Shown: positions 1 to 36,480 of the stretch, in pieces | Layout of the letters: every line of letters starts with the position of its first letter | How positions within the stretch are numbered: position 1 is the stretch's first letter | Virus record (IMG/VR): IMGVR_UViG_2526164599_000008 | DNA from: a virus | Taxonomy: Duplodnaviria > Heunggongvirae > Uroviricota > Caudoviricetes | Length of the DNA: 36,480 nt | Reading direction: 5' to 3' (one strand) | Made by a program: the position numbers and the translations under genes | The notes under the pieces: generated by a model | The model's database searches: none | Told to the model about the DNA's origin: nothing | Seen by the model: the letters and a program-made list of their open reading frames with translations, nothing else

Positions 1-1317
<1,317 letters not shown>

Positions 1318-1328
1318 GTGGATTGAGA

Positions 1329-1351
1329 TGTGGACTGAACTACAGTCCACA
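1329..1351. repeat. Perfect 9-bp inverted repeat with 5-nt loop (TGTGGACTG-AACTA-CAGTCCACA) just 3' of the host gene
   Basis: Read directly from the sequence. Not followed by a T-run on either strand, so not a canonical intrinsic terminator. Could be a host structured element or part of the prophage end. Confidence 0.4.
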
Positions 1352-1370
1352 TCAAGATCGTGTCCGGTTA

Positions 1371-1503
<133 letters not shown>

Positions 1504-1532
1504 CAGAACTCGCTCCAGCCTGATTGCAGATA

Positions 1533-1922
1533 TTACTCTTTTTTCTCCGTATCTACATCGGGTTCATCAGCAAATAGCTTGCCCTGCATCCGATCCAGTT
1601 CTTCTTTTCTTACCCGCTTAACCACGCTGTAGACCCACTGAAGCGAAACACCAAATTTGCGGGCCAGTTCATGGTGGTTACGTCCGTTAAACTCCCTGAA
1701 GATTTCCCGGTCGCGCTGACTGACCTTCCATACCATGCCCATCGGGAAATAAACGTTTTGCCCGCCCCAGACCTGCATCATGCGGTTCGCGACGGCCTGA
1801 CCAATCTGGTCGGCAATTGCGGGCTCAATATCAATAATCTCGCGAACGGTCTCAGAGGTATGCTGTGCCAGTTCCACCAGGAGTTCCGGCCCTTTACTTC
1901 GAAACTGATTCAGGTCGCTCAT
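1533..1922 (-). CDS. mor: Mor/C-family transcriptional activator of middle/late genes
   Basis: 129 aa. C-terminal block FREFNGRNHHELARKFGVSLQWVYSVVKR resembles the Mor/C helix-turn-helix region. GGGAG Shine-Dalgarno 6 nt upstream of the ATG. Last gene of the leftward early operon. Confidence 0.6.
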   Translation of the reverse strand: MSDLNQFRSKGPELLVELAQHTSETVREIIDIEPAIADQIGQAVANRMMQVWGGQNVYFPMGMVWKVSQRDREIFREFNGRNHHELARKFGVSLQWVYSVVKRVRKEELDRMQGKLFADEPDVDTEKKE

Positions 1923-2346
1923 GTTTTACTCCCGCAGCTCTGTGCTGCCACTTCTTCAGTTTCTCAATAACACTGCTTGCCTGTTCAGTATTGAGCCAGC
2001 GCAGGGCGCTGATGCCCGTTTCCCGCTTGATCCACCGCGCTAATGCATTTTCTGAACGGTCACGAACAATGCCGGCAGCAGCCATTTCAAGCCATAGCGC
2101 ACGGATTTTCCTGGACTGCGGATGGTTATCCAGCGGTAAACCGGAGCTGGCTTTTCTGGCAGGCTTAACGCGAAAGCCTTTCCTTTTCATGGATTCCAGC
2201 ACGCAGTTTAGTTGTGTGGTATCCATTCCTTTGGTTGAGGCTTTACCGGTCAGCCCCTGTAACATCTGGCGGTAGGTGTCTTCATCCATACCCAGTTCAT
2301 TACGGGCAATATGAATGAGCTGGATAAGACGTTGTTTAGTCATCAT
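1894..2346 (-). CDS. Mu gp16/GemA-like regulatory protein (DUF1018-like)
   Basis: Track ORF 1894..2385, start trimmed to the ATG at 2346, which is preceded by AAGGAG with a 5-nt spacer. Sequence MTKQRLIQLIHIARNELGMDEDTYRQ... resembles Mu gene-16 family proteins. Confidence 0.5.
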   Translation of the reverse strand: MMTKQRLIQLIHIARNELGMDEDTYRQMLQGLTGKASTKGMDTTQLNCVLESMKRKGFRVKPARKASSGLPLDNHPQSRKIRALWLEMAAAGIVRDRSENALARWIKRETGISALRWLNTEQASSVIEKLKKWQHRAAGVKHERPESVSK

Positions 2347-2551
2347 CGTTGCTCCTTTTACCTGCGCCACCGATATAATCGACATATAAAGGAAGCGCCA
2401 CAGGCCAGCACAGGAACATCACCGACCAGCTAATCCAGTAGCCGGCACCACTGTAACGTGAATAAAACCCTGAACGGCGGTGCAGTTCAGCAGTACACCA
2501 ACCGACAAAACAATACCAGAACAGGGCACATACAACAGATTCAGCCGTCAT
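2336..2551 (-). CDS. Small hydrophobic (membrane) protein, unknown function
   Basis: Track ORF 2336..2665 trimmed to the internal ATG (MTAESVVCALFWYCFVGW...). Two hydrophobic stretches. Short overlaps with both neighbouring genes suggest translational coupling. Confidence 0.4.
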   Translation of the reverse strand: MTAESVVCALFWYCFVGWCTAELHRRSGFYSRYSGAGYWISWSVMFLCWPVALPLYVDYIGGAGKRSNDDD

Positions 2552-2771
2552 TCTGAATATCCCCCCAACTGATATGAATATTACGGGCAGCAATGACAGG
2601 GTCGTTATTCCACCATGCACCTGACATGTATTTTTCAACCTGTTCGCGTCCGGCAATAACACCAATTGTGATCCCCGGCCTTACGTTCTTAAAAAAGGCG
2701 CGGGCAAAAAGGTATCTGGCAGATATTCGGCAGGCTTTTAATTTCCGGCTGTTACCTGATAGCGTAATCAT
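2541..2771 (-). CDS. Hypothetical early protein
   Basis: 76-aa ORF whose start overlaps the stop of the upstream gene by 4 nt. No recognisable motif. Confidence 0.35.
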   Translation of the reverse strand: MITLSGNSRKLKACRISARYLFARAFFKNVRPGITIGVIAGREQVEKYMSGAWWNNDPVIAARNIHISWGDIQNDG

Positions 2772-3451
2772 CTGGCCTCCAGTTTCTGTTGTTCCTGCCC
2801 ACTGACCGGGCGGTGCAGTCTGACGTTCTGCCCTTCACGAAACCCCGCATAGCGCGAGGCGTCGCCATTGCGGCTTCTTCCCGGTTTACGCGCCCTGGTG
2901 GTTTGCGTCTGCGGGTATTTATGTTCCAGCCACTGCTGCATCAGTTCACGTTCGTCATCGGTCAGGGCGAAGGACTGTATTTCACTGATAACGGCCAGCA
3001 CCCAGCCTTCAGCAAACTGGTCACCACGGCTGGTACGGGTGGCAGTTTTTATTCTTTTGTTCTGTGCGCTGATATACTGCTGACGCGCCTTTTTCAGCTG
3101 GCGGGCCAGCACTTCCCAGGTGTACGCAGCCAGTGCGGCCCGTTCCCGGTTGCCGTAGAACCCCACACCCGGATATGTGCCGGGGTGAATTATGGAGTTA
3201 ACACCAAATGCCTCGCGGATGATGTTCATCAGGCCCAGCATGTAGCGCGGTGGACGGAGACTGCCTGTCGGCCAGTAATGACTGATGGTTTCATCAATAT
3301 CACTCATGGCAATGTCGGAATGTGTGATGCCGTGAACATCCATCAGTTTACGGGCGCGGCGCAGTGCCAGAGCAGCCTCATACGGGTTGCCGGATGCTGC
3401 CAGCGCCAGCAACTTTTTCAGTTTTTCAATGTGTTTATCCAAGTCTGTCAT
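2768..3451 (-). CDS. DUF2786-like phage protein
   Basis: 227 aa. N-terminal IEKLKKLLALAASGNPYEAALALRRARKLM matches my memory of the DUF2786 signature. Start overlaps the upstream stop. Confidence 0.5.
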   Translation of the reverse strand: MTDLDKHIEKLKKLLALAASGNPYEAALALRRARKLMDVHGITHSDIAMSDIDETISHYWPTGSLRPPRYMLGLMNIIREAFGVNSIIHPGTYPGVGFYGNRERAALAAYTWEVLARQLKKARQQYISAQNKRIKTATRTSRGDQFAEGWVLAVISEIQSFALTDDERELMQQWLEHKYPQTQTTRARKPGRSRNGDASRYAGFREGQNVRLHRPVSGQEQQKLEAR

Positions 3452-3753
3452 TGTTCAGTATCTCCGGTGTACATGACGCCCAGCCGTGCGGCAAGGCGTT
3501 CCAGTTTTTTCTGTTTGTGGAAGTCAATCAGCCGGTCCATCCCCTGAAGGCGCAACTGCTCTGTCATGATTTCCACGTCTGCCAGCTCTGCCGCGAGGTC
3601 ACTTTCACTGCCCTGTCCGTTCAGGTTGCGGGCAGCACAGGCTGCCAGTTCAGCGGCCTCTTCTGTCAGTTTCAGGGCCTGTGCGTCCGGCCCGAAACGC
3701 TGCAGGGCCAGACGGTAGAGGGCGGTGCGGGTGAGTATGGTGTACCGTGTCAT
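3448..3753 (-). CDS. Hypothetical early protein
   Basis: 101-aa ORF, coupled to its neighbours, helical and acidic. No confident family. Confidence 0.4.
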   Translation of the reverse strand: MTRYTILTRTALYRLALQRFGPDAQALKLTEEAAELAACAARNLNGQGSESDLAAELADVEIMTEQLRLQGMDRLIDFHKQKKLERLAARLGVMYTGDTEQ

Positions 3754-3762
3754 GCTGCGCCC

Positions 3763-4035
3763 TCAGTGATTCCGGCTGACGGTGATGTGCAGACCGCCTT
3801 CTGCAGTGGTTTCCATCCGGTACGGCACCTCATGCGCTGCCGTGTGGGTTAGTGTGTTCACCAGTACCTGCAGGGCAGCCGCCTTTCCGTTGGTCGCCAC
3901 AATGGCCTGAGCGGTCATGCTGATTAGCGCCGTCAGGACGTGCTTCACATCGGTGAGGTCGCGGCATTCACACTCGTTGACATAGTGTTCAACAAGGGTT
4001 CGGGTGCGCTGTCGTGCTTCCTGTGGGGTAATCAT
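3763..4035 (-). CDS. Hypothetical early protein
   Basis: 90-aa ORF in the early operon. Start overlaps the upstream stop (4032..4035). Confidence 0.4.
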   Translation of the reverse strand: MITPQEARQRTRTLVEHYVNECECRDLTDVKHVLTALISMTAQAIVATNGKAAALQVLVNTLTHTAAHEVPYRMETTAEGGLHITVSRNH

Positions 4036-4226
4036 TGCGAGTCCTCCCTGTCAGGGCGGGAGAATTCCATGACGGGCACGTCTGCCGAAAAATGCTGGCT
4101 GCAGTACGGGCAGACCAGGGTGACGCGTACCGCAGGGATGTGGTATTTACCGGACATCACGGCGATGGCGCTGTGAAAACGCAGGGCTGTTATATCCCTC
4201 TCGCACTGAATACATTTAAATATCAT
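4032..4226 (-). CDS. Small zinc-ribbon-like protein
   Basis: 64 aa with two Cys pairs (CIQC ... CPYC). GAGGAG Shine-Dalgarno upstream of the ATG. Confidence 0.45.
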   Translation of the reverse strand: MIFKCIQCERDITALRFHSAIAVMSGKYHIPAVRVTLVCPYCSQHFSADVPVMEFSRPDREDSQ

Positions 4227-4323
4227 AATTTAATTCTCCTCTGTTTCCGGCGTGCAGAAGCCCACGGCGCTGACGCCGGAATAAAAAAGAAAATGTTTTT
4301 ATTAAATAATTAACGTGGTGTGT

Positions 4324-4854
4324 TTACTGCACATCCTGCTCAAAAGGAATTATTGAAAAATCCTCAATATCACTTTTTATGGTAATACCGGGAATATTTT
4401 TCACGGCGTCCTTTTCATTCAGGATAGCGTCTTTATTTATTTCCTCCTTTACACGGATAAAGCGCTCAAGCCCCAGACGTCTCAGTAATTCAATAACATT
4501 ATCCGCCCCACGGATACTGACTGATGGCGGACGGTTTCGCCACTGCACCTCGCCGGTGGTGAGGTTAGCGAACTTCACCTTCCCGTTGCCGGTCAGTTCA
4601 TCACGGTGTGCCTCACACCATGTCTGAATACCGGACTGCAGTTCGGCCATGCGTTTTTTCAGGCTCTCGGTGAGCGGGGCATAACGTGCGGTGATATCGC
4701 CAATGGCGTCATTCATTTCTGTTTCAGCCCTGACCAGTTCACGGTGTGCGTCACCGAGCAGTCTGATGCCCTCAATGACCTCTTCACGTGTCCCCGGCAC
4801 CCAGAGTGCTGCTGCGGCCTTGATACGTTTTGCACCTTTTGTACTTTTTGCCAT
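4324..4854 (-). CDS. gam: Gam-like host-nuclease inhibitor (Mu Gam family)
   Basis: 176 aa, Mu Gam-like length. Position just downstream of the transposition genes. Overall resemblance to Gam family proteins from memory. Confidence 0.6.
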   Translation of the reverse strand: MAKSTKGAKRIKAAAALWVPGTREEVIEGIRLLGDAHRELVRAETEMNDAIGDITARYAPLTESLKKRMAELQSGIQTWCEAHRDELTGNGKVKFANLTTGEVQWRNRPPSVSIRGADNVIELLRRLGLERFIRVKEEINKDAILNEKDAVKNIPGITIKSDIEDFSIIPFEQDVQ

Positions 4855-4881
4855 TTTTTATGATTTCTCCGGTTGTGCTGA

Positions 4882-5151
4882 TTACCACAAAGATTCCGGC
4901 CACACGACGCGACAGCCGTGCAGTTCGAAAACGCCCTGACGGAAATATCCCCTGTGGTCATGTCCGGTATACAGATAACAGGCCTTTCCCTGCTCAAGCA
5001 TGCGCATGCAATGCGCACTCCGGGAAACGCGGATGACAGGTTTGTTCCCCCTGATGGTGATGCTTTGTACATCCGTGTTCGTCGCCTTAAGCGCCATAAT
5101 GGCTGACTGCACTTTGCTGATTTGCTGGTTGATACCTGTGGTGGATTTCAT
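4882..5151 (-). CDS. Hypothetical early protein
   Basis: 89-aa ORF immediately downstream of the ATPase gene. No recognisable motif. Confidence 0.4.
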   Translation of the reverse strand: MKSTTGINQQISKVQSAIMALKATNTDVQSITIRGNKPVIRVSRSAHCMRMLEQGKACYLYTGHDHRGYFRQGVFELHGCRVVWPESLW

Positions 5152-5153
5152 TA

Positions 5154-6320
5154 TTAAACCCCTTTGACAACGTCAGCGTTGACCTGTGGAACCCCGATTT
5201 CAGCAGCCAGATTCATGGCGGCTATTACCAGGTTACTGACGGCCAGCGGATACAGCAGGCTGACCATATTTTTACGATGACTTCCCGGATTGCTCAGGCG
5301 GGCACGTATGGCATCCACTGCGCTGGCGTCCATAATGTCCGTCAGTTGTTTACCGGCCCGTTGCAGTTTGAACGTCAGAAATTCTTCAAGGTTATTGTCC
5401 AGAGGCAGAAGTTCGACCACCTCACAGCGCTGAACGACTTCACGGACTTCCATATTGCGTTCAGACAGTTTTGTCGCCAGTTCCGGCTGACCAATTAGCA
5501 CGATGGACAGCAGTTTTTTGAAACCGGACTCCAGCTCAAAAAAGCGTTTGAGGTGTTTCAGTGTCGGAATGGGCAGACTGTGGGCCTCCTCAATCACCAG
5601 AACGTGGCTGAACCCCGCCTGGCTGCTGTCTTTCAGGACGCGATGCAACTGGCGAAAGCGGGCGTCCTGACTGCGTCTGATGCTTTCCAGTGGTGCGATG
5701 GTACTGATAATGGCTTCGGCAATCGCTGCTGCCTTCAGAGTTTTCCCTTTCACATCGTTGTCTTCCATAGCGATGATGTATGGCTCGATAACAATCACTG
5801 GCGCATTCTCGCGGTTGATACGTTCAGTCAGGTCACGGCGCAGCGTGGATTTACCCGCACCGGACTCACCGATGACGGCCATAAACCCACCATGACGTGC
5901 TGTCTGGTACAACGCCTCACGCACGTAGCGAATGTCCGGGGTGGTGAACACATCATCAGAACCCTGCATGGCTTCGTCGGCGAACGGGTCACGGAAAAGA
6001 CCAAACGCTTTTTTGGTTGCTGGAAATAACACCTGTTTTTTGAGTAACATATTCTCTTCCTCACTGAGGCTCGTTTTATCTGTGGTACCCGATGTACGGG
6101 GCGTGGCCGCGCCCTGTACAGCATCAAAACTCTTCGCTGTATCAATCCCCTGACTTTCCAGCCAGGACGCAAGACGCCGGCGCACTTCTCCGGGGCTGGT
6201 GCGGGGCCACGCGTTATGATTCACAATCTGGGCCAGCGTGGCCTCAGAAACATCGACAGCTCTCGCCACCACCGCCTGTGAAATACGGGCCTCTTTCAGT
6301 TGCTGCTTCAGTACCAGCAT
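5154..6320 (-). CDS. Transposition ATPase (TnpB / Mu B-like AAA+ protein)
   Basis: Walker A GESGAGKST and Walker B-like VLVIEEAH. N-terminal HTH-like region. Track ORF starts at a GTG (6359), but the internal ATG at 6320 has GAGGAGG 5 nt upstream and lies just after the transposase stop. Confidence 0.75.
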   Translation of the reverse strand: MLVLKQQLKEARISQAVVARAVDVSEATLAQIVNHNAWPRTSPGEVRRRLASWLESQGIDTAKSFDAVQGAATPRTSGTTDKTSLSEEENMLLKKQVLFPATKKAFGLFRDPFADEAMQGSDDVFTTPDIRYVREALYQTARHGGFMAVIGESGAGKSTLRRDLTERINRENAPVIVIEPYIIAMEDNDVKGKTLKAAAIAEAIISTIAPLESIRRSQDARFRQLHRVLKDSSQAGFSHVLVIEEAHSLPIPTLKHLKRFFELESGFKKLLSIVLIGQPELATKLSERNMEVREVVQRCEVVELLPLDNNLEEFLTFKLQRAGKQLTDIMDASAVDAIRARLSNPGSHRKNMVSLLYPLAVSNLVIAAMNLAAEIGVPQVNADVVKGV

Positions 6321-6330
6321 GTTTTCCTCC

Positions 6331-8100
6331 TCAGTTGCCGTTAACAATGCTGATAACACTGCTGCGGGCCGGCGTGGTCAGCGTGGCCATGACTTCATCC
6401 AGTGCGGCTTCCGGTACGCCGTCCGGGTACTGTGCCGTTAACTGGCGGTAATGTTCCGGCGTCCAGGTAAGGCCGTTGGCGCTGAACTTCCCGCGCAGGG
6501 CTTTCGCGGCCTCCACATGAGTCATGGGACGCTGTTCAGTGCGCGGTCCGCGTACGTCAGAGGCCTGACCTCGCTTCGGCATATAGGCCGGAAGTGTGGC
6601 GTCATCAATATGTTTATACGGGTCAAGCCGCCCGCCGAACGGCAGCGCCTTCGCCTTGCGTGCGGCAGCTGCATCTGCGGCGTTGTCTGTACCGGTGACC
6701 AGCGCTTCGGTTTCTTTTGCCGCCATCTGCGCCGGGGTTTCCGGCAGGGCTTTGTAACTTTCGCCAAATACCGCCGCGCCTTCAGCAAAGCCAAACTCGT
6801 TCTTTCTGACCTCTTCGACCAGGAAGAACGTCTCGTGGCCGTCCTCACCGGTCAGAACCACCTGTGCCACATCGCTGCGCCACGGGTTACGGGTAATCAT
6901 CAGTTTTTCACCGACCAGTACGCCCGGTACCGTTGATACGTCAAATTCAGTGCCCCGGAACGAGACACGAAGTTTTGGCGTGACTTTGCGGAGTTCTGGT
7001 GCCGCCACAGCCAGTTCACGACATACCTCAACGGAAGGCGCTTTTTTCAGCTGCTCAGCAGTAATCTTCAGCCAGATATCCGTGCGGGTTTTACCGTGGC
7101 GGCTGTGAACAGCCGTGGCGTTAAAGTGGCTGCGCCATTTCGCGGCCAGCGCGTTGAGTTCTTCCAGACTGTGAACCGGCCGGAACTTCAGACCCGGCTC
7201 CAGCTTGCGTTCGATAATGTCACGCGCCTTTTCCACCTGTCCGGTGGCGCGGGCGTTATGCGGCTTGTGCGCTATCAGGTCAATGCCCAGTGAGCGGCAC
7301 ATGTTTTTCGTCATACCCGCGGTGTTTGCCGAACCGGGGTCGAGATAGAGTATTTTTGGCACGCCGTGCAGCACGTCTGCGCCGCCACGCTCCTGCATGG
7401 CGTTGATAAGCACAGAACACAGGTTCTCACCGGATTCCGCACCCGTCACATACTCAACGTAAATCCAGCCGCTGGCATGGTCGGTAATCTCGTAACTCCA
7501 CACGCGGTCACTGGCGATACGGGCAAGGTTAGCGGGTTTGTTCTTGTAGAACTTCGCGCTGTCCATCACCTGCAGCCCTTTGTGTCCATTGCTCAGGTAG
7601 TAAAGCGTGCAGAGCGAGGCATCAATCTGCCAGACATGATTGGGATGCAGACTGGCCACTTCGGTATGCGGCGCAGGAGCATCCAGTTGTTCCGGGTGCA
7701 GGCCATAGTTACGCAGGGCACGACTGATGGCATCTTCGGACAACGGGAAAAACTCACCGGTGGTTTCATCTGTTCTGCCTGCGGAGATAAAGCCGTTAGC
7801 CCGCAGGGTTTCCACTGCATCCGCGATGGAATAGAGACGCTTACCGTTCTTGCGGGTGGCCTCACGCAGTGTGGCAGATATCAGCGCGGCTTCGTCGCGG
7901 GTCAGGGCGCTGCGTCCGGCATCAGCGCGTTTTTTGCGTTTATCAGTCACAGAGACCTCCTTCAGCCTGCGCAGCAGAGTGGCGCGGGACATGCCAAGTT
8001 CAGCACAGGCAGCGTCGTATATTGCACCGCGTTTACCATGCCCCGCGTCACGTGCCGCGCGGGCGACATAAACCAGTCGTTCAGTCAGGGCAGCATTCAT
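6331..8100 (-). CDS. DDE transposase (rve/Mu-type catalytic core)
   Basis: 589 aa. Candidate catalytic residues: D in HVWQIDAS, D in ILYLDPGSAN, E about 35 residues later in GQVEKA (D,D-35-E spacing). Gene order transposase then ATPase as in transposable phages. Confidence 0.8.
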   Translation of the reverse strand: MNAALTERLVYVARAARDAGHGKRGAIYDAACAELGMSRATLLRRLKEVSVTDKRKKRADAGRSALTRDEAALISATLREATRKNGKRLYSIADAVETLRANGFISAGRTDETTGEFFPLSEDAISRALRNYGLHPEQLDAPAPHTEVASLHPNHVWQIDASLCTLYYLSNGHKGLQVMDSAKFYKNKPANLARIASDRVWSYEITDHASGWIYVEYVTGAESGENLCSVLINAMQERGGADVLHGVPKILYLDPGSANTAGMTKNMCRSLGIDLIAHKPHNARATGQVEKARDIIERKLEPGLKFRPVHSLEELNALAAKWRSHFNATAVHSRHGKTRTDIWLKITAEQLKKAPSVEVCRELAVAAPELRKVTPKLRVSFRGTEFDVSTVPGVLVGEKLMITRNPWRSDVAQVVLTGEDGHETFFLVEEVRKNEFGFAEGAAVFGESYKALPETPAQMAAKETEALVTGTDNAADAAAARKAKALPFGGRLDPYKHIDDATLPAYMPKRGQASDVRGPRTEQRPMTHVEAAKALRGKFSANGLTWTPEHYRQLTAQYPDGVPEAALDEVMATLTTPARSSVISIVNGN

Positions 8101-8103
8101 TGG

Positions 8104-9015
8104 TTATGCCTCCAGCCCGTTAATCTGTGGCGTCGGCTCAGTCAGCCATGAAGGCGCGGCATTGCCTGTTGGCTCATCCGGCAGGTCAAATGTGGAGCGC
8201 AGGCTACGCGCTGTGCTTTCCAGTTGACAGACCAGGCCTGCCATGAAGTCTCTGGGGGTATCAATCATGTTTTCAGCACAATATGCGCACAGCGTCTCAA
8301 AAGCGCTGGACAGTCGAACGGCGATAGCAGATTCCGCCTCAACCGCTAATGCTGTCACTTCCGCCCGCAGCTTCTTAACCTCTTCATCAGGCTCAGGCGG
8401 CTGAATACGGGATTTCTTCTCCAGTCTGGTGGAGAGTGAGTCTATTTTTTCATTTTTGTCAGCGAGTACGCGCTGTTGTGCTGCGTTGGTTTCGCGCGCT
8501 TCGCGCAGGGCCTGACGCAATTCACGTACTGACATGCGATCAACGTCGTCAAGCGTCAGGCCGGCAACTGTGCCGCCGTCGGCCAGTTCGGCAAGCTCTT
8601 CGTCGTCTTCTGTCATTAATTCGAAAAGTTTGGCTTTTCCCAAATGTGCCAACGTTGGCACATTTGGTTTCAGCGCCGGGGATAAGTATTTTGTCGATGC
8701 TTGCATCATTCTCACAGATGTCCGGTATGCCAGCCCCAACTCACTTTCAAGAATCTTTATAAACTCCCCGTGTGGTTCATTTTCCTTAAGGATTATCAGC
8801 CGCTTACCTGCCTCCAGCATGGCCTCAGCGCTCTGTGCCATATAAAAGCGTGCCTCATGGACAACACGATCGCGCTCATAGGGCAGACCATCGCCGAACT
8901 GTTGCATGATTTCCATGCGATGCTGTGTCATGGCGTTTAGACTGACATTGAGATCATCCGACAGCGGTACCTCGACGTTCAGTTCAGTGCTAACCGGTGA
9001 TTTGGTGCGTCCCAT
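8104..9015 (-). CDS. Hypothetical early protein with coiled-coil character
   Basis: 303-aa ORF tightly coupled upstream of the transposase gene. No confident family. Confidence 0.45.
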   Translation of the reverse strand: MGRTKSPVSTELNVEVPLSDDLNVSLNAMTQHRMEIMQQFGDGLPYERDRVVHEARFYMAQSAEAMLEAGKRLIILKENEPHGEFIKILESELGLAYRTSVRMMQASTKYLSPALKPNVPTLAHLGKAKLFELMTEDDEELAELADGGTVAGLTLDDVDRMSVRELRQALREARETNAAQQRVLADKNEKIDSLSTRLEKKSRIQPPEPDEEVKKLRAEVTALAVEAESAIAVRLSSAFETLCAYCAENMIDTPRDFMAGLVCQLESTARSLRSTFDLPDEPTGNAAPSWLTEPTPQINGLEA

Positions 9016-9025
9016 TGATTACTCC

Positions 9026-9334
9026 TTACAAACGACTACCTGAAATAACACGTTGGTTGATTTCGTTAATGCGATCCTGTGCACGTGCCATCTCGTTACT
9101 GTGGGCCATGGCGATCTGCAGCAACTGGATGCCTGGTGCGAAACGCCCGTTTTCTAGTTTCAGAGCCAACCCTTCTTCAATGAGCGTGTTAAGTGCCCGG
9201 TTGATGTTTGCCGGTGATTCGTGCAGTGCAACCGCTAGTTCCCCGTTAGAAACACCGTTCAAAGCGTGGCCACGTAAGGCCTTAAGAACGCGCAAAATAC
9301 GGGTACCTGAGCTTGATGTATTTGGTTTATTCAT
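9026..9334 (-). CDS. Small winged-helix DNA-binding protein
   Basis: 102 aa. RILRVLKAL...GVSNGELAVALHESPANINRALNTLIEEGL resembles an IclR/MarR-type winged HTH. Confidence 0.45.
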   Translation of the reverse strand: MNKPNTSSSGTRILRVLKALRGHALNGVSNGELAVALHESPANINRALNTLIEEGLALKLENGRFAPGIQLLQIAMAHSNEMARAQDRINEINQRVISGSRL

Positions 9335-9561
9335 GACGCCTCCTTAAGGATACCGGGGGTAACTTCTTTACCTATTGCAACCGATAGATCTCGCAAAATC
9401 CGATAAGTCAAACGACCGCGAGGTAGTTCACTTTTACCAGCCCAGCGACTGACTGCCTGGGTGACTGTTCGTGGTTCATAGCCCGCGTTAAGCGCGAACT
9501 GGCGCAAGCTACTGCCTCGTTCAACCAGCCGTGCCCGAACTTGTTGTTTGTTCATATGCAC
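9331..9561 (-). CDS. ner: Ner-like DNA-binding regulator (Ner/Nlp family)
   Basis: 76 aa. First gene of the leftward early operon, divergent from the repressor. HTH-like segment SLRQFALNAGYEPRTVTQAVSRW. Confidence 0.55.
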   Translation of the reverse strand: MHMNKQQVRARLVERGSSLRQFALNAGYEPRTVTQAVSRWAGKSELPRGRLTYRILRDLSVAIGKEVTPGILKEAS

Positions 9562-9643
9562 CGTGTTCCTGTTAGGTTATGATGTACTCTATTGGGTCTA
9601 TTGTACACACCCAAATGAGTGTGTCAAATTGAGATATGTTCAA
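9562..9643. promoter_or_regulatory. Divergent early promoter/operator region between ner-like and repressor genes
   Basis: About 80-bp intergenic region containing the inverted repeat ACACAC-N8-GTGTGT (around 9606..9625), a candidate operator. Confidence 0.45.
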
Positions 9644-10051
9644 ATGAGTACAAAAGAGAGATTGCGTGAAGTGATGGATGCTAATGGCATGACAATAAAG
9701 GCATTATCTAACTTATCAAAAATTCCATATCGCTCACTTCAAAACTATTTGCGTGGAGAGAGAGAACCAAACGCAGAGGCTCTTGTTGCGCTAAGCACCC
9801 ATTTGGGTGTATCGATCGATTGGCTACTTACCGGTAAAGAACATATTCCATCTAAAGAAATTGTTGCTGTACCAACACAACATCAATTCAGCCCGTCAGA
9901 CCTTAAAATGCTTGAACTTCTAAACCAGTTAGATCCTGAGGTTCGGCGAGATCTCATGCGAGGCGCTGAAGAAAAACAGCGTGTGATTGAGATGGAAAAA
10001 CAACTGAAGGAATTATCCGCAACGATTGAGCGGTTAAAAAATGTGGGTTAA
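9644..10051 (+). CDS. Immunity repressor, XRE-family HTH (Mu c-like role)
   Basis: Track ORF 9548..10051 trimmed to the ATG at 9644 (MSTKERLREVMDANGMTIKALSNLSKIPYRSLQNYL), a classic HTH_3 pattern. Divergent from the early operon. Confidence 0.65.
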   Translation: MSTKERLREVMDANGMTIKALSNLSKIPYRSLQNYLRGEREPNAEALVALSTHLGVSIDWLLTGKEHIPSKEIVAVPTQHQFSPSDLKMLELLNQLDPEVRRDLMRGAEEKQRVIEMEKQLKELSATIERLKNVG

Positions 10052-10121
10052 TGTGTTCCTAACGAGAACATATAGCAGAAATTATTTGCCATTAAGCAAT
10101 AAAAAATAAGGTGGATAGCTA

Positions 10122-11129
10122 ATGTCTGAGCAGACCATTGAAGTTAAACACGTTGTAGTTCACATTTTAGACAAACAACAAAATGGAGACGCTTCTGAGA
10201 GATTGAGTCCTGAAGAAGGTCTAGTTACTGAAGCCTCCCAGCGCCTTATAAACGATATTTGTGCAAAATATGCAGGACGCACAGGTAAAGGTTATGGCTA
10301 TTTTGAAGGCGATACGGATAACTATCCTATGGAACGAATGGCTGGGGACTTTCTCGAAGGTGTTGATGATTTCTACCAAAGTTCCTGCCGAATGATGCAT
10401 CACCTGACGGAACGTTCTCAGCGAGAAAACATGGCTACTGGTGGTTATGTTCTTTTTGCAAATATCGTGATAGGACACAATGAACACCTGTTGATAGCTA
10501 TTGTAAGCGCTACCATTGGATCCACTGTCACAGATGATTTTAACATCCAAGATAGTACCTATCTTGATATTGCTAAGCTGCGTATGGCTGGGCGCATTGA
10601 CTTAACCGCGTGGGAAAGTGGCGCAGAGCGCTATATCAGTTTTCTTAAGGGGCAAGGTAATGTTTCAAACTATTTTAAACAGTTCCTCGGCTGTAATGAT
10701 GTCTTAATCGCCAAACGAGAGTCTGAAAAGTTACGTGACGTTTTAAAAGCATTTGCGGCAGAGAAAGGACTTGACGGCGCTGAAAAAGATGCATTTCTTA
10801 AGAGTGCGTTTGAACACTTACATGCACTAAGTAAGGCTGGTGAACCACTTAGTCTTGAAACCCTTGTTAATGCCATTTGGCCCCAGGCTCCCGAGGAGTT
10901 ATCTGGTAAACTTGCTGCTGAAGAGTTGGAGTTATCGGATGGCTTCGTTCCTGATGGTCGAGTCATTCGGGCTCTGGTATCTTTTAAAGGCAAGTCTAAA
11001 TATTGGGAACTTAAGTTTGACCGGGAAGGGAAAACTGAAGGCTATATTGATTATGATCCGGAAACAAATATTATCACCCTACGTAATGTACCTGAAGAAT
11101 TTAGGGAAATGTGGATGACTGAGGTTTAA
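10122..11129 (+). CDS. NdpA/YejK-like nucleoid-associated protein homologue (cargo gene)
   Basis: 335 aa, the same length as E. coli YejK. Blocks GGYVLF, LLIAIVS, YLDIAKL, RIDLTAWESGAERYISFLKG, FKQFLG align by eye with YejK blocks as I remember them. AT-richer than the flanking phage genes. Confidence 0.5.
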   Translation: MSEQTIEVKHVVVHILDKQQNGDASERLSPEEGLVTEASQRLINDICAKYAGRTGKGYGYFEGDTDNYPMERMAGDFLEGVDDFYQSSCRMMHHLTERSQRENMATGGYVLFANIVIGHNEHLLIAIVSATIGSTVTDDFNIQDSTYLDIAKLRMAGRIDLTAWESGAERYISFLKGQGNVSNYFKQFLGCNDVLIAKRESEKLRDVLKAFAAEKGLDGAEKDAFLKSAFEHLHALSKAGEPLSLETLVNAIWPQAPEELSGKLAAEELELSDGFVPDGRVIRALVSFKGKSKYWELKFDREGKTEGYIDYDPETNIITLRNVPEEFREMWMTEV

Positions 11130-11131
11130 TC

Positions 11132-12337
11132 GTGGCGATTTCATTTGAGATGCTGACAGATCTGTATCGTCGTATGGAATTCCAAGAGGGGTTTCGTGTC
11201 GGTTCGCTGTTGCTCTTAGATCAGTCCGATTGTGATCTGGTTGATACTTTGCTTGATGATCCTCGTGAATATGGTCTTTCTATTGATACAGGCACTATCG
11301 CTCCAGGTAACACGATCATCCTACGTGTGACGTCACCACGGAGTGGACTGGGACTTGTGTTTTCCACCCATGAAAAATTGCTAAATGCTCCAAAGCATCA
11401 GTGCCTTGAGCCAGCTAATTACTTCATCCTAGAAACAAAGTTTCGTAATGATGATGAAGATATCCCCGTTTTCATCAGCAACTACCGGAAGATTCTCGAG
11501 TTCGTTAACCTGCTAAAAGAGGCCGCGGCCTACTTTGATAACTCAACTTGTCAGTTAGTTTTTCTGAAAAAAGAAGTTATCAAGCTATTACCGCACTTCG
11601 CTGCAGAAAATGTACAAAATTTGCAAAGAGAGTATCTTGATAACCTTATAGCTTGTTTCAATGATGATACCCATAAGGATCAGAAGCTAGATATTCTGAT
11701 TGAAAGTATCCAAGCAGTTAGTGATGGAATTGATTCACCTCTAGTATTCGCTTATTTACTGGACAATATTCAGCGTCTGCATGAAAAGTTTCTGAAAGGG
11801 TATCGTATCTACTCTTCTGGATTCTCTTATGACAAAGTAATGGATCAACTGCGTGCTGCAAAAGTCGAAGAAATGGGTAAAATCCACAAAGCGTTTTCAG
11901 ATATCCAGAACCATATACTTGGCATTCCTGTTGCCTCTGTTATCGTAGCTACCCAATTCAAAGTGGCTACGAAATGGTCAGGCCAAGGGATAACAAACAC
12001 AATAATTCTTCTGGGATGCATTTTTGCTGCAACGTTAATCTGGCTGGCACTTTCGAACCAGATGCAATCTATAAAGGCCTTAGGCGAAGAAATTGAATAC
12101 AAAGAAAAACAGATTAATAAGGAATATTCCTTCATTAAAGATGACGTGGCTGGTGTATTTAGCAGTATTTCTGCGCGACTAGACACGCAGAAACGTACGT
12201 TCTGGATTATACGTGGTGTTCTAGTTATGGGAATTATTACCGCTATCACTGTTTATTTTTGGTACACAAAACCAGCCCTTGACTTCATGCAGTACTTGAT
12301 TCACTGCATGAAGTCTTACTATTCGGTCAAAAGTTGA
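11132..12337 (+). CDS. Unknown protein with two C-terminal transmembrane helices, operonic with the NdpA-like gene
   Basis: 401 aa. GTG start 2 nt after the upstream stop with GAGG upstream. N-terminal soluble region of about 285 aa has no motif I recognise. Hydrophobic helices ITNTIILLGCIFAATLIWLALS and FWIIRGVLVMGIITAITVYFWY. Confidence 0.55.
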   Translation: MAISFEMLTDLYRRMEFQEGFRVGSLLLLDQSDCDLVDTLLDDPREYGLSIDTGTIAPGNTIILRVTSPRSGLGLVFSTHEKLLNAPKHQCLEPANYFILETKFRNDDEDIPVFISNYRKILEFVNLLKEAAAYFDNSTCQLVFLKKEVIKLLPHFAAENVQNLQREYLDNLIACFNDDTHKDQKLDILIESIQAVSDGIDSPLVFAYLLDNIQRLHEKFLKGYRIYSSGFSYDKVMDQLRAAKVEEMGKIHKAFSDIQNHILGIPVASVIVATQFKVATKWSGQGITNTIILLGCIFAATLIWLALSNQMQSIKALGEEIEYKEKQINKEYSFIKDDVAGVFSSISARLDTQKRTFWIIRGVLVMGIITAITVYFWYTKPALDFMQYLIHCMKSYYSVKS

Positions 12338-13097
12338 GGATAATGAGTTCCTTCTTGCGACTGGATTTGCCAGTGATCTTGAGGTTGTAGCTGATATCAA
12401 CCGACTGAATATTTAGACCGTTGAATGCCTGCCGCATTTCCGGGATATCGTTCACCGATATAATCATCTTCCCTTTGATCCTGCGTGCTAAATCTGCCAT
12501 ATGATCATAATTTTCTAGTCCGAACTCCACACCATAACCTTCCGTTCCCCAGTATGGAGGGTCACAGTAGAACAACGTATGCGGGCGATCATATCGTTCT
12601 ATGCACTGTTGCCAGTCCATGTGTTCTATGACCGTTCTGGAAAGCCGCAGGTGTGCCGCTGACAGTTCTTCTTCAATACGCAGCAGGTTGAAGCGTGGCG
12701 GGGATATGGTGGAGGTACCAAAGCTGTGCTCCGCCACCTTGCCTCCAAACGCCTGCTTCTGAAGGTAGTAGAACCGTGCTGCACGCTGGATATCCGTCAG
12801 TGTTTCTTCCGGGGTGATCTGCAGCCATTTGTAGATCTGCCGGCTGACCAGCGCCCATTTGAACTGGCGTACAAATTCTTCCAGATGATGTTTTACCACC
12901 CGATACAGGTTCACCAGTTCACCGTTGATATCATTAATGACTTCGATCTTGCCGGGTACCTTAAGAAAATAGAGCGCTGCTGCCCCACAAAACGGCTCCA
13001 CATAACATTCATGCGCCGGAAACAGCGGCAGGATGTGTTTTGCAAGGCGGCGTTTGCCACCAATCCATGGAACGATGGGTAATGTCTGCATTTTCAT
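12327..13097 (-). CDS. DNA N6-adenine methyltransferase, Dam-like
   Basis: 256 aa. AdoMet motif VEPFCGAAALYF and catalytic DPPY. Opening PWIGGKRRL matches the Dam family. Convergent with, and overlapping by 11 nt, the membrane-protein gene. Confidence 0.8.
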   Translation of the reverse strand: MKMQTLPIVPWIGGKRRLAKHILPLFPAHECYVEPFCGAAALYFLKVPGKIEVINDINGELVNLYRVVKHHLEEFVRQFKWALVSRQIYKWLQITPEETLTDIQRAARFYYLQKQAFGGKVAEHSFGTSTISPPRFNLLRIEEELSAAHLRLSRTVIEHMDWQQCIERYDRPHTLFYCDPPYWGTEGYGVEFGLENYDHMADLARRIKGKMIISVNDIPEMRQAFNGLNIQSVDISYNLKITGKSSRKKELIILNF

Positions 13098-13344
13098 AAT
13101 CTGTAAGCCTTTTACAATTATAAAAAATATGGCAGGCTAGTCTGGTCTCGCGAGACTGACTGAACCTCGGTCGGCTCACAGCGCATTCCTGTGGGGCGAT
13201 GGCCAGCCCGGTGTTCGGGTACCGGGCTGGTCGTTCTTTCAAAGTCATCATGCAGTGCACGTTTACATCTTCACTATTAACGCTGTTTAAAATCCGTATC
13301 CCGCCACATTTGTGATGCTGTCTCCACCAAACGAGGAGACACAC
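13098..13344. promoter_or_regulatory. Intergenic region upstream of the lysis/late operon; candidate late promoter
   Basis: About 250 bp non-coding. Contains the 12-bp palindrome GTCTCGCGAGAC and the stem-loop CCAGCCCGGT...ACCGGGCTGG. AGGAG Shine-Dalgarno before the ATG at 13345. Confidence 0.4.
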
Positions 13345-13695
13345 ATGAAAAACCTGAAAAAATTCATTCCCCCTGTTAAAAAACCTCGCCTCAGCGGCTG
13401 GCTGCTGACCTCAGTGCTGTTGCTGGGCATCATCGCTCTGGTCTCGCCACAGCAGTTGCCTGTTGTGATCTACAAGCTGGCACTTATCACGCTGGCAGCA
13501 GTGCTGGGTTACTGGCTTGACCGTTCGCTCTTCCCCAAAGCCCGTCCCGGTCAGTACCTGAAACATGACGACAGGCTGATGGCTGAAGGGCGTTTCCCGG
13601 TACAGACCGGCCTTCACCTGGTGTTTTCTGCTGCGTTAATCCGCCGTGCACTGATTGTTGCAGCGGTCTGCCTGGCTGTGGCAACAGGACTGTGA
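13345..13695 (+). CDS. Holin-like small membrane protein
   Basis: Track ORF 13312..13695 trimmed to the ATG at 13345. About 116 aa with two or three hydrophobic helices. Sits immediately upstream of the endolysin. Confidence 0.45.
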   Translation: MKNLKKFIPPVKKPRLSGWLLTSVLLLGIIALVSPQQLPVVIYKLALITLAAVLGYWLDRSLFPKARPGQYLKHDDRLMAEGRFPVQTGLHLVFSAALIRRALIVAAVCLAVATGL

Positions 13696-14426
13696 CCATG
13701 AACTGGCCTCAAATCACCCTCATTATTCTGTTCGCCTTTGGTCTGGGCGTAACCGCCATCAGACACGGAGAACCACGTAACGATAAATACAGCTTCTGGT
13801 GGCAGCTTGCTGGCAACCTGGTGATTGTCTGGCTGCTCTGGTGTGGCGGCTTTTTCAGCCAGGCATGCGCAGCGCAGCCCCCGCAGGCTGCGCTGCAGTA
13901 TCGCGATGATGTGATCCGTAATGCCCGGCTTGAATGGGGACTGTCTGCGCCGGTGGCCGATTTCGCCGCGCAACTGCATCAGGAAAGCGGCTGGCGACCT
14001 GATGCGATCTCGCCGGCTGGCGCTCAGGGACTGGCGCAGTTCATGCCTGCCACTGCCGACTGGATAAGCCAGTTGATACCGATGCTGAGCAGTCGTGAGC
14101 CGTTTAATCCGGCATGGGCTATCCGGGCGCTGGTCAGCTATGACCGCTGGCTGTGGCAGCGTGTCAGCGCCGCCAGTGACTGCGAGCGTATGGCCATGAC
14201 ACTGTCGGGCTATAACGGTGGTCTGGGCTGGGTACAACGGGACAGGCGGCTTGCATCACAGAAAGGTCTGGACAGCACCCGCTGGTTCGGACATGTCGCC
14301 ACGGTGAATGCCGGACGCAATGCGGCCAGCTGGCGGGAGAACCGCCATTATCCGCAGCGCATCCTGCGCGAACTGGCACCGCGATATCTCACATGGGGAG
14401 GCAGCAGTTGTGCGGCATCTGGTTAA
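13692..14426 (+). CDS. Endolysin, lytic transglycosylase (SLT domain), possibly signal-anchor-release type
   Basis: SLT signature ESGWRPDAISPAGAQGLAQFMPATA. Hydrophobic N-terminus ITLIILFAFGLGVTAI. Overlaps the upstream stop. Confidence 0.75.
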   Translation: MTMNWPQITLIILFAFGLGVTAIRHGEPRNDKYSFWWQLAGNLVIVWLLWCGGFFSQACAAQPPQAALQYRDDVIRNARLEWGLSAPVADFAAQLHQESGWRPDAISPAGAQGLAQFMPATADWISQLIPMLSSREPFNPAWAIRALVSYDRWLWQRVSAASDCERMAMTLSGYNGGLGWVQRDRRLASQKGLDSTRWFGHVATVNAGRNAASWRENRHYPQRILRELAPRYLTWGGSSCAASG

Positions 14427-15060
14427 AAAGCTGCCGTGGCGCGGCATTCTGCTGGCCATTCTTATCAATGCCTTTCTGGTCGGCCTGTATGCCATGGGAT
14501 ACAGAAGTGGTCATGACTCTGCAAAGCGTGACGGTGATACCGCGCTCAGTCAGTTGCAGTCAGCATTTGACGCGTACAAAACGGAGCAGGCAACGCTTGA
14601 GAATGCTGCGCTGCGGGCCTGGGCCAGACGGTATCAGGAGCAGGTGGCCGCCGGGCAGCGGGCTGAAGCCGGTTATCTTGAGCAGATTGCTCAACTGGAG
14701 AGCCGGAACAAACAACTACAGGGGCAAATTAACGATGTCACACAGCGCTGGATTGATGAAAAAGGTAAGAGCCATCCCATTGAGTGCGTGTTTACTCGCG
14801 GTTTCGTGCGCCAGTACAACGCCGCACTCGGATATGACAACGCATCCGTCGACACCGGTCATTCAGACTCAGTTGCCGCCGCTGGCACCCGCTCTGGCAC
14901 AGCGACCGGGCAACCTGAAACCACTGACACCCGGTTACGCGATTCGGGTGTCTCCCAGCGTGACGTTCTCGCCAACATCATCGACAACGCAGGACAATGT
15001 CGTCGCTGGCGGAACCAGATAAACGCGTTACTGGATGAACGGGAAGGATTACAGAAATGA
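14410..15060 (+). CDS. i-spanin (Rz-like)
   Basis: Track ORF 14308..15060 trimmed to a GTG at 14410 preceded by GGGGAGG. N-terminal TM helix ILLAILINAFLVGLYAM followed by a coiled-coil-like region. Immediately follows the endolysin. Confidence 0.6.
   Translation: MRHLVKKLPWRGILLAILINAFLVGLYAMGYRSGHDSAKRDGDTALSQLQSAFDAYKTEQATLENAALRAWARRYQEQVAAGQRAEAGYLEQIAQLESRNKQLQGQINDVTQRWIDEKGKSHPIECVFTRGFVRQYNAALGYDNASVDTGHSDSVAAAGTRSGTATGQPETTDTRLRDSGVSQRDVLANIIDNAGQCRRWRNQINALLDEREGLQK
14756..15022 (+). CDS. o-spanin (Rz1-like lipoprotein) embedded in the +1 frame of the i-spanin gene
   Basis: Internal ATG of track ORF 14393..15022. MKKVRAIPLSACLLAVSCAS carries a lipobox (AVSC). Pro-rich mature part. 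Wholly contained in the i-spanin gene. Confidence 0.6.
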   Translation: MKKVRAIPLSACLLAVSCASTTPHSDMTTHPSTPVIQTQLPPLAPALAQRPGNLKPLTPGYAIRVSPSVTFSPTSSTTQDNVVAGGTR

Positions 15061-15383
15061 CACTGCAGGTTGAATTCTGGACGGTGGTGAGTTTTCTGCT
15101 CACCTTCATGGGGTTTGTGGGAGGGCTCGCCAAATGGTTGTTCAGTAAAACAGAAGAACGCCAGGCGGCACGATTCGCCTCCCTTGAACAGGCCCTGCAA
15201 CAGTCCGCCTCCAACTGGGGCGAGCTGGAAAAAGAATTTATGCGATTTAAAGCGGATTTACCGCTGAATTATGTCCGTCGCGAGGATTATATCCGTGGCC
15301 AGACAGTCATCGAGGCCAAACTGGACGCGCTTTATAACAAACTGGAAGTGGTACAGCAGTACCGCAATACCGGAGGTCAATAA
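15057..15383 (+). CDS. Hypothetical membrane-anchored protein
   Basis: 108 aa with N-terminal TM helix and coiled coil. Overlaps the upstream stop. Confidence 0.45.
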   Translation: MTLQVEFWTVVSFLLTFMGFVGGLAKWLFSKTEERQAARFASLEQALQQSASNWGELEKEFMRFKADLPLNYVRREDYIRGQTVIEAKLDALYNKLEVVQQYRNTGGQ

Positions 15384-15694
15384 TGGTCGATATTACCCGG
15401 GTACGCCGCGAATCCCTGCGCTGGAGTTTGCTGGTTGCCCTGAACAAAACCCGCCCTTACACCGCCAGTGAAACGTTGCTGCTGGACGTGTCCCGCGCCA
15501 TCTACCCGGACACCACACCGCTGGAACTGCGCCGCGAACTGGATTATCTGGCTGACCGTAAAATGGTTGAGCTGGAGAAAAAACCTTCTGGCGACTGGTT
15601 TGCTGACCTGACCCGCCTCGGCGTAGACCTGGTGGAATACACCGTGGAATGTGGTCCGGGTATTGCCCGCCCGGAAAAGTACTGGAGTGAATAA
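15383..15694 (+). CDS. Hypothetical late protein
   Basis: 103-aa ORF, coupled to its neighbours, upstream of the terminase genes. Confidence 0.45.
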   Translation: MVDITRVRRESLRWSLLVALNKTRPYTASETLLLDVSRAIYPDTTPLELRRELDYLADRKMVELEKKPSGDWFADLTRLGVDLVEYTVECGPGIARPEKYWSE

Positions 15695-16239
15695 TGGCCA
15701 GACGCAGCACAATAGAAAAGCTGCCGGAAGACGTGCGCCGCTGGCTTGAACGGGCGCTGACTGAATCCGGCTTCAGCGGGTATAACGAGCTGGAGTCCCT
15801 GCTGCGTGAGCGGGGGTACGTCATCAGCAAATCCGCTATCCATCGCTATGGACAGAAGATTGAGCGCCGCTATGGTGCTATCCGTGCGGCAACAGAAGCG
15901 GCCCGCATGCTGACCGAAGGCGCAGCAGACGATCAGGATGCGCGTTCGGAGGCTGTGATAGCCCTTATTCAGACCGAGCTGTTCGAGAGTATTGTCCAGT
16001 TGCAGGAGGCGGAAGAAGGTGAAGTCGATCCTAAAGAACGCGTGGCCCTGCTGTCGAAGGTGGCGAAGAATGTGGCTACGCTGTCCCGCGCGTCCGTCAA
16101 CCTCAAAAAGTTCCAGTCTGAAGTACGGGCCAGAGCGCAGCAGGCAGCCAGCAACGCCGAGAAAATTGCCCGTAAGGGGGGACTGTCAAGCGACGCAGTA
16201 CAGGCGCTTCGTCGCGAGATTCTGGGGATTGCCACATGA
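15694..16239 (+). CDS. Terminase small subunit (Mu gp27-like)
   Basis: 181 aa, directly upstream of the large terminase. Basic N-terminal region, helical. Confidence 0.5.
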   Translation: MARRSTIEKLPEDVRRWLERALTESGFSGYNELESLLRERGYVISKSAIHRYGQKIERRYGAIRAATEAARMLTEGAADDQDARSEAVIALIQTELFESIVQLQEAEEGEVDPKERVALLSKVAKNVATLSRASVNLKKFQSEVRARAQQAASNAEKIARKGGLSSDAVQALRREILGIAT

Positions 16240-17831
16240 CAAAATCATCCGGAGTGATTTTAAACGCCGCTGGCGGCGGCCCCGAAGGGATGAGTCCCAT
16301 GGACGGGAGGAATAACCTTGCTCCCGTTTTGCCTGATACCTCGGCGCTGGATGCCCCTCCCGTTCTGTTGCCTTACCAGCAGCGCTGGGTGGCAGACACC
16401 TCTCCGCTTAAGGTGATAGAAAAGAGCCGTCGTACCGGTATTACATGGGCTGAGGCATCCGATAACGTACTGACCGCCGCCTCTTCTGCGCCAGCAGGCG
16501 GGATGAATGTGTATTACATCGCTTATAACCAGGACATGACCGTCGAATACATTCAGGCGTGTGCGATGTGGGCACGGGCATTCAACTATGCGGCCAGTGA
16601 AATTGAAGAAGGATTCTGGGAAGAGGACGACGACGACAAACACATCAGGACTTACACCATCAAATTTCCTGACTCCGGCTTTCGTATTGTTGCGCTCTCC
16701 AGCCGCCCGTCTAACCTGCGTGGCCGTCAGGGTATTATTGTTATCGACGAAGCGGCGTTCCATGAGCAACTGGACGAACTGCTGAAAGCGGCGCTGGCGA
16801 TGCTTATCTGGGGGGGAAAGGTACGCGTTATCTCCACCCATAACGGTGACGACAATCCGTTCAATACGCTTATCGGGGATATCCGTGCCGGACGTCAGGG
16901 AGGCAGCATACATCGCATCACTTTCCGGGAAGCCGTATCTGAGGGGCTGTTCCGGCGCGTCTGTCTGCGCACCGGGAAGGAATGGTCGGAGGCATCCGAG
17001 CAGGCCTGGATGGCATCGGTGTACAAATTCTACGGTGCCGGCGCATCCGAAGAGCTTGACTGTATTCCGGCCAACGGTGGCGGTGCCTGGCTGTCCCGTG
17101 CCCTGATAGAGTCCCGCATGTCCGCTGATACGCCGGTATTGCGTCTGACCTGCAAGGAAGGTTATGAACTGCTGTCTGATGAGGTTCGCTTCCGCGAGAC
17201 GCAGGACTGGCTTGATGAGTATCTGAAACCCTTGCTGGAGGCACTCCCCACTGATGCCCGCTCTTTCCTGGGGCGCGACTTTGGCCGTAGCGGTGATTTG
17301 TCGGTGGACTATCCCCTGCTGCAGGAGAAGAACCTGGTACGACGCGTGCCATTCGTACTGGAGCTGCGTAACGTGCCGTTCAGACAGCAGGAGCAAATCA
17401 CCTGGTATCTGATGGATGGCCTGCCCGGTCTGCTGGGTGCAGCGTTTGATGCCCGTGGTAATGGTGCCTATCTGGCTGAATACGCCATGCAGCGCTACGG
17501 CTCCAGCCGGGTTCAGCAGGTGATGCCAACCGAAGGCTGGTACCGGGAGCATATGCCTCCGGTCAAAGCTGCACTGGAAGACGGTAACCTGGTGGACTTA
17601 CCAAAGGATGAAGACACACTGGATGACCTGCGGGCCGTTCAGGTGGTGAACGGTGTCCCCCGCGTACCGGAGCAACGCTCAAAAGCAAAGGCTGACGGTG
17701 GTAAACGCCACGGGGATTCAGCCATCGCACTGGCGCTGGCGTATTTCGCCAGCCGTGAAATTAACAAAGGGCCGGTGAAGGCAAGCTCACGCCGTCGTCG
17801 TCAGGCGGCCCGTATGCTGGAGGGATTCTGA
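16236..17831 (+). CDS. Terminase large subunit (Mu gp28-like)
   Basis: 531 aa. Position between the small terminase and portal. Acidic patch EEDDDDKH. Size typical of large terminases. Confidence 0.7.
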   Translation: MTKSSGVILNAAGGGPEGMSPMDGRNNLAPVLPDTSALDAPPVLLPYQQRWVADTSPLKVIEKSRRTGITWAEASDNVLTAASSAPAGGMNVYYIAYNQDMTVEYIQACAMWARAFNYAASEIEEGFWEEDDDDKHIRTYTIKFPDSGFRIVALSSRPSNLRGRQGIIVIDEAAFHEQLDELLKAALAMLIWGGKVRVISTHNGDDNPFNTLIGDIRAGRQGGSIHRITFREAVSEGLFRRVCLRTGKEWSEASEQAWMASVYKFYGAGASEELDCIPANGGGAWLSRALIESRMSADTPVLRLTCKEGYELLSDEVRFRETQDWLDEYLKPLLEALPTDARSFLGRDFGRSGDLSVDYPLLQEKNLVRRVPFVLELRNVPFRQQEQITWYLMDGLPGLLGAAFDARGNGAYLAEYAMQRYGSSRVQQVMPTEGWYREHMPPVKAALEDGNLVDLPKDEDTLDDLRAVQVVNGVPRVPEQRSKAKADGGKRHGDSAIALALAYFASREINKGPVKASSRRRRQAARMLEGF

Positions 17832-19327
17832 TGGCGAGGGGTATCTGGGTTTCACCCGATGAATTTGTTGCTTTTTCTGAGCCTCAGAAATCACTGACCG
17901 CGCAGATTGCCTCCCGCAGCCGCGCGATCGACTTTTACGGACTGGGCATGTATCTGCCCAATCCTGATCCCATTCTCAAGGCTCAGGGACGGGATATCCG
18001 TATCTACCGCGAACTGCGCACCGACCCGCTGGTCGGGGGCTGTATCCGCAGACGTAAAGCAGCGCTTAAATCGCTGGAGCGTGGACTGGAGCGTGGTCAC
18101 GCCTCTGCCCGGGTCTTCCGTTTCATCCGCGACATGCTCGACGATCTGGATCTGTCCCGCATCATCGGTGAAATGAGCGATGCCGTGCTCTACGGGTATC
18201 AGCCCTGTGAAATCATGTGGGGCCGTTCGGTCAGGTCGTGGGCGGTGACGGATATTGTCGGCAAACCGCCTGAGTGGTTTCAGTTTGATACGGACAACTG
18301 CCTGCGCTTCCGGGCGCGTGATGCGGGTGTGGAGGGTGAGCTGCTGTCACCGTCAAAATTCGTGGTGCCGGCACAGGATGCCTCGTATGACAATCCTTAC
18401 GGTTTCCCGGACCTGTCCATGTGCTTCTGGCCGGTCGCCTTCAAGAAAGGCGGGATGAAATTCTGGCTCCGCTTTGCCGAAAAGTTTGGCTCCCCGTGGG
18501 TGATCGGTAAGCACCCGAGGGGTGCAAATGATGCAGAGATTGAAAAACTGCTGGACTCCATGGAGCAGATGGTGGAGGACGCGGTGGCCGCCATCCCCGA
18601 TGACAGCAGCATCGAACTCAAAGCCGCGGATGGTAAGGCGGACAGCAGCGAGGTATTCCGCGAGCTGATCACACTGTCACGCAGTGAGATCTCCATTGCA
18701 TTACTCGGTCAGAATCAGACCACGGAAGCGAACAGTAACAAGGCCTCTGCACAGGCCGGGCTGGAGGTAACGGCTGATATCCGCGATGCGGATGCGGACA
18801 TCATTCAGGCGGCAGTGAATCAGGTCATCAGAACGGTGGTCACCCTGAACTTCGGCGATGTGCCGTGTCCGGTCTGGGCCATGTGGGAACAGGAGGCCAT
18901 TGATGACACCCGTGCCACCCGCGACGAAAAACTCACCCGGGCGGGTCTGCGTCTGACCCCGCAGTACTTCAAGCGTGAGTACCAACTGCAGGACGGCGAT
19001 ATTGACGAGACACCACCGTCGGAACGACAGAATAACATGCTGCCGCTGTCATTTGCCGAGGCGATTGATGCTGATATTCAGGCTCAGCAGCAGCTTGACG
19101 ACGCGCTGGACATTCTGATGAACGGAGGCGCGTTAAATGGCACGCTGGAACCCGTCCTGGCACCTCTGTTCAGGCGGGTCGAAAATGGGGTTAACCCGTC
19201 TGAGCTGCTGGGCGAACTGGCGGAGCTCTACCCTCAGATGAACACGGACGATCTGCAGGAGCGGCTGGCCCGCATTCTCTTTGTGACAAATATCTGGGGG
19301 CGTCTGCATGAGCGTGACAACGGCTGA
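17831..19327 (+). CDS. Portal protein (Mu gp29-like)
   Basis: 498 aa, immediately after the terminase. Size and order as in Mu-like head modules. Confidence 0.65.
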   Translation: MARGIWVSPDEFVAFSEPQKSLTAQIASRSRAIDFYGLGMYLPNPDPILKAQGRDIRIYRELRTDPLVGGCIRRRKAALKSLERGLERGHASARVFRFIRDMLDDLDLSRIIGEMSDAVLYGYQPCEIMWGRSVRSWAVTDIVGKPPEWFQFDTDNCLRFRARDAGVEGELLSPSKFVVPAQDASYDNPYGFPDLSMCFWPVAFKKGGMKFWLRFAEKFGSPWVIGKHPRGANDAEIEKLLDSMEQMVEDAVAAIPDDSSIELKAADGKADSSEVFRELITLSRSEISIALLGQNQTTEANSNKASAQAGLEVTADIRDADADIIQAAVNQVIRTVVTLNFGDVPCPVWAMWEQEAIDDTRATRDEKLTRAGLRLTPQYFKREYQLQDGDIDETPPSERQNNMLPLSFAEAIDADIQAQQQLDDALDILMNGGALNGTLEPVLAPLFRRVENGVNPSELLGELAELYPQMNTDDLQERLARILFVTNIWGRLHERDNG

Positions 19328-20129
19328 ACTGGCGTACTGCATGACGCTTCCCCCGAAGCGGGCAATCAACTACCTGAAGTCCAAAGGGTATCAGATTACC
19401 TGGGACTGGGAAGAAATGTGGCAGGAGGCCCATGCCCGCGCCTTTACCGTTGCTAAAGTGACCCGCCTGGATATCCTGGAAGATATTCGCGGGGCACTGC
19501 AGCAGGCTGTCGATGAAGGAAAAACCGATCGCTGGTTCCGGCAGGAGCTGGAGCCGGTGCTGAAGCGTAAGGGATGGTGGGGACCACGTGACACGACTGA
19601 CCCGGTAACGGGTGAGCCAGTCACCATTCAGCAGGGCAGTCCGTGGCGGCTCGATACCATCTTTCGCACCAATATGTCCGTACTCTACAGCGCCGGTCGT
19701 TGGGCGGAACAGATGGAAAACGTCGACGACAGGCCGTACTGGATGTATACCGGCATCAACGACAGCCATACCCGCAGGAGCCATCTGGCGCTGCATGGTC
19801 TGGTGCTGCGCTGGGATGACCCGTTCTGGCAGGCATTTTACCCGCCGAACGGCTGGCGCTGCCGCTGTAGTGTGATTGCCCTGAGTGCGGCGGATGTACG
19901 TGCCCGTGGCCTGAAGGTTATCAGCTCCGGCTCTGCCATGGGCCAGGAACTGAAACTGGTCTCAGAGAAAACCGGCGAAATGCGGAACGTGGCCACCTTT
20001 AATACCGGCACCACGAAGGTGACCACCGACGTCGGCTGGTCTTATGCACCGGGGGCAGCATACCGTCCCGACCTGGCCCGCTATCAGGGTACGCTTCAGC
20101 CACTGGCACAACAGGAACTGAGAGGATAA
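19308..20129 (+). CDS. Head morphogenesis protein (Mu F-like)
   Basis: 273 aa. Conserved block DSHTRRSHLALHGLVLRWDDPFW...GWRCRCSV matches the Mu F-family signature from memory. Confidence 0.65.
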   Translation: MSVTTAELAYCMTLPPKRAINYLKSKGYQITWDWEEMWQEAHARAFTVAKVTRLDILEDIRGALQQAVDEGKTDRWFRQELEPVLKRKGWWGPRDTTDPVTGEPVTIQQGSPWRLDTIFRTNMSVLYSAGRWAEQMENVDDRPYWMYTGINDSHTRRSHLALHGLVLRWDDPFWQAFYPPNGWRCRCSVIALSAADVRARGLKVISSGSAMGQELKLVSEKTGEMRNVATFNTGTTKVTTDVGWSYAPGAAYRPDLARYQGTLQPLAQQELRG

Positions 20130-20131
20130 CA

Positions 20132-20590
20132 ATGGCTTCCGATAACCTGGTCAGTATCACCATTAACGATAAATCCCTGCGCCGGAGCCTCCGTGCGCTG
20201 GATCTTGCTGCCACAGACCTGGAGCCCGCGATGCGCAAAATTGCCGGAACCCTGCTGGCGGAAACACAGTTTAACTTTCTTGATGAGGGGCGTCCGGGGT
20301 GGATGCCCTCGCTGGCAGCGGAAGAGCGTGACGGGCAGACACTGCAGGATACCGGGCGTCTGATGGGGTCAGTATCAACCGACCATGACGACCGGCAGGC
20401 TGTTGTGGGGACCAACGTTGTTTACGGTGCCATTCACCAGTTCGGGGGTAAAACGGGGCGTAATGAGTCTGTTGAACTTCCGGCCCGCCCGTTCCTGCCG
20501 GTGACGGGGGATGGAGAACTACAGCCTGAAGTGGTAATCCCCATCCTCGATACCATTGTCCGCCATCTTGAATCAGCGGCCCGTCGCTGA
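20132..20590 (+). CDS. Virion morphogenesis protein (Mu G-like)
   Basis: 152 aa following the F-like gene, as in Mu. Confidence 0.5.
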   Translation: MASDNLVSITINDKSLRRSLRALDLAATDLEPAMRKIAGTLLAETQFNFLDEGRPGWMPSLAAEERDGQTLQDTGRLMGSVSTDHDDRQAVVGTNVVYGAIHQFGGKTGRNESVELPARPFLPVTGDGELQPEVVIPILDTIVRHLESAARR

Positions 20591-20804
20591 GTTTTCTCTC
20601 TTCAGGCGGGTGATTTATCATTGCCAGCGAATGAGGGGCTGTATTACCTTTATAAAGGCTTTACAGCCTCTGTTTTATAACCGCCTCCGGTTCACCGTAT
20701 TGCTTTCCCTGTCCTTCTCCCCTGATGTTTTCTAAAGCAGATTAAAATCGCCGGGCCTGCATTTCTCACAAACTGTCTCCGACAACATAACGCGGGACAG
20801 CAAA
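20591..20804. promoter_or_regulatory. Intergenic gap in the head module with nested palindrome; candidate late promoter and/or terminator
   Basis: About 214 bp non-coding. GGCTGTA...CCTTTATAAAGG...TACAGCC followed by CTGTTTTAT. Mu has a C-dependent promoter upstream of gene I at the equivalent position. Confidence 0.4.
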
Positions 20805-21920
20805 ATGTCAGCCATTCACATTTTTAAAGCCGGTACTCATACCGATATGCACGGCAAAAAACTGCCGTTCACGCCAGACGATCTTGCCGCCTGCGTGAAA
20901 GCCTATGACCCGTCCGTCCATGAAGCACCACTCGTGATTGGTCATCCCAGAACGGAAGACCCGGCGTGGGGCTGGGTGAAAGCCCTGTCGCTCAGCGGCG
21001 TCGATCTGATGGCAGAGCCTGCCCAGCTGGACCCGCAGTTTGCTGAGATGGTCACCGACGGACGATTCAAAAAAGTGTCCGCCTCTTTCTACCTCCCGGA
21101 TTCACCGTCCAATCCGAAGCCCGGCGTGCTCTACCTGCGCCATGTGGGCTTTCTCGGGGCACAGCCACCTTCCGTCAAGGGGCTGAAACAGGTGTCCTTC
21201 AGTGAGCAGGAAGAAGGTGTGGTGGAGTTCGCCGACTGGCAGGCCATCACGAATGCCTCCCTGTGGGGAAAGCTGCGCGATTTTCTGATCGCCCGCTTCA
21301 GTCTGGACGAAGCAGAAAAAGTCCTGCCGGAATGGCAGCTCAACAATCTGCGCGAAGAGGCGTACCGCGACACACCGTCGCAGGATGCAGCAGGTGCGCA
21401 ATTCAGTGAGACAGGCCAGGTGCCGTCTTCCGCAAGTAACGAGGAATCATCGATGACAAAAGAAGAGATTGAAGCCCTTCAGGAGGAGAACCGCCGCCTG
21501 AAGCAGCAGGCTGCTGATCGCGATGCGCGTGATGCACAGGTCAGACAGGAGCAACTGCATAAGGACAATGTGGCCTTTGCAGAAAAACTGGTCGCAGAGG
21601 GCCGTCTGGCTCCCCGCGCCTCCTCCGTGGTGGTTGCCCTGCTGGATGCCGTCGCCGGTGGCGACAAGCCGGTGGAGTTTGCTGAGGGGGAAAGCCGCAC
21701 ACCGCTGGCCACCGCCTTTCGTTCATTGCTCTCCGACGGGGAGCCGGTGATGAATTTCGCCGAACAGGCCACAAAAGAGCGTGTCGGCGACACGGTGAAG
21801 GTGGATGTGGCAGAGTTTGCGGAAGCCGATCCTGAGCGTCTGGCCCTGCATCAGAAAGCAGTGGCCCTGTCCAAAAAAGAAGGCATCAGCTATGAGGCTG
21901 CTGTCGCACGCTGCCTGTAA
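20805..21920 (+). CDS. Head maturation protease / scaffold (Mu I-like)
   Basis: 371 aa, N-terminal region resembles Mu I. C-terminal half is charged and helical (scaffold-like). Confidence 0.6.
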   Translation: MSAIHIFKAGTHTDMHGKKLPFTPDDLAACVKAYDPSVHEAPLVIGHPRTEDPAWGWVKALSLSGVDLMAEPAQLDPQFAEMVTDGRFKKVSASFYLPDSPSNPKPGVLYLRHVGFLGAQPPSVKGLKQVSFSEQEEGVVEFADWQAITNASLWGKLRDFLIARFSLDEAEKVLPEWQLNNLREEAYRDTPSQDAAGAQFSETGQVPSSASNEESSMTKEEIEALQEENRRLKQQAADRDARDAQVRQEQLHKDNVAFAEKLVAEGRLAPRASSVVVALLDAVAGGDKPVEFAEGESRTPLATAFRSLLSDGEPVMNFAEQATKERVGDTVKVDVAEFAEADPERLALHQKAVALSKKEGISYEAAVARCL

Positions 21921-21934
21921 TTTAAGGAGAGAGC

Positions 21935-22888
21935 ATGTCTGATTACTTAAAAGGTAAACGTGTCGTTGATCCGGTACTGACCAGTATCGCCCGTGGCTAT
22001 AAAAATGCCGCATTCATCGGCGAACGTATTTTCCCCGTCGTGCTGACGGACAAGGAAGGCGTGCGTGTACCGACCTTCGGGAAAACCGCCTTTGTGGAAT
22101 ATGACACCGAGCGTGCCGTCGGGGCGGACAGCAATGTTCTGGTTCGTGAAAAAACAGGCACGCTGGACCTGGTGCTGGGTGAACACGATCTGGCTGCGCC
22201 GGTGGACTATCGCGAGCAGGCGGAGTCCATGTTTAACGAAGAGAGCAAGGCCATCCGTCGCGCCACGAATGGCGTGAACCTGCGCCGTGAACTTATCGCT
22301 GCCCGTCTGGCTCAGGATGAAAAGGTCTACCGTACCGGGCACGTCAAAAAACTGACAGCCAGTGATCGCTGGGCCGGTGGTAAGGGGGACCCCATCGGGG
22401 TGATTGAAGCCGGTATGGAAGCGGTCCGTACGGCCACGGGGCTGCGTCCTAACCTGATGACCATGGGGGCCGGCGTGATGGCGCTGCTGAAGTTCCACCC
22501 GGCGATTCAGGCCGCCATCGGAGCCAACGAACGCAAGCGCATCACCACAGAAATCCTGCAGGACCTCTTTCAGATCGAAGAGATCGTCATCGGTGCCCCA
22601 GTCTCCCTGCCGTCCATGAAAGCGGCAATGGATAAGAACAGCGTGCCGGCGGATATCTGGGGAGACAATCTGATGCTGCACTATGTCGGCAAACCGCAGC
22701 CGGGGGCGGACAGCGCGGACGAGAACGAGCCGTCCTTCGGCTACACCCTGCGTCGTAAGGGGATGCCTGTTGCCGACAAATACGACGGAGCCGGTGGCAA
22801 GGTGAAGTACTGCCGTTATACCGATATCTACAAAGTCGCCGTGGTTGGTGGCGATGCCGGGTATCTCATTACCGGTATCAGTAAATAA
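21935..22888 (+). CDS. Major capsid protein
   Basis: 317 aa directly after the protease/scaffold, with a strong upstream AGGAG. Size typical of major head proteins. Confidence 0.7.
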   Translation: MSDYLKGKRVVDPVLTSIARGYKNAAFIGERIFPVVLTDKEGVRVPTFGKTAFVEYDTERAVGADSNVLVREKTGTLDLVLGEHDLAAPVDYREQAESMFNEESKAIRRATNGVNLRRELIAARLAQDEKVYRTGHVKKLTASDRWAGGKGDPIGVIEAGMEAVRTATGLRPNLMTMGAGVMALLKFHPAIQAAIGANERKRITTEILQDLFQIEEIVIGAPVSLPSMKAAMDKNSVPADIWGDNLMLHYVGKPQPGADSADENEPSFGYTLRRKGMPVADKYDGAGGKVKYCRYTDIYKVAVVGGDAGYLITGISK

Positions 22889-22897
22889 GGAGGCGTT

Positions 22898-23236
22898 ATG
22901 GGAACCACTCAGCAGGTCATTCTGATCACAACCGTAACGGCAGGGGCAGCACTGGCACAGCAGCGTTTTGTCGGGGCAGATAATACCCCCTGTAAAGCCG
23001 GTGCCGCAGCGCTCGGGGTTGCCGAAGTGGATGCTGTTACCGGCGACAGCACGCCGGTGAGCGTTCTGGGCATTATTGCTGTCGAGGCCGGGGCCGCTGT
23101 CAGCCGTGGTGTGGCTGTTCAGTCAGATGCTCAGGCCAGAGCCGTGCCGCAGTCCGGCGACGGTAAATCCTGTGGTATTGCACTTGATGAAGCCGGGGGT
23201 GAAGGCGACGTCATTCGTATCCTGCGCGGGGTGTGA
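22898..23236 (+). CDS. Small Ala/Gly/Val-rich head-associated protein
   Basis: 112-aa ORF just after the capsid gene, with GGAGG upstream. Confidence 0.4.
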   Translation: MGTTQQVILITTVTAGAALAQQRFVGADNTPCKAGAAALGVAEVDAVTGDSTPVSVLGIIAVEAGAAVSRGVAVQSDAQARAVPQSGDGKSCGIALDEAGGEGDVIRILRGV

Positions 23237-23237
23237 C

Positions 23238-23684
23238 ATGTACTGCACCCTGGAGGATTTGCTTGCGCAGGTGCCGGAGCGGACGCTTATCGAGCTCACC
23301 AGTGAAGAGATGGACTTCGACTCGCCTGCAACAGTGAATACCCGTGTGGTGGACAGCTGTATCCGCTATGCCGACGAGCTGATTGATGCCCATCTGCGCG
23401 GACGCTATATCCTGCCACTGGCAGAGATACCGACTGTTCTGCGGGACATTGCCATCACGCTGGTCCGTTACCGGCTCTACGCCCGCCGCCCGGAAGGTGA
23501 CCTCCCGGATACGGTGAAGGATGACCACAAAGAAGCGCTGCGGCAACTCAGGGAGTTACGTGATAACAGGCTCACGCTGGGGCTGCCGTCCACTCAGAAA
23601 GATGTGCCTGAGCCTGGCGAGTTTCGTGTACGCAGTCGCCCGGCCACTTTCGGCGGTCGTGACGGTTTACTGGAGAAATACTGA
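23238..23684 (+). CDS. Head-tail connector-type protein (Mu gp36-like)
   Basis: Track ORF 23076..23684 trimmed to the ATG at 23238, 1 nt after the upstream stop. MYCTLEDLLAQVPERTLIELT... Confidence 0.45.
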   Translation: MYCTLEDLLAQVPERTLIELTSEEMDFDSPATVNTRVVDSCIRYADELIDAHLRGRYILPLAEIPTVLRDIAITLVRYRLYARRPEGDLPDTVKDDHKEALRQLRELRDNRLTLGLPSTQKDVPEPGEFRVRSRPATFGGRDGLLEKY

Positions 23685-24148
23685 TGAACGTTCTGCCCGT
23701 CCTTGATGCGGTACTGGCCCGGTTACGCGAGAAGCTGCCGCAACTGCAGGTGGAGTACTTCCCGGAGAAACCGGCTGAATATCGCCTGAACCATCCGGTT
23801 GGCGCGTTGCTGCTGAGCTATGCCGGTTCGCGCTTTGACAGGCCGGATGATACCGGTGCGGTGATCCAGTCTCAGACTATCCAGCTCTGCGTCACGGTGG
23901 TCTTCCGCCAGCTCAACGGTAAAAAAGGGGCGATTAATGTCCTGGATGCTGTCCGCCGCATTCTCGGTGGCTACACCCCGCCCGGCTGCCGCCGCCGTAT
24001 CTGGCTGACCCGCGAGGTGTTTATCGGTGAAGTCAGGGGGCTGTGGCAATACGCCCTCGACTTCGCGACTGAAAGCATCTTTATCGAAGACAGCGATTTA
24101 CCGTCCGGCCCGCTGTTAACCGAAGTGAACTATGAGGAAAGCGAGTGA
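23684..24148 (+). CDS. Head-tail joining protein (Mu gp37-like)
   Basis: 154 aa, coupled to the upstream gene. Confidence 0.4.
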   Translation: MNVLPVLDAVLARLREKLPQLQVEYFPEKPAEYRLNHPVGALLLSYAGSRFDRPDDTGAVIQSQTIQLCVTVVFRQLNGKKGAINVLDAVRRILGGYTPPGCRRRIWLTREVFIGEVRGLWQYALDFATESIFIEDSDLPSGPLLTEVNYEESE

Positions 24149-24399
24149 TGAAAGCATACCGCTATTCCGGCCCGGCCAGCGGCGTCACGCTGTCGGACGG
24201 AACCGAAATCCTGCTCTGGCCGGGGAAGGCGGTTTCCCTGCCGGAGGAGCATGACTACGTGAAGGTACTGGTGGCGCTGAAGCATCTGACGCCGGTACCA
24301 GAAGATACTAAACCCGCCGTCACACCGGCTGTGCAGTCACCAAAGCGCAGAAGCAGCAGTGACAGCGAAGTGAAAACGGAGGACGCCCATGGCAGCTAA
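24145..24399 (+). CDS. Hypothetical small protein
   Basis: 84 aa immediately upstream of the sheath gene. Confidence 0.4.
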   Translation: MMKAYRYSGPASGVTLSDGTEILLWPGKAVSLPEEHDYVKVLVALKHLTPVPEDTKPAVTPAVQSPKRRSSSDSEVKTEDAHGS

Positions 24400-25816
24400 C
24401 TATCTGCATGGTCCCGAAACCATTGAGGTGGAAAACGGAGCCCGCCCGGTTAAAACGGTGAAATCTGCCGTTATTGGCCTGATTGGTACCGCCCCGATGG
24501 GGGATGTCAATACGCTGGTACAGTGCCTGTCTGAGAAAGACGCAGCGGCATTTGGCAGCCAGTTCACCGGCTTTACCATTCCGCAGGCGCTGGATGCGAT
24601 TTATGACCATGGTGCAGGCACCGTTCTGGTCATTAACGTCCTCGACCCGGCGAAACATAAAACGGCGATCGAGGATGAGGTGGTTACCTTTGACAAATCG
24701 ACAGGGCAGGCCAGACTGGCGCATCCGGTTGTCGCTAATGTGGTGGTGAAAAACAGTGAAGGCAGCACCACCCACACGGCGAACACGGACTACCGTGTTG
24801 ATGCGCAGGCGGGTGTGCTCACGAACCTGGGCAAGGCTATTGAGGCCGGTGGCAGCGTGAAGGTGAGCTATGAGTACGCGGACCCGTCGAAGGTGACTGC
24901 GGCGGACATCATCGGCGGGGTGAACAGCGCCGGAAACCGAACCGGCATGAAGCTGCTTAACGACAGCTTCAACCTGTACGGCTATTTCGCCAAAATTCTG
25001 ATTGCGCCGGTGTTCTGCACCCAGAAGAGTGTCGCAGTTGAGCTTATCGCCATGGCAGAGAAGCTGGGCGCGGTAACCTACATTGATGCGCCTGTCGGTA
25101 CCACCTTTGCACAGGCTCTGGCAGGTCGTGGCCCGGAAGGCACCATCAACTTCAATACCAGCTCCGACCGCGTCCGTCTGTGCTATCCGCATGTGAAGGT
25201 ATATGACCCGGTGACAAACACAGAGCGTCTGGAGCCGCTCAGCCAGCGTGCAGCAGGTCTGCGTGCCAGAGTCGATCTGGACAAGGGCTACTGGTGGTCA
25301 TCCTCCAATCAGGAGATTCTGGGGATCACCGGCGTGGAGCGCCAGCTGTCCGCGATGATTGATGACCCGCAGAGTGAGGTAAACCTGCTTAACGAACAGG
25401 GGATCACCACGGTATTCAGCAGTTACGGCAGCGGCCTTCGTCTGTGGGGTAACCGGACGGCAGCATGGCCAACGGTCACCCATATGCGTAACTTTGAGAA
25501 CGTTCGCCGCACCGGTGATGTGATCAACGAGTCCATTCGTTATTTCAGCCAGCAGTACATCGACATGCCGATTACTCAGGCGCTGATTGATGCACTGACG
25601 GAGTCGGTCAACGCCTACGGTCGCAAAATGACTGGTGATGGTGCGGTACTGGGCTTCCGTTGCTGGTTTGATCCGGCCCGCAATCCGGAGACGGAGCTGG
25701 CCGCCGGGCACCTGTTGCTGAGCTACAAATATACGCCACCACCGCCGCTGGAGCGACTGACGTTTGAGACTGAGATCACCTCGGAATACCTGTTAACCCT
25801 GAAAGGGGGCAACTGA
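24389..25816 (+). CDS. Tail sheath protein
   Basis: 475 aa followed directly by a tube-sized gene. Contractile-tail gene order sheath, tube, chaperone, tape measure. Confidence 0.75.
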   Translation: MAANYLHGPETIEVENGARPVKTVKSAVIGLIGTAPMGDVNTLVQCLSEKDAAAFGSQFTGFTIPQALDAIYDHGAGTVLVINVLDPAKHKTAIEDEVVTFDKSTGQARLAHPVVANVVVKNSEGSTTHTANTDYRVDAQAGVLTNLGKAIEAGGSVKVSYEYADPSKVTAADIIGGVNSAGNRTGMKLLNDSFNLYGYFAKILIAPVFCTQKSVAVELIAMAEKLGAVTYIDAPVGTTFAQALAGRGPEGTINFNTSSDRVRLCYPHVKVYDPVTNTERLEPLSQRAAGLRARVDLDKGYWWSSSNQEILGITGVERQLSAMIDDPQSEVNLLNEQGITTVFSSYGSGLRLWGNRTAAWPTVTHMRNFENVRRTGDVINESIRYFSQQYIDMPITQALIDALTESVNAYGRKMTGDGAVLGFRCWFDPARNPETELAAGHLLLSYKYTPPPPLERLTFETEITSEYLLTLKGGN

Positions 25817-26337
25817 TGTCAAAGATTGAGATAAACCGCATCACGAATGCCAACATCTATCTGGATGGTACTAACCTGCTGGGACGGGCTGAGGAAGTTA
25901 AACTCCCCGATGTCTCCATGATTATGCAGGAACACAAGGCGCTGGGGATGGTGGGTAAGGTGGAACTCCCGGCTGGTTTTGACAAACTGGAAGGCGAAAT
26001 CAAATGGAACAGCTTTTACCGCGATGCGATGCTGTCTGCCGCTAACCCGTACAGGTCGCTGGCACTGCAGTGTCGTTCCAGCGTCCAGCGCTACAGCTCG
26101 CAGGGGCTGATTGACGAAATCCCGCTGGTCACCTTCCTGACGATTATGTTCAAGAAGAACCCTCTGGGGACGTTCAAACAGCACGAGAACGCCGAGTTCT
26201 CCAGTAGCTTCACCTGCACGTATATCAGACAGGTACTGGATGGTGAAGAGCTGCTGCAACTGGACTATCTGGCCAACATCTTCCGGGTCGGCGGTGTTGA
26301 TCAACTGACTGACTACCGTATCAATATCGGGGGCTGA
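25816..26337 (+). CDS. Tail tube protein
   Basis: 173 aa directly after the sheath gene. Confidence 0.7.
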   Translation: MSKIEINRITNANIYLDGTNLLGRAEEVKLPDVSMIMQEHKALGMVGKVELPAGFDKLEGEIKWNSFYRDAMLSAANPYRSLALQCRSSVQRYSSQGLIDEIPLVTFLTIMFKKNPLGTFKQHENAEFSSSFTCTYIRQVLDGEELLQLDYLANIFRVGGVDQLTDYRINIGG

Positions 26338-26339
26338 CG

Positions 26340-26621
26340 ATGAGTGTTGAACTGACGGATAAAGGAAGACGATGTGCGGCACTGGGCATGTCAAATGGTA
26401 CGTGGTTTACCCTCCTTGATATTCCGGGGGTGGAAACCCTTTTTAATACCCGTAAAACCAATGACCCGATTGACTGCACACGTTCAAAGGCCCGCAAACT
26501 GGCGGATTTGATTGAAGCATGGGAGCCTCCCGACCACTGGTTCTCCGGCACCGGCAAATCTGAGGGAAAGACGCTTCTCATCGCTTTCCTGCGTAACTGC
26601 AAGGGGTTTCGCACTTGCTGA
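26340..26621 (+). CDS. Hypothetical small protein
   Basis: 93 aa followed by the hairpin AGGGGC-TCCG-GCCCCT and a T-rich stretch. Confidence 0.4.
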   Translation: MSVELTDKGRRCAALGMSNGTWFTLLDIPGVETLFNTRKTNDPIDCTRSKARKLADLIEAWEPPDHWFSGTGKSEGKTLLIAFLRNCKGFRTC

Positions 26622-26718
26622 CATCACAGGGGCTCCGGCCCCTTCTTCTTAATCTCCTTTAATATCCGTCACGCGCTTCTCCCGACATACTGCCCTGAAC
26701 TTACACAGGAGCACAATC

Positions 26719-26991
26719 ATGTCACAGACCCCATCCGATACTTTTAAATTGTCTTATCCCTTCACCACTGCTGCAGGCACCAGAATTGAGCAGGTTGAAC
26801 TGAAACGCCTGACGGTAAAAGACCTGAAGCAGGTGCGCAAAATCAGCAAAAACCCGGCAGACTGGGACGAACCGCTGATTGCCCGCAGTACTGGTCTTCT
26901 CCCGGAAGATCTCGACAATATGGATCTGGCTGATTACCTGCAGTTACAGAAACGATTTCAGCTCATCACGGGGATGGGTGAGAGCAACTAG
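26719..26991 (+). CDS. Tail assembly chaperone (P2 gpE-like)
   Basis: 90 aa upstream of the tape measure. Overlapped by a second ORF, the hallmark of tail chaperone frameshift pairs. Confidence 0.6.
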   Translation: MSQTPSDTFKLSYPFTTAAGTRIEQVELKRLTVKDLKQVRKISKNPADWDEPLIARSTGLLPEDLDNMDLADYLQLQKRFQLITGMGESN

Positions 26992-27136
26992 GGCGCTGAC
27001 GCAGGCGCAGGGGCTGCTGGCGAGATGGTTCCGGTTTCAGCCGGGGGAGATTGATGCCCTCGATACTGACGATCTGGAGATGTGGCTGGAGCAGGCTGAA
27101 GAGCAAATAAAAAGCGAGTACGGCGACAAATCATAG
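26879..27136 (+). CDS. Frameshift extension of the tail assembly chaperone (E' equivalent), +1 frame relative to the chaperone
   Basis: Overlaps the chaperone ORF by 113 nt in the +1 frame and ends about 75 nt before the tape measure. Probably expressed only as a frameshift fusion. Confidence 0.5.
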   Translation: MPAVLVFSRKISTIWIWLITCSYRNDFSSSRGWVRATRALTQAQGLLARWFRFQPGEIDALDTDDLEMWLEQAEEQIKSEYGDKS

Positions 27137-27211
27137 TACAGACAGCCGCCAGTAGCGGCTGTTCTGCGTTATCCCCTCACGTCTTTTCACCTTCCCCGGA
27201 GGTTAACCACT

Positions 27212-29902
27212 ATGTCGGGACAGTTTTCAGTCGGCGTTGTTATCGGCGGGATGATTGGTAGCACATTCCGTTCTGCAATGAGCGGTACCCGCCGTGCGCT
27301 TGATTCCCTGAGCGATACCTCACGCCGCCTGCAGGAACGTCAGAACGCTTTAACCCGTGCAACAGAACGTTATGGTCAACTGGGTTCTTCCCGGATGCAG
27401 CATCTCAACAGCGAGCTGCTGCGGGTAAGCCGCACCATGGAGCAAATTGAGCGCCAGCAGCGCCGTCTGTCAGCGGCATCCGCTACCAGTGATGCGCTGA
27501 AAGCTAACCGCATGGCGCTGTATGGTCAGGGGATTGAAGCGTATGGCATGGCACAGACTGTTTATCATACGGTTTCCCCTGCCGTTCAGCAGTCCATGTC
27601 TTTTCAGGACAAAATGATTGATATGTCGATCACCGCAAAATATGACAATAAAACGCGGGATGGACTTGCCGGACAGATAAAAGGCTGGGCGCTTAAATAC
27701 AATCAGTATCAGGATGAGCTGCAGGAGGCGGTGGGTTCACTCATCAGCGACAATATTGATAATGTGTCAGATATCGGTTTTCTGATGCCGGATATTGCCC
27801 GCGCGGCAACGGCAACACGCACGTCTGCTCAGGACTGGGCAAAAGTGGCCGCAGTCTGGCAAAACTCCCTGAAAGGTGCGGCCAGAGATTTTGGTGCCGT
27901 TCAGAATATTATGGCTTATGCCGGTGACCAGGGGTCATTTGAAATCCCGGATCAGGTCAAGTGGATGCAGTCCCTGGCCCCAATGATGGCGGGTATTGCC
28001 AGTGGAAAAGAGGCTGTTGCTGAAATCGGGGCCAGTCTCCAGATAGCAAAAATCGGTGCAGGTTCCACCGACGAAGCAGCCAATAATTTTAAAAACTTTC
28101 TTACCAAAATTTTTGCCCGCGATACTCAGAAACAGTTTGCTGATCTGGGTATTGATTTGCAGGGATCTATTGCGAGTTATAAAGCTGCGGGGATCTCTCC
28201 GATTGAAGGGATGTTGAGTGTTATAGAACGTTACCTCAATGCCAAAAGCCCCGAAGCGCTGGCCGGCTTCAAATCAGCCATGAAAATAAAGAATGATACG
28301 GCAAGAGATGAGGCACTTCAGGCTCTGGCGAAAAACTTTGGTCTGGGCGATATGTTCGCGGATATGCAGGTCATGGCATTTATCCGCCCGATGCTGGCCA
28401 ACATGGACAGATATCGAGAGATCCGTGCCGGTGCTCTCAGGGCTGCGGATAACGATTTGCTTGCCAGTGCTTATGATCAGCGGCTGAAATCTCCCCTTGA
28501 AGCCACTAAAACACTTATGGTCAGCAGTCGCGATCTGGCAATTACGCTGGGCGATCAATTAGCTCCATCTTTTATTTCTTTGACTCAGGAACTGCTTCCA
28601 CTCATTCAGGGGGCAAAACACTGGGTAGCGACTCACCCGCAATTTGTCAGTGGGGCTTTTAAGCTCATCAGTGCGCTCCTTGCGATTAAGATAGCGACTG
28701 TTGGTCTCAAACTGGGGCTGAATCTCCTTATTTCCCCCTTTGTAAGTGTCTGGAAAAATGCTGTTTTACTTCGGGCCAACTGGCTTCGTCTGTCGCTCGC
28801 ACTGGGGCAAGGCGGTAAGCTCCGCTGGCTGGTGACCGGATTTAGCGCCGTCGCCAGAGGAGCCAGAACACTGAGTGGCGTGCTCTCCGAGGGGCTGGTT
28901 CGCGGAATTATGCTCGCCGGACGTGCTGTTCTCTGGATTGGACGTGCGCTGATGATGAATCCCATCGGTCTCGTTATCACCGCTGTCGCGGCAGCAGCTT
29001 ACCTTATCTACCGCAACTGGGGGGCAGTCAGTGGCTGGTTTAAACAGCGCTGGGCAGACATTCAGGAAGCCTTTAACGGCGGCATTGTGGGAATTGGTAA
29101 GTTACTGATTAACTGGTCGCCGGCAGGCCTGCTCTATAAAGCCTTTGCAGCTGCGCTGAAATATCTTGGTGTTGATCTGCCGGCAAAGTTTACCGACTTC
29201 GGTGGCCATCTTGTCGATGGTCTGATTAACGGTATCAAAAACAAATGGGAGTCGCTCAAATCCAGTGTAACCGGAATGGGTGACAGCATCAGTGGCTGGT
29301 TCAGCGAAAAGCTGGGCATTCATTCGCCGAGCCGCGTGTTTATGGGCTTTGGTGACAATATCGCGCAGGGGGCCGCCATTGGCCTGCAGCGGACCACTCC
29401 GCTTGCAGCTCTGGCCGGGCAGCGAATGGCCAGTGAACTGCTCCCCAGAATGCCCGTGAGCATCCAGGGGCCAGAAATACGGGATAACACTTCAGGTGTT
29501 CGCTTCAGTATGCCGTTGCCCGATATCAATGGGTTTATGTCGTCTGCTAAAAATGCGATCGGAGCCGTAATCAATAGTTTGTCTTCCATGCCCGCTATTC
29601 CGCTCTCCACCCGGGCATCGATTTTACCAGGGCAACGTCTGGCAAATGAGATGACACCGGATGTTCCCCGTATCCCCTCGCCTGAAATCCTGGCTGCCGG
29701 ATATTCAGGCCGTGGTGCAGCTGCAACCGGCGGTGGAACGTCTGGTGGTATCCAGGTCAGCTTTAATCCTCAGTTTTTCCTCAATGGCAGGGAAACCACA
29801 GCGCCTGCAGGACTGACTGGTGCCCTGAATATGAGTCTGCATGAGCTGGAAAAAATGCTGGAGCGTCTGCTGGCTCAGAAACAACGTAAGGAGTACCGCT
29901 GA
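27212..29902 (+). CDS. Tail tape measure protein
   Basis: 896 aa, helical N-terminal half, hydrophobic central segments, Gly/Ala-rich C-terminus. Follows the chaperone pair. Confidence 0.8.
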   Translation: MSGQFSVGVVIGGMIGSTFRSAMSGTRRALDSLSDTSRRLQERQNALTRATERYGQLGSSRMQHLNSELLRVSRTMEQIERQQRRLSAASATSDALKANRMALYGQGIEAYGMAQTVYHTVSPAVQQSMSFQDKMIDMSITAKYDNKTRDGLAGQIKGWALKYNQYQDELQEAVGSLISDNIDNVSDIGFLMPDIARAATATRTSAQDWAKVAAVWQNSLKGAARDFGAVQNIMAYAGDQGSFEIPDQVKWMQSLAPMMAGIASGKEAVAEIGASLQIAKIGAGSTDEAANNFKNFLTKIFARDTQKQFADLGIDLQGSIASYKAAGISPIEGMLSVIERYLNAKSPEALAGFKSAMKIKNDTARDEALQALAKNFGLGDMFADMQVMAFIRPMLANMDRYREIRAGALRAADNDLLASAYDQRLKSPLEATKTLMVSSRDLAITLGDQLAPSFISLTQELLPLIQGAKHWVATHPQFVSGAFKLISALLAIKIATVGLKLGLNLLISPFVSVWKNAVLLRANWLRLSLALGQGGKLRWLVTGFSAVARGARTLSGVLSEGLVRGIMLAGRAVLWIGRALMMNPIGLVITAVAAAAYLIYRNWGAVSGWFKQRWADIQEAFNGGIVGIGKLLINWSPAGLLYKAFAAALKYLGVDLPAKFTDFGGHLVDGLINGIKNKWESLKSSVTGMGDSISGWFSEKLGIHSPSRVFMGFGDNIAQGAAIGLQRTTPLAALAGQRMASELLPRMPVSIQGPEIRDNTSGVRFSMPLPDINGFMSSAKNAIGAVINSLSSMPAIPLSTRASILPGQRLANEMTPDVPRIPSPEILAAGYSGRGAAATGGGTSGGIQVSFNPQFFLNGRETTAPAGLTGALNMSLHELEKMLERLLAQKQRKEYR

Positions 29903-30786
29903 TGTTTGCCGTACTGGGTGATATTGAGTTTGAGCTGATTACCTACTGGGACGGCTTCGAGGCCACGTTCGGCGTCGATTATGCGGAGCATGCCCGCATC
30001 GGGGGTAAGCCTGGCCTGCAGTTCGTCGGCGACAGGCTGGACGAAATCCAGATAACTCTGGTTTTCCATCAGCATTATTGTGTACCCGATGTGGAGCTGG
30101 CGAGACTGCGAACAGCCATGAAAGCCCATCAGGCACTGGCGCTGGTCTTCGGCAACGGTGACTATCGCGGCTGGTTCGTGATTACCGATGTGACTGCAAC
30201 CAGCGAGCAGACTGACAGTACCGGCAACGTGCTGGCTGTCAGTGCCACCGTGTCTCTCCGGGAATACACCGGTGACCCGAAAAATCCTCTGCAACCACCG
30301 GCAATACGCACGAAGCTCCCGGGTGTCGGGGCGGTCTCCGGTGCCATACCTTCACCTTCAGGGGTGGCGCAGTTCATCCGCAACGGCGTCAACTATGCGA
30401 AACAGGCGCAGTCTGTACTCCAGACCACTATCAGCGCCGTTCGGGTGACACAGAAAATGAAGGATAACCCCGTTGTCGCACTGACCCGTGTGCCGGGGCT
30501 GATGAGCGGACTGGGTAATATCTCCGGGGCTCTGGGGAAAAGTGTTCCGGCGTTTAACGCACTCTCTGAATCCATGCCCGATGCCATCAGTCTGGCCAGA
30601 ACAGCCAGCGAAGCAGCCACGTATGTACAGCAGGCACAGTCTGCGCTGAGTGGTGTGGACAAAAGAAATATTGCAGATGCTCTGGATACCGTTTCCGGGC
30701 AGCTTAACGCCGCCGGCACAGCATTCAACCGCATGTCTCCGGGATTAAGTGCAATGGCCGCCAGAATACTGACGAGGAGTGTGTGA
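29902..30786 (+). CDS. Tail protein with P2 gpU-like N-terminal domain and long Ala/Ser/Gly-rich C-terminal extension
   Basis: N-terminus MFAVLGDIEFELITYW...GGKPGLQFVGDRLDEIQITLVFH...GDYRGWFVITDVT follows the gpU pattern from memory. About 170 extra C-terminal residues. Confidence 0.55.
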   Translation: MFAVLGDIEFELITYWDGFEATFGVDYAEHARIGGKPGLQFVGDRLDEIQITLVFHQHYCVPDVELARLRTAMKAHQALALVFGNGDYRGWFVITDVTATSEQTDSTGNVLAVSATVSLREYTGDPKNPLQPPAIRTKLPGVGAVSGAIPSPSGVAQFIRNGVNYAKQAQSVLQTTISAVRVTQKMKDNPVVALTRVPGLMSGLGNISGALGKSVPAFNALSESMPDAISLARTASEAATYVQQAQSALSGVDKRNIADALDTVSGQLNAAGTAFNRMSPGLSAMAARILTRSV

Positions 30787-30998
30787 TGTTTCTTGAACAT
30801 GTTACCCGTGACGGAGAGCGCTGGGATTCGCTGGCATGGCAGTACTACGGTGACCCGCTGGGCTATCCCCGGATTATTGCCGCCAATCCGCACGTGGCCA
30901 TCACGCCGGTGCTGCCCTCCGGGCTGTTGTTACTGATCCCGGTGATTGAGGCTGAAGAAGCCCGTACAGAAGAGGATATTGCCCCATGGCTGAGATAA
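30783..30998 (+). CDS. Tail protein X (P2 gpX-like, LysM-like)
   Basis: 71 aa. GERWDSLAWQYYGDPLGYPRIIAANPHV...LPSGLLLLIP matches the gpX pattern. Confidence 0.65.
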   Translation: MMFLEHVTRDGERWDSLAWQYYGDPLGYPRIIAANPHVAITPVLPSGLLLLIPVIEAEEARTEEDIAPWLR

Positions 30999-32140
30999 AC
31001 AGCACTGCGCAAGTCACATCAGCGTTAACCGGCGTCAGCGATGTGCTGACACCGGTGTTCACTTTGTGGTATCTGCAGAAAAACATCACCTCTGATATCG
31101 CGCCTTATGTCACCCGTGTGACCTGGAGCGATAACATCAAAAATGAGTCCGATACCATTGAGGTGGAGCTGGACGACACCGATGGCCGCTGGCTGGATAA
31201 ATGGTATCCGGGCAAGGGTGACACGCTGACGCTGAAAATGGGCTATCAGGGCGAGAAGCTGCTGTCCTGCGGTACGTTCTCTATAGACGAGATCGAAGTG
31301 AGTTCGCCCGCTTCCGTTGTTTCTATCCGTGGGGTGGCCACCTCGGTTAACAGTGCCCTGCGGACTAAAACCAGTCGTGGTTTTGAGAACACCACGCTGG
31401 CAGCTGTTGCGGGGCGGATTGCCAGAAAGCACCGACTGAAACTGGTGGGCAGCATTGAGTCCATCAGAATCGACCGGGTGACCCAGTATGCTGAAACCGA
31501 CGTGGGTTTTCTGCGCCGGCTGGCCAGCGAGTATGGTTATGCAGTGAAAGTGGTCAGTGACCAGCTGATTTTTTCTCATCTGGCCACACTGCGCAGTCAG
31601 GAGCCGGTCAGGCAGTTAAAACCGCAGGATGTGGCCCGCTTTTCCCTGCGTGACACCATCAACCGGGTCTATAAATCTGCAAAGGTAAAACACCAGAAAA
31701 GCAGCAGTAAAAAACTGATCGTCTACGAAGCTGATGGTGGTACCCGTGAAAGCGACAAAAAGCTCAAAGGTGGTAAGGTTACCAGCGCTGACTCACTTAA
31801 AGTTAACAGCCGCGTCAGCGACCCGGACAGTGCCCGGATTAAAGCGGATTCAGCACTGGCCAGACATAACGAATACCAGCAGAACGGCTCCCTGACGCTG
31901 ACGGGAACACCTCAACTGACAGCAGGCAACAAAATTGAACTGGTGGGTTTTGGGCAGTTATCCGGGCCATGGCTCATAACCACTGCCCGCCATGCGTTTG
32001 ACCGTAACAGCGGCTACACCACAGAGCTGGAAGTGGCACGGGGGCCAGTCACAAGAGGGAAAAAACAAAAAACTCAGAAACTCACGGTTTATCACCCGGA
32101 TGGCAGTACATCGACGGTGATTAAGGAGAAGAAAAAATGA
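30986..32140 (+). CDS. Tail protein D (P2 gpD-like)
   Basis: 384 aa following the X-like gene, in P2 order U-X-D. Confidence 0.65.
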   Translation: MAEINSTAQVTSALTGVSDVLTPVFTLWYLQKNITSDIAPYVTRVTWSDNIKNESDTIEVELDDTDGRWLDKWYPGKGDTLTLKMGYQGEKLLSCGTFSIDEIEVSSPASVVSIRGVATSVNSALRTKTSRGFENTTLAAVAGRIARKHRLKLVGSIESIRIDRVTQYAETDVGFLRRLASEYGYAVKVVSDQLIFSHLATLRSQEPVRQLKPQDVARFSLRDTINRVYKSAKVKHQKSSSKKLIVYEADGGTRESDKKLKGGKVTSADSLKVNSRVSDPDSARIKADSALARHNEYQQNGSLTLTGTPQLTAGNKIELVGFGQLSGPWLITTARHAFDRNSGYTTELEVARGPVTRGKKQKTQKLTVYHPDGSTSTVIKEKKK

Positions 32141-32733
32141 CTGGTGTCACTCGTCAGGTCGGTACGGTCAGTGCCGTTGATGCCGACAGGGTTCAGGCCC
32201 GCGTTCGTCTGCCTGAATGCGATAACCTGCGCACAAACTGGCTTAACGTGCTGCAGCGCAATACCCAGGATAACAAAGATTACTGGCTCCCTGACGTGGG
32301 GGAGCAGGTTGAGGTGCTGCTCGATGCCAACGGCGAGGATGGTGTTATTCTGGGCGCGGTGTATTCAGACGTCGATAAACCACCGTTCAGTGACAAAAAT
32401 ATCCGGGGAACCCGGTTTGCTGATGGTGCAGAGTACAGCTACAACCGGAAGACGCACACTCTGACCATCCGGGGCGGCATTGAGCATATTGTCATTGAGT
32501 GTGGTGCTGATGTGGTATTGAAAACACAGAAAGCCACGATTGACGCACCGGAAACCGAACTTACCGGAGATCTGCGTGTCAGGGGTAAGCTGATTTACGA
32601 AGGAGGCATGGCGGGTTCTGGTGGTGAAGGTGTTACCGCGACCATCCATGGCAATATCGAGATTAAAGGGAATGCCCATGCCACGGGCAGTATGTTGTCT
32701 GATGGCGAAAACTCCAGCCACCACTCCCACTGA
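32137..32733 (+). CDS. Baseplate spike/assembly protein V-like
   Basis: 198 aa. N-terminal OB-fold-like region and Gly-rich C-terminus ending in SSHHSH. Confidence 0.65.
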   Translation: MTGVTRQVGTVSAVDADRVQARVRLPECDNLRTNWLNVLQRNTQDNKDYWLPDVGEQVEVLLDANGEDGVILGAVYSDVDKPPFSDKNIRGTRFADGAEYSYNRKTHTLTIRGGIEHIVIECGADVVLKTQKATIDAPETELTGDLRVRGKLIYEGGMAGSGGEGVTATIHGNIEIKGNAHATGSMLSDGENSSHHSH

Positions 32734-32787
32734 GCTTTTTAAACGCCTTTAATATCAGCGTTCCCGCACGGGGGCAATACTGCCCCC

Positions 32788-33135
32788 ATGAAAACAACCT
32801 CAGTATTCTGGCAACCGACCCTGCAGGCTCCCGGCGAAATTGTCCGGGGGCTGGATGATATCCGGCAGGCGATTCAAATTATCCTGCGGACTCCCCGCGG
32901 CAGCGACCCGCATCGCCCGGAGTTCGGCAGCAATCTGCATCTTTATATCGACTGGCCTGTAGACCGGGCCATTCCGCATGTGGTGCGCGAATCCGTCGAT
33001 GCCATCCGGCGCTGGGAGCCCCGCTGCCAGCTTATGTCAGTTAAACCCGCCGTCGACGGCGAACATCTTACGCTCCGGGTGAGCTGGAAAGGCTCAGACG
33101 GACAGACCCGGACTCAGGAGCTGCTATGGCGCTGA
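32788..33135 (+). CDS. Baseplate protein W-like (gp25/GPW family)
   Basis: 115 aa. GLDDIRQAIQIILRTPRGSDPHRPEFGSNL matches the GPW/gp25 signature. Confidence 0.7.
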   Translation: MKTTSVFWQPTLQAPGEIVRGLDDIRQAIQIILRTPRGSDPHRPEFGSNLHLYIDWPVDRAIPHVVRESVDAIRRWEPRCQLMSVKPAVDGEHLTLRVSWKGSDGQTRTQELLWR

Positions 33136-34229
33136 CAGAACCCGATTTTATTGAACGCGATGCCGACAAAATCACGGCAGAAATGATTGCGAAGTATGAA
33201 GCGGATACCGGCAAAACGCTGTACCCGGCACAGGCAGAACGTCTGCTGATTGATCTGTGGGCCTATCGCGAAATGCTGGTCAGGGTTGCGGTACAGGAGG
33301 CAGCAAAGCAGAATCTGGTCGCCTTTGCCCGTGAGCCGATGATTGATTACCTCGGTGAACTGGTCGGTGTATACCGTCTTGCCGCGCAGCCTGCCACTAC
33401 CACGCTCCAGTTCTCCGTAGATGAGGCACTGGCCATTGATGTGCTGATCCCGGCAGGCACCCGCGTCAGCGCTTCCGACAGCGTTATTTTTGCCACCGAT
33501 ACAGATGTGGTACTGAAGGCCGGATTGCTGCTGGTCAATGTCACGTCCACCTGTACCGAACCCGGTACCGCTGGTAACGGCTGGCAACCTGCGCAGGTCA
33601 GTCAGTTACTCGATGAGATTGATAACGTCGACCTGCTGGTGAGCAATCTGACGGCCAGTTCCGGCGGTTCAGAACAGGAAGACGATGACAGGCTCCGGGA
33701 GCGTATCAGGCTGGCCCCGGAGTCATTCACCAATGCCGGAAGCCGTGGCGCATACCGCTTTCATGCCATGCAGGCCCATCCCAACATTGTCGATGTTGCT
33801 GTGCTTTCCCCGGTTCCCGGGACCGTAGATCTGTATCCGCTGCTCAGTACCGGTCTGCCGGACGGCGGTGTTCTCACGCTGGTAGAGAGTTTCTGCTCTG
33901 ATGAGAAAGTCAGGCCACTCACTGATACAGTGCGGGCTAAAACACCAGTGAAGGTGGATTACACCATTGAAGCCAAGATTACGATCTATCGTGATCAGGA
34001 TGCCAGGTCTGTAAAAGATGCCGCTAACAGCGCCATACAGAACTGGGTGGCATCACGTGCCGCCACGCTGGGGCGCGATATTGTCCCCAGCCAGATTATC
34101 AGTGCATTGTCCGTTTCCGGGGTGTACCAGGTTGAACTGGTGACACCGGCACTGCGGGTGGTGGCAGAAAACGAATGGGCAAACTGTACGGCAATCACTC
34201 TTAACATGACTGGAGTGTCTGATGACTGA
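33126..34229 (+). CDS. Baseplate protein J-like
   Basis: 367 aa directly after the W-like gene, overlapping its stop. Confidence 0.65.
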   Translation: MALTEPDFIERDADKITAEMIAKYEADTGKTLYPAQAERLLIDLWAYREMLVRVAVQEAAKQNLVAFAREPMIDYLGELVGVYRLAAQPATTTLQFSVDEALAIDVLIPAGTRVSASDSVIFATDTDVVLKAGLLLVNVTSTCTEPGTAGNGWQPAQVSQLLDEIDNVDLLVSNLTASSGGSEQEDDDRLRERIRLAPESFTNAGSRGAYRFHAMQAHPNIVDVAVLSPVPGTVDLYPLLSTGLPDGGVLTLVESFCSDEKVRPLTDTVRAKTPVKVDYTIEAKITIYRDQDARSVKDAANSAIQNWVASRAATLGRDIVPSQIISALSVSGVYQVELVTPALRVVAENEWANCTAITLNMTGVSDD

Positions 34230-34800
34230 GCCATTACAACTCCCGCCACCGCTTGAGGGTGATATCAGTCTCAGGACGCTGGGAAGACTGGCAGGACGGC
34301 TGGATAACATCGACCTGAGCGTACTGATGGTCTTTCTCGTCGATATCGTCGACAGTTCCGCGCTGCCATGGCTGGGCGAGCAGTTCTCACTGTCTGGCGA
34401 TGGCTGGGAGCTGGCGGAATCGGACGATGTTCGCCGCATGCTTATAAAAGCAGCCATCGAACTGCACCGGTATAAAGGGACGCCGTGGTCAATCCGGGAA
34501 GTTATCCGCCGTTTTGGCTTTGGTGAAGTGGATCTGATTGAAGGCACAGGTCGTCTCAGTTACGACGGCAATCGCAGCTATAACGGACTGTTTGTTCATG
34601 GAGATGCAGCCGCCTGGGCAGTTTATCGCGTTATTCTGAAACAGCCCATTACTAACGATCAGGCCGCGATGCTGCGTCAGACGCTGGCTGCATTTGCACC
34701 GGCCCGCTGCCATCTGGCCAGCCTGGAGTATCAGTCTGTGGCCATTCGCTATAACAATACCGCCATCCATGATGGCAGTTATAACCACGGGAGCAGTTGA
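34222..34800 (+). CDS. Baseplate/tail protein I-like
   Basis: 192 aa after the J-like gene, in P2 order V-W-J-I-H-G. Confidence 0.55.
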   Translation: MTEPLQLPPPLEGDISLRTLGRLAGRLDNIDLSVLMVFLVDIVDSSALPWLGEQFSLSGDGWELAESDDVRRMLIKAAIELHRYKGTPWSIREVIRRFGFGEVDLIEGTGRLSYDGNRSYNGLFVHGDAAAWAVYRVILKQPITNDQAAMLRQTLAAFAPARCHLASLEYQSVAIRYNNTAIHDGSYNHGSS

Positions 34801-35900
34801 TTATGGGAAACCTGAATGAAACAGAAAAGTGGGAAGAAAATATCTATCAACTGGAGACATCAGATCCGGTTCTGGGTGGTGCAGACGGGATATCAAATCG
34901 AGCCCCCCGGCAACTGGCAAACAGGACGAAATGGCTGAAGAAAAAAACGGAGGAAGCCGCACAGTCACTGGCTGAACACGTACGTTCCCGTAACCACCCG
35001 GACGCGACACTGACAGCTAAGGGGTTCACCCAACTGAGCAGTGCCACCAACAGCACCTCTGAAACGCTGGCCGCCACACCAAAGGCCGTCAAGGCTGCAT
35101 ATGACCTGGCTGCCGGCAAGGCCCCCGTCAGCCATACTCACCCGTGGAGTCAGATAACGGGAGTGCCTGCTGCCTCGCTGACGGCAAAAGGCACCGTACA
35201 ATTGAGCAGTGACATCAACAGCACGTCTGAAATACTGGCCGCCACACCGAAAGCGGTCAAGGCTGCATACGATCTGGCAAACGGAAAACAACCGGCAGAT
35301 GCCACGCTCACTGCTCTGGCAGGACTTGCCACTGCAGCAGATCGGTTGCCTTATTTTACCGGAGCAGACCGCGCAGCACTGACAACCCTTACAGCTATTG
35401 GTCGCGCTATTATCGCTATGGGCAGTATAAAAGAAGTCCTCAATTACCTTGGTTTAGGAGAAGGTTCTGCACTGCCCGTTGGTGTGCCCGTTCCGTGGCC
35501 CTCAGCAACACCACCAACGGGCTGGCTGAAATGTAACGGTGCAGCATTTTCTTCTGAAATGTACCCAAATCTGGCAAAGGTTTACCCAACGTTAAAATTA
35601 CCTGATTTACGCGGTGAGTTTATCCGTGGCTGGGATGATGGGCGCGGGGTGGATGCCGGAAGGGGCATCTTAAGCATGCAGGGGTGGTTAACAGGAAGTC
35701 ATTATCATAATATTCGGTCATGGGATGCGTGGGATAACACGGTACTGGTGCCAAATGACAAAAGAGGGATAGTCCGTTGTCGACAGATAACGCCGTCCGG
35801 CAAGGTGCAATTAACGGTAGGTTTACCAGTCAATACAGAACGGAATCCTCAGATGGGAATGAAAACCGCCCACGCAATATTGCCTTCAATTATATTGTGA
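34797..35900 (+). CDS. Tail fibre protein with tandem fibre repeats
   Basis: 367 aa. Two roughly 40-aa repeats (LTAKG..QLSS..NSTSE.LAATPKAVKAAYDLA) typical of tail-fibre repeat motifs. AT-richer 3' part. Confidence 0.65.
   Translation: MIMGNLNETEKWEENIYQLETSDPVLGGADGISNRAPRQLANRTKWLKKKTEEAAQSLAEHVRSRNHPDATLTAKGFTQLSSATNSTSETLAATPKAVKAAYDLAAGKAPVSHTHPWSQITGVPAASLTAKGTVQLSSDINSTSEILAATPKAVKAAYDLANGKQPADATLTALAGLATAADRLPYFTGADRAALTTLTAIGRAIIAMGSIKEVLNYLGLGEGSALPVGVPVPWPSATPPTGWLKCNGAAFSSEMYPNLAKVYPTLKLPDLRGEFIRGWDDGRGVDAGRGILSMQGWLTGSHYHNIRSWDAWDNTVLVPNDKRGIVRCRQITPSGKVQLTVGLPVNTERNPQMGMKTAHAILPSIIL
35007..35294 (+). repeat. Tandem coding repeat (2 copies of about 120 nt) inside the tail fibre gene
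   Basis: Amino-acid repeats at residues about 71..110 and 127..166 of the fibre protein, with matching nucleotide similarity. Confidence 0.6.
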
Positions 35901-35910
35901 GAACCGCATA

Positions 35911-36480
35911 ATGAATAACGCGATATTAAATGATGACCTTATTGCCGTACAGGCAGGAAACATCGTCGTTTATAACTATGATGGTGAGACACGGGAATAT
36001 ATTTCCGAATCAACTGAATATCTTGCTGTGGGTGTCGGTATTCCGGCAAATTCCTGTTTAGATGCCCCGGGCGCACATAAAGCGGGCTATGCTATCCGCC
36101 GTTCGGAGAATTTAAGTTCATGGGAGTATGCGCCAGACCATCGTGGTGAAACCGTCTATAGCACTGACACGGGAAACACCGAAGAAATCACGGCGCTGGG
36201 TGACTACCCGAAAACTACAACCACTATCGCCCCGTTAACACCATACGATAAATGGGATGGTGAAAAATGGGTGACAGATACTGAGGCACAACATCGTGCC
36301 GCAGTAGAAGCGGCAGAAACCAAGCGCCAGTCACTGGCTGATGCGGCAATGGCTTCCATAAGTCTGATTCAGTTGAAGTTGCAGGCCGGGCGGAAGTTGA
36401 CGCAGGCAGAAACCACCCGGCTTAATGCCGTGCTGGATTATATAGACGCGCTGAACGCAATGGATATAAACATGTACCAG
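35911..36480 (+). CDS. Tail fibre assembly protein (partial, 3' end beyond window)
   Basis: Open frame from the ATG about 10 nt after the fibre stop to the window end. Not in the ORF track because no stop is reached. Position and N-terminal sequence resemble tail-fibre assembly chaperones. Confidence 0.5.
   Translation, partial: MNNAILNDDLIAVQAGNIVVYNYDGETREYISESTEYLAVGVGIPANSCLDAPGAHKAGYAIRRSENLSSWEYAPDHRGETVYSTDTGNTEEITALGDYPKTTTTIAPLTPYDKWDGEKWVTDTEAQHRAAVEAAETKRQSLADAAMASISLIQLKLQAGRKLTQAETTRLNAVLDYIDALNAMDINMYQ

What the first reader, a model, noticed from the sequence alone, without database searches (positions are those of the whole stretch)
2336..4226. Cluster of six small, tightly coupled early ORFs of unknown function
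Between the Gam-like gene and the GemA/Mor regulators lie six short ORFs with overlapping stop/start codons: a small membrane protein, a 76-aa protein, a DUF2786-like protein, 101-aa and 90-aa proteins, and a Cys4 zinc-ribbon protein. In Mu the corresponding semi-essential early region encodes host-takeover and anti-nuclease functions. These are therefore good candidates for anti-defence or host-manipulation proteins.
Basis: inference. Interest (0 to 1): 0.45.

Follow-up and report, generated by a model that had tools for sequence, protein, structure and literature searches.

The report
Early accessory genes of Mu-like prophage
Six small, tightly packed genes in the early operon of a common E. 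coli Mu-like (BcepMu-type) prophage are real and conserved, but already catalogued and uncharacterised; one looks like a nucleotide-cleaving enzyme, and none can yet be called an anti-defence gene.

Summary
Six minus-strand ORFs (4226→2336) lie between Gam and GemA/Mor. Four junctions overlap by 4-11 nt, and all six are under purifying selection (dN/dS 0.12-0.32).

The host element is a BcepMu-type transposable prophage of E. coli, not Mu. Near-identical copies occur in 640 of 5,426 complete E. coli genomes, and all six ORFs already have RefSeq and PHROG entries.

New detail:
- The 101-aa ORF is a single-domain MazG-like NTP pyrophosphohydrolase (EExxE…ExxD invariant). Its C-terminus is a deletion scar that removed a seventh gene, a 71-aa membrane protein.
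- The 227-aa ORF is DUF2786+DUF7168. This family is found in many phages and conjugative plasmids and has no solved relative.
- None of the six has a homologue in Mu.
- The interval is mosaic. Relatives carry a Lar-like restriction-alleviation protein or a dATP/dGTP pyrophosphohydrolase in the same slot.

The anti-defence reading stays plausible by position. Its only mechanistic precedent is the MazG-like gene (Atd1). Nothing here demonstrates it.

Verdict: an ordinary semi-essential-type early region. Interest is low to moderate.

The parts
4245..4281 (-). Conserved RNA/DNA hairpin in the 97-nt Gam-to-first-ORF spacer (4227-4323), preceded by a U-run and followed by the GAGGAG ribosome-binding site of the 64-aa ORF
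   Evidence: MFE -29.5 kcal/mol, z -3.8. Single copy in the window, with no Rfam match. The stem-loop is present in 37 of 40 distinct upstream regions of related loci, including those with DUF3164 in place of Gam. It is a local island of nucleotide identity. No U-run follows the stem on either strand, so it is not a canonical terminator.
4032..4226 (-). 64-aa Cys4 zinc-ribbon protein (WP_001295928.1; phrog_3401); near-core in this phage lineage
   Evidence: CxxC…CxxC is invariant. Found in 70 of 71 related loci. dN/dS 0.14. Sense pN/pS 0.09 against 1.28 for the antisense frame. No Lar or Ogr Pfam match at E<=1. B3 ORF7 has the same layout, but the match is weak (E 0.013 in a 40-sequence set).
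3763..4035 (-). 90-aa protein of unknown function (WP_000632578.1; phrog_3691); accessory
   Evidence: ATGA overlap with the 64-aa ORF. Found in 43 of 71 loci. dN/dS 0.32, the highest of the six. No family or PDB match.
3448..3753 (-). 101-aa single-domain MazG-like (all-alpha) NTP pyrophosphohydrolase (WP_000199400.1); its last 5-6 codons come from a deleted downstream ORF
   Evidence: phrog_2245 E 3e-33. E31, E32, E56 and D59 are invariant and E35 nearly so, giving EExxE-20-ExxD. The profile finds 10,703 representatives. Of 63 sampled, 15 hit Pfam MazG, 2 MazG-like and 2 PRA-PH. The motifs align with PDB 5ie9, E 0.013. Deletion scar.
2768..3451 (-). 227-aa DUF2786 + DUF7168 protein (WP_000130556.1; phrog_421); the one member universal in the lineage and widespread in other mobile elements
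2541..2771 (-). 76-aa protein of unknown function (WP_000631819.1; phrog_3681); accessory
   Evidence: Found in 36 of 71 loci. Some relatives carry a zinc-ribbon/coiled-coil protein (phrog_1621) or a Mu gp11-C-like protein in this slot instead. dN/dS 0.12.
2336..2551 (-). 71-aa two-pass membrane protein (WP_000123379.1; phrog_6436); near-core
   Evidence: Two hydrophobic segments. Found in 68 of 71 loci. 82-98% nucleotide identity to clade 2, like GemA and Mor. dN/dS 0.20.
4324..4854 (-). Gam (upstream flank)
   Evidence: Pfam Phage_Mu_Gam 1e-40. Replaced by a DUF3164 protein in 30 of 71 related loci.
1533..2346 (-). GemA (1894-2343/2346) and Mor (1533-1922), the downstream flank; the prophage end lies at about 1372
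   Evidence: Pfam hits. The same prophage lies at other chromosomal sites, matching from window position 1372 onward.

Best explanation
The six ORFs are genuine, co-transcribed, translationally coupled accessory genes. They sit in the early operon of a BcepMu-type transposable prophage of E. coli and are the lineage's equivalent of Mu's semi-essential early region.

**Expression (inferred).** After induction or infection they are made together with transposase A, the B-like ATPase and Gam, from the early promoter near 9600-9627.

**Composition (shown).** The set is heterogeneous.
- Three members are near-universal in the lineage: the Cys4 zinc-ribbon protein, the DUF2786/DUF7168 protein and the two-pass membrane protein.
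- Three are swappable cargo: the 90-aa protein, the MazG-like enzyme and the 76-aa protein.

**Mechanism I commit to (inferred).**
- The MazG-like protein is a Mg2+-dependent nucleoside-polyphosphate pyrophosphohydrolase.
- Early in lytic growth it removes either non-canonical dNTPs or, as shown for phage Atd1, the alarmone (p)ppGpp. Either activity would keep the host permissive during the burst of replicative transposition.
- The remaining small proteins most likely act by binding host or phage proteins or nucleic acid, for host takeover or protection of the element.
- None is expected to be required for transposition itself.
For: - **Real genes in one operon:**
- **BcepMu-type phage:** 96.8% identity to Escherichia phage PhiKM (Bcepmuvirus), and the same prophage at different chromosomal sites.
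- **Mosaic, accessory behaviour:**. The window copy lost a seventh ORF by an in-frame deletion of about 220 bp without loss of the prophage type.
- **A second NTP-pyrophosphohydrolase type in the same slot:** PF04447 (E 5e-44) in three relatives, and a Lar-like protein in one.
- **Precedent for a phage MazG-like anti-abortive-infection enzyme:**
- **Literature:** the semi-essential early regions of transposable phages are described as poorly conserved sets of small proteins of unknown function (PMC8705779). Accessory ORFs of P. aeruginosa Mu-like phages sit in the left (early) arm (PMC4378225).
Against: - No experiment or expression data were available.
- The window's MazG-like protein itself has no Pfam hit at E<=1 and no PDB sequence hit.
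- The substrate is unknown. A relationship to Atd1 beyond superfamily level was not tested.
- Four of the six proteins have no functional lead at all.
- dN/dS values give no sign of arms-race selection.
- The 71 compared loci are redundant (about 30 distinct architectures) and come from one lineage.
Confidence: 0.6

Rival explanations
1. This is a housekeeping module for phage DNA metabolism, not for host takeover or anti-defence. DUF2786/DUF7168, with its KH-like core, and the zinc ribbon bind nucleic acid and assist replicative transposition or the switch to replication. The MazG-like enzyme only sanitises the dNTP pool.
For: - DUF2786/DUF7168 is universal in the lineage (71 of 71 loci). It is conserved at the same position in B3 and Casadabanvirus phages, and also occurs in virulent and jumbo phages.
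- dN/dS is about 0.12-0.14, the same as core genes.
- PF04447 dATP/dGTP pyrophosphohydrolases occupy the same slot in relatives.
Against: - Mu transposes and replicates without any homologue of these proteins.
- The DUF2786 family also sits on conjugative plasmids that do not transpose.
- Three of the six ORFs are frequently absent from otherwise intact relatives.
Confidence: 0.25
2. These are lysogenic-conversion or superinfection-exclusion genes expressed from the prophage. For example, the membrane protein might block incoming phage DNA.
For: A small two-pass membrane protein is near-core in the lineage. A second small membrane protein is present in the undeleted variant.
Against: - There is no promoter-like site of its own, and the genes sit deep inside the repressor-controlled early operon.
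- Start and stop codons overlap with early genes on both sides.
Confidence: 0.07
3. These are spurious or decaying ORFs in a defective prophage.
For: All are 'hypothetical' in the databases. The window copy carries a deletion scar. The PhiKM record annotates an opposite-strand ORF in place of the 64-aa gene.
Against: - Purifying selection acts on all six, and the frame test favours the 64-aa ORF.
- The genes are conserved across Enterobacterales prophages and in an isolated phage.
- Near-identical copies occur in 640 E. coli genomes.
Confidence: 0.02

Closest known systems
Semi-essential early (SEE) region of phage Mu (kil … gam … gp11-gp14, before gemA/mor)
   Same: Same place in the early operon and the same kind of content: many short, tightly packed ORFs. 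Gam, GemA and Mor are homologous (phmmer 2e-65, 6e-24 and 2.5e-13).
   Different: None of the six ORFs has a detectable homologue among Mu gp5-gp14 or gp18-19. The phage is BcepMu/B3-like: the early arm is transcribed away from the late genes, and the B protein is an ExeA/AAA_22-type ATPase.
Early arms of Pseudomonas phage B3 (ORF3-ORF10) and of Casadabanvirus (D3112/DMS3-like) phages
   Same: The DUF2786/DUF7168 homologue lies at the same relative position (B3 ORF5, phmmer 1.7e-32; CF177b 8509-9180, 3e-35). B3 also has a 66-aa CxxC…CxxC protein (ORF7) and DUF3164.
   Different: The other ORFs are unrelated. The zinc-ribbon similarity is not statistically secure.
Atd1, the MazG-like pyrophosphatase of Pectobacterium phage PcCB7V (bioRxiv 10.1101/2022.06.09.495361)
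   Same: A phage-encoded single MazG-type catalytic domain. Atd1 hydrolyses ppGpp and protects against TIR-STING and retron-TIR toxicity.
   Different: tblastn of the 101-aa protein finds only 5 phage records, none from Pectobacterium. The substrate of the window protein is unknown.
Short stand-alone MazG-like NTP pyrophosphohydrolases with solved structures (PDB 5ie9, 103 aa; 2q73, 100 aa, which I recall as the integron cassette iMazG)
   Same: About 100 aa. The EExxE and ExxD motifs align.
   Different: Profile E-values are marginal (0.013 and 0.068), and designed helical bundles score just as well.
Lar family restriction-alleviation proteins (PF14354)
   Same: A Lar-domain protein occupies the slot of the 90- and 101-aa ORFs in one related prophage (L042). 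Like the 64-aa ORF, Lar is a small zinc-ribbon protein.
   Different: The window has no Lar-domain gene, and the 64-aa ORF does not match PF14354 at E<=1.

Membership tests
All-alpha NTP pyrophosphohydrolase (MazG-like) superfamily: 101-aa ORF | Metal-binding motif EExxE, then 12-28 residues, then ExxD | tested here: met
   E31-E32-A-A-E35, then 20 residues, then E56-L-A-D59. E31 and D59 are invariant, and E32, E35 and E56 are at least 90% conserved, in 63 diverse relatives.
All-alpha NTP pyrophosphohydrolase (MazG-like) superfamily: 101-aa ORF | Significant sequence match to curated family models (Pfam MazG, MazG-like, PRA-PH) | tested here: inconclusive
   The window protein has no Pfam hit at E<=1. 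NCBIfam hisI PRA-PH scores only E 0.057. Indirectly, 15 of 63 homologues hit PF03819 (best 2e-5), 2 hit PF12643 and 2 hit PF01503. phrog_2245, 'NTP pyrophosphohydrolase', scores 3e-33.
All-alpha NTP pyrophosphohydrolase (MazG-like) superfamily: 101-aa ORF | Four-helix-bundle fold superposable on solved MazG-type domains | tested here: inconclusive
All-alpha NTP pyrophosphohydrolase (MazG-like) superfamily: 101-aa ORF | Pyrophosphohydrolase activity on a nucleoside polyphosphate | not testable with these tools
   Needs purified protein.
Atd1-type anti-abortive-infection MazG | Hydrolysis of (p)ppGpp and rescue from TIR-effector toxicity | not testable with these tools
   Only a literature precedent is available.
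Atd1-type anti-abortive-infection MazG | Specific sequence relationship to Atd1 | not tested
   The Atd1 sequence was not at hand. No Pectobacterium phage appears among the tblastn hits.
DUF2786 / DUF7168 family: 227-aa ORF | Both Pfam domains above their gathering scores, in the order DUF2786 then DUF7168 | tested here: met
   PF10979 scores 37.7 bits (cut-off 23.9) over residues 8-44. PF23771 scores 91.2 bits (cut-off 25.5) over residues 46-189.
Mu semi-essential early region | Location in the early operon between the transposition genes/gam and gemA/mor | tested here: met
   Gene order is A, B, 89-aa ORF, Gam, the six ORFs, GemA, Mor, all on the minus strand.
Mu semi-essential early region | Homology of the ORFs to Mu early proteins gp5-gp14 | tested here: not met
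   phmmer --max against Mu gp5-gp19 gives a best E of 0.029 in a 40-sequence database, which is not significant.
Lar restriction-alleviation family: 64-aa zinc ribbon | Match to PF14354 | tested here: not met
   PF14354 is not among the Pfam hits at E<=1.
Known anti-phage defence proteins (PADLOC) | Match to any PADLOC model | tested here: not met
   No hit at E<=0.1 for any of the six. PADLOC models defence systems, not anti-defence proteins, so this excludes only the reading that the genes are defence cargo.

The most novel reading that the evidence does not exclude
The DUF2786/DUF7168 protein could be a general 'establishment' factor of mobile DNA. It is encoded in the early operons of transposable phages, in many unrelated virulent and temperate phages, and on conjugative plasmids. 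In pDK1 it lies 2 kb downstream of mobI among small same-strand ORFs. It has a KH-like core, an N-terminal helical hairpin and a strongly conserved C-terminal tail (PVSGQEQxKL). It might protect or mask incoming or replicating element DNA or RNA, or neutralise a widespread host defence. The swappable neighbours (MazG-like, Lar-like, dATP/dGTP pyrophosphohydrolase) would then mark an anti-defence hotspot in BcepMu-like phages.
Probability: 0.15. Interest if true: 0.6.

Novelty: new member of a known kind. Interest (0 to 1): 0.27.

Why it matters
This prophage type sits in about 12% of complete E. coli genomes, including ST131. Its early accessory genes are therefore expressed whenever a very common element is induced.

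If the MazG-like enzyme proves to be an alarmone or nucleotide hydrolase of the Atd1 kind, it would extend that counter-defence strategy to transposable phages.

A function for DUF2786/DUF7168 would annotate a family spread across phages and conjugative plasmids.

As it stands, this is a well-delimited candidate list, not a discovery.

Tried and rejected
**Searches that found nothing**
- PDB sequence searches with the single proteins and with the close-homologue profile A2 gave no meaningful hit.
- BFVD returned only uncharacterised DUF2786-type proteins.
- PADLOC and NCBIfam gave nothing useful for the six.
- Rfam found no family in 1300-9700.

**Literature**
- 'DUF2786' appears in 5 papers, none functional.
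- No paper was found on BcepMu-like E. coli early genes or on anti-defence in Mu-like early regions.

**Ideas considered and dropped**
- Zinc ribbon as Lar or Ogr/Delta: no Pfam support.
- Conserved hairpin as an intrinsic terminator: no U-run after the stem on either strand.
- Leading-region location of the plasmid DUF2786 genes: suggestive in pDK1. It is undecidable in the Acinetobacter MOBF plasmids because oriT is not annotated.
- Toxin-antitoxin pairs: no family support.

**Not done**
- The third homologue search was not spent, because the loci already gave the distribution of the small ORFs.
- The two structure jobs went to the 227-aa and 101-aa proteins, so the 64-, 90-, 76- and 71-aa proteins have no model.
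Full report
**1. What is in the sequence**

The window is E. coli chromosome carrying a transposable prophage whose end lies at about position 1372. From there onward the same DNA occurs, at up to 100% identity, at other chromosomal sites in other E. coli. The nearest isolated phage is Escherichia phage PhiKM (genus Bcepmuvirus), at 96.8% identity over 1400-5200.

The early arm is on the minus strand. It begins at a strong sigma-70-like promoter (9627→9600, 11 of 12 matches). The genes then run in this order:
- a winged-helix Ner-like gene
- a DUF3102 protein
- transposase A (6331-8100)
- an ExeA/AAA_22-type B protein (5154-6359)
- an 89-aa ORF
- Gam (4324-4854)
- the six ORFs of the finding
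- GemA and Mor (1533-2346)

The late genes run the other way from about 13.3 kb. This is the BcepMu/B3 layout, not that of Mu.

**2.

The six ORFs are at 4226→4032 (64 aa), 4035→3763 (90 aa), 3753→3448 (101 aa), 3451→2768 (227 aa), 2771→2541 (76 aa) and 2551→2336 (71 aa). Three ATGA overlaps, two longer overlaps and one 9-nt gap join them.

RefSeq annotates exactly these CDSs. Each matches a PHROG family. The exact sequences are on record on hundreds to more than a thousand contigs, nearly always as 'hypothetical protein'.

I compared 80 related viral contigs fetched with the DUF2786 alignment. Pairwise dN/dS (Nei-Gojobori) is:

| Gene | dN/dS |
|---|---|
| 64-aa zinc ribbon | 0.14 |
| 90-aa | 0.32 |
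| 101-aa | 0.14 |
| 227-aa | 0.125 |
| 76-aa | 0.12 |
| 71-aa membrane | 0.20 |
| B | 0.13 |
| GemA | 0.10 |
| Mor | 0.075 |

All six therefore code for proteins under purifying selection.

The PhiKM record annotates an opposite-strand ORF in place of the 64-aa gene. The sense frame has pN/pS 0.09 and the open antisense frame 1.28, so the zinc-ribbon reading is the right one.

**3. What each gene is**

*64 aa.* CxxC-30-CxxC with all four Cys invariant. It is present in 70 of 71 loci. There is no Lar or Ogr match. B3 ORF7 has the same size and layout, but the similarity is not significant.

*90 aa and 76 aa.* No lead from Pfam, NCBIfam, PADLOC or PHROG annotation. They are present in 43 and 36 of 71 loci.

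*101 aa, a MazG-like NTP pyrophosphohydrolase.*
- It matches phrog_2245 (3e-33). PGAP and IMG both name it an NTP pyrophosphohydrolase or pyrophosphatase.
- The hallmark EExxE-20-ExxD is conserved.
- A profile of close homologues finds 10,703 representative proteins of about 90-100 aa.
- Of 63 sampled, 15 hit Pfam MazG, 2 hit MazG-like and 2 hit PRA-PH.
- The wider profile aligns both motifs with PDB 5ie9, a 103-aa nucleotide pyrophosphohydrolase, at E 0.013.
- The window protein alone has no Pfam or PDB hit.
- I rate superfamily membership at about 0.8.

*227 aa.* DUF2786 followed by DUF7168.
- It is present in every related locus. Homologues sit at the same position in B3 (ORF5) and Casadabanvirus phages. 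Others occur in Ralstonia, Shewanella and Pasteurella Mu-like phages.
- Fold matches in BFVD extend to Tenacibaculum, Sinorhizobium, Serratia, Delftia, Mycobacterium, Gordonia and Bacillus phages. All are uncharacterised.
- It is also on 164 plasmids, 109 of them conjugative.
- The C-terminal tail is strikingly conserved.

*71 aa.* Two hydrophobic helices, present in 68 of 71 loci. At the DNA level it is as conserved as GemA and Mor.

**4. A lost seventh gene**

IAI39- and PhiKM-type prophages have a 71-aa single-pass membrane protein between the MazG-like gene and DUF2786. In the window a deletion of about 220 bp removed the MazG-like stop codon and nearly all of that ORF. The deletion lies between short TAC(A)C repeats. 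The MazG-like reading frame is left fused to the last codons of the lost ORF (…GDTEQ).

**5. The interval is mosaic**

Between the E. coli clade and a second enterobacterial clade, identities are:

| Gene | Protein identity between clades |
|---|---|
| B, GemA, Mor | 85-95% |
| DUF2786 | about 65% |
| MazG-like | about 70% |
| Zinc ribbon | about 55% |
| 90-aa ORF | 43%, or absent |
| 76-aa ORF | mostly absent |

Gam is replaced by a DUF3164 protein in 30 of 71 loci.

In the slot upstream of DUF2786:
- Three relatives carry a PF04447 dATP/dGTP pyrophosphohydrolase (E 5e-44). Two of these also have the MazG-like gene, and one has PF04447 instead of it.
- One relative carries a protein with a Lar restriction-alleviation domain (34.7 bits, above the cut-off).

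In the slot of the 76-aa ORF, other relatives have a zinc-ribbon/coiled-coil protein or a Mu gp11-C-like protein.

The loci are redundant and from one lineage, so the counts describe architectures, not independent events.

**6. Comparison with Mu and interpretation**

Only Gam, GemA and Mor have Mu homologues. None of the six ORFs does.

The literature describes such regions as long, poorly conserved sets of small proteins of unknown function (PMC8705779). It also describes the accessory ORFs of P. aeruginosa Mu-like phages as short and swappable, sitting mainly in the left (early) arm (PMC4378225).

The anti-defence hypothesis has two supports here:
- the Lar-like gene in the same slot of a relative
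- the precedent of Atd1, a phage MazG-like enzyme that hydrolyses ppGpp and blunts TIR-dependent abortive infection

Neither is evidence about the window's own proteins. No known anti-defence family was detected, and dN/dS shows no arms-race signal. A housekeeping role in DNA or nucleotide metabolism is a serious rival, especially for DUF2786/DUF7168 and the pyrophosphohydrolase.

**7. Verdict**

The ORFs are real and the description is accurate apart from the corrections above. The element and all six proteins are already in public databases, with near-identical copies of the cluster in 640 of 5,426 complete E. coli genomes. They remain uncharacterised.

This is a new, reasonably well-dissected member of a known kind of region. 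It offers one mechanistic lead (the MazG-like enzyme) and one widespread family worth a structure-function study (DUF2786/DUF7168). Interest is 0.27.

Noticed in passing
window 4245-4281 (minus strand), within the spacer 4227-4323: A hairpin, TTCCGGCGT…ACGCCGGAA, preceded by a U-run. It is almost invariant across diverged relatives, even where the upstream gene is DUF3164 instead of Gam and the downstream zinc-ribbon protein is only about 55% identical. It shows one compensatory C:G to U:A change between clades. MFE is -29.5 kcal/mol (z -3.8). There is no Rfam family. It is found only in this phage lineage, and it is not a canonical terminator on either strand.
   Followed up: partly
window 3448-3470; L003 3579-3794: The window's 101-aa ORF ends with the last codons of a 71-aa membrane-protein gene that is intact in IAI39- and PhiKM-type prophages. 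An in-frame deletion of about 220 bp removed that seventh gene.
   Followed up: yes
L042 5022-5954; L049 5444-5935; L066 4492-5106: Related prophages carry other genes in the same early interval. These are a Lar-domain restriction-alleviation protein, a PF04447 dATP/dGTP pyrophosphohydrolase, and DUF3164 in place of Gam (30 of 71 loci).
   Followed up: partly
window 10122-13097: A low-GC island (41-46% GC) lies between the CI-like repressor (9548-10051) and the late genes. It holds an NA37/YejK-like nucleoid-associated protein (10122-11129), a 401-aa unknown protein with a weak KwaA-like C-terminal region (11132-12337), and a Dam-type D12 N6-adenine DNA methyltransferase on the minus strand (12327-13097; PADLOC MTase_II 4e-115). 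The methyltransferase is a recognisable anti-restriction function elsewhere in the same prophage.
   Followed up: partly
window 9600-9627 (minus strand): A near-consensus sigma-70 promoter, TTGACA-16-TACAAT, lies upstream of the Ner-like gene (9026-9334). It is the probable early promoter for the whole 8-kb operon that contains the six ORFs.
   Followed up: no
L088 (pDK1) 6920-7621; L087 7001-7690: DUF2786/DUF7168 genes occur on conjugative plasmids inside arrays of small same-strand unknown ORFs. In pDK1 the gene is about 2 kb downstream of mobI, which would fit a leading-region location. In the Acinetobacter MOBF plasmids oriT is not annotated, so this is undecided.
   Followed up: partly
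L002 4416-4637 (PhiKM PQ738613): The PhiKM GenBank record annotates a plus-strand 73-aa ORF opposite the zinc-ribbon gene and omits the zinc-ribbon gene itself. The substitution pattern shows the annotated strand is wrong (antisense pN/pS 1.28 against 0.09 for the sense frame).
   Followed up: yes
window 1-1372: The host flank encodes a PAP2 plus dual-specificity-phosphatase membrane protein (1-1317). The prophage end lies about 55 bp downstream of it. The same prophage sits at different loci in other strains, as expected for a transposable phage.
   Followed up: partly

Follow-up and report, generated by a model that had tools for sequence, protein, structure and literature searches.

BcepMu (accession: AY539836) is a Burkholderia phage of the genus Bcepmuvirus in which the repressor gene lies on the strand opposite the early genes and shares its strand with the late genes. 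Its early strand encodes a small DNA-binding protein, the winged-helix (WH) protein gp12, the DUF3102 protein gp10, an rve transposase and an ExeA-like ATPase. Salmonella, Klebsiella, Pseudomonas and Burkholderia all harbour relatives of the BcepMu-type prophages; the literature searched labelled the immunity region by sequence similarity only, with BcepMu gp16 and gp17 named in silico, and no binding, transcript or induction data for the phage group were found in it. Phage Mu also has a repressor gene that diverges from the early operon, in which a helix-turn-helix (HTH) gene of ~75 amino acids comes first, ahead of the transposition genes. In Mu, several operators lie across the early promoter, and the Ner protein has a site of its own, annotated in the Mu record, that is apart from the repressor operators. 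DicA, which is encoded by the cryptic Qin prophage of E. coli K-12, is 135 amino acids long and has a small gene (dicC) divergent from its own. DicA reportedly binds an inverted repeat of 20 nt that lies among the promoters between dicA and dicC (PMC3441716).

The whole stretch of DNA that was analysed, here called the window, is 36,480 bp long. It had the same gene order and strands as BcepMu, with the repressor gene opposite the early genes, but lacked gp11 and gp13 to gp15, the extra genes that are interspersed in the early region of BcepMu. The early operon ran on the minus strand in the order ner-like, WH, DUF3102, transposase, MuB-like and onward to mor, its genes tightly packed or overlapping, with Gam, GemA and Mor at the far end. 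Beyond the WH gene, Pfam and PHROG matches together with PGAP annotation assigned the section between 5154 and 9015 (minus strand) to a DUF3102/gp10-like gene (8104–9015), a DDE transposase gene (6331–8100) and an ExeA/MuB-like ATPase gene (5154–6359 as an open reading frame; PGAP places the start at 6320). The transposase showed 69% identity to BcepMu gp09 and no BLASTP similarity to MuA, and for this reason a Mu-type assignment of the prophage was dropped. By its gene content the element is best classed as a BcepMu-type transposable prophage of E. coli: it encoded an rve (Tn552-like) transposase, an ExeA-like ATPase and homologues of gp10 and gp12, its arms diverged from the repressor region, and DUF3102, AAA_22 and Mor/GemA/Gam were detected. 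The closest phage records were KP12 and PhiKM, the latter of which is classed as a Bcepmuvirus. Two genes that Mu lacks at this place, WH and DUF3102, separated ner from the transposase gene in the window, and the late genes sat on the opposite arm compared to Mu.

The first of these two, a stand-alone IclR-type winged-helix gene (9026–9334, minus strand) encoding 102 amino acids, had 36% identity to BcepMu gp12, of which it is an orthologue. It had been described in the original prediction as foreign to Mu, and this agreed with its distribution, as it is absent from Mu and is a core gene of the BcepMu lineage, kept in all BcepMu-type prophages regardless of their immunity allele. The start codon of the WH gene overlaps the stop codon of the ner-like gene as ATGA, an overlap that points to translational coupling of the two genes. 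The IclR family is defined by an N-terminal HTH_IclR domain together with a C-terminal effector-binding domain, and the WH protein did not have this architecture. PADLOC analysis of the WH and repressor genes returned generic HTH matches only.

The repressor gene, rep (9644–10,051, plus strand), encoded 135 amino acids and was identified by its Pfam HTH_3 domain, its similarity to DicA and a PGAP coding sequence. The divergent repressor and Ner-like genes of the original prediction were both present as open reading frames, and PGAP annotated exactly these two coding sequences (WP_000104670 and WP_001041677) in an identical E. coli chromosome. The ATG at 9644, which had been favoured as the repressor start, is also the PGAP start and gives an N-terminus that was conserved in 20 related loci. 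The upstream ATG at 9548 that had been considered as an alternative is in fact a TTG, and the 5′ extension that it would create is interrupted by stop codons in many relatives. The genes that follow rep are cargo, NA37 and one for a membrane protein, and there was no predicted terminator between these and rep.

The repressor was composed of an N-terminal XRE/HTH_3 domain (residues 1–65), a linker and a conserved helical C-terminal domain. Residues 7–61 scored 44 bits against Pfam PF01381 (HTH_3; cutoff 23), which places the protein in the XRE/Cro-C1 family, and its best PDB sequence matches were the HTH domains of ImmR, DdrO and P22 C2. The alignment with DicA (34% identity over 124 of 135 residues, E 7e-14) spanned both domains, and the repressor therefore appears DicA-like over its full length, although its score of 40.3 bits against the DicA subfamily profile NF007257 (NCBIfam; cutoff 101) does not make it a formal member. 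The two proteins are of identical length and each has a small divergent gene; the window differs from the DicA/DicC system in its divergent partner, which bears no relation to DicC, and in its context, that of a transposable phage and not of a lambdoid remnant. BcepMu gp17 had only the HTH in common with the repressor (27% identity over 48 amino acids), and the repressor showed no sequence similarity to Mu c, the best BLASTP alignment having an E value of 0.05 over 35 amino acids. There was no match to a Peptidase_S24 domain in the repressor, the C-terminal 70 amino acids of which make up the helical DicA-like domain, and the absence of S24 ruled out the LexA/lambda-CI class of self-cleaving repressors. 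A LexA box search of the window found nothing of note, on which account an SOS-controlled antirepressor was dropped.

The two start codons are separated by an 88 bp intergenic region (9556–9643), close to the earlier estimate of about 80 bp, although longer. The palindrome ACACAC-N8-GTGTGT, which had been put forward as a candidate operator, was found exactly as described at 9605–9624 inside this gap. It was the sole match in the 36,480 bp, even with one mismatch allowed, where ~0.10 would be expected by chance. As a 20-mer (ACACACCCAAATGAGTGTGT), designated O1, it showed dyad symmetry at 8/10 positions. O1 fills the spacer of an early promoter (Pe-like; 9600–9627, minus strand) with a -35 of TTGACA (9627–9622), a 16-nt spacer and a -10 of TACAAT (9605–9600). 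A promoter scan scored this near-consensus sigma-70 promoter at 11/12; it is directed into the early transposition operon and has a predicted start near 9593. On the plus strand of the intergenic region the scan returned no promoter at the threshold of the tool. Two unranked candidates for the -10 of the repressor promoter are TATGAT (9578–9583) and TATTGT (9599–9604). Neither intrinsic terminators nor Rfam matches (E up to 1) were found between 8900 and 10,300.

A set of 20 related loci, ranging from the Enterobacterales to Pseudomonas, was found via the Ner-like protein. All 20 had a TTGAC -35, a 16- or 17-nt spacer, a -10 and a palindrome in the spacer; the promoter and its 44-nt distance to the ner ATG were the same as in the window, and the rep ATG was ~88 nt from the ner ATG. 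The spacer palindrome varied with the DNA-binding domain of the repressor: it was ACGCAC-N8-GTGCGT in Pseudomonas, TCCCAnnnTGGGA in locus L025 and, with a CI-type domain in place of the XRE domain, TTATTCAnnnTGAATAA. The PhiKM/H105-type allele was laid out in the same way, the spacer of its promoter again holding a palindrome particular to that allele. Across the set the Ner-like protein remained 60–100% identical. As the palindrome tracks the DNA-binding domain of the repressor while the Ner-like protein is nearly identical, the comparison supports O1 as the operator of the repressor rather than a shared Cro-type site, and the operator role first suggested for it is strengthened by its place in the early promoter spacer and by the recurrence of this design in 20/20 loci. 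The same design, together with the swapping of the ner/rep segment between otherwise similar prophages, argues for the original prediction that the region decides between lysis and lysogeny, and we consider it likely that it is the immunity switch of a BcepMu-type transposable prophage.

Comparison with these relatives also suggested more operators than the one originally proposed, probably four in all, one of them inside rep. O3 (ATGTACTCTATTGGGTCTAT; 9582–9601) spans the Pe start site and includes an exact match to ACYCWWWWGRGT; the half nearer to rep is specific to the cassette, the half nearer to ner is conserved. O2 (ATATGTTCAAATGAGTACAA; 9634–9653), which overlaps the rep start codon, is a weak candidate that matched O1 at 11/20 positions and has the 9-mer CAAATGAGT in common with it; the site at +29/+30 was strong in other specificity groups (16/20 in L012 and 15/20 in L025). 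O4 (AAGCACCCATTTGGGTGTAT; 9793–9812) is an intragenic candidate in the part of rep that encodes LSTHLGVS, at a distance of 188 bp from O1, and was the best match to O1 in the window (16/20). In 12 specificity groups, own-type sites, which resemble the O1 of their own locus, recurred at -23, +29 and +188/+175 bp from O1, with Fisher combined p values of 3e-15, 1e-13 and 7e-19, respectively, which are optimistic given the post hoc offsets, the related loci and the E. coli background. The last of these positions, +188 or roughly +175, was filled by an own-type site in nearly all of the groups; in the Pseudomonas L018 group clear O2 and O3 sites were not found.

The explanation that competes best with a set of four is that O1 is the sole real operator, O2, O3 and especially O4 being look-alikes that result from common descent, the AT-richness of promoter DNA and constraints on coding. 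The weakness of O2 in the window agrees with this, as do the position of the ner-proximal half of O3 in a block that may be conserved for other reasons, the choice of offsets after the fact and the location of O4 within a conserved peptide region, where synonymous variants on average already reach about 12/20. However, in groups whose operators are unrelated (L025, L023, L019 and L012), O4 changed together with O1, and this held even where the type of DNA-binding domain, and hence the encoded peptide, changed. Furthermore, the three exact copies of ACYCWWWWGRGT in the 36-kb window all fell within 223 bp (9586–9808). The synonymous codons under O4 were also biased toward the operator of each phage (p 6.5e-9, with the offset fixed on the observed sequence). 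A single real operator is thus rather unlikely, though it fares better than the other alternatives considered below.

Looped operator systems include lambda OL-OR, lac O2 in lacZ, gal OI in galE and TP901-1 OD. Like lambda CI/OR and these systems, the window had adjacent dyads, spaced 23–29 bp apart, over divergent promoters and a distant candidate auxiliary operator, here inside a coding sequence. It differed from them in that the repressor has no S24 domain, in that the partner protein probably does not share the operators and in that the candidate auxiliary operator lies within the codons of the repressor's own DNA-binding domain and covaries with them. An operator in the rep coding sequence that covaries with O1 would be a neat case in which regulatory and coding information evolve jointly.

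The first gene of the early operon (9331–9555, ATG at 9555, minus strand) encoded a Ner/gp16-like HTH protein of 74 amino acids that matched phrog_8503 (E 5e-35). Against the curated families its profile scores were weak. It reached 16.7 bits with Pfam PF13693 (HTH_35, the Ner family; cutoff 25, E 0.007) over residues 2–43 only, whereas Mu Ner and 120 relatives all carry PF13693, and 29.1 bits with TIGR04111 (the BcepMu gp16 family of NCBIfam; cutoff 34, E 7e-7), for which BcepMu gp16 scores 88 bits. BLASTP gave no match between the 74 amino acid protein and BcepMu gp16; in hhalign the two families aligned with a probability of 61%, and their genomic positions were equivalent. Profile-profile comparison with the Ner family gave a probability of 76% (E 2e-5). 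In the alignment of Ner relatives the N-terminal D-W-H, the W-P-K-G-E and the C-terminal I-W-P-S-R-Y motifs were invariant; in the 74 amino acid family DWH and IWPSRY were missing and WPKGE was replaced by RW..LPRGR. The layout was that of the Ner family, with 74 amino acids, a start 44 nt after the -10 and the early genes next. An AF2 model (pLDDT 94) showed a 4-helix HTH, a fold that matched generic XRE domains as well as it matched Ner, and a PDB sequence search gave no meaningful match. The original label of Ner-like therefore fitted the protein as a small HTH in first position of the early operon, but the cutoffs of both the Ner and the gp16 families were missed and the similarity to Mu Ner is weak and below threshold.

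This protein also has a lambda-repressor-like HTH fold, and its gene diverges from rep with the operators between, as in cI/cro and dicA/dicC, an arrangement that would suit a lambda-type switch in which a Cro-like protein competes with the repressor for O1–O3. Such a switch is improbable here. The Ner-like protein was 96–100% identical among loci in which the DNA-binding domain of the repressor and the operators wholly differ, for example between the window and L011/L012, and a protein that is unchanged while the operators change cannot be reading those operators. Additionally, the conserved DNA was not at O1 but in the leader of the ner-like gene itself.

This conserved block (9556–9581) is non-coding, contains GTGTTCCTGTTAGGTTATGAT on the plus strand and was conserved from E. 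coli to Pseudomonas, which makes it a candidate site for the Ner-like protein. TATGAT (9578–9583) lies at its rep-proximal edge. A second conserved element, the palindrome TGTTCC-N5-GAACA (10,054–10,070), was found directly 3′ of the rep stop codon, at the right-hand limit of the conserved arm. In nearly all 20 loci it lay 1–3 nt past this stop codon, and there was one copy in the window, in which a search for TGTWCC-N5-RGAACA, including at the prophage ends, revealed no further copies above chance. The palindrome was missing from the PhiKM-type allele; the TGTTCC motifs travel with the 74 amino acid allele and are absent in PhiKM-type phages, which keep the WH gene. A terminator reading of the post-rep palindrome was rejected, as the T-run was inconsistent across loci. 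RNA folding gave z values of -0.5 for the ner leader, -0.1 for the rep 5′ region and -1.6 for the post-rep palindrome, none of which was significant, and after the first of these an RNA element in the conserved leader was dropped.

We propose that a dimer of the repressor would bind 20-bp dyads with the half-site AYRYACYCAW, its C-terminal helical domain serving for oligomerisation and not for self-cleavage. The repressor would occupy O1 in the Pe spacer, O3 on the Pe start and O2 on the rep start codon, and O4, 188 bp off within rep, would probably permit a DNA loop. Occupied operators would keep the early operon (ner-like, WH, gp10-like, transposase and MuB-like through to gam, gemA and mor) off, thereby maintaining lysogeny, and would probably autoregulate rep as well. 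The Ner/gp16-like protein, as the first early product, would act at its own site and not at the repressor operators and, by analogy with Mu Ner, may lower both early transcription and the synthesis of the repressor. For this site the conserved TGTTCC block in its own leader is the best candidate.

We also weighed the possibility that the gene pair is no working immunity switch but a domesticated regulator, like DicA in cryptic Qin, with control of the cargo (NA37 and the membrane protein) or the silencing of a defective element as its main task. The resemblance of the repressor to DicA of a cryptic prophage and the cargo genes that follow rep with no predicted terminator between would be in keeping with this. 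Against it, the BcepMu-type genome in the window appeared complete, its genes for transposase, MuB-like protein, Gam, Mor, lysis, head and tail being intact, and among deposited phage genomes there are related ones that came from sewage and from a clinical isolate. Furthermore, the cargo differed among loci while the switch was constant. We regard domestication as a poor fit, and the immunity switch of a transposable prophage as the better reading.

Alignment of the window with L011 showed 88–98% identity up to 9595, 25–68% identity between 9596 and 9915 and 98–100% identity between 9916 and 10,035. This profile delimits an exchangeable specificity cassette of roughly 300 bp (9596–9900) that contains the rep-proximal half of O3, Pe, O1, O2, the DNA-binding domain of rep with O4, and the linker. 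The ner/rep segment is the part swapped between otherwise similar prophages, as both this profile and the genome matches given below show, and the WH gene lies outside it. That the WH protein (9026–9334) is the true second regulator, with the 74 amino acid protein as an accessory or transposition factor, has little to recommend it beyond an IclR-type DNA-binding fold and the presence of the gene with every immunity allele, as the gene lies outside the exchanged segment, the TGTTCC motifs follow the 74 amino acid allele and are absent from WH-carrying PhiKM-type phages, and a Ner/gp16-type protein occupies the promoter-adjacent position in every allele.

A more speculative extension of the four-operator reading, to which we give somewhat less than even weight, is that the ~300-bp cassette is self-contained, with O4 in the DNA of the reader domain closing the repression loop and, separately, the Ner-like protein binding the TGTTCC motifs that bracket rep. 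Under this extension one recombination, with junctions at the O3 centre and in the rep linker, would move the reader with all of its sites, and the Ner-like protein would form a second level of control that does not depend on specificity. The switch itself is of an ordinary kind and leaves the general picture of temperate phage control unchanged. With the operator set, cassette and start codon defined, homo-immune prophages would become predictable, reporters or inducible derivatives could be built, and the inactivation of a non-cleavable DicA-like repressor could be tested.

BcepMu-type prophages are common in E. coli. Among 5426 complete genomes, 626 matched the WH end of the query and so carried related WH/early-region DNA, and only 39 matched at least 80% of the query. 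The immunity type of the window was thus present in just 39 of these 626.

By its sequence the window contains a complete-looking transposable prophage, and the segment is present with 100% identity on the E. coli RIVM_C036569 chromosome. There, PGAP annotates a 135 amino acid helix-turn-helix protein (9644–10,051, + strand; the repressor gene, rep) and a 74 amino acid hypothetical protein (9331–9555, − strand; the Ner-like gene, ner). The ATG of a 102 amino acid IclR-type winged-helix gene (9026–9334, − strand) overlaps the stop codon of ner, and is followed downstream on that strand by a DUF3102 gene (8104–9015), an rve transposase (6331–8100) and an AAA_22/ExeA-like ATPase (5154–6359). Beyond the ATPase the early operon encodes Gam, GemA (1894–2385) and Mor (1533–1922), the last two towards the left prophage end. 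As the operon finishes with GemA and Mor beside the adjoining host PAP2/dual-specificity phosphatase gene (1–1317), the prophage end should fall at approximately 1320–1530. On the repressor's strand, rep is followed by two cargo genes, a Dam-type methylase encoded on the opposite strand, and lysis, head and tail genes.

The closest phage records were Klebsiella phage KP12, Escherichia phage Phi06_2974 B and Escherichia phage PhiKM, the last of which is classified as Bcepmuvirus. The window shares its layout with the BcepMu record, in which gp17 ('cro/cI repressor') is set against gp16, gp12, gp10, gp09 (transposase) and gp08 on the opposite strand. The transposase of the window showed 69% identity to BcepMu gp09 and the winged-helix protein 36% identity to gp12. 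A Mu-type prophage was ruled out, as the transposase had no BLASTP similarity to MuA and the repressor no similarity to Mu c; on layout and protein likeness the lineage is assigned as BcepMu-type. The winged-helix gene is absent from Mu, as the original prediction had remarked, but it is a core gene of the BcepMu-type lineage. Its protein could be regulatory or accessory in transposition. In the searched literature BcepMu gp16/gp17 and KS10 gp13/gp14 were labelled in silico only, and no operator or binding study was found for this phage group.

The original prediction had read rep and ner as an immunity switch; the feature is real and that reading essentially right, on the evidence of a comparative palindrome, a promoter and the rep start. 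The phage lineage to which this immunity region belongs is known, and the system is not a new kind; its plan is familiar, with divergent repressor and small regulator genes and dyad operators over the early promoter. What the present analysis adds is a probable layout of four operators (O1–O4), one of them within the repressor's own coding sequence. This layout merits a bench test, as do three further additions: a 300 bp exchangeable cassette, domain-swapped repressors and conserved motifs bracketing rep.

Searching one-genome-per-species contigs with a homologue alignment of the 74 amino acid protein yielded 20 related loci (L008–L027), including Pantoea, Mixta, Serratia, Lelliottia, Azotobacter, several Pseudomonas and one Porticoccaceae MAG. 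In these loci rep started at an ATG approximately 88 nt from the ner ATG with a conserved N-terminus, and in many of them stop codons closed the upstream in-frame extension. This agrees with ATG 9644, the PGAP start and the one originally favoured; at 9548, where an alternative ATG had been placed, the codon is TTG. The HTH_3 match started at residue 7 of the 135 amino acid product and an alignment with DicA of the Qin prophage at residue 1. The intergenic region exists as described, but measures 88 bp and not about 80 bp. In both genes the sole purine-rich Shine-Dalgarno-like stretch lies 10–11 nt before the ATG (9628–9646 for rep and 9556–9571 for ner), an unusually long spacing that is conserved in all of L008–L027.

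The ACACAC-N8-GTGTGT palindrome (O1) is matched exactly at 9605–9624, between the genes, and was present as a single copy in the window even when one mismatch was allowed (chance expectation 0.10 matches). A consensus scan revealed one strong promoter, Pe, on the minus strand (TTGACA, 9627–9622; 16 nt spacer; TACAAT, 9605–9600; 11/12), the spacer of which is filled by the palindrome so that both hexamers are touched. Nearly all 20 loci had a −35 TTGAC, a 16/17 nt spacer holding a palindrome, and a −10 located 44 nt from the ner ATG. The palindrome was ACGCAC-N8-GTGCGT in the Pseudomonas L018–L023 group, with both arms changed symmetrically, TACTC-N4-GAGTA in Lelliottia, and TCCCA-N3-TGGGA in L025. 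In L011–L014, where the same C-terminal domain bears a Phage_CI_repr-like domain instead of the XRE domain, it was TTATTCA-N3-TGAATAA. The Ner-like protein cannot have this site in common with the repressor, as the 74 amino acid protein was 96–100% identical among the window, L008–L010 and L011/L012, the operators of which were unrelated. This near-constancy beside unrelated operators points to the spacer palindrome as the predicted site of the repressor.

The repressor is an XRE/HTH_3 protein (HTH_3, 44 bits), with 124 of 135 residues aligned to DicA (34% identity, E 7e-14), although its score fell under the curated DicA subfamily cutoff. DicA is reported in PMC3441716 to bind an inverted repeat of 20 nt within the dicA-dicC promoter region. 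Induction through a LexA-controlled antirepressor is unsupported, as the window has no LexA box, and so is RecA-stimulated self-cleavage, as the repressor has no S24 peptidase domain. Comparison of the window with L011–L014, L016, L017, L019 and L027 revealed two unrelated types of DNA-binding domain (XRE HTH_3 and Phage_CI_repr-like; the N-terminal 65 amino acids) on one conserved C-terminal domain, joined at a conserved (D/S)WLLTG. The C-terminal 50 residues of the L011 repressor were identical to those of the window.

The window and its nearest relatives have the core ACYC-N4-GRGT in common. In the form with a WWWW centre it was found at exactly three places in the 36,480 bp, all within 9586–9808. 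Besides O1, 20-mers around this core define candidate operators O3 (9582–9601) and O4 (9793–9812; 16/20 match to O1). O2 (9634–9653) is a weaker candidate that overlaps the rep ATG, matching O1 at 11/20 with the 9-mer CAAATGAGT common to both. Eight half-sites gave the consensus AYRYACYCAW. Scans of the individual loci, each with the O1 of that locus as query, gave own-type sites at offsets of approximately −23, +29/30, and +188 (XRE-type domains) or +173 to +176 (CI-type domains). Combined block-maximum p values over 12 specificity groups were 3e-15, 1e-13 and 7e-19 respectively; these are optimistic, as the offsets were picked after data inspection, the loci are mutually related and E. coli sequence served as the background. 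The joint variation of predicted O4 with O1 is qualitatively robust, as in L025 (TGGGTCCCAATTGGGAATTT), L023 (ACGCACCAATTTAGGTGTAA) and L019 (CCTTACTCATTTTGCGTAGA). Enumeration of synonymous codons, with the offset fixed on the observed sequence, ranked the observed O4 codons in the top 0.3–5% for own-O1 match in 9 of 10 groups (Fisher p 6.5e-9). The 188 bp from O4 to O1 is compatible with looping.

Identity to L011 (Limnobaculum) was 88–98% up to 9595, 25–68% between 9596 and 9915 and 98–100% between 9916 and 10,035, and similarity was gone past approximately 10,075. By this profile the exchanged unit extends from the O3 centre to the repressor linker, taking in Pe, both O1 and O2, and the DNA-binding domain together with O4; the winged-helix gene lies outside it. 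Among 5426 complete E. coli genomes, 626 matched the winged-helix end of the query, and coverage of the query reached 80% or more in only 39. The common E. coli allele (PhiKM, H105) encodes a true gp16-family protein of 62 amino acids and an XRE repressor of 118 amino acids, and has the same design, with TGCTCATAATTATGAGCA in a TTGATA-17-AATAAT spacer and a half-site at the rep ATG. The intact 118 amino acid repressor ORF of PhiKM (PQ738613; 6770–7126 of that locus) is absent from the phage record, which annotates only a 41 amino acid ORF on the opposite strand; PGAP annotates the equivalent gene in H105. In E. coli TUM17543 the ner-like gene (between 2835 and 3145 of that locus) has no PGAP annotation, though the DNA aligns well.

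The Ner-like protein belongs to phrog_8503 and scored below cutoff against PF13693 (16.7 bits, cutoff 25) and TIGR04111 (29.1 bits, cutoff 34). It showed 33% identity to Mu Ner over 42 amino acids (BLASTP, E 5e-4), and a profile-profile comparison with the Ner family matched the HTH core (probability 76%, E 2e-5). The DWH and IWPSRY motifs, invariant among Ner relatives, were absent. It is best described as a probable distant relative of the Ner and gp16 families in the Ner position. A block of approximately 25 nt in the ner leader (9556–9581, + strand, GTGTTCCTGTTAGGTTATGAT) was conserved from E. coli to Pseudomonas above the level of the adjacent coding sequence and had no RNA-structure signal; it is the likely candidate target of the Ner-like protein. 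A related palindrome, TGTTCC(C/T)ATT(G/A)GGAACA, lies 1–3 nt past the rep stop codon (10,054–10,070 in the window) in nearly all of L008–L027, from E. coli to Pseudomonas and the Porticoccaceae MAG. A standard terminator was rejected here, as a T-run was not consistently present. With the half-motif TGTTCCTGTTAGG in the ner leader (9564–9576), this palindrome brackets rep. Leader block and palindrome were both missing from the PhiKM-type allele, which retains the winged-helix gene.

The slot between repressor and methylase (10,122–12,337) holds two cargo genes, encoding an NA37 nucleoid-associated protein (10,122–11,129) and a 401 amino acid membrane protein (11,132–12,337) with a weak match to KwaA, a Kiwa defence protein (E 8e-5). 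The interval from rep to the cargo has no predicted terminator, and the lysogen may therefore express these genes. Different genes occupied this slot in KP12/HH107 and TUM17543. The Dam-type DNA adenine methylase gene (12,327–13,097, − strand) separates the repressor arm from the lysis genes, and its transcript, if it ran past the gene end, would be antisense to the cargo genes and rep. This methylase was kept in KP12, PhiKM and the E. coli relatives.

Follow-up and report, generated by a model that had tools for sequence, protein, structure and literature searches.

A prophage-borne gene pair encoding a YejK-family protein and a membrane protein, distantly related to the DS-1 defence system and similar in architecture to type II PANGU

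Two genes, here called P1 and P2, adjoin the repressor gene of a Mu-like prophage of E. coli and encode a nucleoid-associated protein (NAP) and a membrane protein. We analysed them within a window of 36,480 nucleotides, which is the whole stretch of DNA considered here. A sequence-only reading of this DNA had guessed that a sensor is paired with a membrane effector, as in abortive-infection systems. Homology and architecture both support this guess, and DS-1 and type II PANGU are experimentally validated systems that fit it. We consider it probable (roughly 0.78) that these two components, encoded by the prophage, make up an anti-phage module of the DS-1/type II PANGU kind that acts by abortive infection.

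Organization and linkage of the two genes

The P1 open reading frame (ORF) occupies exactly positions 10122 to 11129 of the plus strand, starts with ATG and encodes 335 aa. The P2 ORF runs exactly from 11132 to 12337 on the same strand, starts with GTG and encodes 401 aa. RefSeq/PGAP contains the same two CDSs, annotated as "nucleoid-associated protein" (P1, WP_000003711.1) and "hypothetical protein" (P2, WP_001007985.1). A Shine-Dalgarno-like AAGGTGG, read from the sequence at 10108 to 10114 (plus strand), lies 7 nt before the ATG of P1. The junction between the genes (11121 to 11134, plus strand) agreed in every detail with the earlier description of the ORFs as coupled: GAGG at 11121 to 11124 precedes the TAA of P1 (11127 to 11129), and after a gap of 2 nt follows the GTG of P2 (11132 to 11134).

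On the upstream side, an immunity repressor gene of the HTH_3/CI type is located at 9644 to 10051 of the plus strand (Pfam HTH_3, E 3.9e-11; Phage_CI_repr, E 5e-6; the start at 9644 is that of PGAP). Downstream of the pair are a convergent Dam methylase gene (12327 to 13097), a holin gene (from 13312) and then an SLT transglycosylase gene. The pair was therefore correctly placed between repressor and lysis genes by the sequence-only reading, which had left the convergent Dam gene unmentioned. The pair is also AT-richer than its flanks, as had been claimed, with a GC fraction of 0.39-0.44 at 9501-12500 versus 0.50-0.61 in the flanks; the AT-rich block takes in the repressor gene besides the pair. 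No terminator-like site was found in the gap between the repressor and P1 (10051 to 10122), and in consensus scans for a promoter or terminator of the pair's own the site counts were not above those in shuffled sequences. The pair probably lies on one rightward, lysogeny-expressed transcript together with the repressor gene and, because of this probable cotranscription, would be expressed during lysogeny.

In homologous loci the two genes formed a strict unit, in line with the two-gene system that had been proposed. Of 33 viral loci with a P2 homologue, 31 have an NA37 gene immediately upstream of it, as do 56 of 59 loci at species level, and the two genes abut or overlap in these pairs. Moreover, the identities of P1 and P2 co-vary, with r = 0.98 over 92 loci and r = 0.85 among the distant ones. 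This co-divergence of P1 with a P2 that bears an N-terminal domain suggests a physical sensor-effector pair.

The two proteins and their resemblance to DS-1

The likeness of P1 to YejK/NdpA, initially noticed by eye, was borne out by profile searches. P1 matched the Pfam family NA37 (PF04245) with an E value of 1e-80, from residue 12 to 327 and from model position 1 to 324 of 325, which is nearly the whole model length. It also matched PHROG 3767 (E 7e-117) and the YejK structure 9be2_A in the PDB (E 6.8e-30), and its predicted pI is 4.9. The housekeeping YejK/NdpA of Enterobacteria (NF001557, PDB 9be2) shares the Pfam family and the fold with P1 and aligns with it over the full length. P1 scored 186 bits against the NCBIfam YejK model (NF001557) versus a cut-off of 341, and it is therefore a paralogue. 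Whereas housekeeping yejK is a standalone core gene, P1 is horizontally mobile and always coupled to P2. The possibility that P1 is housekeeping YejK itself was ruled out by the sub-cut-off equivalog score together with the distribution of P1, which is carried on a prophage and present in 19 of 5,426 genomes. PADLOC 2.0, which is without a model for P1, returned no match for it, including no KwaB. We regard P1 as an NA37/YejK-family nucleoid-associated protein and a putative sensor of the PagA/DS-1A type.

P2 matched PHROG 5023 (E 6e-143), and its family comprises 1,282 clusters at 50% identity; given this match and this family size, P1 and P2 are not chance ORFs. In the AF2 model, an alpha/beta domain of approximately aa 1-212 (11132 to 11767, plus strand; pLDDT ~90) is followed by long helices. 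Kyte-Doolittle means over 19 residues revealed three hydrophobic segments, a weak one at aa 262-280 and two others at 290-308 and 356-374. The second segment (11999 to 12055, plus strand; value 2.33) is the strongest predicted transmembrane (TM) helix and lies inside the AF2 helix 285-331, and the third (12197 to 12253, plus strand; 1.95) is a predicted TM helix inside the AF2 helix 333-378. The layout first suggested for P2, an N-terminal domain followed by transmembrane helices, was retained; this domain, however, measures ~212 aa by AF2 and not 285, and there are two to three hydrophobic segments. Fold searches with P2 gave no informative structural neighbour.

Residues 1-260 of P2 have a net charge of -12 and a pI of 4.96. 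This acidity is moderate, and each of the 47 family members has a negative net charge there; the C-terminal helical region is basic, and net positive in 96% of the members. The N-terminal domain may be NAP-binding ("DMK"-like), and the N-terminal part is the less conserved one (mean majority fraction 0.48). The comparison located the strongest conservation within the membrane protein at aa 213-280 (11768 to 11971, plus strand), a block with a conservation of 0.71-0.81 versus 0.28-0.54 in the rest of the protein. This block forms a long helix that leads into the first hydrophobic segment, carries the motif KIHKxFSDIQNxILGIPVAxVIVATQ with invariant columns and can be aligned with DS-1B. It is a candidate for the effector core.

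DS-1 of E. coli (WP_000355468.1 and WP_000150292.1; PMC13092281) is a defence system of two genes with experimental validation (DeWeirdt et al., Science 2026, the DefensePredictor study; defensive in Table S6, PMC13092281). It has the gene order of the P1/P2 pair: the gene for an NA37/YejK-domain protein comes first and that for a protein of ~400 aa second, and DS-1B, like P2, has a soluble N-terminal part and hydrophobic helices towards the C terminus. We compared the pair with the NCBIfam equivalog models made from the DS-1 pair, NF053868 and NF053869 (cut-offs 330 and 315 bits, respectively), and by BLASTP with the DS-1 sequences given in Table S8 of PMC13092281. P1 obtained 63.7 bits with NF053868 (DS1_1_antiphage; E 1.4e-17) over residues 33-258 only, without reaching the cut-off, and P2 obtained 75.9 bits with NF053869 (DS1_2_antiphage; E 3e-21), likewise below the cut-off. 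NF053869 was matched by 47 of 47 P2 family members, the best of which (E 2.4e-27) was still far under 315 bits. In BLASTP, P1 showed 23% identity to DS-1A (E 8e-9) and P2 showed 23% identity to DS-1B over 302 aa (E 6e-10). Alignment of the P2 family with DS-1B by hhalign gave a probability of 95.2% and an E value of 2.7e-8 over 264 columns. PHROG 5023, DS1_2_antiphage and hhalign together point to P2 as a whole (11132 to 12337) being a putative membrane effector of the DS-1B/Pag2B type.

Both proteins are detectably homologous to their DS-1 counterparts, but at only ~23% identity each and with scores far under the equivalog cut-offs, and for these reasons the function may have drifted from that of DS-1. 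DS-1A (391 aa) begins with an N-terminal zinc-ribbon (CxxC...CxxC) and its NA37 part starts at residue 42, whereas P1 is without this extension and its NA37 part starts at residue 12. Unlike DS-1, the P1/P2 pair resides on a Mu-like prophage. Neither protein was found among the DefensePredictor table rows listed, and none of the RefSeq identifiers for P1, P2 or DS-1 occurs in the searchable paper text. The pair had been presented as novel and as not any named defence system. This view was not supported, as the kind has already been described and the models NF053868 and NF053869 exist. Judged by homology to DS-1 and by architecture, the pair is a distant, prophage-borne relative of DS-1/type II PANGU and not a new kind of system.

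Relation to PANGU and proposed mechanism

Type II PANGU consists of a NAP (Pag2A) and a TM effector (Pag2B) with an N-terminal acidic NAP-binding domain; both genes are needed for defence, and neither is toxic alone (Li et al., bioRxiv 10.64898/2026.04.06.716658). Upon T4 infection, Pag2A-GFP departs from the nucleoid, and T4 escapes from the system PANGU-Ecu via denA mutations. The abortive-infection phenotype of PANGU-Ecu is set off by host-genome degradation, and liquid-infection data point to growth arrest at high MOI (bioRxiv 10.64898/2026.04.06.716658). The P1/P2 pair resembles type II PANGU in architecture, both being bicistronic combinations of a YejK-like NAP and an effector with an acidic N-terminal and a TM C-terminal part. 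The same study defined a bicistronic PANGU operon by a gap of <40 bp, and the NA37 protein P1 is separated from P2 by 2 nt; similarly, the C-terminal TM domain that characterizes PagB-like proteins is represented in P2 by the hydrophobic segments within long AF2 helices. The type II operons were chosen near known defence genes and prophages are mentioned 0 times in the preprint, whereas the P1/P2 pair lies beside a prophage repressor gene.

Two other systems share part of this architecture. Type I PANGU (Pag1A and Pag1B) has in common with the pair the NA37 sensor principle and an acidic NAP-binding domain on the effector. Its effector Pag1B, however, is a cytoplasmic GRel toxSAS alarmone synthetase, whereas P2 is a membrane protein in which Pfam/NCBIfam profile searches detected no toxSAS domain. 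Kiwa (KwaA and KwaB) likewise combines a membrane protein with a DNA-binding partner in defence, but KwaB (DUF4868) has no counterpart in P1, and the pair is not Kiwa. The identification of P2 as KwaA was rejected: the PADLOC match (21 bits, E 8e-5) recurred in no more than 3 of the 47 family members, so that it is most likely TM-composition noise, and there is no KwaB partner.

According to the mechanism that we propose, which adopts the logic put forward for type II PANGU (a NAP set free from a degraded nucleoid switches on the effector and the infection aborts), P1 would be bound to the host chromosome in the lysogen. A superinfecting lytic phage that degrades this chromosome (in T4, by EndoII and later nucleases) would set P1 free, and the freed P1 would bind the acidic N-terminal domain of P2. 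The C-terminal helices of P2 would serve as an inner-membrane anchor, and activated P2 would damage the membrane or halt the cell in another manner, so that the infecting phage would not multiply. The abortive-infection phenotype, the need for two genes, the relocalization of the NAP, its binding to the effector and the escape through denA are carried over by analogy from the related systems. By the same analogy, we infer that the divergent P1/P2 pair behaves like DS-1/type II PANGU and that P2 acts on the membrane. If so, the pair would extend a newly recognized class of immunity that relies on nucleoid-associated proteins as guards of the chromosome's integrity.

A more far-reaching version of this proposal, which we offer tentatively and think rather unlikely, is that the pair represents a phage-spread subfamily of such NAP guards, with an effector of new fold, a new alpha-helical type of membrane lesion and the role of a prophage alarm. 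P2 would then work via the conserved juxtamembrane helix (aa 213-280, KIHKxFSDIQNxILGIPVA), and its fold would have no neighbour among solved structures or viral models. The repressor transcript of temperate phages would yield a "host-chromosome integrity alarm" directed at lytic phages that superinfect the lysogen, and its users would include transposable phages, which need an intact host chromosome. If this were true, the pair could reveal how the effector of type II PANGU/DS-1 works, and could show that these systems are primarily weapons of prophages and not genes of defence islands.

Superinfection exclusion would be a different use of the same proteins. P2 would block DNA entry with P1 as only its regulator or chaperone, and the individual cell would be protected with no abortive infection. 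The immunity-proximal prophage position of the membrane protein is typical of Sie genes, and the type II PANGU authors left the activation and effector mechanism of Pag2B open. However, an entry block fits poorly with the growth arrest at high MOI and the escape via an intracellular phage nuclease gene, denA, that type II PANGU displays, and the strict co-divergence of P1 with P2 also speaks for a sensor-effector pair. We therefore consider exclusion improbable.

Distribution of the pair as prophage cargo

Among the 5,426 E. coli genomes, 639 contain the transposase of the same prophage, and ~97% of these transposase-bearing genomes are without the pair. In sibling prophages the repressor gene is followed directly by Dam, and this absence of the pair supports the cargo site envisaged by the sequence-only reading. 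The pair is rare, variable cargo in E. coli. Deposited phage genomes contained no close DNA match and only six distant matches at the protein level. Homologous pairs were found on differing phage backbones, namely in a lambdoid Salmonella prophage (at the Q-lysis moron site), in the Sinorhizobium phage phi2LM21 and in an Acinetobacter prophage, as well as in non-phage chromosomal loci.

These data bear on the suggestion, already raised as an alternative in the sequence-only reading, that the pair benefits the phage itself: the NAP would remodel the host nucleoid or aid transposition or repression, with the membrane protein as its tether or regulator. Mu-type transposition draws on host NAPs (HU, IHF), the pair adjoins the immunity region of a Mu-like prophage, and P1, with 186 bits for housekeeping YejK and 64 bits for DS-1A, is nearer to the former. 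Nevertheless, the pair is dispensable for the phage, given the ~97% of transposase-bearing genomes that do without it, and P1 and P2 are both homologous to a validated defence pair. As the lambdoid Salmonella prophage and phi2LM21 are non-transposable, and some loci are not of phage origin, we regard a helper of this type as very unlikely. An addiction (toxin-antitoxin-like) module that stabilizes the prophage, in which P2 would be a membrane toxin restrained by P1 and neither would have a dedicated anti-phage role, appears least likely of all.

As a putative abortive-infection module, the pair adds a large divergent family (~1,300 clusters at 50% identity) from Gamma-, Beta- and Alphaproteobacteria, which several temperate phage types carry as lysogeny-linked cargo, a point undiscussed in the two founding papers. 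Current annotation misses this family, P2 being "hypothetical" in PGAP and P1 lacking a model in PADLOC 2.0; such pairs would become annotatable if the NCBIfam DS1 models were lowered or supplemented. We considered and rejected a module of three genes with the convergent Dam gene as its third member: this layout occurs in phi2LM21 and not in the lambdoid, Paraburkholderia and Acinetobacter contexts, and sibling prophages keep Dam without the pair. In Paraburkholderia, the pair adjoins an Mrr-type nuclease gene.

The gene pair and its prophage setting

We analyzed P1, an NA37/YejK-family gene (10122..11129, plus strand, start ATG, 335 aa), and P2, the coupled membrane-protein gene that follows it (11132..12337, plus strand, start GTG, 401 aa). 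The sequence-only reading had placed both ORFs exactly, and the identical E. coli locus in RefSeq carries the same coding sequences, annotated as "nucleoid-associated protein" (WP_000003711.1) and "hypothetical protein" (WP_001007985.1). At the junction, as read from the plus strand, a GAGG motif (11121..11124) is followed by the P1 stop codon TAA (11127..11129), a 2-base gap, and the GTG of P2 at 11132, which is the layout of translational coupling that had been described.

The pair is also AT-richer than its flanks, as claimed, with a GC content of 0.39 to 0.44 over 9501-12500 versus 0.50 to 0.61 on both sides; the repressor gene lies inside the same AT-rich block. This CI/HTH_3 repressor (9644..10051, plus strand) is the left neighbor of P1. 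Left of it runs the leftward early operon, comprising a ner-like gene, an HTH gene, DUF3102, a DDE transposase (6331..8100), an ExeA/MuB-like gene, Gam, and Mor. On the other side, a gene for a Dam-class adenine methyltransferase (12327..13097, minus strand) converges on P2, overlapping its 3′ end by 11 nt (12327..12337), with a holin and an SLT transglycosylase to its right. The assigned location between the immunity repressor and the lysis cassette was confirmed, with Dam in between. All of this belongs to a Mu-like transposable prophage that has integrated into the E. coli hyf operon and whose left end (window about 1311..1532) adjoins a truncated hycH/hyfJ-like gene of that operon.

The repressor and the ner-like gene diverge, and the region separating them contains a near-consensus sigma-70-like site that faces leftward (9627..9600, minus strand; TTGACA, 16 nt, TACAAT; 11/12 matches), a short distance upstream of the repressor start (9644). 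The transposase operon probably uses this site as its early (Pe-like) promoter. No terminator-like site was found between the repressor stop (10051) and the P1 start (10122). Since the promoter and terminator scans returned site counts not above shuffled expectation, we can only infer that P1 and P2 are co-transcribed with the repressor.

The prophage family is common in E. coli, its transposase being present in 639 of 5,426 complete genomes; the exact pair occurs in 19 of these 5,426. Three sibling prophages were inspected; in all of them the repressor is another allele and the Dam gene comes right after it, without the pair. The site is therefore genuinely variable, the pair is established as cargo, and it shares one AT-rich block with the immunity genes. 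Siblings also carry three small hypothetical genes in the Dam-holin interval that are absent from the window's prophage; this second variable slot (12255..13592 in locus L102 and 12605..13927 in L103 and L104) corresponds to window about 13100..13310. Near-identical siblings are inserted in rstB (strain 83972) and beside ycaL (MNCRE44 and THO-015), a scatter expected for random transpositional integration.

Domain content, linkage, and distribution

P1 matched Pfam NA37 (PF04245) end to end (E 1e-80), PHROG 3767 ("nucleoid associated protein"), and the solved YejK structure 9be2_A (E 6.8e-30), and so the likeness to YejK/NdpA seen by eye was borne out by profile search. Its score on the YejK equivalog model was 186 bits against a cut-off of 341, indicating that P1 is a YejK paralogue and not the housekeeping gene. 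P1 is strongly acidic for a presumed DNA-binding protein (net charge -19, pI 4.9); any DNA binding must rest on local basic patches, an example being K198, R199, K203, and R205, after the FKQFLGC motif.

No Pfam family was found for P2. It matched PHROG 5023 (unknown function; E 6e-143), and its family resolves into 1,282 clusters at the 50% identity level (E up to 1e-3). The sequence is acidic up to residue 260 (1-260: net -12, pI 4.96) and basic from there on (261-401: pI 9.25), with hydrophobic segments at 262-280 (weak), 290-308, and 356-374. A confident AlphaFold2 model built from 47 homologues (mean pLDDT 82.6) predicts an alpha/beta domain (1-212) followed by long helices (213-275, 285-331, 333-378, and 380-400).

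The survey of co-occurrence established that the two genes are linked, as the first reading had supposed. An NA37 gene lies immediately 5′ of the P2 relative in 31/33 viral contigs, the other two being cut at contig ends. With each species represented by a single genome, a scan placed it directly upstream on the same strand in 56/59 loci, with gaps of about -12 to 38 nt (approximate, from tblastn alignment ends); the three exceptions are Cupriavidus loci encoding only the C-terminal half of P2. Across 92 loci, the identities of P1 and P2 are correlated (r = 0.98; r = 0.85 for distant pairs), and P1 is nearly always the better conserved.

The pair moves between phage backbones. It was found on Mu-like prophages of several Enterobacterales, in a lambdoid Salmonella prophage, in Sinorhizobium phage phi2LM21, in an Acinetobacter prophage, and at a Paraburkholderia chromosomal locus near an Mrr-type nuclease. 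In the Salmonella prophage (L036, 6980..9182), the homologous pair sits where morons are classically found, with the Q antiterminator on one side and the holin/lysozyme genes on the other. It lies on the strand opposite to those genes, which indicates independently transcribed cargo in that phage. The same order of NAP, P2 homologue, and convergent adenine methyltransferase recurs in phi2LM21. Dam is probably outside the module, because it is missing from other contexts and, in sibling E. coli prophages, occurs without the pair. A helper role in transposition or nucleoid remodeling, which the sequence-only reading had offered as its alternative, is unlikely, since most siblings lack the pair and it also occurs in non-transposable phages and at non-phage loci.

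Relation to DS-1 and type II PANGU

Among the systems that the DefensePredictor study validated is DS-1, a two-gene defense system (Science 2026, PMC13092281; "defensive TRUE" in Table S6). In DS-1A (E. coli WP_000355468.1, 391 aa), a YejK domain follows a zinc ribbon; DS-1B (E. coli WP_000150292.1) is a 404-aa hypothetical protein (PMC13092281). NCBIfam has equivalog models for both, NF053868 ("DS1_1_antiphage, nucleoid-associated anti-phage protein") and NF053869 ("DS1_2_antiphage"). P1 matched the former (E 1.4e-17, 63.7 bits) and P2 the latter (E 3e-21, 75.9 bits), far under the curated cut-offs of 330 and 315, respectively, so that the window pair does not reach equivalog level. Direct comparison with the sequences in Table S8 of PMC13092281 gave 23% identity between P1 and DS-1A (E 8e-9) and 23% across 302 residues between P2 and DS-1B (E 6e-10). 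With hhalign, the P2 family profile aligned to DS-1B at 95.2% probability over 264 columns, and 47/47 sampled P2 family members matched the DS1_2 model. These matches establish domain content and homology; unlike DS-1A, P1 lacks the zinc ribbon.

The likeness to type II PANGU is at the level of architecture, a YejK-like NAP paired with a predicted transmembrane protein, and the acidic N-terminal region of P2 is a putative counterpart of the NAP-binding domain of that system. As defined independently in a 2026 preprint, type II systems combine a YejK-like NAP, Pag2A, with a transmembrane effector, Pag2B, whose acidic N-terminal "DMK" domain binds Pag2A with a KD of 19 nM (bioRxiv 10.64898/2026.04.06.716658). 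Both genes are needed and neither alone is toxic; infection dynamics point to abortive infection, T4 infection displaces Pag2A-GFP from the nucleoid, and denA (EndoII) mutations are a T4 escape route (bioRxiv 10.64898/2026.04.06.716658).

The intuition of the sequence-only reading about function thus agrees with the likeness to DS-1 and type II PANGU; its claim of novelty does not stand. Two prior descriptions and existing NCBIfam models already cover this kind of system. The pair is a divergent, prophage-borne member of a described kind, missed by current annotation. Its interest lies in the linkage to prophage and repressor, the large unannotated P2 family, and the mechanism of the effector.

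Proposed action of the pair

We consider it likely, with a probability of roughly 0.78, that the pair is a functional homologue of DS-1 and type II PANGU in anti-phage defense. The defense phenotype, relocalization, binding, and denA escape are known from published work on those related systems, and by analogy we infer that the window pair is active and that P2 acts at the membrane. For type II PANGU, abortive dynamics and an intracellular escape gene have been reported, neither of which fits superinfection exclusion by a block of entry. Nor does a plain addiction module agree with the reported non-toxicity of related pairs.

According to our model of a defense pair, whose details we hold with less confidence, P1 would coat the host chromosome in the lysogen. 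A superinfecting lytic phage that extensively degrades the chromosome would free P1, which could then bind the acidic N-domain of membrane-anchored P2. P2 might in turn use its conserved juxtamembrane helix and TM hairpin to compromise the membrane, or arrest the cell in some other way, and the infection would be aborted. The route from Pag2A to Pag2B activation was left for future work by its authors (bioRxiv 10.64898/2026.04.06.716658).

In the Cupriavidus loci (L091 4992..5618; also L092 and L093), which have no nearby NA37 gene, a 208-aa ORF covers only the conserved C-terminal half of P2 (residues 191-392) at 44% identity. This ORF could be a remnant left by truncation or an effector module that stands alone; should it be functional, the membrane part would seem able to work without the putative NAP-binding domain.

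Follow-up and report, generated by a model that had tools for sequence, protein, structure and literature searches.

The window analysed here, a stretch of 36,480 nucleotides from a Caudoviricetes virus, carries a solitary gene for a Dam-family DNA methyltransferase whose 3' end runs into that of a membrane-protein gene on the opposite strand, and this raises the question of what such an enzyme does for the phage and whether it has anything to do with its neighbours. The preliminary description of the locus had offered three answers, namely a phage anti-restriction methyltransferase, a regulator of phage gene expression through GATC methylation, or a self-protection partner of the adjacent two-gene operon. 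Of these, the anti-restriction role emerges as the best supported, because of the kinship of the methylase with the com-linked enzyme that replaces Mom in phage B3, while the other two options are not supported. We predict the methylase to be an active, orphan, phage-borne D12 enzyme that serves anti-restriction modification in the lytic phase, which is the role of Mom in Mu, and we assign to this reading a probability of about 0.6. The features on which the analysis relies are the following:

12327–13097, minus strand: D12-class (Dam-family, alpha-type) orphan DNA methyltransferase of 256 aa, defined by the ORF listing, profile searches and a structural model.
10122–12337, plus strand: two-gene cassette coding for a YejK/NA37 nucleoid-associated protein (10122–11129) and a 401-aa membrane protein (11132–12337), a neighbour of the methylase and not its partner, which resembles the PANGU type II/DS-1 anti-phage system (PANGU preprint, DefensePredictor).
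12327–12337, no strand assigned: tail-to-tail overlap of 11 nt between the methylase gene and that of the 401-aa membrane protein.
12281–12315, no strand assigned: perfect hairpin of 13 bp within the final codons of the membrane-protein gene, 11 nt past the methylase stop codon (z = -3.8).
13122–13248, plus strand: conserved structured RNA of ~125 nt, with three hairpins in a multiloop, the last of which is GC-rich, terminator-like and followed by a U-run.
13091–13118, plus strand: sigma-70-like candidate promoter TTTTCA-16-TACAAT, from a consensus scan only, which could drive the RNA motif.

The methylase is identical to RefSeq WP_000783856.1, 'DNA adenine methylase', and its gene is in this respect an already annotated, ordinary and common prophage gene. 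The preliminary description had called for a careful re-reading of the frame, and this proves to be intact: the ORF listing gives an ATG start and no frameshift, and the protein aligns end to end with many homologues of 256 aa. The Dam-family motifs noticed at the outset are indeed present, as AdoMet motif I occupies residues 36–40 (F36-C-G38-A-A; FCGAAALYF within EPFCGAAALYF) and the catalytic motif IV, DPPY, residues D179–Y182, the former lying N-terminal and the latter C-terminal of the target-recognition region, in the order of the D12/alpha type. In a 50-sequence family alignment, G38, DPPY and the GGK and FxGxA residues are invariant within the clade. Profile searches agree, with E=7e-28 for Pfam PF02086 (98.4 bits against a cut-off of 22), a borderline pass for TIGR00571 'dam' (116.9 bits against 114.85) and E=4e-115 for the PADLOC model MTase_II. 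The AlphaFold model (pLDDT 91.7) has an EcoDam/DpnM-like fold, with TM-scores of 0.78–0.82 to EcoDam, 0.78 to DpnM, 0.78–0.82 to M.CbeI and 0.69 to T4 Dam. Profile cut-offs, motif order and a fold of the Dam/DpnM type thus all place the protein in the D12 class. EcoDam, DpnM and T4 Dam, which are GATC m6A enzymes of this class, share with it the fold, the motif order and the GGK, FxGxG and DPPY residues, although the identity is only 23–24% with EcoDam/DpnM and 16–18% with T4 Dam.

The prophage of the window is a Mu-like one of the BcepMu type from E. coli, and the methylase is part of the conserved backbone of enterobacterial BcepMu-like transposable prophages. Its region is present in 636 of 5426 complete E. 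coli genomes (about 12%), the phages KP12 and PhiKM carry the gene at the same place, and 673 clusters (50% identity) match the protein at E<=1e-30. The gene is under purifying selection (dN/dS = 0.02–0.09). In the window it is flanked on one side by the pair of NA37 and membrane-protein genes and on the other by holin and transglycosylase genes, with an intergenic RNA element in between. The cargo next to the methylase region varies among E. coli, the cassette of this window being found in only 19 genomes. The slot between repressor and methylase is a cargo site, which here carries a putative defence system of a recently described NAP-based type.

We have considered whether the methylase works together with any of these neighbours. 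The absence of an adjacent restriction endonuclease, already remarked upon from the sequence, is borne out in the window, where none is found among the identified neighbours, and extends to the relatives: a search seeded with a 7-sequence methylase alignment yielded 80 species-level loci, and in the 27 adjacent genes scanned from these (140–1200 aa) no restriction-enzyme Pfam family was detected. The methylase is an orphan (solitary) phage methyltransferase. That it could be the M subunit of a type II restriction-modification system with an unrecognised endonuclease is suggested by the name of its best PADLOC model, 'Type II methyltransferase', and by the convergent gene pairs that such systems often hold; however, the neighbours are hyper-variable (243 different neighbour clusters across the 80 loci), the scanned ones carry no endonuclease family and the surroundings consist of phage lysis, structural or com genes, which makes this highly improbable. 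The usual convergent neighbour, for its part, is a 175-aa lipoprotein with signal peptide and lipobox, and was discarded as a restriction-modification partner on that account. As for the cassette, it resembles a PANGU-type-II/DS-1-like system and is putatively defensive: its NA37 gene matches PF04245 with E=1e-80 and is separated by a 3-nt gap from that of the membrane protein, which has a weak KwaA match and a KwaA-like C-terminal membrane region, the matches to NCBIfam DS1_1 and DS1_2 lying far below the equivalog cut-offs. Adjacency and the 11 shared nucleotides, in a juxtaposition that recurs in E. coli AREA_C483, Mixta and Brenneria, had suggested that the methylase protects or regulates this cassette, to which it would be coupled through the overlap. 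However, more than 600 E. coli genomes have the methylase region but not the cassette, and the two genes of PANGU type II are all that its defence requires (PANGU preprint). Also, E. coli A35 and a lambdoid prophage provide instances of the cassette unaccompanied by a methylase, and because of this we reject the self-protection partnership, the odds of which seem to us minimal; the cassette is independent of the methylase.

The overlap itself is exact and appears identically in the RefSeq annotation, but its form changes with the lineage, being 11 nt in E. coli AREA_C483, 8 nt in Mixta and replaced by a 22-nt gap in Brenneria. With respect to Brenneria, which keeps both stop codon and terminator, the window junction has undergone a TAG>AAG stop loss and a 6-nt deletion, and because the stop codon was lost the overlap is a derived accident. 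The 13-bp hairpin, which is kept in AREA_C483 and Mixta, separates the two transcription units; its Brenneria counterpart, which differs by a single compensatory change (T-A>A-T), includes the stop codon and has TGTTTTTC after it, and the hairpin of the window is the remnant of the cassette terminator. The collision of transcription units seen in the preliminary description does not, in view of the derived overlap and of the hairpin between the units, amount to a design.

Regarding the chemistry of the enzyme, both adenine as the target base and GATC as the site are predictions from family membership only, and the enzyme may recognise GATC, or else a shorter or broader sequence; a search of the literature on VP882, phiE125, VHML, BcepMu and methylomes yielded no measured motif for the clade. 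A canonical GATC-specific Dam would have an epigenetic or housekeeping role, either topping up GATC on fast-replicating phage DNA, which would avoid MutH/SeqA effects, or controlling lysogeny and lysis or phage promoters. The TIGR00571 'Dam family' cut-off just passed is in line with this, as are the best solved relatives, DpnM and EcoDam, and the fact that B. cenocepacia H111 needs a prophage methylase for stable lysogeny. However, the Dam equivalog NF008152 yields 69.2 bits against a cut-off of 441. In EcoDam, work by Horton et al. in 2006 is said to have identified K9, L122, R124 and P134 as the residues reading GATC, and these are replaced by P10, K120, A122 and S132 in the methylase, in a loop alignment that is not secure; the recognition hairpin and loop vary within the clade. 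On the side of a GATC-specific Dam, no 4-mer palindrome is more depleted in the prophage than GATC (observed/expected 0.58, and 0.38 in KP12), and an early region of 5.9 kb is free of it. However, the A35 prophage, which has no methylase, shows depletion just as strong (0.56) and BcepMu shows none (1.02), so that depletion tracks the host and not the methylase gene, and it was discarded as a proxy for specificity. A count of GATC sites between 12945 and 13467 gave zero, and there are therefore none in the intergenic region between methylase and holin, a result that goes against the proposed regulation through GATC in late promoters. Considering as well that Com-type control in the relatives would be odd for a harmless activity, and that in Photorhabdus a probable orthologue stays silent in the lysogen, we regard a canonical GATC-specific Dam as rather unlikely. 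The solved relatives were equally discarded as a guide to specificity, as they are equidistant and include an m4C enzyme. This is M.CbeI (7M6B), of the alpha class and D12 fold, whose full-length similarity to the methylase is as strong as that of DpnM and EcoDam (profile E=2e-37, against 5e-38 and 7e-34, respectively) and which also shares DPPY and a similar recognition hairpin, the resemblance extending to the sequence of the recognition loop; together with the TM-score, this would fit an N4-cytosine enzyme. M.CbeI is nevertheless only about 22% identical and, unlike the orphan methylase, belongs to a restriction-modification system of a thermophilic Firmicute, in which it methylates cytosine within GGCC. 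In the literature it figures as a unique exception. Nearly all D12 enzymes characterised so far make m6A, and the clade studied here lies behind com and takes the place of Mom, which modifies adenine, for which reasons a cytosine target is improbable.

The anti-restriction reading draws on a different set of comparisons. The methylase is 66% identical over its whole length (E=4e-131) to ORF48 of Pseudomonas phage B3, which directly follows the Com homologue ORF47. B3 carries this methylase in the place of Mom, and its activity is undemonstrated (PMC3299994). Both genes are orphans of transposable, Mu-like phages and have the same structured RNA upstream, but B3 ORF48 lies inside the late operon behind com, whereas the methylase of the window is encoded on the opposite strand, without com, and has the immunity region on one side and the lysis genes on the other. 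About 17 related loci have a Com-type zinc-finger ORF immediately before the methylase gene, and the ORF listing of the window shows none between 13098 and 13311; because this copy lacks com, Mom-like control is only partly present here. Also, in E. coli A35 a BcepMu-like prophage that has no such methylase contains com-mom instead, again preceded by the RNA motif. The Com-Mom system of Mu is a functional analogue, being a late and tightly controlled adenine modification for anti-restriction, just as relatives of the methylase are com-linked, and divergent overlapping promoters (momP1/momP2) are known at Mu mom. Mom itself is unrelated, as it has an acyltransferase fold and makes methylcarbamoyl-adenine; moreover, Mu is without the RNA motif, whereas the methylase region of the window is without Mu-type GATC/OxyR sites.

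Other mobile methylases enlarge this picture. In Mu-like prophages, the place of mom downstream of a com homologue can be taken by Hia5, Hin1523 or Nma1821, non-specific adenine methyltransferases with a distant relationship to Dam, which act as anti-restriction modifiers and are silent in lysogens (PMC3299994). They form a different, more divergent family, in which relaxed specificity has been shown, whereas for the methylase it is conjectured. Since B3 ORF48 is absent from the 1000 best PSI-BLAST matches of Hia5 (PMC3299994), membership of the methylase in the Hia5/Hin1523 family is unlikely. A closer case is that of plu3449 (M.PluTORF3449) of Photorhabdus luminescens TT01, a solitary 771-bp D12-class gene in prophage P80, which, judged from gene size, domains and prophage location, is a probable orthologue; homologues in Photorhabdus species are 84% identical to the window methylase. 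Its expression is below 0.001 times that of gyrB, with no motif assigned (PMC6092372), and REBASE gives it a '?'.

The structured RNA is divergent from the methylase, its 5' end lying 25 nt from the methylase ATG, and has a predicted MFE of -57 kcal/mol (z = -3.8). In a 10-sequence alignment, compensatory changes support 12 of 41 pairs by RNAalifold and 13 of 41 by pair count, and in 51 sequences 40 of the 41 pairs covary. The covariance model matches 59 of the 80 methylase loci, always at the same position and in the same orientation. The RNA is assigned to the plus strand because G.U pairs (302) far outnumber A.C pairs (58), and the same counts rule it out as a 5' UTR on the methylase strand. 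A search of the Rfam families returned no match, so that it is not a known family, and it was not found in Mu, BcepMu or a lambdoid prophage, in which it was also sought. It precedes modules of com-mom, com-methylase and bare methylase alike. The -35 hexamer of the candidate promoter overlaps the methylase start codon, in a layout that resembles the divergent overlapping promoters momP1/momP2 of Mu (PMC4287176). We propose this previously undescribed ~125-nt motif as a candidate regulator of phage DNA-modification genes.

In the anti-restriction reading, the methylase would be kept off in the lysogen and would be switched on during lytic growth from an activator-dependent promoter; it would then methylate replicating phage DNA, and the methylated progeny would escape restriction in the next host. 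The same job is done by Mom in Mu and, as is assumed there, by the homologous com-linked methylase in B3. The timing of expression and the anti-restriction role, like the adenine target base and the recognition sequence, are what we infer for this enzyme. A consensus scan revealed no sigma-70-like promoter upstream of the methylase, and a Mor-family activator is encoded at 1533–1922; a comparison of the methylase–holin spacer with other late intergenic regions gave nothing convincing as a shared late-promoter motif. Some observations weigh against a Mom-like role: an enzyme specific for GATC would provide little extra protection in a dam+ host, the data on silence in lysogens come from another genus (Photorhabdus), and the complementarity of com-mom and methylase concerns very few prophages. 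More speculatively, the B3-ORF48-type clade could be a second, independent family of Mom-replacing phage methyltransferases, harmful enough for Mom-style containment, perhaps through a short or relaxed specificity as in Hia5, and contained in part via the divergently transcribed ~125-nt RNA, which goes with com-mom as well as (com-)D12-methylase modules across Proteobacteria and would regulate DNA-modification genes; this we put forward as a tentative proposal, open to considerable doubt.

The methylase gene in itself changes nothing, as it is a common, annotated prophage methylase. However, the 'Dam' annotations of this very widespread clade derive from family membership only, and if its specificity were relaxed, the methylase would become a candidate tool of the Hia5/EcoGII kind, and would also be a variable that goes unnoticed when the methylomes of induced lysogens are studied. 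The RNA motif, in turn, is a concrete candidate regulator of phage DNA-modification genes, and could account for the divergent promoter at Mu mom, which has long lacked an explanation.

The methylase is part of an E. coli prophage of the BcepMu-like (Bcepmuvirus) transposable kind. On the minus strand of the window this prophage encodes Mor, GemA, Gam, an AAA+ B-like protein and an rve transposase; its plus strand carries an HTH repressor, holin, SLT transglycosylase, terminase and P2-like tail. The first open reading frame (1-1317, plus strand, 438 aa, with PAP2 and dual-specificity phosphatase domains) is apparently host flank, and the left end of the prophage falls at about 1320-1530, between this frame and the Mor gene (1533-1922). 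E. coli RIVM_C036569 carries the same prophage in hycH/hyfJ, an insertion of the kind that a transposable phage would make. Across 18 complete E. coli genomes, the 3.9 kb surrounding the methylase show 99.6-100% identity. Among 5426 complete E. coli genomes the methylase region is found in 636 and the two-gene cargo in only 19, the commonest order being repressor, 175-aa lipoprotein, a 47-bp gap with a hairpin, methylase (opposite orientation) and holin; the corresponding slot of BcepMu holds other genes and no methylase. This distribution and slot content make the methylase a backbone gene in the enterobacterial lineage and the neighbouring slot, between repressor and methylase, a cargo site.

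Features around the methylase
10122-11129, plus strand: cargo gene 1, YejK/NA37 nucleoid-associated protein (E=1e-80)
11132-12337, plus strand: cargo gene 2, membrane protein of 401 aa
12281-12315: 13-bp hairpin retained in the window, with one compensatory change in Brenneria, now within coding sequence
12327-13097, minus strand: methylase, ATG start, 256 aa
13122-13248, plus strand: structured RNA motif (about 125 nt, extensive covariation), divergent from the methylase

The methylase reading frame is as the preliminary description gave it, and a check for frameshifts found none. Its assignment to the Dam family is likewise borne out, with concordant evidence from Pfam PF02086 (E=7e-28), TIGR00571 'dam' (116.9 bits against a cut-off of 114.85), motif I, DPPY and the fold. 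Across 50 aligned family members, little or no variation is seen at G13-G14-K15, motif I F36xG38 and D179-P-P-Y182. The AlphaFold model is confident (pLDDT 91.7) and can be superposed on EcoDam, DpnM and M.CbeI at TM-scores of 0.78-0.82. The PADLOC type II methyltransferase model also matches (E=4e-115). Pairwise dN/dS against four diverged copies is 0.02-0.09, and the gene is therefore maintained by selection. Among the closest 50%-identity cluster representatives are giant proteins of 1000-2500 aa in which this methyltransferase domain occurs two to four times in tandem (P0123, P0135, P0144, P0147, P0156, P0177 and P0236).

With one genome searched per species, 80 related loci were recovered, spanning gamma-, beta- and delta-proteobacteria, with methylases 61-91% identical. 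The genes next to these methylases sort into 243 clusters, of which 211 are singletons and the biggest has seven members (a 123-aa upstream-side protein, probably the holin). No restriction-enzyme family was detected among the 27 closely adjacent genes of 140-1200 aa, which encode sheath and portal proteins, Imm52, pentapeptide-repeat proteins, a reverse transcriptase and acetyltransferases, and the proposed orphan status thus holds across the genes scanned.

Membership of the Dam family need not extend to Dam specificity, and the methylase fails the Dam equivalog model (69 bits against a cut-off of 441). The EcoDam residues K9, L122, R124 and P134, which reportedly read GATC, lie opposite P, K, A and S in the HMMER alignment, and the recognition hairpin is variable within the methylase clade. 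Also, the clade profile is about equally close to DpnM (5e-38), M.CbeI (2e-37), which is an N4-cytosine enzyme, and EcoDam (7e-34). The observed/expected ratio of GATC is 0.55-0.58 in the window prophage, 0.38 in phage KP12, 0.56 in the A35 prophage of E. coli and 1.02 in BcepMu, and reaches 0.97 in the cargo-plus-methylase region; because depletion is as strong in the methylase-less A35 and absent in BcepMu, it reflects the dam+ host and not the methylase. A count over the region 12945-13467, adjacent late promoter included, gave no GATC sites, so GATC methylation as a control on that promoter is not supported. As a separate observation, a 5.9-kb stretch of the window (2671-8537), part of the early/transposition operon encoding Gam, the B-like ATPase, the transposase and DUF3102, has zero GATC against about 16 expected locally; KP12 has a GATC-free stretch of 3.9 kb over the same early genes, and none comparable was found in the A35 relative or BcepMu.

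A partnership with the cargo cassette had also been proposed. The cassette has the architecture of type II PANGU (a NAP sensor and a transmembrane effector) and of the DS-1 system of DefensePredictor; both genes weakly match the NCBIfam 'anti-phage' models DS1_1 and DS1_2, and the membrane-protein gene weakly matches KwaA. In type II PANGU the two genes suffice for defence (PANGU preprint). Diverged cassette copies occur in the A35 BcepMu-like prophage, where the methylase is absent, and in a lambdoid prophage, between Q and holin, and the methylase region is mostly found without the cassette. Cassette and methylase are therefore independent, and we have rejected a self-protection role for the methylase. 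The last ~17 methylase codons (about 12327-12386; 4706-4760 in locus L010) co-vary with the cassette, the tail being KSSRKKELIILNF in its presence and KPSPKKELVICNF in its absence, which places a recombination junction for cassette exchange inside the methylase 3' end.

The 11-nt 3' overlap of methylase and membrane-protein gene is present as described, and is shared by the 90% identical AREA_C483 copy; Mixta has an 8-nt overlap and Brenneria a 22-nt gap. In Brenneria the membrane-protein gene stops at a TAG within the hairpin, and this hairpin together with the TGTTTTTC after it makes a normal terminator. The window lineage has AAG in place of this TAG and lacks 6 nt of the terminator tail (window 12281-12337; about 5763-5800 in locus L021), so that the membrane-protein frame extends into the methylase gene. 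The overlap thus arose by stop-codon loss, as an accident, and the supposed collision of transcription units is no design feature.

On the other side of the methylase, a segment that folds strongly (13120-13250, z = -3.8) lies in the 214-bp spacer to the holin; its 3' end on the plus strand is a GC-rich hairpin followed by TCGTTCTTTC. Ahead of the segment stands a promoter-like TTTTCA-16-TACAAT, with a -35 hexamer that overlaps the start codon of the methylase. This RNA is conserved, with compensatory changes, from Escherichia to Serratia, Xenorhabdus, Photorhabdus and Brenneria. In a 10-sequence alignment RNAalifold scores 12 of the 41 predicted pairs as compensated (13 by pair count), all 500 shuffles fell short of the real alignment in each of percentage paired, compensatory counts and covariation score, and in slid controls only 31-51% of cells pair. 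When 51 sequences are aligned by fitting to the model, which favours the model's structure, pairing reaches 91.8% of cells, and 40 of 41 pairs have compensatory change. G.U pairs outnumber A.C pairs (302 vs 58), and the RNA therefore lies on the strand opposite the methylase. A covariance model recovers it (E<1e-3) in 59 of the 80 methylase loci; it was not found in Mu, BcepMu or one lambdoid prophage, and Rfam holds no family for it.

The RNA motif in relatives, always divergent from and directly upstream of the modification genes
59 of the loci L014-L093: opposite strand to, and immediately upstream of, the D12 methylase, or of com where present
L095 1720-1848, minus strand: upstream of com-ORF48 of the Mu-like Pseudomonas phage B3
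L011 4345-4479, plus strand: upstream of com-mom of A35

The obvious hypothesis is that the RNA regulates expression of the modification genes that it invariably precedes, and the promoter layout resembles that of Mu, where momP1 and momP2 diverge and overlap (PMC4287176). More modestly, the RNA could be an insulating terminator ahead of the lysis genes. Downstream of the RNA terminator (13285-13300 region) the block CTATTAACGC(T/G)(G/A)TTTA hardly varies among six relatives, even where the downstream gene differs (alignment A3), and is a candidate late (Mor-dependent) promoter element. A second cargo slot, empty in the window, lies directly after the terminator, just right of 13248.

Extra genes in the second slot
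KP12 (L002 6981-7547): DUF2441 protein
E. coli S12 (L005 5347-5895): 2TM 'effector'-like protein
PhiKM (L001 7497-8225): 242-aa protein

As to the role of the methylase, its kinship with B3 is informative: ORF48 is 66% identical and follows the Com homologue ORF47, and B3 carries it 'instead of a homolog of Mom', activity of ORF48 never having been demonstrated (Drozdz et al., PMC3299994). In about 17 of the 80 loci, the frame immediately preceding the methylase encodes a Com-type zinc finger (IRCGxC...KCPRC). The probable orthologue plu3449 of P. luminescens TT01 (771 bp, D12 class, prophage P80, REBASE target unknown) is expressed at <0.001 times gyrB (PMC6092372), and no sigma-70-like promoter was found upstream of the methylase. 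The A35 prophage has com-mom at its right end (L011 3488-4379), and the window's prophage lineage, which finishes in tail fibres and an invertase, has no mom. Taken together, the B3 kinship, com linkage, alternation with com-mom, silence of plu3449 and lack of a sigma-70-like promoter match lead us to consider it somewhat probable (about 0.6) that the methylase is a lytic-phase DNA-modification enzyme, a functional analogue of Mom that is silent in lysogens. The preliminary reading thus survives as to an orphan, Dam-family, probably anti-restriction enzyme, and falls as to cargo partnership and designed collision, with no support for GATC control of the late promoter. As a gene the methylase is ordinary and already known, the identical protein WP_000783856.1 being named 'DNA adenine methylase' in RefSeq; it is its target specificity and the adjacent RNA that merit follow-up. 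The presence of com-mom in A35, as against the methylase in the window lineage, suggests that DNA-modification modules are interchangeable.

Follow-up and report, generated by a model that had tools for sequence, protein, structure and literature searches.

A conserved structured RNA gene linked to dam and a predicted Mor-type late promoter in the dam–lysis gap of a BcepMu-type prophage

The 247-bp gap between an adenine methyltransferase gene (dam) and the lysis genes of a Mu-like prophage is, on balance, made up of two independent units: a small RNA gene that belongs to the dam cassette and the first late promoter, Plys (Table 1). The dam-linked structured RNA gene is previously undescribed and widely conserved. 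Its architecture on the plus strand, found in more than 130 distinct homologues, consists of a 5′ hairpin, a long-range helix around two further hairpins, and a U-rich tail. We found no description of a dam-linked RNA in the literature. A search of the whole window (the 36,480-nt stretch of DNA analysed here, IMG/VR record IMGVR_UViG_2526164599_000008) against Rfam 15 gave no match at the gathering score, and at E ≤ 10 the sole match in positions 13050–13400 was 11-bit SraB noise.

The window is a BcepMu-type prophage of E. coli, and related phages are classed under Bcepmuvirus. A 2.2-kb query (12300–14500) is 100% identical to a prophage in E. coli DLI.5a, and about 12% (636/5426) of complete E. 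coli genomes carry the dam/RNA stretch. The leftward early genes start at ~9334 and end with the gene of a Mor-family activator (1533–1922, minus strand); rightward genes encode a repressor-like HTH protein, a nucleoid-associated protein and a 401-aa protein. The holin, SLT endolysin and spanin genes, followed by the structural genes, all run rightward from 13345. As dam lies on the minus strand, the region studied is therefore a divergent gap between dam and the lysis cassette; the original prediction had placed the gap correctly between methyltransferase and lysis operon, but the methyltransferase points away from the lysis genes.

Several features of the surrounding prophage were recorded in passing. 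A sodium:solute symporter gene, truncated according to RefSeq, contains the left end of the prophage (729–1500), consistent with transposition of the Mu type into a host gene. The cargo at 10122–12337, which separates the repressor-like gene from dam, consists of an NA37 nucleoid-associated protein and the 401-aa membrane-like protein; the C-terminus of the latter has a weak match (E = 8e-5) to KwaA, a protein of the Kiwa defence system. The 3′ ends of the 401-aa gene and dam overlap by 11 bp. Just past the dam stop codon, within the end of the convergent 401-aa gene, a perfect 10-bp hairpin (12284–12312) is possibly the dam terminator.

Table 1. Features of the dam–lysis gap and the late promoter sites of the window (positions are those of the window)
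Feature	Position	Strand	Details
dam, D12-class N6-adenine DNA methyltransferase	12327–13097	−	PF02086 E = 7e-28; PADLOC MTase_II E = 4e-115; RefSeq "DNA adenine methylase"
Predicted RNA promoter	13111–13138	+	−35 TTTACA 13111–13116; 16-nt spacer; TG 13130–13131; −10 CAGGCT 13133–13138; hexamer profile
H1 outer stem	13139–13142 with 13158–13161	+	covaries
H1 apex (palindrome)	13145–13156	+	GTCTCGCGAGAC; predicted 5′-terminal hairpin; paired with compensatory changes
P2, long-range helix enclosing H2 and H3	13162–13236	+	GAAC 13162–13165 with GTTC 13233–13236; covarying pairs GAAC/GUUC, GAGC/GCUC, GCGC/GCGC
H2	13170–13200	+	CACAG 13177–13181 with CTGTG 13189–13193; variable 7-nt loop; G·U-rich extension
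H3, 10-bp hairpin of the original prediction with U-rich tail	13202–13241	+	terminator-like RNA 3′ end; 12 pairs, 13202–13213 with 13220–13231; covariation
Variable joint	13242–13273		gap homology splits at query positions 144/150 and 177; extra DNA in most E. coli relatives
Predicted Mor-binding box	13276–13294	+	ATTAACGCTGTTTAAAATC; TTAA cores 13277–13280 and 13287–13290; centred at about −42.5; kept upstream of holin
Plys core and leader	13314–13344	+	−10 GATGCT 13314–13319; GTCTCC 13320–13325; predicted +1 ~13326; SD GGAG 13335–13338; then holin ATG 13345
Late promoter site	13278	+	composite motif; precedes holin
Late promoter site	20733	+	composite motif; predicted region 20733–20804; precedes head-region gene at 20805 (no Pfam match)
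Late promoter site	26650	+	composite motif; predicted region 26650–26718; precedes tail chaperone
Late promoter site	32740	+	composite motif; predicted region 32740–32790; precedes gp25-like baseplate gene

The two features that had originally been singled out in the gap are both present, a 12-bp perfect palindrome and a hairpin with a 10-bp stem (arms CCAGCCCGGT at 13203–13212 and ACCGGGCTGG at 13221–13230, loop 8 nt). The window holds 8 perfect 12-bp palindromes where first-order Markov simulations give 9.7 ± 3.7, and the palindrome by itself is therefore not above chance; perfect 10-bp hairpins number 5 against 0.29 expected. The gap folds more stably than its shuffles on both strands, with z = −3.2 on the plus strand and z = −4.1 on the minus strand. 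In relatives belonging to many genera, palindrome and hairpin both remain paired, their arms having changed in a compensatory manner. They are parts of one folded plus-strand RNA and do not constitute the protein site and attenuator of late transcription that had been proposed.

Using the endolysin as anchor, we collected 79 loci from other species and aligned the dam–holin gap from 18, representing about ten genera. The left 145 bases of the gap behave in this alignment as a folded RNA and not as a protein site. RNAalifold on 29 sequences yielded four elements, denoted H1, P2, H2 and H3 (Table 1). The long-range helix P2 was recovered independently as seven pairs, with GC/CG and AU/GC swaps, when RNAalifold was applied to a MAFFT alignment of 46 divergent members. 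The core of H2 is invariant in enterobacterial copies and compensated in Vibrio phage VP882 (CACAUG/CAUGUG) and other lineages, and the main stem of H3 has double changes in 8/10 pairs. Across the 29 sequences, 95.3% of cells pair, compared with 86.2% after shuffling and 36–50% with partners slid by 1–3 columns. Changes on both sides of a pair were seen for 18/35 pairs in these sequences, and double changes for 31/36 pairs in a model-fitted alignment of 84 hits.

The strand under selection can be read from the wobble pairs. Among 70 unique model-aligned hits, G·U or U·G cells outnumber A·C or C·A cells (302 versus 34), and selection therefore acts on a plus-strand RNA, opposite to dam. The extension of H2 is mostly G·U pairs, which form on the plus strand only. 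The covariance model scores 113 bits on the plus strand of the window and 13 bits on the minus strand. Two other readings of the region were rejected. Inspection of the 18-locus alignment by eye showed that the small open reading frames of the gap (22 codons on the minus strand, 41 codons on the plus strand) are not conserved, and a boxA/nut-like reading of CGCTCTT in the tail was discarded because those bases covary as P2.

The RNA goes with dam and not with the lysis operon, and the linkage is rigid. Every strong covariance-model match among the anchor loci (at least 74 bits, n = 31) falls in a dam-bearing locus, and dam-less relatives gave three weak matches only (E 2e-5 to 1). In a set of 82 hits, comprising IMG/VR loci found by the H2 pattern and named phages, dam is on the strand opposite to the RNA in 79. 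The dam start lies 13–46 nt, usually 34, from the RNA 5′ end, with three B3-like cases at 174–239 nt; in B3, the com gene sits between dam and RNA. The distance from RNA to holin ranges from 88 to 2407 nt. When 80 loci were picked by Dam similarity alone (65–100% identity), 68 had the RNA at the dam-adjacent place. The RNA is found next to dam in the unrelated phages VP882 and B3 (the latter from Pseudomonas, with its copy at ~25725–25838 of NC_006548), in Pseudomonas phage Bise and in Klebsiella phage KP12, with a weaker match next to dam in Curvibacter phage TJ1; the covariance model found no copy in Mu, the com–mom region included.

The two units of the gap part at the variable joint. For most E. 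coli relatives, the homology is interrupted between ~13241/13247 and 13274; the RNA then stays with dam, and the late promoter with holin. Many relatives carry 0.6–2.4 kb of extra DNA here, between the RNA and the lysis genes, with opposite-strand genes where annotated; annotated inserts are present in PhiKM and KP12. Lying between the predicted RNA terminator and the late-promoter box, the joint is a preferred site of cargo insertion (loci L002, L004, L005, L008, L011 and L012). A decayed second copy of the RNA 3′ half was also seen beside the holin promoter in L005, L006 and L008.

Existing annotations overlie the RNA gene in three of the phages. "Hypothetical proteins" cover it in VP882 (L084; gp36, NC_009016 20588–20920) and in B3 (L085; ORF46, possibly ORF45), and an N-terminally extended Dam overlaps it in PhiKM (L002; Dam 2948–3802). 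These hypothetical proteins and the extended Dam are probably annotation artefacts. Two ideas about the cassette as a whole were set aside. A plasmid leading-region or single-stranded-DNA promoter was considered, and the cassette occurs on only 12 plasmid records, 9 of them predicted non-mobilizable. A retron reading came from a reverse transcriptase beside the RNA in Bise; that gene is on the opposite strand, and none is annotated in the prophage region examined.

Upstream of the palindrome, the hexamer at 13133–13138 varies across homologues like a −10 element, from which we infer a promoter for the RNA. Over 132 unique homologues, the second position is A in 130 and the sixth is T in 128, and the variants include TAGGCT, CAGGCT (the window), TAGAAT, TAGACT and TATACT. 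A TGn extension precedes the hexamer in about half of the lineages inspected. The RNA start is predicted at ~13145, the first base of the palindrome, and a perfect palindrome begins 6–8 nt after the −10 hexamer in 90/104 homologues. Two other promoter candidates, CTGTAA-16-AAAAAT and the TTTTCA-16-TACAAT of a promoter scan, are not conserved beyond close relatives, and a possible further promoter, convergent and located in the right flank of H1, was dropped as its hexamer is not conserved. The variants TAGAAT, TATACT and TAGCCT, which fit a −10 hexamer, weaken a further reading in which H1 is extended by AGGCU/AGCCU and AGGCU imitates or occludes the ribosome-binding site of dam.

On the other strand, a T and an A stand opposite the A and T of this hexamer, and the dam strand therefore reads TAGCCT (13139 to 13134). 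The dam start is predicted at ~13127, 18 bp from the RNA start, and this arrangement suggests that RNA and dam may share a bidirectional −10 element. Symmetric bidirectional promoters have divergent starts ~18 bp apart and share −11A/−7T (Warman/Grainger; PMC10268837). As in those σ70 promoters, −11A/−7T of the RNA −10 are paired to −7T/−11A of the dam-strand hexamer, and the predicted starts are 18 bp apart. They differ in that the divergent product here is a conserved structured RNA with its own predicted terminator and not an incidental transcript, and in that −35 and TG support exists on the RNA side only, with both starts being predictions. The dam-side promoter has no recognisable −35 and no TG extension, which makes the bidirectional promoter the weakest step of the model. 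Such a geometry would explain the rigid spacing between RNA and dam.

The 3′ end is likewise predicted. A terminator scan called H3 and its tail in the homologue of locus L058 (tail GCTTTTTCCC, plus strand) and did not call the copy of the window (tail TCGTTCTTTC); the H3 hairpin is strong and covarying. Both RNA ends and the dam start are thus predictions from the sequence. On the dam strand, 13104–13128 hold an A/U-rich inverted repeat (UUUUCA...UGAAAA) upstream of the dam ribosome-binding site, compensated in Brenneria to UUUUCG...CGAAAA. In the predicted dam mRNA, this repeat would fold into a hairpin at the 5′ end.

We propose that the RNA acts as an insulator and a cis-antisense regulator of the dam cassette. 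From the −10 CAGGCT, back-to-back with dam, polymerase would make a rightward RNA of ~97 nt (~13145 to ~13241). Together with its terminator, the RNA would keep rightward transcription that starts at the shared promoter from reaching the neighbouring genes, here the lysis genes. The RNA would be complementary along its whole length to every transcript running into dam from upstream, and against such transcripts it would also act in antisense, as a cis regulator of dam. Three observations constrain the function. The RNA is held at a fixed distance from dam, and its predicted terminator faces whatever lies upstream of dam. In VP882, B3 and TJ1, genes on the same strand precede dam (they are tail genes in VP882 and B3), and transcripts entering dam from there would cross the RNA gene in antisense. 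As the predicted RNA and dam starts diverge, overlap with dam mRNA would arise only via read-through transcripts.

Cis-encoded antisense RNAs are established regulators in mobile elements and restriction–modification genes, for example IS10 RNA-OUT, CopA of R1 and Rna0/Rna1 of EcoRI. The dam-linked RNA resembles these in being short and highly structured, in coming from the strand opposite to the 5′ region of a gene whose overexpression is potentially harmful, and in sharing a mobile cassette with that gene. It differs from them in that the overlap with dam mRNA is putative and via read-through, and in its long-range helix and conserved junction, which are unusual for the class. The conserved junction bases, the conserved H2 and the palindromic H1 exceed the needs of simple insulation, and the RNA probably does something more specific. 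The three-helix junction, together with conservation at the junction and in H2, suggests a role such as protein binding or the recognition of targets in trans.

These same observations bear on an alternative that we regard as unlikely, though the strongest of those considered, in which the RNA acts in trans or binds a protein (for instance Dam, a host factor or an RNA chaperone), the targets lie outside the cassette, and the linkage to dam reflects nothing but co-expression from one promoter. Conservation of the junction bases and of the H2 sequence goes beyond the demands of base pairing, the three helices meet in a junction instead of forming simple stem-loops, and phage sRNAs with host and phage targets are known, such as VpdS of VP882. 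However, we found no conserved single-stranded seed, a crude energy scan of full-length duplexes against the start regions of the window gave nothing above background, and the U tail is short for an Hfq-type sRNA. VpdS, an Hfq-binding regulatory sRNA, has a reported length of ~50 nt; the dam-adjacent copy of the present RNA in VP882, at ~20857–20968 of NC_009016 (minus strand), may or may not be VpdS.

The palindrome of H1 poses a separate puzzle for the insulator and antisense model. In most lineages, H1 including its loop is perfectly palindromic as DNA, with more than 20 different palindrome sequences, and an RNA hairpin needs no self-complementary loop. Within the H1 region, the longest perfect palindrome is 10 bp or more in 97/132 sequences; this length is attained in the H2 region in none and in the H3 region in two. 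Although the outer stem of H1 covaries, the predicted RNA start leaves out its 5′ arm, so that either the start is further upstream or the stem acts in other transcripts or as DNA. Together, the perfect palindrome and the mismatch between outer stem and start leave room for a role at the DNA level or on both strands.

H1 could accordingly act as DNA, as an operator or cruciform over both divergent promoters or as a site for recombination or mobility of the dam cassette, a reading that is compatible with the RNA model for H2, H3 and P2 and that we hold to be improbable. Besides the concentration of palindromes in H1, it draws on the position of H1 at +1 to +12 of the predicted RNA promoter, on a G·U strand asymmetry that is weaker in H1 than elsewhere, and on the different positions of the cassette in different phage types. 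Against it, no DNA-binding gene co-varies with the cassette, the H1 sequence is too variable for a host factor, and wobble pairs of the outer stem in some lineages favour a plus-strand RNA.

The second unit of the gap is the late promoter. A block upstream of the holin gene, ACTATTAACGCnGTTTAAAATC, is conserved in dam-bearing and dam-less relatives alike. A search pattern derived from Plys alone had 8 matches in the window against 1.66 expected. Four of these, all on the plus strand, match exactly the composite motif TAA-N6-TTAA-W-ATC, followed after 19 nt by nAnnCT, which had 0 matches in 100 shuffles and was partly defined after seeing, and partly from, those sites. The spacing from box to −10 is 19 nt at all four sites, whose −10 hexamers are GATGCT, CAAACT, CATACT and AATACT, and none of the four has a TTGACA-like −35 hexamer 16–18 nt upstream of the −10. 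The ATG of the gp25-like gene (32788) falls exactly on the predicted +1, which supports the spacing and suggests that the gp25-like mRNA may be leaderless. The tail assembly chaperone downstream of the third site (26719–27136), marked by RefSeq as a pseudogene because of an internal stop, adjoins a GpE-like open reading frame, and the two look like the usual programmed frameshift pair, not a broken gene.

With +1 set 7 nt after the −10, the TTAA-N6-TTAA box of Plys is centred at 13283.5, or −42.5 from the predicted +1 (13326), within 1 bp of Mu. Mu C and Mor bind 16-bp dyads centred at −43.5 in promoters that have a −10 and lack a −35 (PMC2582627, PMC4390567). The Mor-family protein of the prophage matches PF08765 with E = 1.3e-43, and it is the one Mor/C-family gene annotated there. 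The predicted late promoters share with those of Mu (Plys, PI, PP and Pmom via C; Pm via Mor) a −10 with no −35 and a dyad centred at about −43. They share with Mu also the number of four promoters per genome, placed before lysis, head and tail/baseplate operons, and the presence of an encoded Mor/C-family activator. They differ from Mu in the box TTAA-N6-TTAA, which is the BcepMu-type lineage's own, and in a −6 to −1 region that doubles as an anti-ribosome-binding-site arm. As only one Mor/C-family gene is annotated, there may be a single activation step and not Mu's cascade of Mor and then C.

We predict that the true first late promoter is Plys (13276–13326) and that its activator site is the TTAA box and not the palindrome. 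The Mor-family activator would bind the box and recruit σ70 polymerase to the −10 GATGCT, with transcription starting near 13326. The expectation that the gap houses a rightward late promoter is borne out, at a position downstream of both features that had been flagged for it. Some 75–80 bp upstream of the predicted late start, a short block at 13246–13253 (ATCATG here, CCATACTG in many relatives) is kept in dam-less loci too. Its minus strand reads as a −10-like CAnnAT and could mark a leftward promoter that shares the Mor box.

It is very improbable that the palindrome binds a Mor-like activator or a repressor of the late promoter and that the hairpin attenuates or terminates the late transcript, as first proposed. 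Late transcription must indeed begin within the gap, and a dyad that is perfect even through the loop suits a dimeric DNA-binding protein. But the other three late promoters lack the palindrome and share a different box, and close lineages with an unchanged late box have different palindrome sequences. The palindrome travels with dam and not with the lysis genes, also in phages without Mor. Both features lie upstream of the predicted late start. The hairpin is terminator-like, as had been suggested, but from this position it cannot attenuate the late transcript and would instead end a short dam-side transcript.

Least credible is a cis-acting leader of the late operon, either a put-like antiterminator or a short transcript of the lambda PR′/6S type read through on induction: the RNA does lie just upstream of the lysis genes in the same orientation, with a constitutive-looking promoter followed by a terminator, but HK022 put-type elements act in cis on the operon immediately downstream, whereas the RNA is separated from holin by 0.6–2.4 kb of extra DNA in most E. 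coli relatives, faces tail genes with no adjacent lysis genes in VP882 and B3, is followed by a separate Mor-type promoter, and matches no Rfam family.

Plys has a further conserved feature between its −10 and +1. The GTCTCC at this place is complementary to the holin ribosome-binding site GGAGAC (pairing region 13319–13341). RNA that includes GTCTCC folds over the ribosome-binding site with −7 to −16 kcal/mol in most of the more than 20 loci (one outlier, −2.8), and RNA that starts at +1 is essentially unfolded (0 to −3 kcal/mol). The arms of the fold-back covary across genera (GUUUCC/GGAAAC, GGCCUCC/GGAGGCU). The hairpin is possible only in RNA that starts upstream of +1; by virtue of this complementarity, read-through RNA would hide the site, which would stay open in RNA made from Plys. 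Arms of the same kind, 6–8 bases long, are found just upstream of the predicted starts of the late promoters at 20733 and 26650 (20773–20800 and 26690–26712).

In IS10 and IS50, translation of transposase from outside transcripts is limited by fold-back inhibition. We read the arm at Plys as a block of this kind on translation of read-through transcripts, like that of IS10. As in IS10/IS50, a site-pairing arm lies just upstream of the start at Plys, 20733 and 26650, and only read-through RNA could hide the site; the differences are that the arms are located at phage late promoters and are known here from sequence and folding calculations.

The dam-associated RNA might, tentatively, be placed in a new structured regulatory class, integral to a mobile phage methylase cassette, that senses or sets Dam expression or acts with the enzyme. 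In that case, the H1 palindrome, perfect whatever its sequence, would point to a mechanism not yet recognised, for instance dimerisation of the RNA or a signal that works as both DNA and RNA and is shared by two divergent transcripts.

Many phages of other hosts carry this stretch too, among them the model phages VP882 and B3, in which small "hypothetical protein" annotations cover it. For BcepMu-type phages, the analysis provides a testable late-promoter motif and a simple design that would block read-through translation. If the RNA controls or insulates phage Dam, it bears on how temperate phages silence a potentially mutagenic enzyme and lethal lysis genes in lysogens, on how cargo cassettes move between phage types, and on the annotation of prophage sRNAs.

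Follow-up and report, generated by a model that had tools for sequence, protein, structure and literature searches.

A lysis cassette of a BcepMu-like transposable prophage of Escherichia coli, with an endolysin for which a fused two-helix membrane module is the probable means of export

The genes considered here lie within a stretch of viral DNA of 36,480 nucleotides (IMG/VR record IMGVR_UViG_2526164599_000008, Caudoviricetes; hereafter the window) and make up the lysis module in the late operon of a transposable E. coli prophage of the BcepMu-like type. The endolysin of this module, as judged from its sequence, is very probably exported and not cytoplasmic, probably by means of a fused two-helix membrane module with a signal peptidase site and not by a classical signal-anchor-release (SAR) anchor; Sec export followed by signal peptidase cleavage is the most likely mechanism. 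The proposal taken as a whole, in which a BcepMu-like cassette combines hairpin-led Sec export, cleavage after Ala58, triggering by the holin, disruption by spanins and an accessory role for the downstream protein p108, is held with about even confidence.

The order of the tightly coupled genes is a holin (PF13272), an SLT lytic transglycosylase, an i-spanin with an embedded o-spanin lipoprotein, and a small N-out/C-in membrane protein (Table 1). A sequence-only reading of the DNA had placed a lysis cassette at 13345-15060, and all four of its genes were found at those positions, but the cassette so drawn stops one gene short, as p108 belongs to the lysis module. The downstream end is marked by the gp26-like and gp27-type genes (15383..16239), which are translationally coupled to the cassette. 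A scan of 13000-16300 for promoters and terminators returned counts not above those in shuffled sequence.

Table 1. Coordinates of the cassette, the parts of its endolysin and the genes that follow it.
Feature	Coordinates	Strand	Basis
Holin candidate, 116 aa	ATG 13345..TGA 13695	+	PF13272 Holin_2-3, phrog_1528 'holin'
Endolysin, 242 aa: two-helix membrane module, A-x-A site, SLT lytic transglycosylase domain	ATG 13698..TAA 14426	+	PF01464, phrog_669
Endolysin hairpin module, residues 1-56, phrog_5479 family	13698..13865	+	phrog_5479 match
Endolysin TMD1, residues 6-21	13713-13760	+	hydropathy
Endolysin TMD2, residues 33-53	13794-13856	+	hydropathy
Putative signal peptidase I site, Ala56-Cys57-Ala58	13863..13871	+	A-x-A conservation
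SLT catalytic domain, residues 93-189 (Pfam match)	13974..14264	+	PF01464; Slt70 alignment
i-spanin (Rz-like), 216 aa	GTG 14410..TGA 15060	+	phrog_1403 'Rz-like spanin' E 1.3e-91
o-spanin (Rz1-like) lipoprotein, +1 frame inside i-spanin	14735/14756..15022	+	lipobox, conservation, shuffle test
p108, 108-aa membrane protein	15057..15383	+	BcepMu gp25 homology, phrog_462
Mu gp26-like protein	15383-15694	+	phrog_436, matching Mu gp26 too
Mu gp27-type small terminase	15694-16239	+	PF11985 Phage_Mu_Gp27 E 1.3e-56

The gene-for-gene match to BcepMu gp21-gp25, together with the presence of the prophage in 638 of 5426 complete E. coli genomes, identifies the locus as a known kind of cassette. E. coli chromosomes match the cassette region with 100% identity, and the phage records PhiKM and KP12 contain it as well. 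The window carries further hallmarks of transposable phages (GemA, Gam, a MuB-like AAA ATPase and an rve transposase, in addition to gp27), and its late genes are collinear with those of BcepMu (AY539836), where gp21-gp25 stand in identical order, every gene homologous, followed by gp26 and the small terminase TerS gp27. The BcepMu annotation names gp21 as holin (52% identity to its counterpart in the window), gp22 as SLT protein (61%, over endolysin residues 65-234), gp23 as Rz (32%), gp24 as 'Rz1, out of frame, embedded proline-rich protein' (39%) and gp25 as inner-membrane protein (52%); gp26 and gp27 are 57 and 67% identical. The host of BcepMu is a betaproteobacterium, unlike that of the window. 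In RefSeq the holin is a 'putative holin', the endolysin a 'transglycosylase SLT domain-containing protein' and the i-spanin a 'lysis system spanin subunit', and there is no annotation for the embedded o-spanin at this locus.

The small multi-TM holin-like protein of the sequence-only reading is recovered by its matches to PF13272 (E 4.7e-41) and phrog_1528 (E 2.9e-54) and by a hydropathy profile with three peaks, two of them TMDs (residues ~16-34 and ~40-58) and the third a hydrophobic helix at the C-terminus (~92-116). The N-tail is basic, with six K/R in 15 residues, and is therefore predicted to be N-in. A strong Shine-Dalgarno sequence, GAGGAG, lies upstream of the ATG, and the stop codon is 2 nt ahead of the endolysin start. 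An in-frame ATG further upstream, at 13315, was rejected as the start, as it lacks a Shine-Dalgarno sequence and the GAGGAG serving ATG 13345 falls inside the extended frame. Annotation suggests a hole-forming activity for the 116-aa protein; the literature yielded no experimental work on the Holin_2-3 family, the name of which rests on annotation. A PADLOC scan of the holin and p108 gave no matches.

The SLT signature that had been read in the endolysin is supported by matches to PF01464 (E 1.7e-14; 53.8 bits, above the gathering score of 21.3) and phrog_669 (E 2.3e-70). The motif QESGW, which contains Glu96 (codon 13983-13985), aligns with QESAW at residues 477-481 of E. coli Slt70, the QES triplet falling at 477-479, so that Glu96 corresponds to Glu478, the established catalytic residue of Slt70. 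Glu96 is invariant across the aligned homologues, and GLAQFMP and GYNGG motifs lie downstream. Full-length homologues are found across the Enterobacterales with 64-97% identity. An AlphaFold2 model of the full-length protein, built on a 16-sequence alignment, is of low confidence (mean pLDDT 52), and its outline places helices at residues 3-21 and 33-49 and coil at 50-62.

Upstream of the SLT domain, the hydrophobic N-terminus that had been noted is indeed hydrophobic, but it consists of two segments and not one. On hydropathy and charge, the endolysin N-terminus is a predicted two-helix hairpin and not a single signal anchor. TMD1 and TMD2 are joined by a basic loop (residues 22-32) with positive charges at R22, R27 and K30; there are none in the N-tail and none within 15 residues past TMD2, a distribution that predicts an N-out, loop-in, C-out topology. 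Residues 1-56 match phrog_5479 (E 4e-15) over the full 53-position profile. This is an autonomous small-protein family, with stand-alone homologues of 52-60 aa in phages and metagenomes that terminate at GGFF(G/SQP), precisely where the A-x-A site of the endolysin starts; in Xanthomonas and Burkholderia phages the stand-alone genes lie in early/replication regions, outside lysis cassettes. The hairpin motifs MxWPQI and LLWCGGFF show much stronger conservation than an ordinary signal peptide would require, which suggests that the hairpin has some further function. Its dN/dS of 0.05-0.29 is like that of the catalytic domain and indicates purifying selection on the N-terminal codons.

Export signals of some kind are found throughout the family. 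Among the N-termini of ~210 family members there is almost always a classical signal peptide, a lipobox or two to three TMDs, and in ~200 of the 211 members with complete N-termini a hydrophobic N-terminal segment leads into a small-x-small site or lipobox. The view that the endolysin is secreted and not cytoplasmic, already taken in the sequence-only reading, is very probably correct on this comparison. A canonical cytoplasmic endolysin, the hydrophobic N-terminus of which is incidental or mis-annotated and which reaches the wall only via holin holes, would suit the holin gene immediately upstream, but is very improbable: export signals occur family-wide, a two-TMD protein would insert in the membrane and not stay soluble in the cytoplasm, no alternative Met precedes residue 116, and purifying selection acts on codons 1-58 (dN/dS 0.05-0.29). 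The last two points also led to rejection of a downstream start.

The hairpin is followed by an Ala-x-Ala site at which cleavage is predicted between Ala58 (ending at 13871) and Ala59. Among 127 distinct homologues, Ala occupies position -3 in 118 (93%) and position -1 in 124 (98%), and position -2 varies among 11 residues, a pattern that follows the -3/-1 rule and points to cleavage after Ala58. Relatives with different types of signal have a comparable site 9-11 residues before a conserved YR (Tyr-Arg), namely VAA/Q in BcepMu, ALA/D in Photorhabdus, ACA/D in Pectobacterium, AKA/D in B3 and AFA/T in JBD25 (slashes mark the cut), and relatives with classical signal peptides or lipoboxes keep an equal distance from the catalytic domain. 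In BcepMu gp22 the place of the two-helix hairpin is taken by a short signal peptide of the classical kind (MRVLIAFVVALLGAAAPVAA/QVP). The authors of the KS10 study predicted cleavage between residues 44 and 45 in a BcepMu-gp22-like lysin and discussed Lys44 there (PMC2628397). A cut of TMD1 itself as a true signal peptide, at VTA/I, was rejected, as the motif is not conserved, the charges put the loop in the cytoplasm, and the SLT domain would stay cytoplasmic, unlike that of every simple-signal relative.

The same conservation bears on the possibility that the hairpin is a stable, uncleaved two-TMD anchor from which the SLT domain is active while tethered, the holin acting only as trigger, after the model of bacterial membrane-bound lytic transglycosylases and of the lipobox-bearing family members. 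Anchored forms do exist, since several family members have lipoprotein signals or two to three TMDs, and TMD1 would make a good stable TMD. Nevertheless, a permanent anchor is improbable, as the conserved A-x-A favours cleavage, soluble-type signal peptides, which are many among close relatives (BcepMu, Pectobacterium, Photorhabdus), show that anchoring is unnecessary for function, and the reach of an anchored enzyme into the murein layer would be limited.

Two transposable Pseudomonas phages have the hairpin and SLT, one as a fusion and the other as separate genes. Phage B3 (AF232233, ORF24-28) has a window-like architecture, with the hairpin fused in frame to the SLT domain via A-x-A and with Rz followed by a p108 homologue (41.5%), as in the window. 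In JBD25 (JX495042, gp24-gp29), by contrast with the fusion in the window, the hairpin is a separate 52-aa gene (gp25, matching the phrog_5479 profile with an hhalign probability of 98.8%) between the holin and the SLT gene, the SLT protein bears its own signal (MKRLLTLGLLGLLSAC..AFA/TD), and the position of p108 is filled by a Pfam DUF2730 protein. The two phages are close relatives in this region (holin 93% and SLT domain 96% identical), their SLT domains are 59-60% identical to that of the window and in both, unlike the window, the SLT and Rz genes are separated by an additional ORF of 70 aa.

The SAR label tentatively attached to the endolysin in the sequence-only reading is not supported. 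There are two helices, of which the exporting one is internal, the N-tail has no positive charge, and TMD2 leads into the conserved A-x-A. The G/A/S/T fraction is 0.38 in TMD1 and 0.19 in TMD2, versus 0.56 in the experimentally validated SAR domain of Mu gp22, and both helices are rich in Leu, Ile, Trp and Phe. P1 Lyz and phage 21 R21 likewise differ from the window endolysin in having a single, uncleaved N-terminal helix rich in Gly, Ala, Ser and Thr. A P1-Lyz-like thiol switch via Cys49 of TMD2 was rejected, homologues having Ser, Ala, Trp or Tyr at this position.

SAR-like tethering of the endolysin is possible all the same, in a form in which the hairpin is uncleaved and the exported SLT domain stays inactive at the inner membrane until the holin depolarises it, p108 helping in the manner of the Mu gp25 releasin. 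Such tethering would account for the harmlessness of the enzyme before triggering, and it accords with an exported SLT domain, a holin gene immediately upstream, and a membrane protein of releasin-like size, topology and position after the spanins that travels with the holin and SLT genes. TMD2 is, moreover, only moderately hydrophobic overall (mean Kyte-Doolittle value 1.38 over 21 residues, versus 1.31 for the Mu gp22 SAR domain) and contains Gln, Asn, Gly-Gly and Cys, and the SLT endolysins of JBD25-type Pseudomonas phages, which are related, have been classed as SAR endolysins by Chamblee et al. (PMC9239132). Even so, tethering of this kind is unlikely. Spontaneous exit of an entire hairpin is hard to picture with two helices and a strongly hydrophobic TMD1 (mean Kyte-Doolittle value 2.54), and the low G/A/S/T fraction of TMD2, the conservation of A-x-A with a variable -2 residue, the short classical signal peptides or lipoboxes of relatives at the same position and the lack of a detectable DUF2730 signature in p108 all speak against it, as does the natural split in JBD25, which shows that hairpin and SLT can function as separate polypeptides.

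Certain observations count against the cleavage proposal in their turn. A soluble, active SLT enzyme in the periplasm would need restraint before the holin triggers, the 21 residues of TMD2 are long enough for an uncleaved anchor, and SAR endolysins have previously been mis-predicted as signal peptides and vice versa, while cleavage and topology are here judged from sequence rules and conservation. The strong conservation of the hairpin motifs, the early/replication setting of the stand-alone genes in Xanthomonas and Burkholderia phages and the low confidence of the AlphaFold2 model also weigh against it. Errors of this kind include T4 RI, which was long held to be a SAR protein and proved to be cleaved (PMC8385771). 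Literature searches for experiments on the export of BcepMu-type SLT endolysins found none; a 2026 bioRxiv paper on the endolysin of a uropathogenic-E. coli phage was set aside, as it concerns an unrelated Drexlerviridae muramidase.

Under the proposal of export and cleavage, the endolysin would not be stored in the cytoplasm. Residues 1-56 would form a membrane hairpin with the N-terminus out and the basic loop in, TMD2 would serve as an internal export signal carrying the SLT domain over the inner membrane via Sec, and host signal peptidase I would cut past Ala58. The products would be a hairpin peptide of ~58 residues in the membrane and a soluble SLT enzyme of 184 residues in the periplasm, that is, those which JBD25 makes from two separate genes. 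The periplasmic enzyme would do no damage before holin triggering; once the holin had brought down the membrane potential, murein would be degraded, and the Rz/Rz1-type spanin complex, released from the murein mesh, would disrupt the outer membrane. Sec export independent of the holin, with a holin gene alongside, is also the arrangement of the classical SAR endolysins that work with pinholins (P1 Lyz, R21). Similarly, Oenococcus phage fOg44 secretes its endolysin Lys44 ahead of lysis by means of a cleavable Sec signal, with the holin as trigger and not as exit, as is proposed here; by comparison, the host of the window phage is Gram-negative and its signal is preceded by an extra conserved TM helix belonging to an autonomous protein family.

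The spanin genes are, on sequence grounds, those of a two-component spanin with embedded architecture. The GTG start of the i-spanin is preceded by the Shine-Dalgarno sequence GGGGAGG and overlaps the 3' end of the endolysin gene by 17 nt. A tail with four K/R leads into a predicted N-in TMD at residues 12-30 (14443-14499) and then a largely helical periplasmic domain; PGAP calls the protein 'lysis system spanin subunit', and it is 33% identical to the Rz of B3. The o-spanin gene, which the sequence-only reading had put inside the i-spanin gene in the +1 frame, does lie entirely within it, with a start at ATG 14756 or at ATG 14735, the latter with the better Shine-Dalgarno sequence. When the codon order of the i-spanin gene was shuffled 5000 times, only 9 shuffles reached the stop-free run of 203 codons seen in the +1 frame. 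Almost all related loci in which the i-spanin is intact, down to ~33-40% i-spanin identity, keep the embedded ORF with its lipobox and the motif LPPLPxALAxRPxxLxPLTPGY; a chance origin was rejected on these two grounds. The AVSC lipobox and the Pro-rich character of the o-spanin are likewise upheld. The signal is MKKVRAIPLSACLLAVSC, the lipobox is LAVS-Cys, and MKKVRAIPLSACLLAVS-C fits the PROSITE PS51257-type pattern with Cys at position 18 (codon 14807-14809). The mature part is 71 aa long with 11 Pro, and residue +2 is Ala (not Asp). The pair shares with lambda Rz/Rz1 an o-spanin gene contained entirely in the +1 frame of the i-spanin gene, an N-terminal TMD in the i-spanin and a Pro-rich o-spanin, but sequence similarity is not detectable, the PHROG assignments differ, both window proteins exceed their lambda counterparts in length (216 aa for the i-spanin, 71 aa for the mature o-spanin) and, unlike in lambda, the lipidated Cys is the sole cysteine of the mature o-spanin.

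The start codon of p108 overlaps the i-spanin stop (ATGA). The protein has one N-terminal TMD (residues 7-25), with no K/R ahead of it and four behind, and is predicted to be N-out/C-in with a cytoplasmic helical domain that contains the conserved motif ADLPLxYVRREDYIRGQTVIEAKLDA. As the second gene past the endolysin, directly upstream of the gp26/gp27 homologues, it stands where Mu has gp25 and JBD25 has gp29 (PF10805), and it has the size, topology and position of a releasin: ~100 aa, an N-terminal TMD predicted to be N-out/C-in, and a place in a transposable phage no further than five genes beyond the endolysin. In four tail-only elements that have no spanin, gp26/27 or terminase genes, p108 directly follows the holin and SLT genes. 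By analogy with the Mu releasin, p108, at the releasin position, is a candidate accessory of lysis that may modulate the endolysin or the holin from the cytoplasmic face.

The lysis genes of Mu comprise the SAR endolysin gp22, the spanins gp23/gp23.1 and the DUF2730 releasin gp25 (Chamblee et al. 2022, PMC9239132). Mu and the window phage are both transposable and encode an exported endolysin and a two-component spanin, followed by an N-out/C-in membrane protein of ~100 aa upstream of gp26/gp27. They differ in that Mu lacks a holin and makes a muramidase endolysin whose one SAR helix is Gly/Ala-rich, where the window has a holin and an SLT enzyme, and in that the o-spanin gene of Mu overlaps the i-spanin gene, where that of the window is embedded. 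Homology of p108 to Mu gp25 is not claimed. BLASTP gave no alignment between them, a Pfam scan of 22 p108 family members found no match to PF10805 DUF2730 even at E up to 10, and the PHROG assignments differ (phrog_462 for p108, phrog_736 for Mu gp25). With hhalign, p108 aligned with the Mu gp25 family at a probability of 26% (E 7e-4, collinear over 96 columns) and with JBD25 gp29 at 0.7%.

As a lysis cassette the locus is ordinary and of a known type, which is annotated in hundreds of E. coli genomes and was reportedly described for BcepMu gp21-gp25 in 2004 (Summer et al. 2004, J Mol Biol 340:49). The embedded o-spanin missing from RefSeq is a point for annotation. The N-terminal architecture of the endolysin matches neither of the textbook classes, SAR domain or cleavable signal, and a very common E. 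coli prophage family offers a tractable host for the long-standing practical problem of separating the two. The split (JBD25) and fused (B3, E. coli) forms of hairpin and SLT amount to a natural experiment on the role of the hairpin, and the p108 family, found in the same slot and kept with holin and SLT in headless tail-only elements, bears on releasin-like proteins outside DUF2730. It can be suggested, tentatively and with somewhat less than even confidence, that the endolysin gene is a natural fusion of two genes of the lysis cassette, for a phrog_5479 hairpin and a secreted SLT enzyme, the product of which is inserted and then cut by the host at a signal peptidase site, and that p108 represents a second, non-DUF2730 lineage of releasin-like proteins. 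If the fusion reading is true, the export and possibly the timing of this endolysin would follow a route distinct from SAR release, from a plain signal peptide and from dependence on the holin.

The genes and coordinates that the sequence-only reading had assigned to a lysis cassette are borne out by the ORF map and by profile matches, which place a holin, an SLT endolysin and an Rz-like i-spanin, the last with an embedded lipobox ORF, in a tight run of plus-strand genes at the lysis locus. Its interpretation as a lysis cassette with embedded spanins and an endolysin that is exported holds up, but the signal-anchor-release (SAR) label is probably wrong. The endolysin motif QESGW aligns with QESAW (residues 477-481) of E. 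coli Slt70, and Glu96, which is invariant across the endolysin homologues, is for this reason the predicted catalytic residue. RefSeq annotates the holin, the SLT protein and a spanin subunit at this locus, and the o-spanin is missing. Transposable-phage hallmarks lie upstream on the opposite strand (GemA, Gam, a MuB-like AAA ATPase and an rve transposase), and a Mu gp27-type small terminase follows just downstream. The 2.3-kb cassette region matches E. coli chromosomes at 100% identity, being present in 638 of the 5426 complete genomes of this species, and matches the phage records PhiKM, KP12 and Phi06_2974 B at 98%, 89% and 85% identity. Gene for gene, gp21 to gp27 of the Burkholderia phage BcepMu match the window at 52, 61, 32, 39, 52, 57 and 67% identity, and the BcepMu GenBank record already annotates a holin, an SLT protein, Rz and an "Rz1, out of frame, embedded proline-rich protein". 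Given this match and annotation, the cassette is judged to belong to the already described BcepMu kind. The BcepMu-type cassette was reportedly described in 2004.

Positions of the cassette genes, neighbouring genes and features of related loci
Feature	Sequence	Position	Strand	Remarks
PAP2/dual-specificity phosphatase fusion gene	window	1-1317	+	window starts inside gene; GemA, first phage-like gene, from ~1.9 kb
Two cargo-like genes	window	10122-12337	+	between repressor and late operon
N6-adenine DNA methyltransferase, D12 class (Dam-like)	window	12327-13097	-	immediately upstream of lysis operon
Holin, 116 aa	window	13345-13695	+	Pfam Holin_2-3 E 4.7e-41; phrog_1528 "holin"
Endolysin, 242 aa	window	13698-14426	+	Pfam SLT E 1.7e-14; phrog_669 "endolysin"
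Hairpin module (residues 1-56)	window	13698-13865	+	
i-spanin, 216 aa	window	14410 (GTG)-15060	+	phrog_1403 "Rz-like spanin" E 1.3e-91
o-spanin ORF	window	ATG 14735 or ATG 14756, stop 15022	+	+1 frame of i-spanin gene
p108, 108 aa	window	15057-15383	+	ATG overlaps i-spanin stop (ATGA); translationally coupled to i-spanin
Hairpin module	L085	2501-2671		
Hairpin module	L086	2495-2665		
JBD25 gp25, separate module	L094	3243-3401		between holin and SLT gene
JBD25 gp26, SLT	L094	3398-4027		lipobox LLSAC
B3 ORF25, fused module	L095	896-1690		
Mixta mediterraneensis spanin region	L009	~4285-6327		
Tail-only element	L070	1979-6125		others: L071, L073, L077
DUF2441 gene, E. coli ATCC 43896	L096	449-1024		
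188-aa hypothetical protein, KP12	L002	1127-1693		

Two hydrophobic segments precede the SLT domain, at residues 6-21 (ITLIILFAFGLGVTAI; TMD1) and 33-53 (FWWQLAGNLVIVWLLWCGGFF; TMD2). Positive charges are found in the loop between them (R22, R27 and K30), with none in the five-residue N-tail or in the 15 residues past the second segment, and the positive-inside rule therefore predicts an N-out, loop-in, C-out topology with a periplasmic SLT domain. This N-terminal region is truly translated: full-length homologues with 64-97% identity retain it, and its dN/dS of 0.05-0.29 is similar to that of the catalytic domain. The AlphaFold model of the endolysin was of low confidence. The G/A/S/T fraction is 0.19 in TMD2 and 0.38 in TMD1, compared with 0.56 in the SAR domain of Mu gp22, which is proven by experiment, and TMD1 is strongly hydrophobic (mean Kyte-Doolittle value 2.54; the hydropathy scales, like the lipobox pattern used for the o-spanin, follow published values). 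Directly after TMD2 stands S-Q-A-x-A↓A-(Q/E)-P-P, the arrow marking the predicted cut. Among 127 distinct homologues, Ala occupies position -3 in 118 and position -1 in 124, with eleven different residues at -2; the A-x-A thus shows the classical -3/-1 pattern by which signal peptidase I sites are recognised. These features, namely two helices instead of one with a hydrophobic TMD1, the low G/A/S/T content of both and the conserved A-x-A site, argue against the SAR label and likewise against the main rival explanation, in which an uncleaved hairpin tethers the inactive enzyme until depolarisation and p108, the product of the gene that follows the i-spanin, acts like a releasin. Tethering would explain naturally how the enzyme is restrained, a releasin-like gene is present, and related Pseudomonas SLT enzymes, those of the JBD25 type, are classed as SAR endolysins by Chamblee et al. 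(PMC9239132); it is nonetheless considered rather unlikely, the split genes of JBD25 also counting against it.

Across 80 related loci, fetched as one genome per species, and 149 cluster representatives, four kinds of segment precede the SLT domain. The two-helix module occurs in Enterobacterales, Pandoraea and Collimonas; a short classical signal peptide is found in BcepMu (MRVLIAFVVALLGAAAPVAA↓QVP), Pectobacterium (MRHLLITLL..ACA↓DT) and Paraburkholderia (..AFA↓QVP); in Photorhabdus the module has collapsed to a plain signal peptide (MNWRQIIGIVLLWCGGMVSPALA↓DEPP); and others, e.g. Desulfovibrio (..IVSGC), have a lipobox. By a rough rule-based count, about 200 of the 211 sequences with complete N-termini carry an export signal that includes either a small-x-small site or a lipobox. 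As the predicted cut falls 9-11 residues ahead of the catalytic domain's conserved Tyr-Arg in all signal types, the SLT family overall looks like one of secreted, processed enzymes. Family-wide export signals and the charge-predicted C-out topology agree with the earlier proposal of an exported endolysin and leave a cytoplasmic enzyme a scarcely credible reading. The lipobox is perfect in some members, among them JBD25 gp26, the SLT proteins of L076 and L080 (Desulfovibrio and an Elusimicrobiales MAG) and several cluster representatives; such endolysins may be lipoprotein-anchored. A literature search turned up no experimental work on how the endolysins of this family are exported. For a related lysin of phage KS10, a signal peptide cut between residues 44 and 45 was predicted by the authors, who noted it as untested (PMC2628397). 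Since T4 RI was long held to be a SAR protein and later found to be cleaved (PMC8385771), a SAR domain and a cleaved signal cannot be told apart from sequence alone.

The 53-residue family phrog_5479 is covered in full by endolysin residues 1-54 (E 4e-15). Stand-alone two-TMD module proteins of 52-60 aa are encoded by Xanthomonas phages FoX1-5, M29 and Murka, Burkholderia phages Mica and BcepB1A and a Rhizobium phage, and by about 90 metagenomic clusters; these phages, like Xanthomonas prophages, carry the gene within early or replication regions. Common to the stand-alone proteins are the motifs MxxPQI, GxG, KHGxP and LLWxGGFF, and their C-terminus, GGFF(G/SQP), is the exact point at which the A-x-A begins in the fused form. 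The strong conservation of these motifs shows that the module is more than a generic signal. Its absence from BcepMu and from many Pectobacterium and Brenneria cassettes marks it as optional, which suggests an accessory or regulatory rather than an essential role. In the transposable Pseudomonas phage JBD25 the module is a separate gene, gp25 (hhalign probability 98.8% against the module profile), and the SLT protein has its own signal (MKRLLTLGLLGLLSAC..AFA↓TD), whereas in the window the two are fused. Phage B3, whose holin and SLT domain are 93% and 96% identical to those of JBD25, has the module fused in frame, as in the window, through ..GGFFSSAKA↓DEIP. A fused gene followed by signal-peptidase cleavage would give the two polypeptides that the split arrangement produces from separate genes, and this is the main reason for preferring cleavage by signal peptidase I after Ala58, which is given a slightly better than even chance. 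An enzyme that remains permanently anchored is improbable; this reading and the cytoplasmic one are both less likely than a cleaved or tethered hairpin.

The proposal of an embedded, Pro-rich Rz/Rz1-type partner with a lipobox is supported by pattern, shuffling and conservation. The embedded ORF begins MKKVRAIPLSACLLAVS-C, matching a PROSITE-type lipobox pattern with Ala at +2, and its mature product contains 11 Pro in 71 residues. The +1 frame of the i-spanin gene runs for 203 codons without a stop, a length reached by only 9 of 5000 codon-order shuffles. The comparative evidence is stronger than this test: among the 80 loci, nearly all that have an intact i-spanin also contain an ORF in its +1 frame, which almost always lies wholly inside the i-spanin gene. 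Each of these ORFs has the lipobox LL[VA][AV]SC together with the motif LPPLPxALAxRPxxLxPLTPGY, a pattern that persists to about 33-40% i-spanin identity and takes in BcepMu gp24. ATG 14735 has a better Shine-Dalgarno sequence (AGGGG, 10 nt upstream) than ATG 14756, and the N-terminal extension is kept in relatives; both starts yield the same mature lipoprotein. In the mature o-spanin of this prophage (14735-15022) the lipidated Cys is the sole Cys, many homologues have a second one near the N-terminus (CSxTTPPSxC), and the i-spanin of the window has two. In Mixta mediterraneensis the i-spanin match ends at residue 191 and, relative to other loci, the p108 homologue is displaced downstream by about 2 kb, suggesting an insertion within the spanin genes.

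p108 has one N-terminal TMD, and its acidic N-tail, free of K/R, together with four K/R right after the TMD, predicts an N-out/C-in topology, by which the conserved motif ADLPLxYVRREDYIRGQTVIEAKLDA would be cytoplasmic. BcepMu gp25 is 52% identical to it. As the next gene shares phrog_436 with Mu gp26 and the one after it is Mu gp27-like, p108 holds the slot of Mu gp25, the "releasin" required to free the Mu SAR endolysin (PMC9239132). In JBD25 this slot is filled by a bona fide Pfam DUF2730 protein and in B3 by a p108 homologue, ORF28. Four tail-only elements (Lelliottia, Phytobacter, Superficieibacter and Dryocola) have the order repressor, Holin_2-3, signal-peptide SLT, p108 homologue, tail terminator (Gp37) and tail sheath; no spanin gene separates the SLT gene from p108, which is not followed by gp26, gp27 or a terminase gene. 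This retention of holin, SLT and p108 indicates that p108 travels with lysis rather than packaging genes. The four elements are headless and tailocin-like. BLASTP gave no match between p108 and Mu gp25 (DUF2730), none of 22 p108 family members matched Pfam DUF2730, and hhalign probabilities for the p108 family were 26% with the Mu family and 0.7% with JBD25 gp29. Because homology to DUF2730 was not detected, p108 is not called a releasin but a candidate lysis accessory, a positional and topological analogue.

The first 1317 nt of the window are presumably host chromosome flanking the prophage. One of the two cargo-like genes encodes a homologue of the 37-kDa nucleoid-associated protein (PF04245, E 1e-80); the other, of 401 aa, has no Pfam match but shows weak similarity over residues 262-394 (E 8e-5) to KwaA of the Kiwa defence system, and the pair may be a moron or defence locus. 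The D12-class methyltransferase comes closest to a type II methyltransferase among the PADLOC models, with no partner nuclease seen. Some otherwise near-identical prophages carry an extra gene in the intergenic region 5' of the holin. Its product is a DUF2441 protein in three E. coli strains but in phage KP12 a hypothetical protein, and the region seems to be a moron insertion hotspot.

From the genes present in the cassette, their homologies, the topologies predicted for the products and the patterns of conservation, we infer a possible course of lysis. Holin would build up in the inner membrane while the endolysin inserts through its hairpin and its SLT domain is exported, signal peptidase I then cutting after Ala58. 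The periplasmic SLT would be held back until the holin collapses the membrane potential, whereupon murein would be degraded and the i-spanin/o-spanin complex would disrupt the outer membrane. Within this cassette, the fused hairpin module and the protein in the releasin slot are modestly interesting side findings.

Follow-up and report, generated by a model that had tools for sequence, protein, structure and literature searches.

The gap between the G-like and I-like head genes is a conserved control region. Judged by sequence and layout, it probably corresponds, in the BcepMu family, to the G-I control region of Mu and forms the junction of two late transcription units. A late promoter of the Mu C/Mor type (P2) is very probably present at 20732-20775, apart from the nested palindrome that precedes it. 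The palindrome may act as a terminator, as the arm of a gyrase site, or as the site of another protein. The features of the region are listed in Table 1.

The window, i.e., the whole stretch of 36,480 nt that was analysed, is a BcepMu-like transposable prophage with 99.6% identity to Escherichia phage PhiKM. The phage belongs to Bcepmuvirus and has the rve-type transposase and the inverted early region. The left prophage end was located near 1370, approximately 19.2 kb from the gap, and the right end lies beyond the window. This prophage type was found in approximately 12% of complete E. coli genomes (639/5426), O25b:H4/ST131 strains included. Relatives of the prophage were also found in many plant, insect, and human pathogens.

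Table 1. Coordinates of the G-I gap features and of related sites in the window.
Feature	Position	Strand	Description
Mor/C-family activator gene	1533..1922	-	PF08765, E = 1.3e-43; presumed trans partner of the four promoters
P1	13277..13320	+	same promoter architecture as P2; upstream of holin gene
Hairpin A (TCAGCG-GCCCGT-CGCTGA), then GTTTTCTCTCTT	20573..20602	+	overlaps G stop; weak terminator-like; -8.8 kcal/mol
G-like gene (PF05069)	ends 20590		5' border of gap
Conserved block CAGGCGGGTGATTTATCATTGCC	20603..20625	.	resembles Mu gyrase core GCGG(C/G)TGATTTTAT, opposite orientation
Nested palindrome/hairpin	20634..20671	+	10-bp outer stem, 3x3 internal loop, inner CCUU/AAGG stem
Decamer CTTTATAAAG	20648..20657	.	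perfect 10-bp palindrome; deeply conserved core
CTTTACAG	20659..20666	.	degenerate second copy, 11 nt after decamer
GTTTTATAA, U-rich tail	20672..20680	+	directly after nested hairpin; window's clade only
CTAA-AGCAGA-TTAA dyad	20732..20745	+	predicted Mor-family activator site; centre 20738.5, ~-43 from predicted start
CAAACT, -10-like hexamer	20769..20774	+	no -35 element
Leader hairpin CUGUCUC...GGGACAG	20773..20799	+	-10.7 kcal/mol, z = -3.0
Predicted transcription start	20781..20782	+	placed at hexamer end plus 7-8 nt
I-like gene	starts 20805		3' border of gap
Hairpin plus T-run preceding P3	26628-26643	+	terminator-like
P3	26649..26692	+	same architecture; upstream of tail chaperone and tape-measure genes
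P4	32739..32782	+	same architecture; upstream of baseplate gene at 32788

The gap comprises 214 nt (20591-20804). The preliminary description called it the only large non-coding gap of the head module, and this was borne out, i.e., no other gap in 15694-24400 is longer than about 15 nt. Its length was 204-217 nt in every close relative. Among 80 species-level loci with the G/I gene pair, a gap of 190-250 nt was found in most. An Rfam scan of 20000-21400 (E <= 10) gave chance-level matches only, all with E > 4.

A small protein encoded in the gap was considered as a rival explanation. A 41-codon ORF with a GTG start lies at 20610-20735, and the annotation of Klebsiella phage KP12 lists it as a hypothetical protein. 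The window, KP12, and clade 2 all keep this frame open, and the clades differ by a 9-nt indel, a multiple of three. However, the conserved nucleotides TTTACAGCC fall in different frames in two clades through a 1-nt indel, and the clades also disagree in the stop codon and in the C-terminal frame. In BcepMu, a stop interrupts the frame two codons ahead of the motif, and the ORF has no usable ribosome-binding site. Therefore, the conservation of the gap is at the nucleotide level. The ORF was rejected for its inconsistent frame between clades, and a coding role of the gap is most improbable.

The elements of P2 are an activator dyad and a -10-like hexamer, located 65-100 nt downstream of the palindrome. 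The dyad is imperfectly symmetric (CTAA/TTAA), and its centre is 30.5 nt 5' of the hexamer CAAACT. The hexamer has A at position 2 and T at position 6, and the -35 position reads AATCGC. A sigma-70 consensus scan of the + strand of the gap detected no promoter. The pattern YTAA-N6-TTAAWATC-N20-ANNCTG was matched four times without mismatch in 36.5 kb, compared with 0.00 matches expected from shuffles. It was derived from three sites, and the fourth, at 26649, is an independent match. All four sites are intergenic, on the + strand, and directly 5' of late operons. In outline, the late-promoter architecture reads TTAA-N6-TTAA, 23 nt, nAnnCT. The presumed activator gene is labelled 'positive regulator of late transcription' in the PhiKM annotation, and it is the only Mor-family gene seen within the window.

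The promoter elements are conserved far beyond the window. The block around the dyad, TTTTCTAAAGCAGATTAAAA, was invariant across 22 distinct gap sequences and shares 15 of 16 positions with BcepMu. In BcepMu, TAAAGCCGATTAAAAGACC was found before the holin gene and again within the G-I gap. All four sites show the hexamer pattern nAnnCT, which is also retained in other lineages. Where the I protein of a relative has 73% identity, the 20-nt spacer of P1, P2, and P3 has been rewritten, but dyad, hexamer, and their exact spacing are unchanged. Across the 80 species-level loci, the pattern was found 158 times on the late-gene strand versus 5 times on the other. In the beta-proteobacterial relatives, 6 nt separate the hexamer from the ATG. 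This implies a leaderless start and fits a start 7 nt after the hexamer.

An internal late promoter had been suggested for the gap on its first reading and, by implication, for the palindrome. A promoter equivalent to Mu PI very probably exists in the gap, but the palindrome lies outside its predicted elements. The palindrome is a dyad and contains a -10-like TATAAA, which would suit an activator site or a late promoter. However, it is not repeated at the late operons of P1, P3, and P4, and it is placed approximately 130 nt upstream of the predicted start. No fitting -35 element or extended -10 was found there, and the late-promoter motif that does recur is a different sequence approximately 85 nt downstream. 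It is very unlikely that the palindrome itself serves as activator site or promoter.

The nested palindrome was confirmed with the sequence first described, i.e., GGCTGTA (20637-20643), CCTTTATAAAGG (20647-20658), TACAGCC (20662-20668), and CTGTTTTAT (20670-20678). An independent repeat search recovered arms at 20634-20656 and 20649-20671, 83% complementary. The RNA fold was -20.0 kcal/mol, compared with -10.3 +/- 2.7 for shuffles (z = -3.6), and none of 200 shuffles was as stable. No further copy of the palindrome was found in the window. By cross-locus comparison, its outer stem is lineage-specific and is wholly missing in clade 2. Substitutions in the 3' arm preserve pairing via G-U, both between the window and KP12 and in two further loci (L068 and L129). 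In the comparison with KP12, G and the 5' half of the gap are both approximately 94% identical to the window. The unusual similarity of this 5' half is explained by a mosaic boundary at approximately 20668. Only cross-genus conservation was counted as evidence.

The hairpin also bears on termination. In a terminator scan of the 20-kb late region, the two best + strand matches were located just 5' of P3 and P2, and hairpin A was the second-best. In the window's clade, GUUUUAU directly follows the nested hairpin. In the KP12-type clade, the same nested hairpin is followed by CCCCGCTTTGC, without a U-tract. Because the KP12 clade has no U-tract and clade 2 has no outer stem, termination cannot be the conserved function of the palindrome. 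The partial terminator proposed earlier is plausible for the window's clade, where the hairpin and GUUUUAU are matched by a nested hairpin with UUUUAU in Mu. It is not the whole story, given the KP12 clade and a decamer that is kept beyond the hairpin.

The most conserved part of the palindrome is its inner core, the decamer CTTTATAAAG. Of 68 related loci from gamma- and beta-proteobacteria, 56 have it, counted as TTTATAAA, in the G-I gap. Its density was 3.9 per kb in the G-I gap versus 0.019 per kb outside, i.e., an enrichment of approximately 200-fold. The window contains a single exact copy, and two matches with one mismatch, both within coding DNA. In BcepMu, the decamer site is at 51% of genome length. 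The second copy is a true tandem in some lineages, and in Pseudomonas and Jeongeupia it lies on the opposite side. In these two genera, the orientation of the decamer relative to transcription is also flipped. As the decamer is kept as a sequence across gamma- and beta-proteobacteria, also when flipped, it points to a function of double-stranded DNA rather than RNA. A literature search on the decamer found nothing relevant.

A rival explanation is that the 5' half of the gap (about 20547-20680) is a central strong gyrase site (SGS) like that of Mu. The cut would fall between GGCGGGT and GATTTAT near 20611-20614, and the nested palindrome would be the arm wrapped on GyrA, with the phased A/T-rich segments TATTA, TTTATAAA, CTTTAC, and TTTTATAA. 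Such a site would help the prophage ends meet for replicative transposition, and the hairpin or terminator role would be secondary. The preliminary description had omitted that the Mu SGS occupies this same G-I position. A strong gyrase site between gpG and gpI is reported in both Mu and FluMu (PMC2628397), and the annotated cut in Mu is 20 nt after the G stop. In the window, GCGGGTGATTTAT, 21 nt after the G stop, equals the SGS core of Mu nuB103, GCGGGTGATTTTAT, except for one T. The core block is conserved among Escherichia, clade 2, Photorhabdus, and Xenorhabdus. Loci of the last two genera have the identical 18-mer GCGGGTGATTTATCATTG in a gap that has otherwise diverged, and GGCGGGTGATTTA is kept in clade 2.

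The arrangement around the core would also suit a gyrase site. In the right arm of the Mu SGS, the nested hairpin spans +27 to +69, and in the window it spans +23 to +60 from the predicted cut. In a weak test, the A/T periodicity of 10-11 bp in the arm ranked in the top 1-4% of the window, and that of the Mu right arm in the top 3-13% of Mu. In clade 2, a 9-nt deletion has changed the distance between core and decamer by approximately one helical turn. The only copy of the decamer in the genome is near the middle, and BcepMu has it at a similarly central position.

However, several results count against a gyrase site. Of random 214-nt stretches, 22% resemble the wild-type Mu core at least as well as the gap does, and ungapped and local alignments of the Mu SGS with the gap stayed at background level. 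The core is inverted relative to Mu. It is missing in relatives from Pectobacterium, Dickeya, Serratia, Burkholderia, and Pseudomonas that still keep the decamer. Because gyrase recognises DNA mostly indirectly, its sites would not be expected to hold an invariant 10-mer. The Typhi-type prophage gap is 99% identical to that of the window, and the S. Typhi CT18 prophage site was reportedly among those that failed in Mu when Oram and Pato studied them in 2004. A review (PMC10052514) names the site of the E. coli O157 Sakai prophage as the only one of the tested substitutes that worked in Mu. Taken with the evidence in its favour, a Mu-like gyrase site is possible, though not likely.

A proxy gyrase score was built from the published 133-nt consensus. 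The Mu SGS and the window site were both in the top 1% of single positions. With a region-level null, p was 0.62 for Mu and 0.53 for the window, a test powerless even for the true Mu site. For this reason, the score was dropped as evidence.

The decamer could instead be the site of a sequence-specific dimeric DNA-binding protein, recognizing CTTTATAAAG with its TTTACAG/CTGTAAA half-copies. The protein would be phage-encoded or a conserved host nucleoid protein, acting on the late promoter from approximately -130 or organising prophage DNA. In this case, the ability to form a hairpin would follow incidentally from the symmetry of the site. Both the retention of a perfect palindrome and its enrichment in the gap agree with such a site, as do its occurrence in either orientation and its occasional tandem arrangement at 11-nt spacing. 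The distances from decamer to dyad centre cluster at 66-67, 76-78, 84-88, 97-99, 107-111, and 130 nt, i.e., in steps of about a helical turn. However, lineages with 72-74 nt and 92 nt break this phasing.

Searches for the protein or for related sites did not strengthen this explanation. The decamer motif was found neither in the operator region nor at the other three late promoters. The operator region (9335-9547) and the gap have no motif in common, so a repressor or Cro site is unlikely. When the IHF, LexA, TyrR, and Fur consensuses were compared with the conserved blocks by eye, none fitted across lineages; by sequence inspection, the IHF match fails in lineages that are 1 nt shorter. No ParB-like partner was found among ten early-region and cargo ORFs scanned against Pfam, two of which had no match. 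The Pfam matches were to DUF3102, wHTH, CI-like repressor, NdpA-like, rve, AAA+, DUF7168/DUF2786, and GemA. No candidate protein for the decamer was identified, and a dedicated binding protein is judged quite unlikely.

A more novel explanation was also considered. Throughout the family of BcepMu-type transposable phages, from Escherichia to Burkholderia and Pseudomonas, a conserved central architectural site could exist, with the decamer and its flanking half-copies as recognition core. Such a site would serve as the Mu SGS does, organising prophage DNA so that the ends synapse for replicative transposition. It would act by a discrete sequence-specific contact with gyrase or with a different protein. 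This explanation is tentative and rather doubtful. If true, the site would be in helical phase with the adjacent late promoter, and replication topology and late transcription could be coupled.

A further hairpin is located in the leader before I. The 3' arm covers a weak Shine-Dalgarno sequence, GGGA (20793-20796), and the 5' arm precedes the predicted start. The stems covary across lineages, i.e., CTGTCTC/GGGACAG, CTGCCTCTAT/ATAGAGGCAG, and GCTGTGCGC/GCGCACAGC. With the 5' arm placed ahead of this start, a transcript would have to read through from upstream to fold into the hairpin. Mu PI has an analogue.

The favoured reading of the gap, i.e., a junction of two late transcription units, can be set out as follows. 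Directly after G lie two terminator-like hairpins, i.e., the small hairpin A at the stop codon and the palindrome with GUUUUAU. Transcripts from the holin-proximal P1 are probably stopped or attenuated there, or have their 3' ends stabilised. At the core of the palindrome is the family-wide conserved DNA motif CTTTATAAAG. Approximately 65 nt beyond the palindrome, a Mor/C-family dimer is predicted to bind the CTAA-N6-TTAA dyad near -43. The bound activator would let sigma-70 RNA polymerase use the weak CAAACT without a -35 element, with a start near 20781. The P2 transcript would carry the protease/scaffold, capsid, and downstream genes. The leader hairpin would mask the ribosome-binding site in read-through RNA only. 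This model starts from what was observed, i.e., the architecture, its recurrence at four sites, the conservation, and the resemblance to Mu. Activator binding and dependence, the start site, termination efficiency, and read-through masking are its predicted parts.

The late-promoter architecture allows all late operons of these prophages to be annotated. The promoter offers a direct entry to studies of induction and expression, and recent findings on the Mu Mor/C activators become testable in a second phage genus. The conserved decamer is an easily mutated target for asking whether transposable phages besides Mu need a central DNA site.

Several known systems resemble parts of the gap. Intrinsic, i.e., Rho-independent, terminators likewise have a stable hairpin followed by a U-rich run at an operon end, just before the next promoter, and the same arrangement precedes P3. 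Unlike these terminators, the nested hairpin is long and interrupted, its U-run is missing in sister clades, and its apical sequence is conserved far past what a terminator needs. The leader hairpin is comparable to the 'fold-back inhibition' of IS10 and IS50, a protection against outside transcription in which a hairpin that needs sequence upstream of the element's own start masks the ribosome-binding site. Here, silencing limited to read-through RNA would follow from the predicted start of a phage late promoter.

The Mu SGS and the window have a similar core, GCGGnTGATTT(T)AT, though this likeness is not statistically secure, and a downstream arm with possibly phased A/T tracts and a nested hairpin of approximately -20 kcal/mol. 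In Mu, the equivalent nested hairpin is in the same place, within the SGS, with -19.8 kcal/mol, and is followed by UUUUAUCUU (UUUUAU). The difference is that a discrete 10-bp palindrome is the conserved element here, and the arms are dissimilar in sequence.

In Mu, the site of C is a dyad of 16 bp with its centre at -43.5, and the late promoters have no -35 element (PMC2582627). The Mu late promoters PI, Plys, PP, and Pmom, activated by C of the Mor/C family, have a -10-like hexamer, as do the four sites of the window. In both phages, four copies per genome precede late operons, and 4-bp half-sites are 6 bp apart with the dyad centre approximately 31 nt upstream of the hexamer. At Mu Pmom, the C site TTAT-N6-ATAA has its centre 31.5 nt before the -10, compared with 30.5 nt here. 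The half-site is TTAA here and TTAT/ATAA in Mu, and one Mor-family gene was seen in the window whereas Mu has both Mor and C. The discriminator ACTGCC is common to the window and Mu Plys. Mu PI shares with P2 the position between G and I, the hexamer CAAACT, the 30-nt distance from hexamer to ATG, and a leader hairpin straddling the predicted start. The Mu layout is matched point for point, i.e., core block, nested hairpin with U-run, activator site, CAAACT, leader hairpin, and ATG, which suggests that the G-I control region as a whole is ancient.

The non-coding gap between the Mu G-like and Mu I-like head genes (G-I gap) lies at 20591-20804 in the window sequence, exactly as given in the preliminary description together with the sequences named in it, and the gene layout bore out that no other gap of such size occurs within the head module. 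The gap was 204-217 nt long in all close relatives. Among 80 species-level loci (Enterobacterales, Pseudomonas, Burkholderiales, and Neisseriales), the majority had a gap of approximately 190-250 nt. Because it is kept so persistently in compact phage genomes, the G-I gap is functional non-coding DNA. It corresponds, in the BcepMu family, to the G-I control region of Mu. As read from the sequence, terminator-like hairpins come first, followed by a central DNA motif that is conserved, then a predicted late promoter of the Mor/C type, and finally a leader with secondary structure.

Twenty-two distinct gap sequences from viral contigs were aligned, which gave two clades and four conserved blocks. 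Between the window prophage and the KP12/Phi06 type (KP12 is a related Klebsiella phage), a sharp mosaic boundary was found at 20668/20669. G and the 5' part of the gap are approximately 94% identical between them, whereas the 60 nt past the boundary are approximately 50% identical and the I protein only 73%. The near-identity of the 5' half to KP12 was ruled out as special conservation, as G is equally similar. At locus L143 (1287-1500), the G-I gap is 99% identical to that of the window, and the I protein is labelled Salmonella Typhi by NCBI; a block resembling a gyrase core reads GGTGGG there, where the window has GGCGGG.

A 41-codon GTG ORF at 20610-20735, i.e., hypothetical protein WAY79742.1 in phage KP12, was rejected as coding. 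The annotation is probably spurious because the conserved nucleotides fall in different frames across clades. In BcepMu, the equivalent ORF contains an in-frame stop. The gap region matched no Rfam family and showed no relation to the operator region.

The nested palindrome was recovered independently, with arms at 20634-20656 and 20649-20671. Its fold has -20.0 kcal/mol (z = -3.6), and 0 of 200 shuffles folded equally well. The outer stem GGCTGTA/TACAGCC, the source of the nesting, is found in clade 1 only; in clade 2, a G+C hairpin of 13-16 bp sits immediately 5' of block (c) instead. Some G+C hairpin follows shortly after the G stop in most lineages, and several 3'-arm substitutions retain pairing via G-U. 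In the window's clade, the 10-bp outer stem of the palindrome is followed by GUUUUAU, a terminator-like form. A separate small hairpin over the G stop, then GTTTTCTCTC, is one of the two best + strand terminator-like matches of the late region. The other is a hairpin 5' of the tail promoter P3, which runs straight into the P3 dyad as a second terminator-promoter junction. A nested hairpin of striking similarity occupies the equivalent place in Mu (outer stem of 9 bp, inner stem of 4 bp, -19.8 kcal/mol, followed by UUUUAUCUU). The partial terminator proposed earlier is plausible for the window's clade, but termination cannot be the conserved function of the palindrome, because the KP12-type hairpin lacks a U-tract and the outer stem is absent from clade 2.

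The inner decamer CTTTATAAAG, which has one exact copy in the window, is kept as sequence in Escherichia, Photorhabdus, Pectobacterium, Serratia, and Arsenophonus, and also in Pseudomonas, Burkholderia, Pandoraea, Zoogloea, and Jeongeupia. Of 68 loci, 56 had the motif TTTATAAA in the gap, where its density was 3.9 per kb versus 0.019 per kb in the flanks. A half-copy, TTTACAG, usually lies 11 nt after the decamer, and sometimes a true tandem copy is present. Such duplications with 11-nt spacing, CCTTTATAAACCTTTATAAAGG and CCTTTATAAAGCTTTATAAACC, were seen in the Plautia stali symbiont (L093, ~8822-8845) and Arsenophonus (L136, ~8834-8857). In Pseudomonas and Jeongeupia the half-copy is on the opposite side, so the composite is inverted there relative to transcription. 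Symmetric complementarity outside the core showed a modest overall rise (6.3 of 13 positions versus 4.9 in shuffles). The distance from decamer centre to promoter dyad centre clusters at approximately 67, 77, 86, 98, 109, and 130 nt, whereas distances of 72-74 and 92 nt fall outside these clusters. The clustering suggests helical phasing. Together, sequence conservation, half-copies, inversion, modest complementarity, and distance clusters point to a core that would act on double-stranded DNA and to which some lineages have added hairpin arms. The conserved decamer is worth experiments.

In Mu, the same gap contains the strong gyrase site, SGS (PMC2628397; PMC3820752), and according to a review it can be replaced by the Sakai prophage site only (PMC10052514). 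The annotated cut is 20 nt past the G stop, and the window has GCGGGTGATTTAT 21 nt past the G stop, matching the core GCGGGTGATTTTAT of the Mu nuB103 fragment (PMC6379681 supplement). That the G-I gap of the window holds a similar gyrase site is nevertheless unlikely. Several enterobacterial lineages retain the core-like block, but many lineages that keep the decamer lack it; the block is no more similar to wild-type Mu than expected by chance, and its orientation is inverted. The palindrome would sit in the downstream arm like Mu's nested hairpin, and A/T periodicity in this arm ranks within the top 1-4% of the window. The arms are dissimilar to those of the Mu site. A consensus-based gyrase score lacked power for Mu itself. 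Among the SGS substitutes that failed was reportedly the prophage site of S. Typhi CT18, and a Typhi-type prophage has a gap 99% identical to that of the window, which also argues against a gyrase site.

The window region showed 99.6% identity to Escherichia phage PhiKM, genus Bcepmuvirus, and 639 of 5426 complete E. coli genomes carried the G-I gap region. PhiKM similarity begins at 1370, which puts the left prophage end close to this position; repeated ATGGGAAGA motifs, probably transposase-binding repeats, follow (1370-1450). The right end is outside the window, which stops within a tail-fibre assembly gene (35912-36480). Among the cargo that separates the repressor gene from the holin promoter (10122-11129 and 12327-13097, the latter on the - strand) are a homologue of the 37-kDa nucleoid-associated protein NdpA/YejK (PF04245, E = 1e-80) and an N6-adenine methyltransferase of the Dam-like type. 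Immediately 5' of the holin promoter P1, the sequence segment varies among otherwise near-identical prophages and is therefore a cargo-exchange spot.

Genes, predicted late promoters, and conserved elements of the prophage (window positions unless stated)
Feature	Coordinates	Strand	Description
Mor-family activator	1533-1922	-	Pfam
P1	13277-13320	+	TTAA-N6-TTAA, 23 nt, nAnnCT; before holin gene
Holin	13312-13695		Pfam
Mu F	19308-20129		Pfam
Mu G	20132-20590		Pfam
BcepMu gp32/Mu I equivalent	start 20805		protease/scaffold, 371 residues
Capsid protein	21935-22888		Pfam
Best terminator-like site, late region	26628-26652	+	AGGGGC-TCCG-GCCCCT then TCTTCTT
P3	26649-26692	+	TTAA-N6-TTAA, 23 nt, nAnnCT; before tail-chaperone/tape-measure genes
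P4	32739-32782	+	TTAA-N6-TTAA, 23 nt, nAnnCT; before baseplate genes
Inverted repeats at late promoters	13319-13340, 20773-20799, 26689-26712, 32770-32787; Mu (L060) 1523-1553
Block (b)			GGCGGGTGATTTA; 22-sequence alignment
Block (c)			CCTTTATAAAGG(C)TTTACAGCC; 22-sequence alignment
Block (d)			TTTTCTAAAGCAGATTAAAA; invariant, 22-sequence alignment
Block (e)			ACTGTCnCCGACAAC...CGGGACAGCAAAATG; 22-sequence alignment

The only parts kept 5' of the holin gene, whichever cargo gene precedes, are ...TTAACGCTGTTTAAAATC and, after 23 nt, CTGTCTCC... Blocks (d) and (e) of the gap have the same bipartite form and spacing. The pattern YTAA-N6-TTAAWATC-N20-ANNCTG, built from three sites with the 26649 site left out, had four zero-mismatch matches in the window (shuffles expect 0.00), i.e., 13277, 20732, 26649, and 32739, all intergenic and on the + strand. 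These sites (P1-P4) directly precede the lysis/terminase, head, tail, and baseplate operons, respectively. Their -10-like hexamers are GATGCT, CAAACT, CATACT, and AATACT; the late promoters have no -35 element, and a sigma-70 consensus scan of the + strand of the gap gave no match. In relatives, P1, P2, and P3 retained dyad, hexamer, and spacing, with the spacer sequence replaced. Over the 80 loci, the pattern occurred 158 times on the late strand versus 5 on the other. Beta-proteobacterial relatives have the hexamer (GATCAT and similar), 6 nt, and then ATG, as expected if transcription starts 7 nt past the hexamer and the mRNA is leaderless. At P4 (32776-32790) and at the I-gene promoter of BcepMu/Burkholderiales relatives (L061 9731-9751 and other beta-proteobacterial loci), the predicted start falls on the A of ATG. 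Leaderless mRNAs are suggested for both.

Mu late promoters have -10 hexamers, no -35 hexamers, and an imperfect dyad of 16 bp, centred at -43.5, to which a C dimer binds (PMC2582627; PMC4461284). In the Mu sequence, 31.5 nt separate the centre of the Pmom site TTAT-N6-ATAA from the hexamer TAAGAT downstream; for the dyads of the window, the distance is 30.5 nt. In Mu PI, a right half-site ATAACC is accompanied by the hexamer CAAACT, which lies 30 nt from the ATG that starts I; hexamer and ATG spacing are identical in P2. The -10 and discriminator of Mu Plys, TAGACTGCC, resemble (C/A)ATACTGCC of the window, and the four late promoters correspond in number to Plys, PI, PP, and Pmom. From this comparison of geometry, hexamer, and spacing, the internal late promoter is placed at 20732-20782, with a predicted start near 20781 and putative binding of a Mor-family protein. 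The gap promoter belongs to a well-known kind, of which it is a new member. An internal late promoter had been proposed for the gap and is supported as a prediction, but the palindrome was rejected as the promoter: it does not recur at other late operons and lies approximately 130 nt 5' of the predicted start.

Between hexamer and ATG, the P2 leader forms a hairpin (-10.7 kcal/mol, z = -3.0), and the stems of the leader hairpins showed strong covariation among lineages and genera. Its 5' arm starts at the final hexamer bases and its 3' arm lies over a weak ribosome-binding site. Every late promoter has an inverted repeat whose 5' end is at or next to the -10-like hexamer (at P4, the loop contains the hexamer) and whose 3' end reaches the ribosome-binding site or the bases immediately ahead of ATG. 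The predicted start is 3' of, or inside, the 5' arm in every case. If the predicted start is right, transcripts from P2 would lack the 5' arm, so only read-through RNA could mask the ribosome-binding site. These hairpins straddling predicted start sites are worth experiments. The same arrangement is found at P1, P3, P4, and Mu PI, and masking in read-through RNA only would resemble the 'fold-back inhibition' of IS10.
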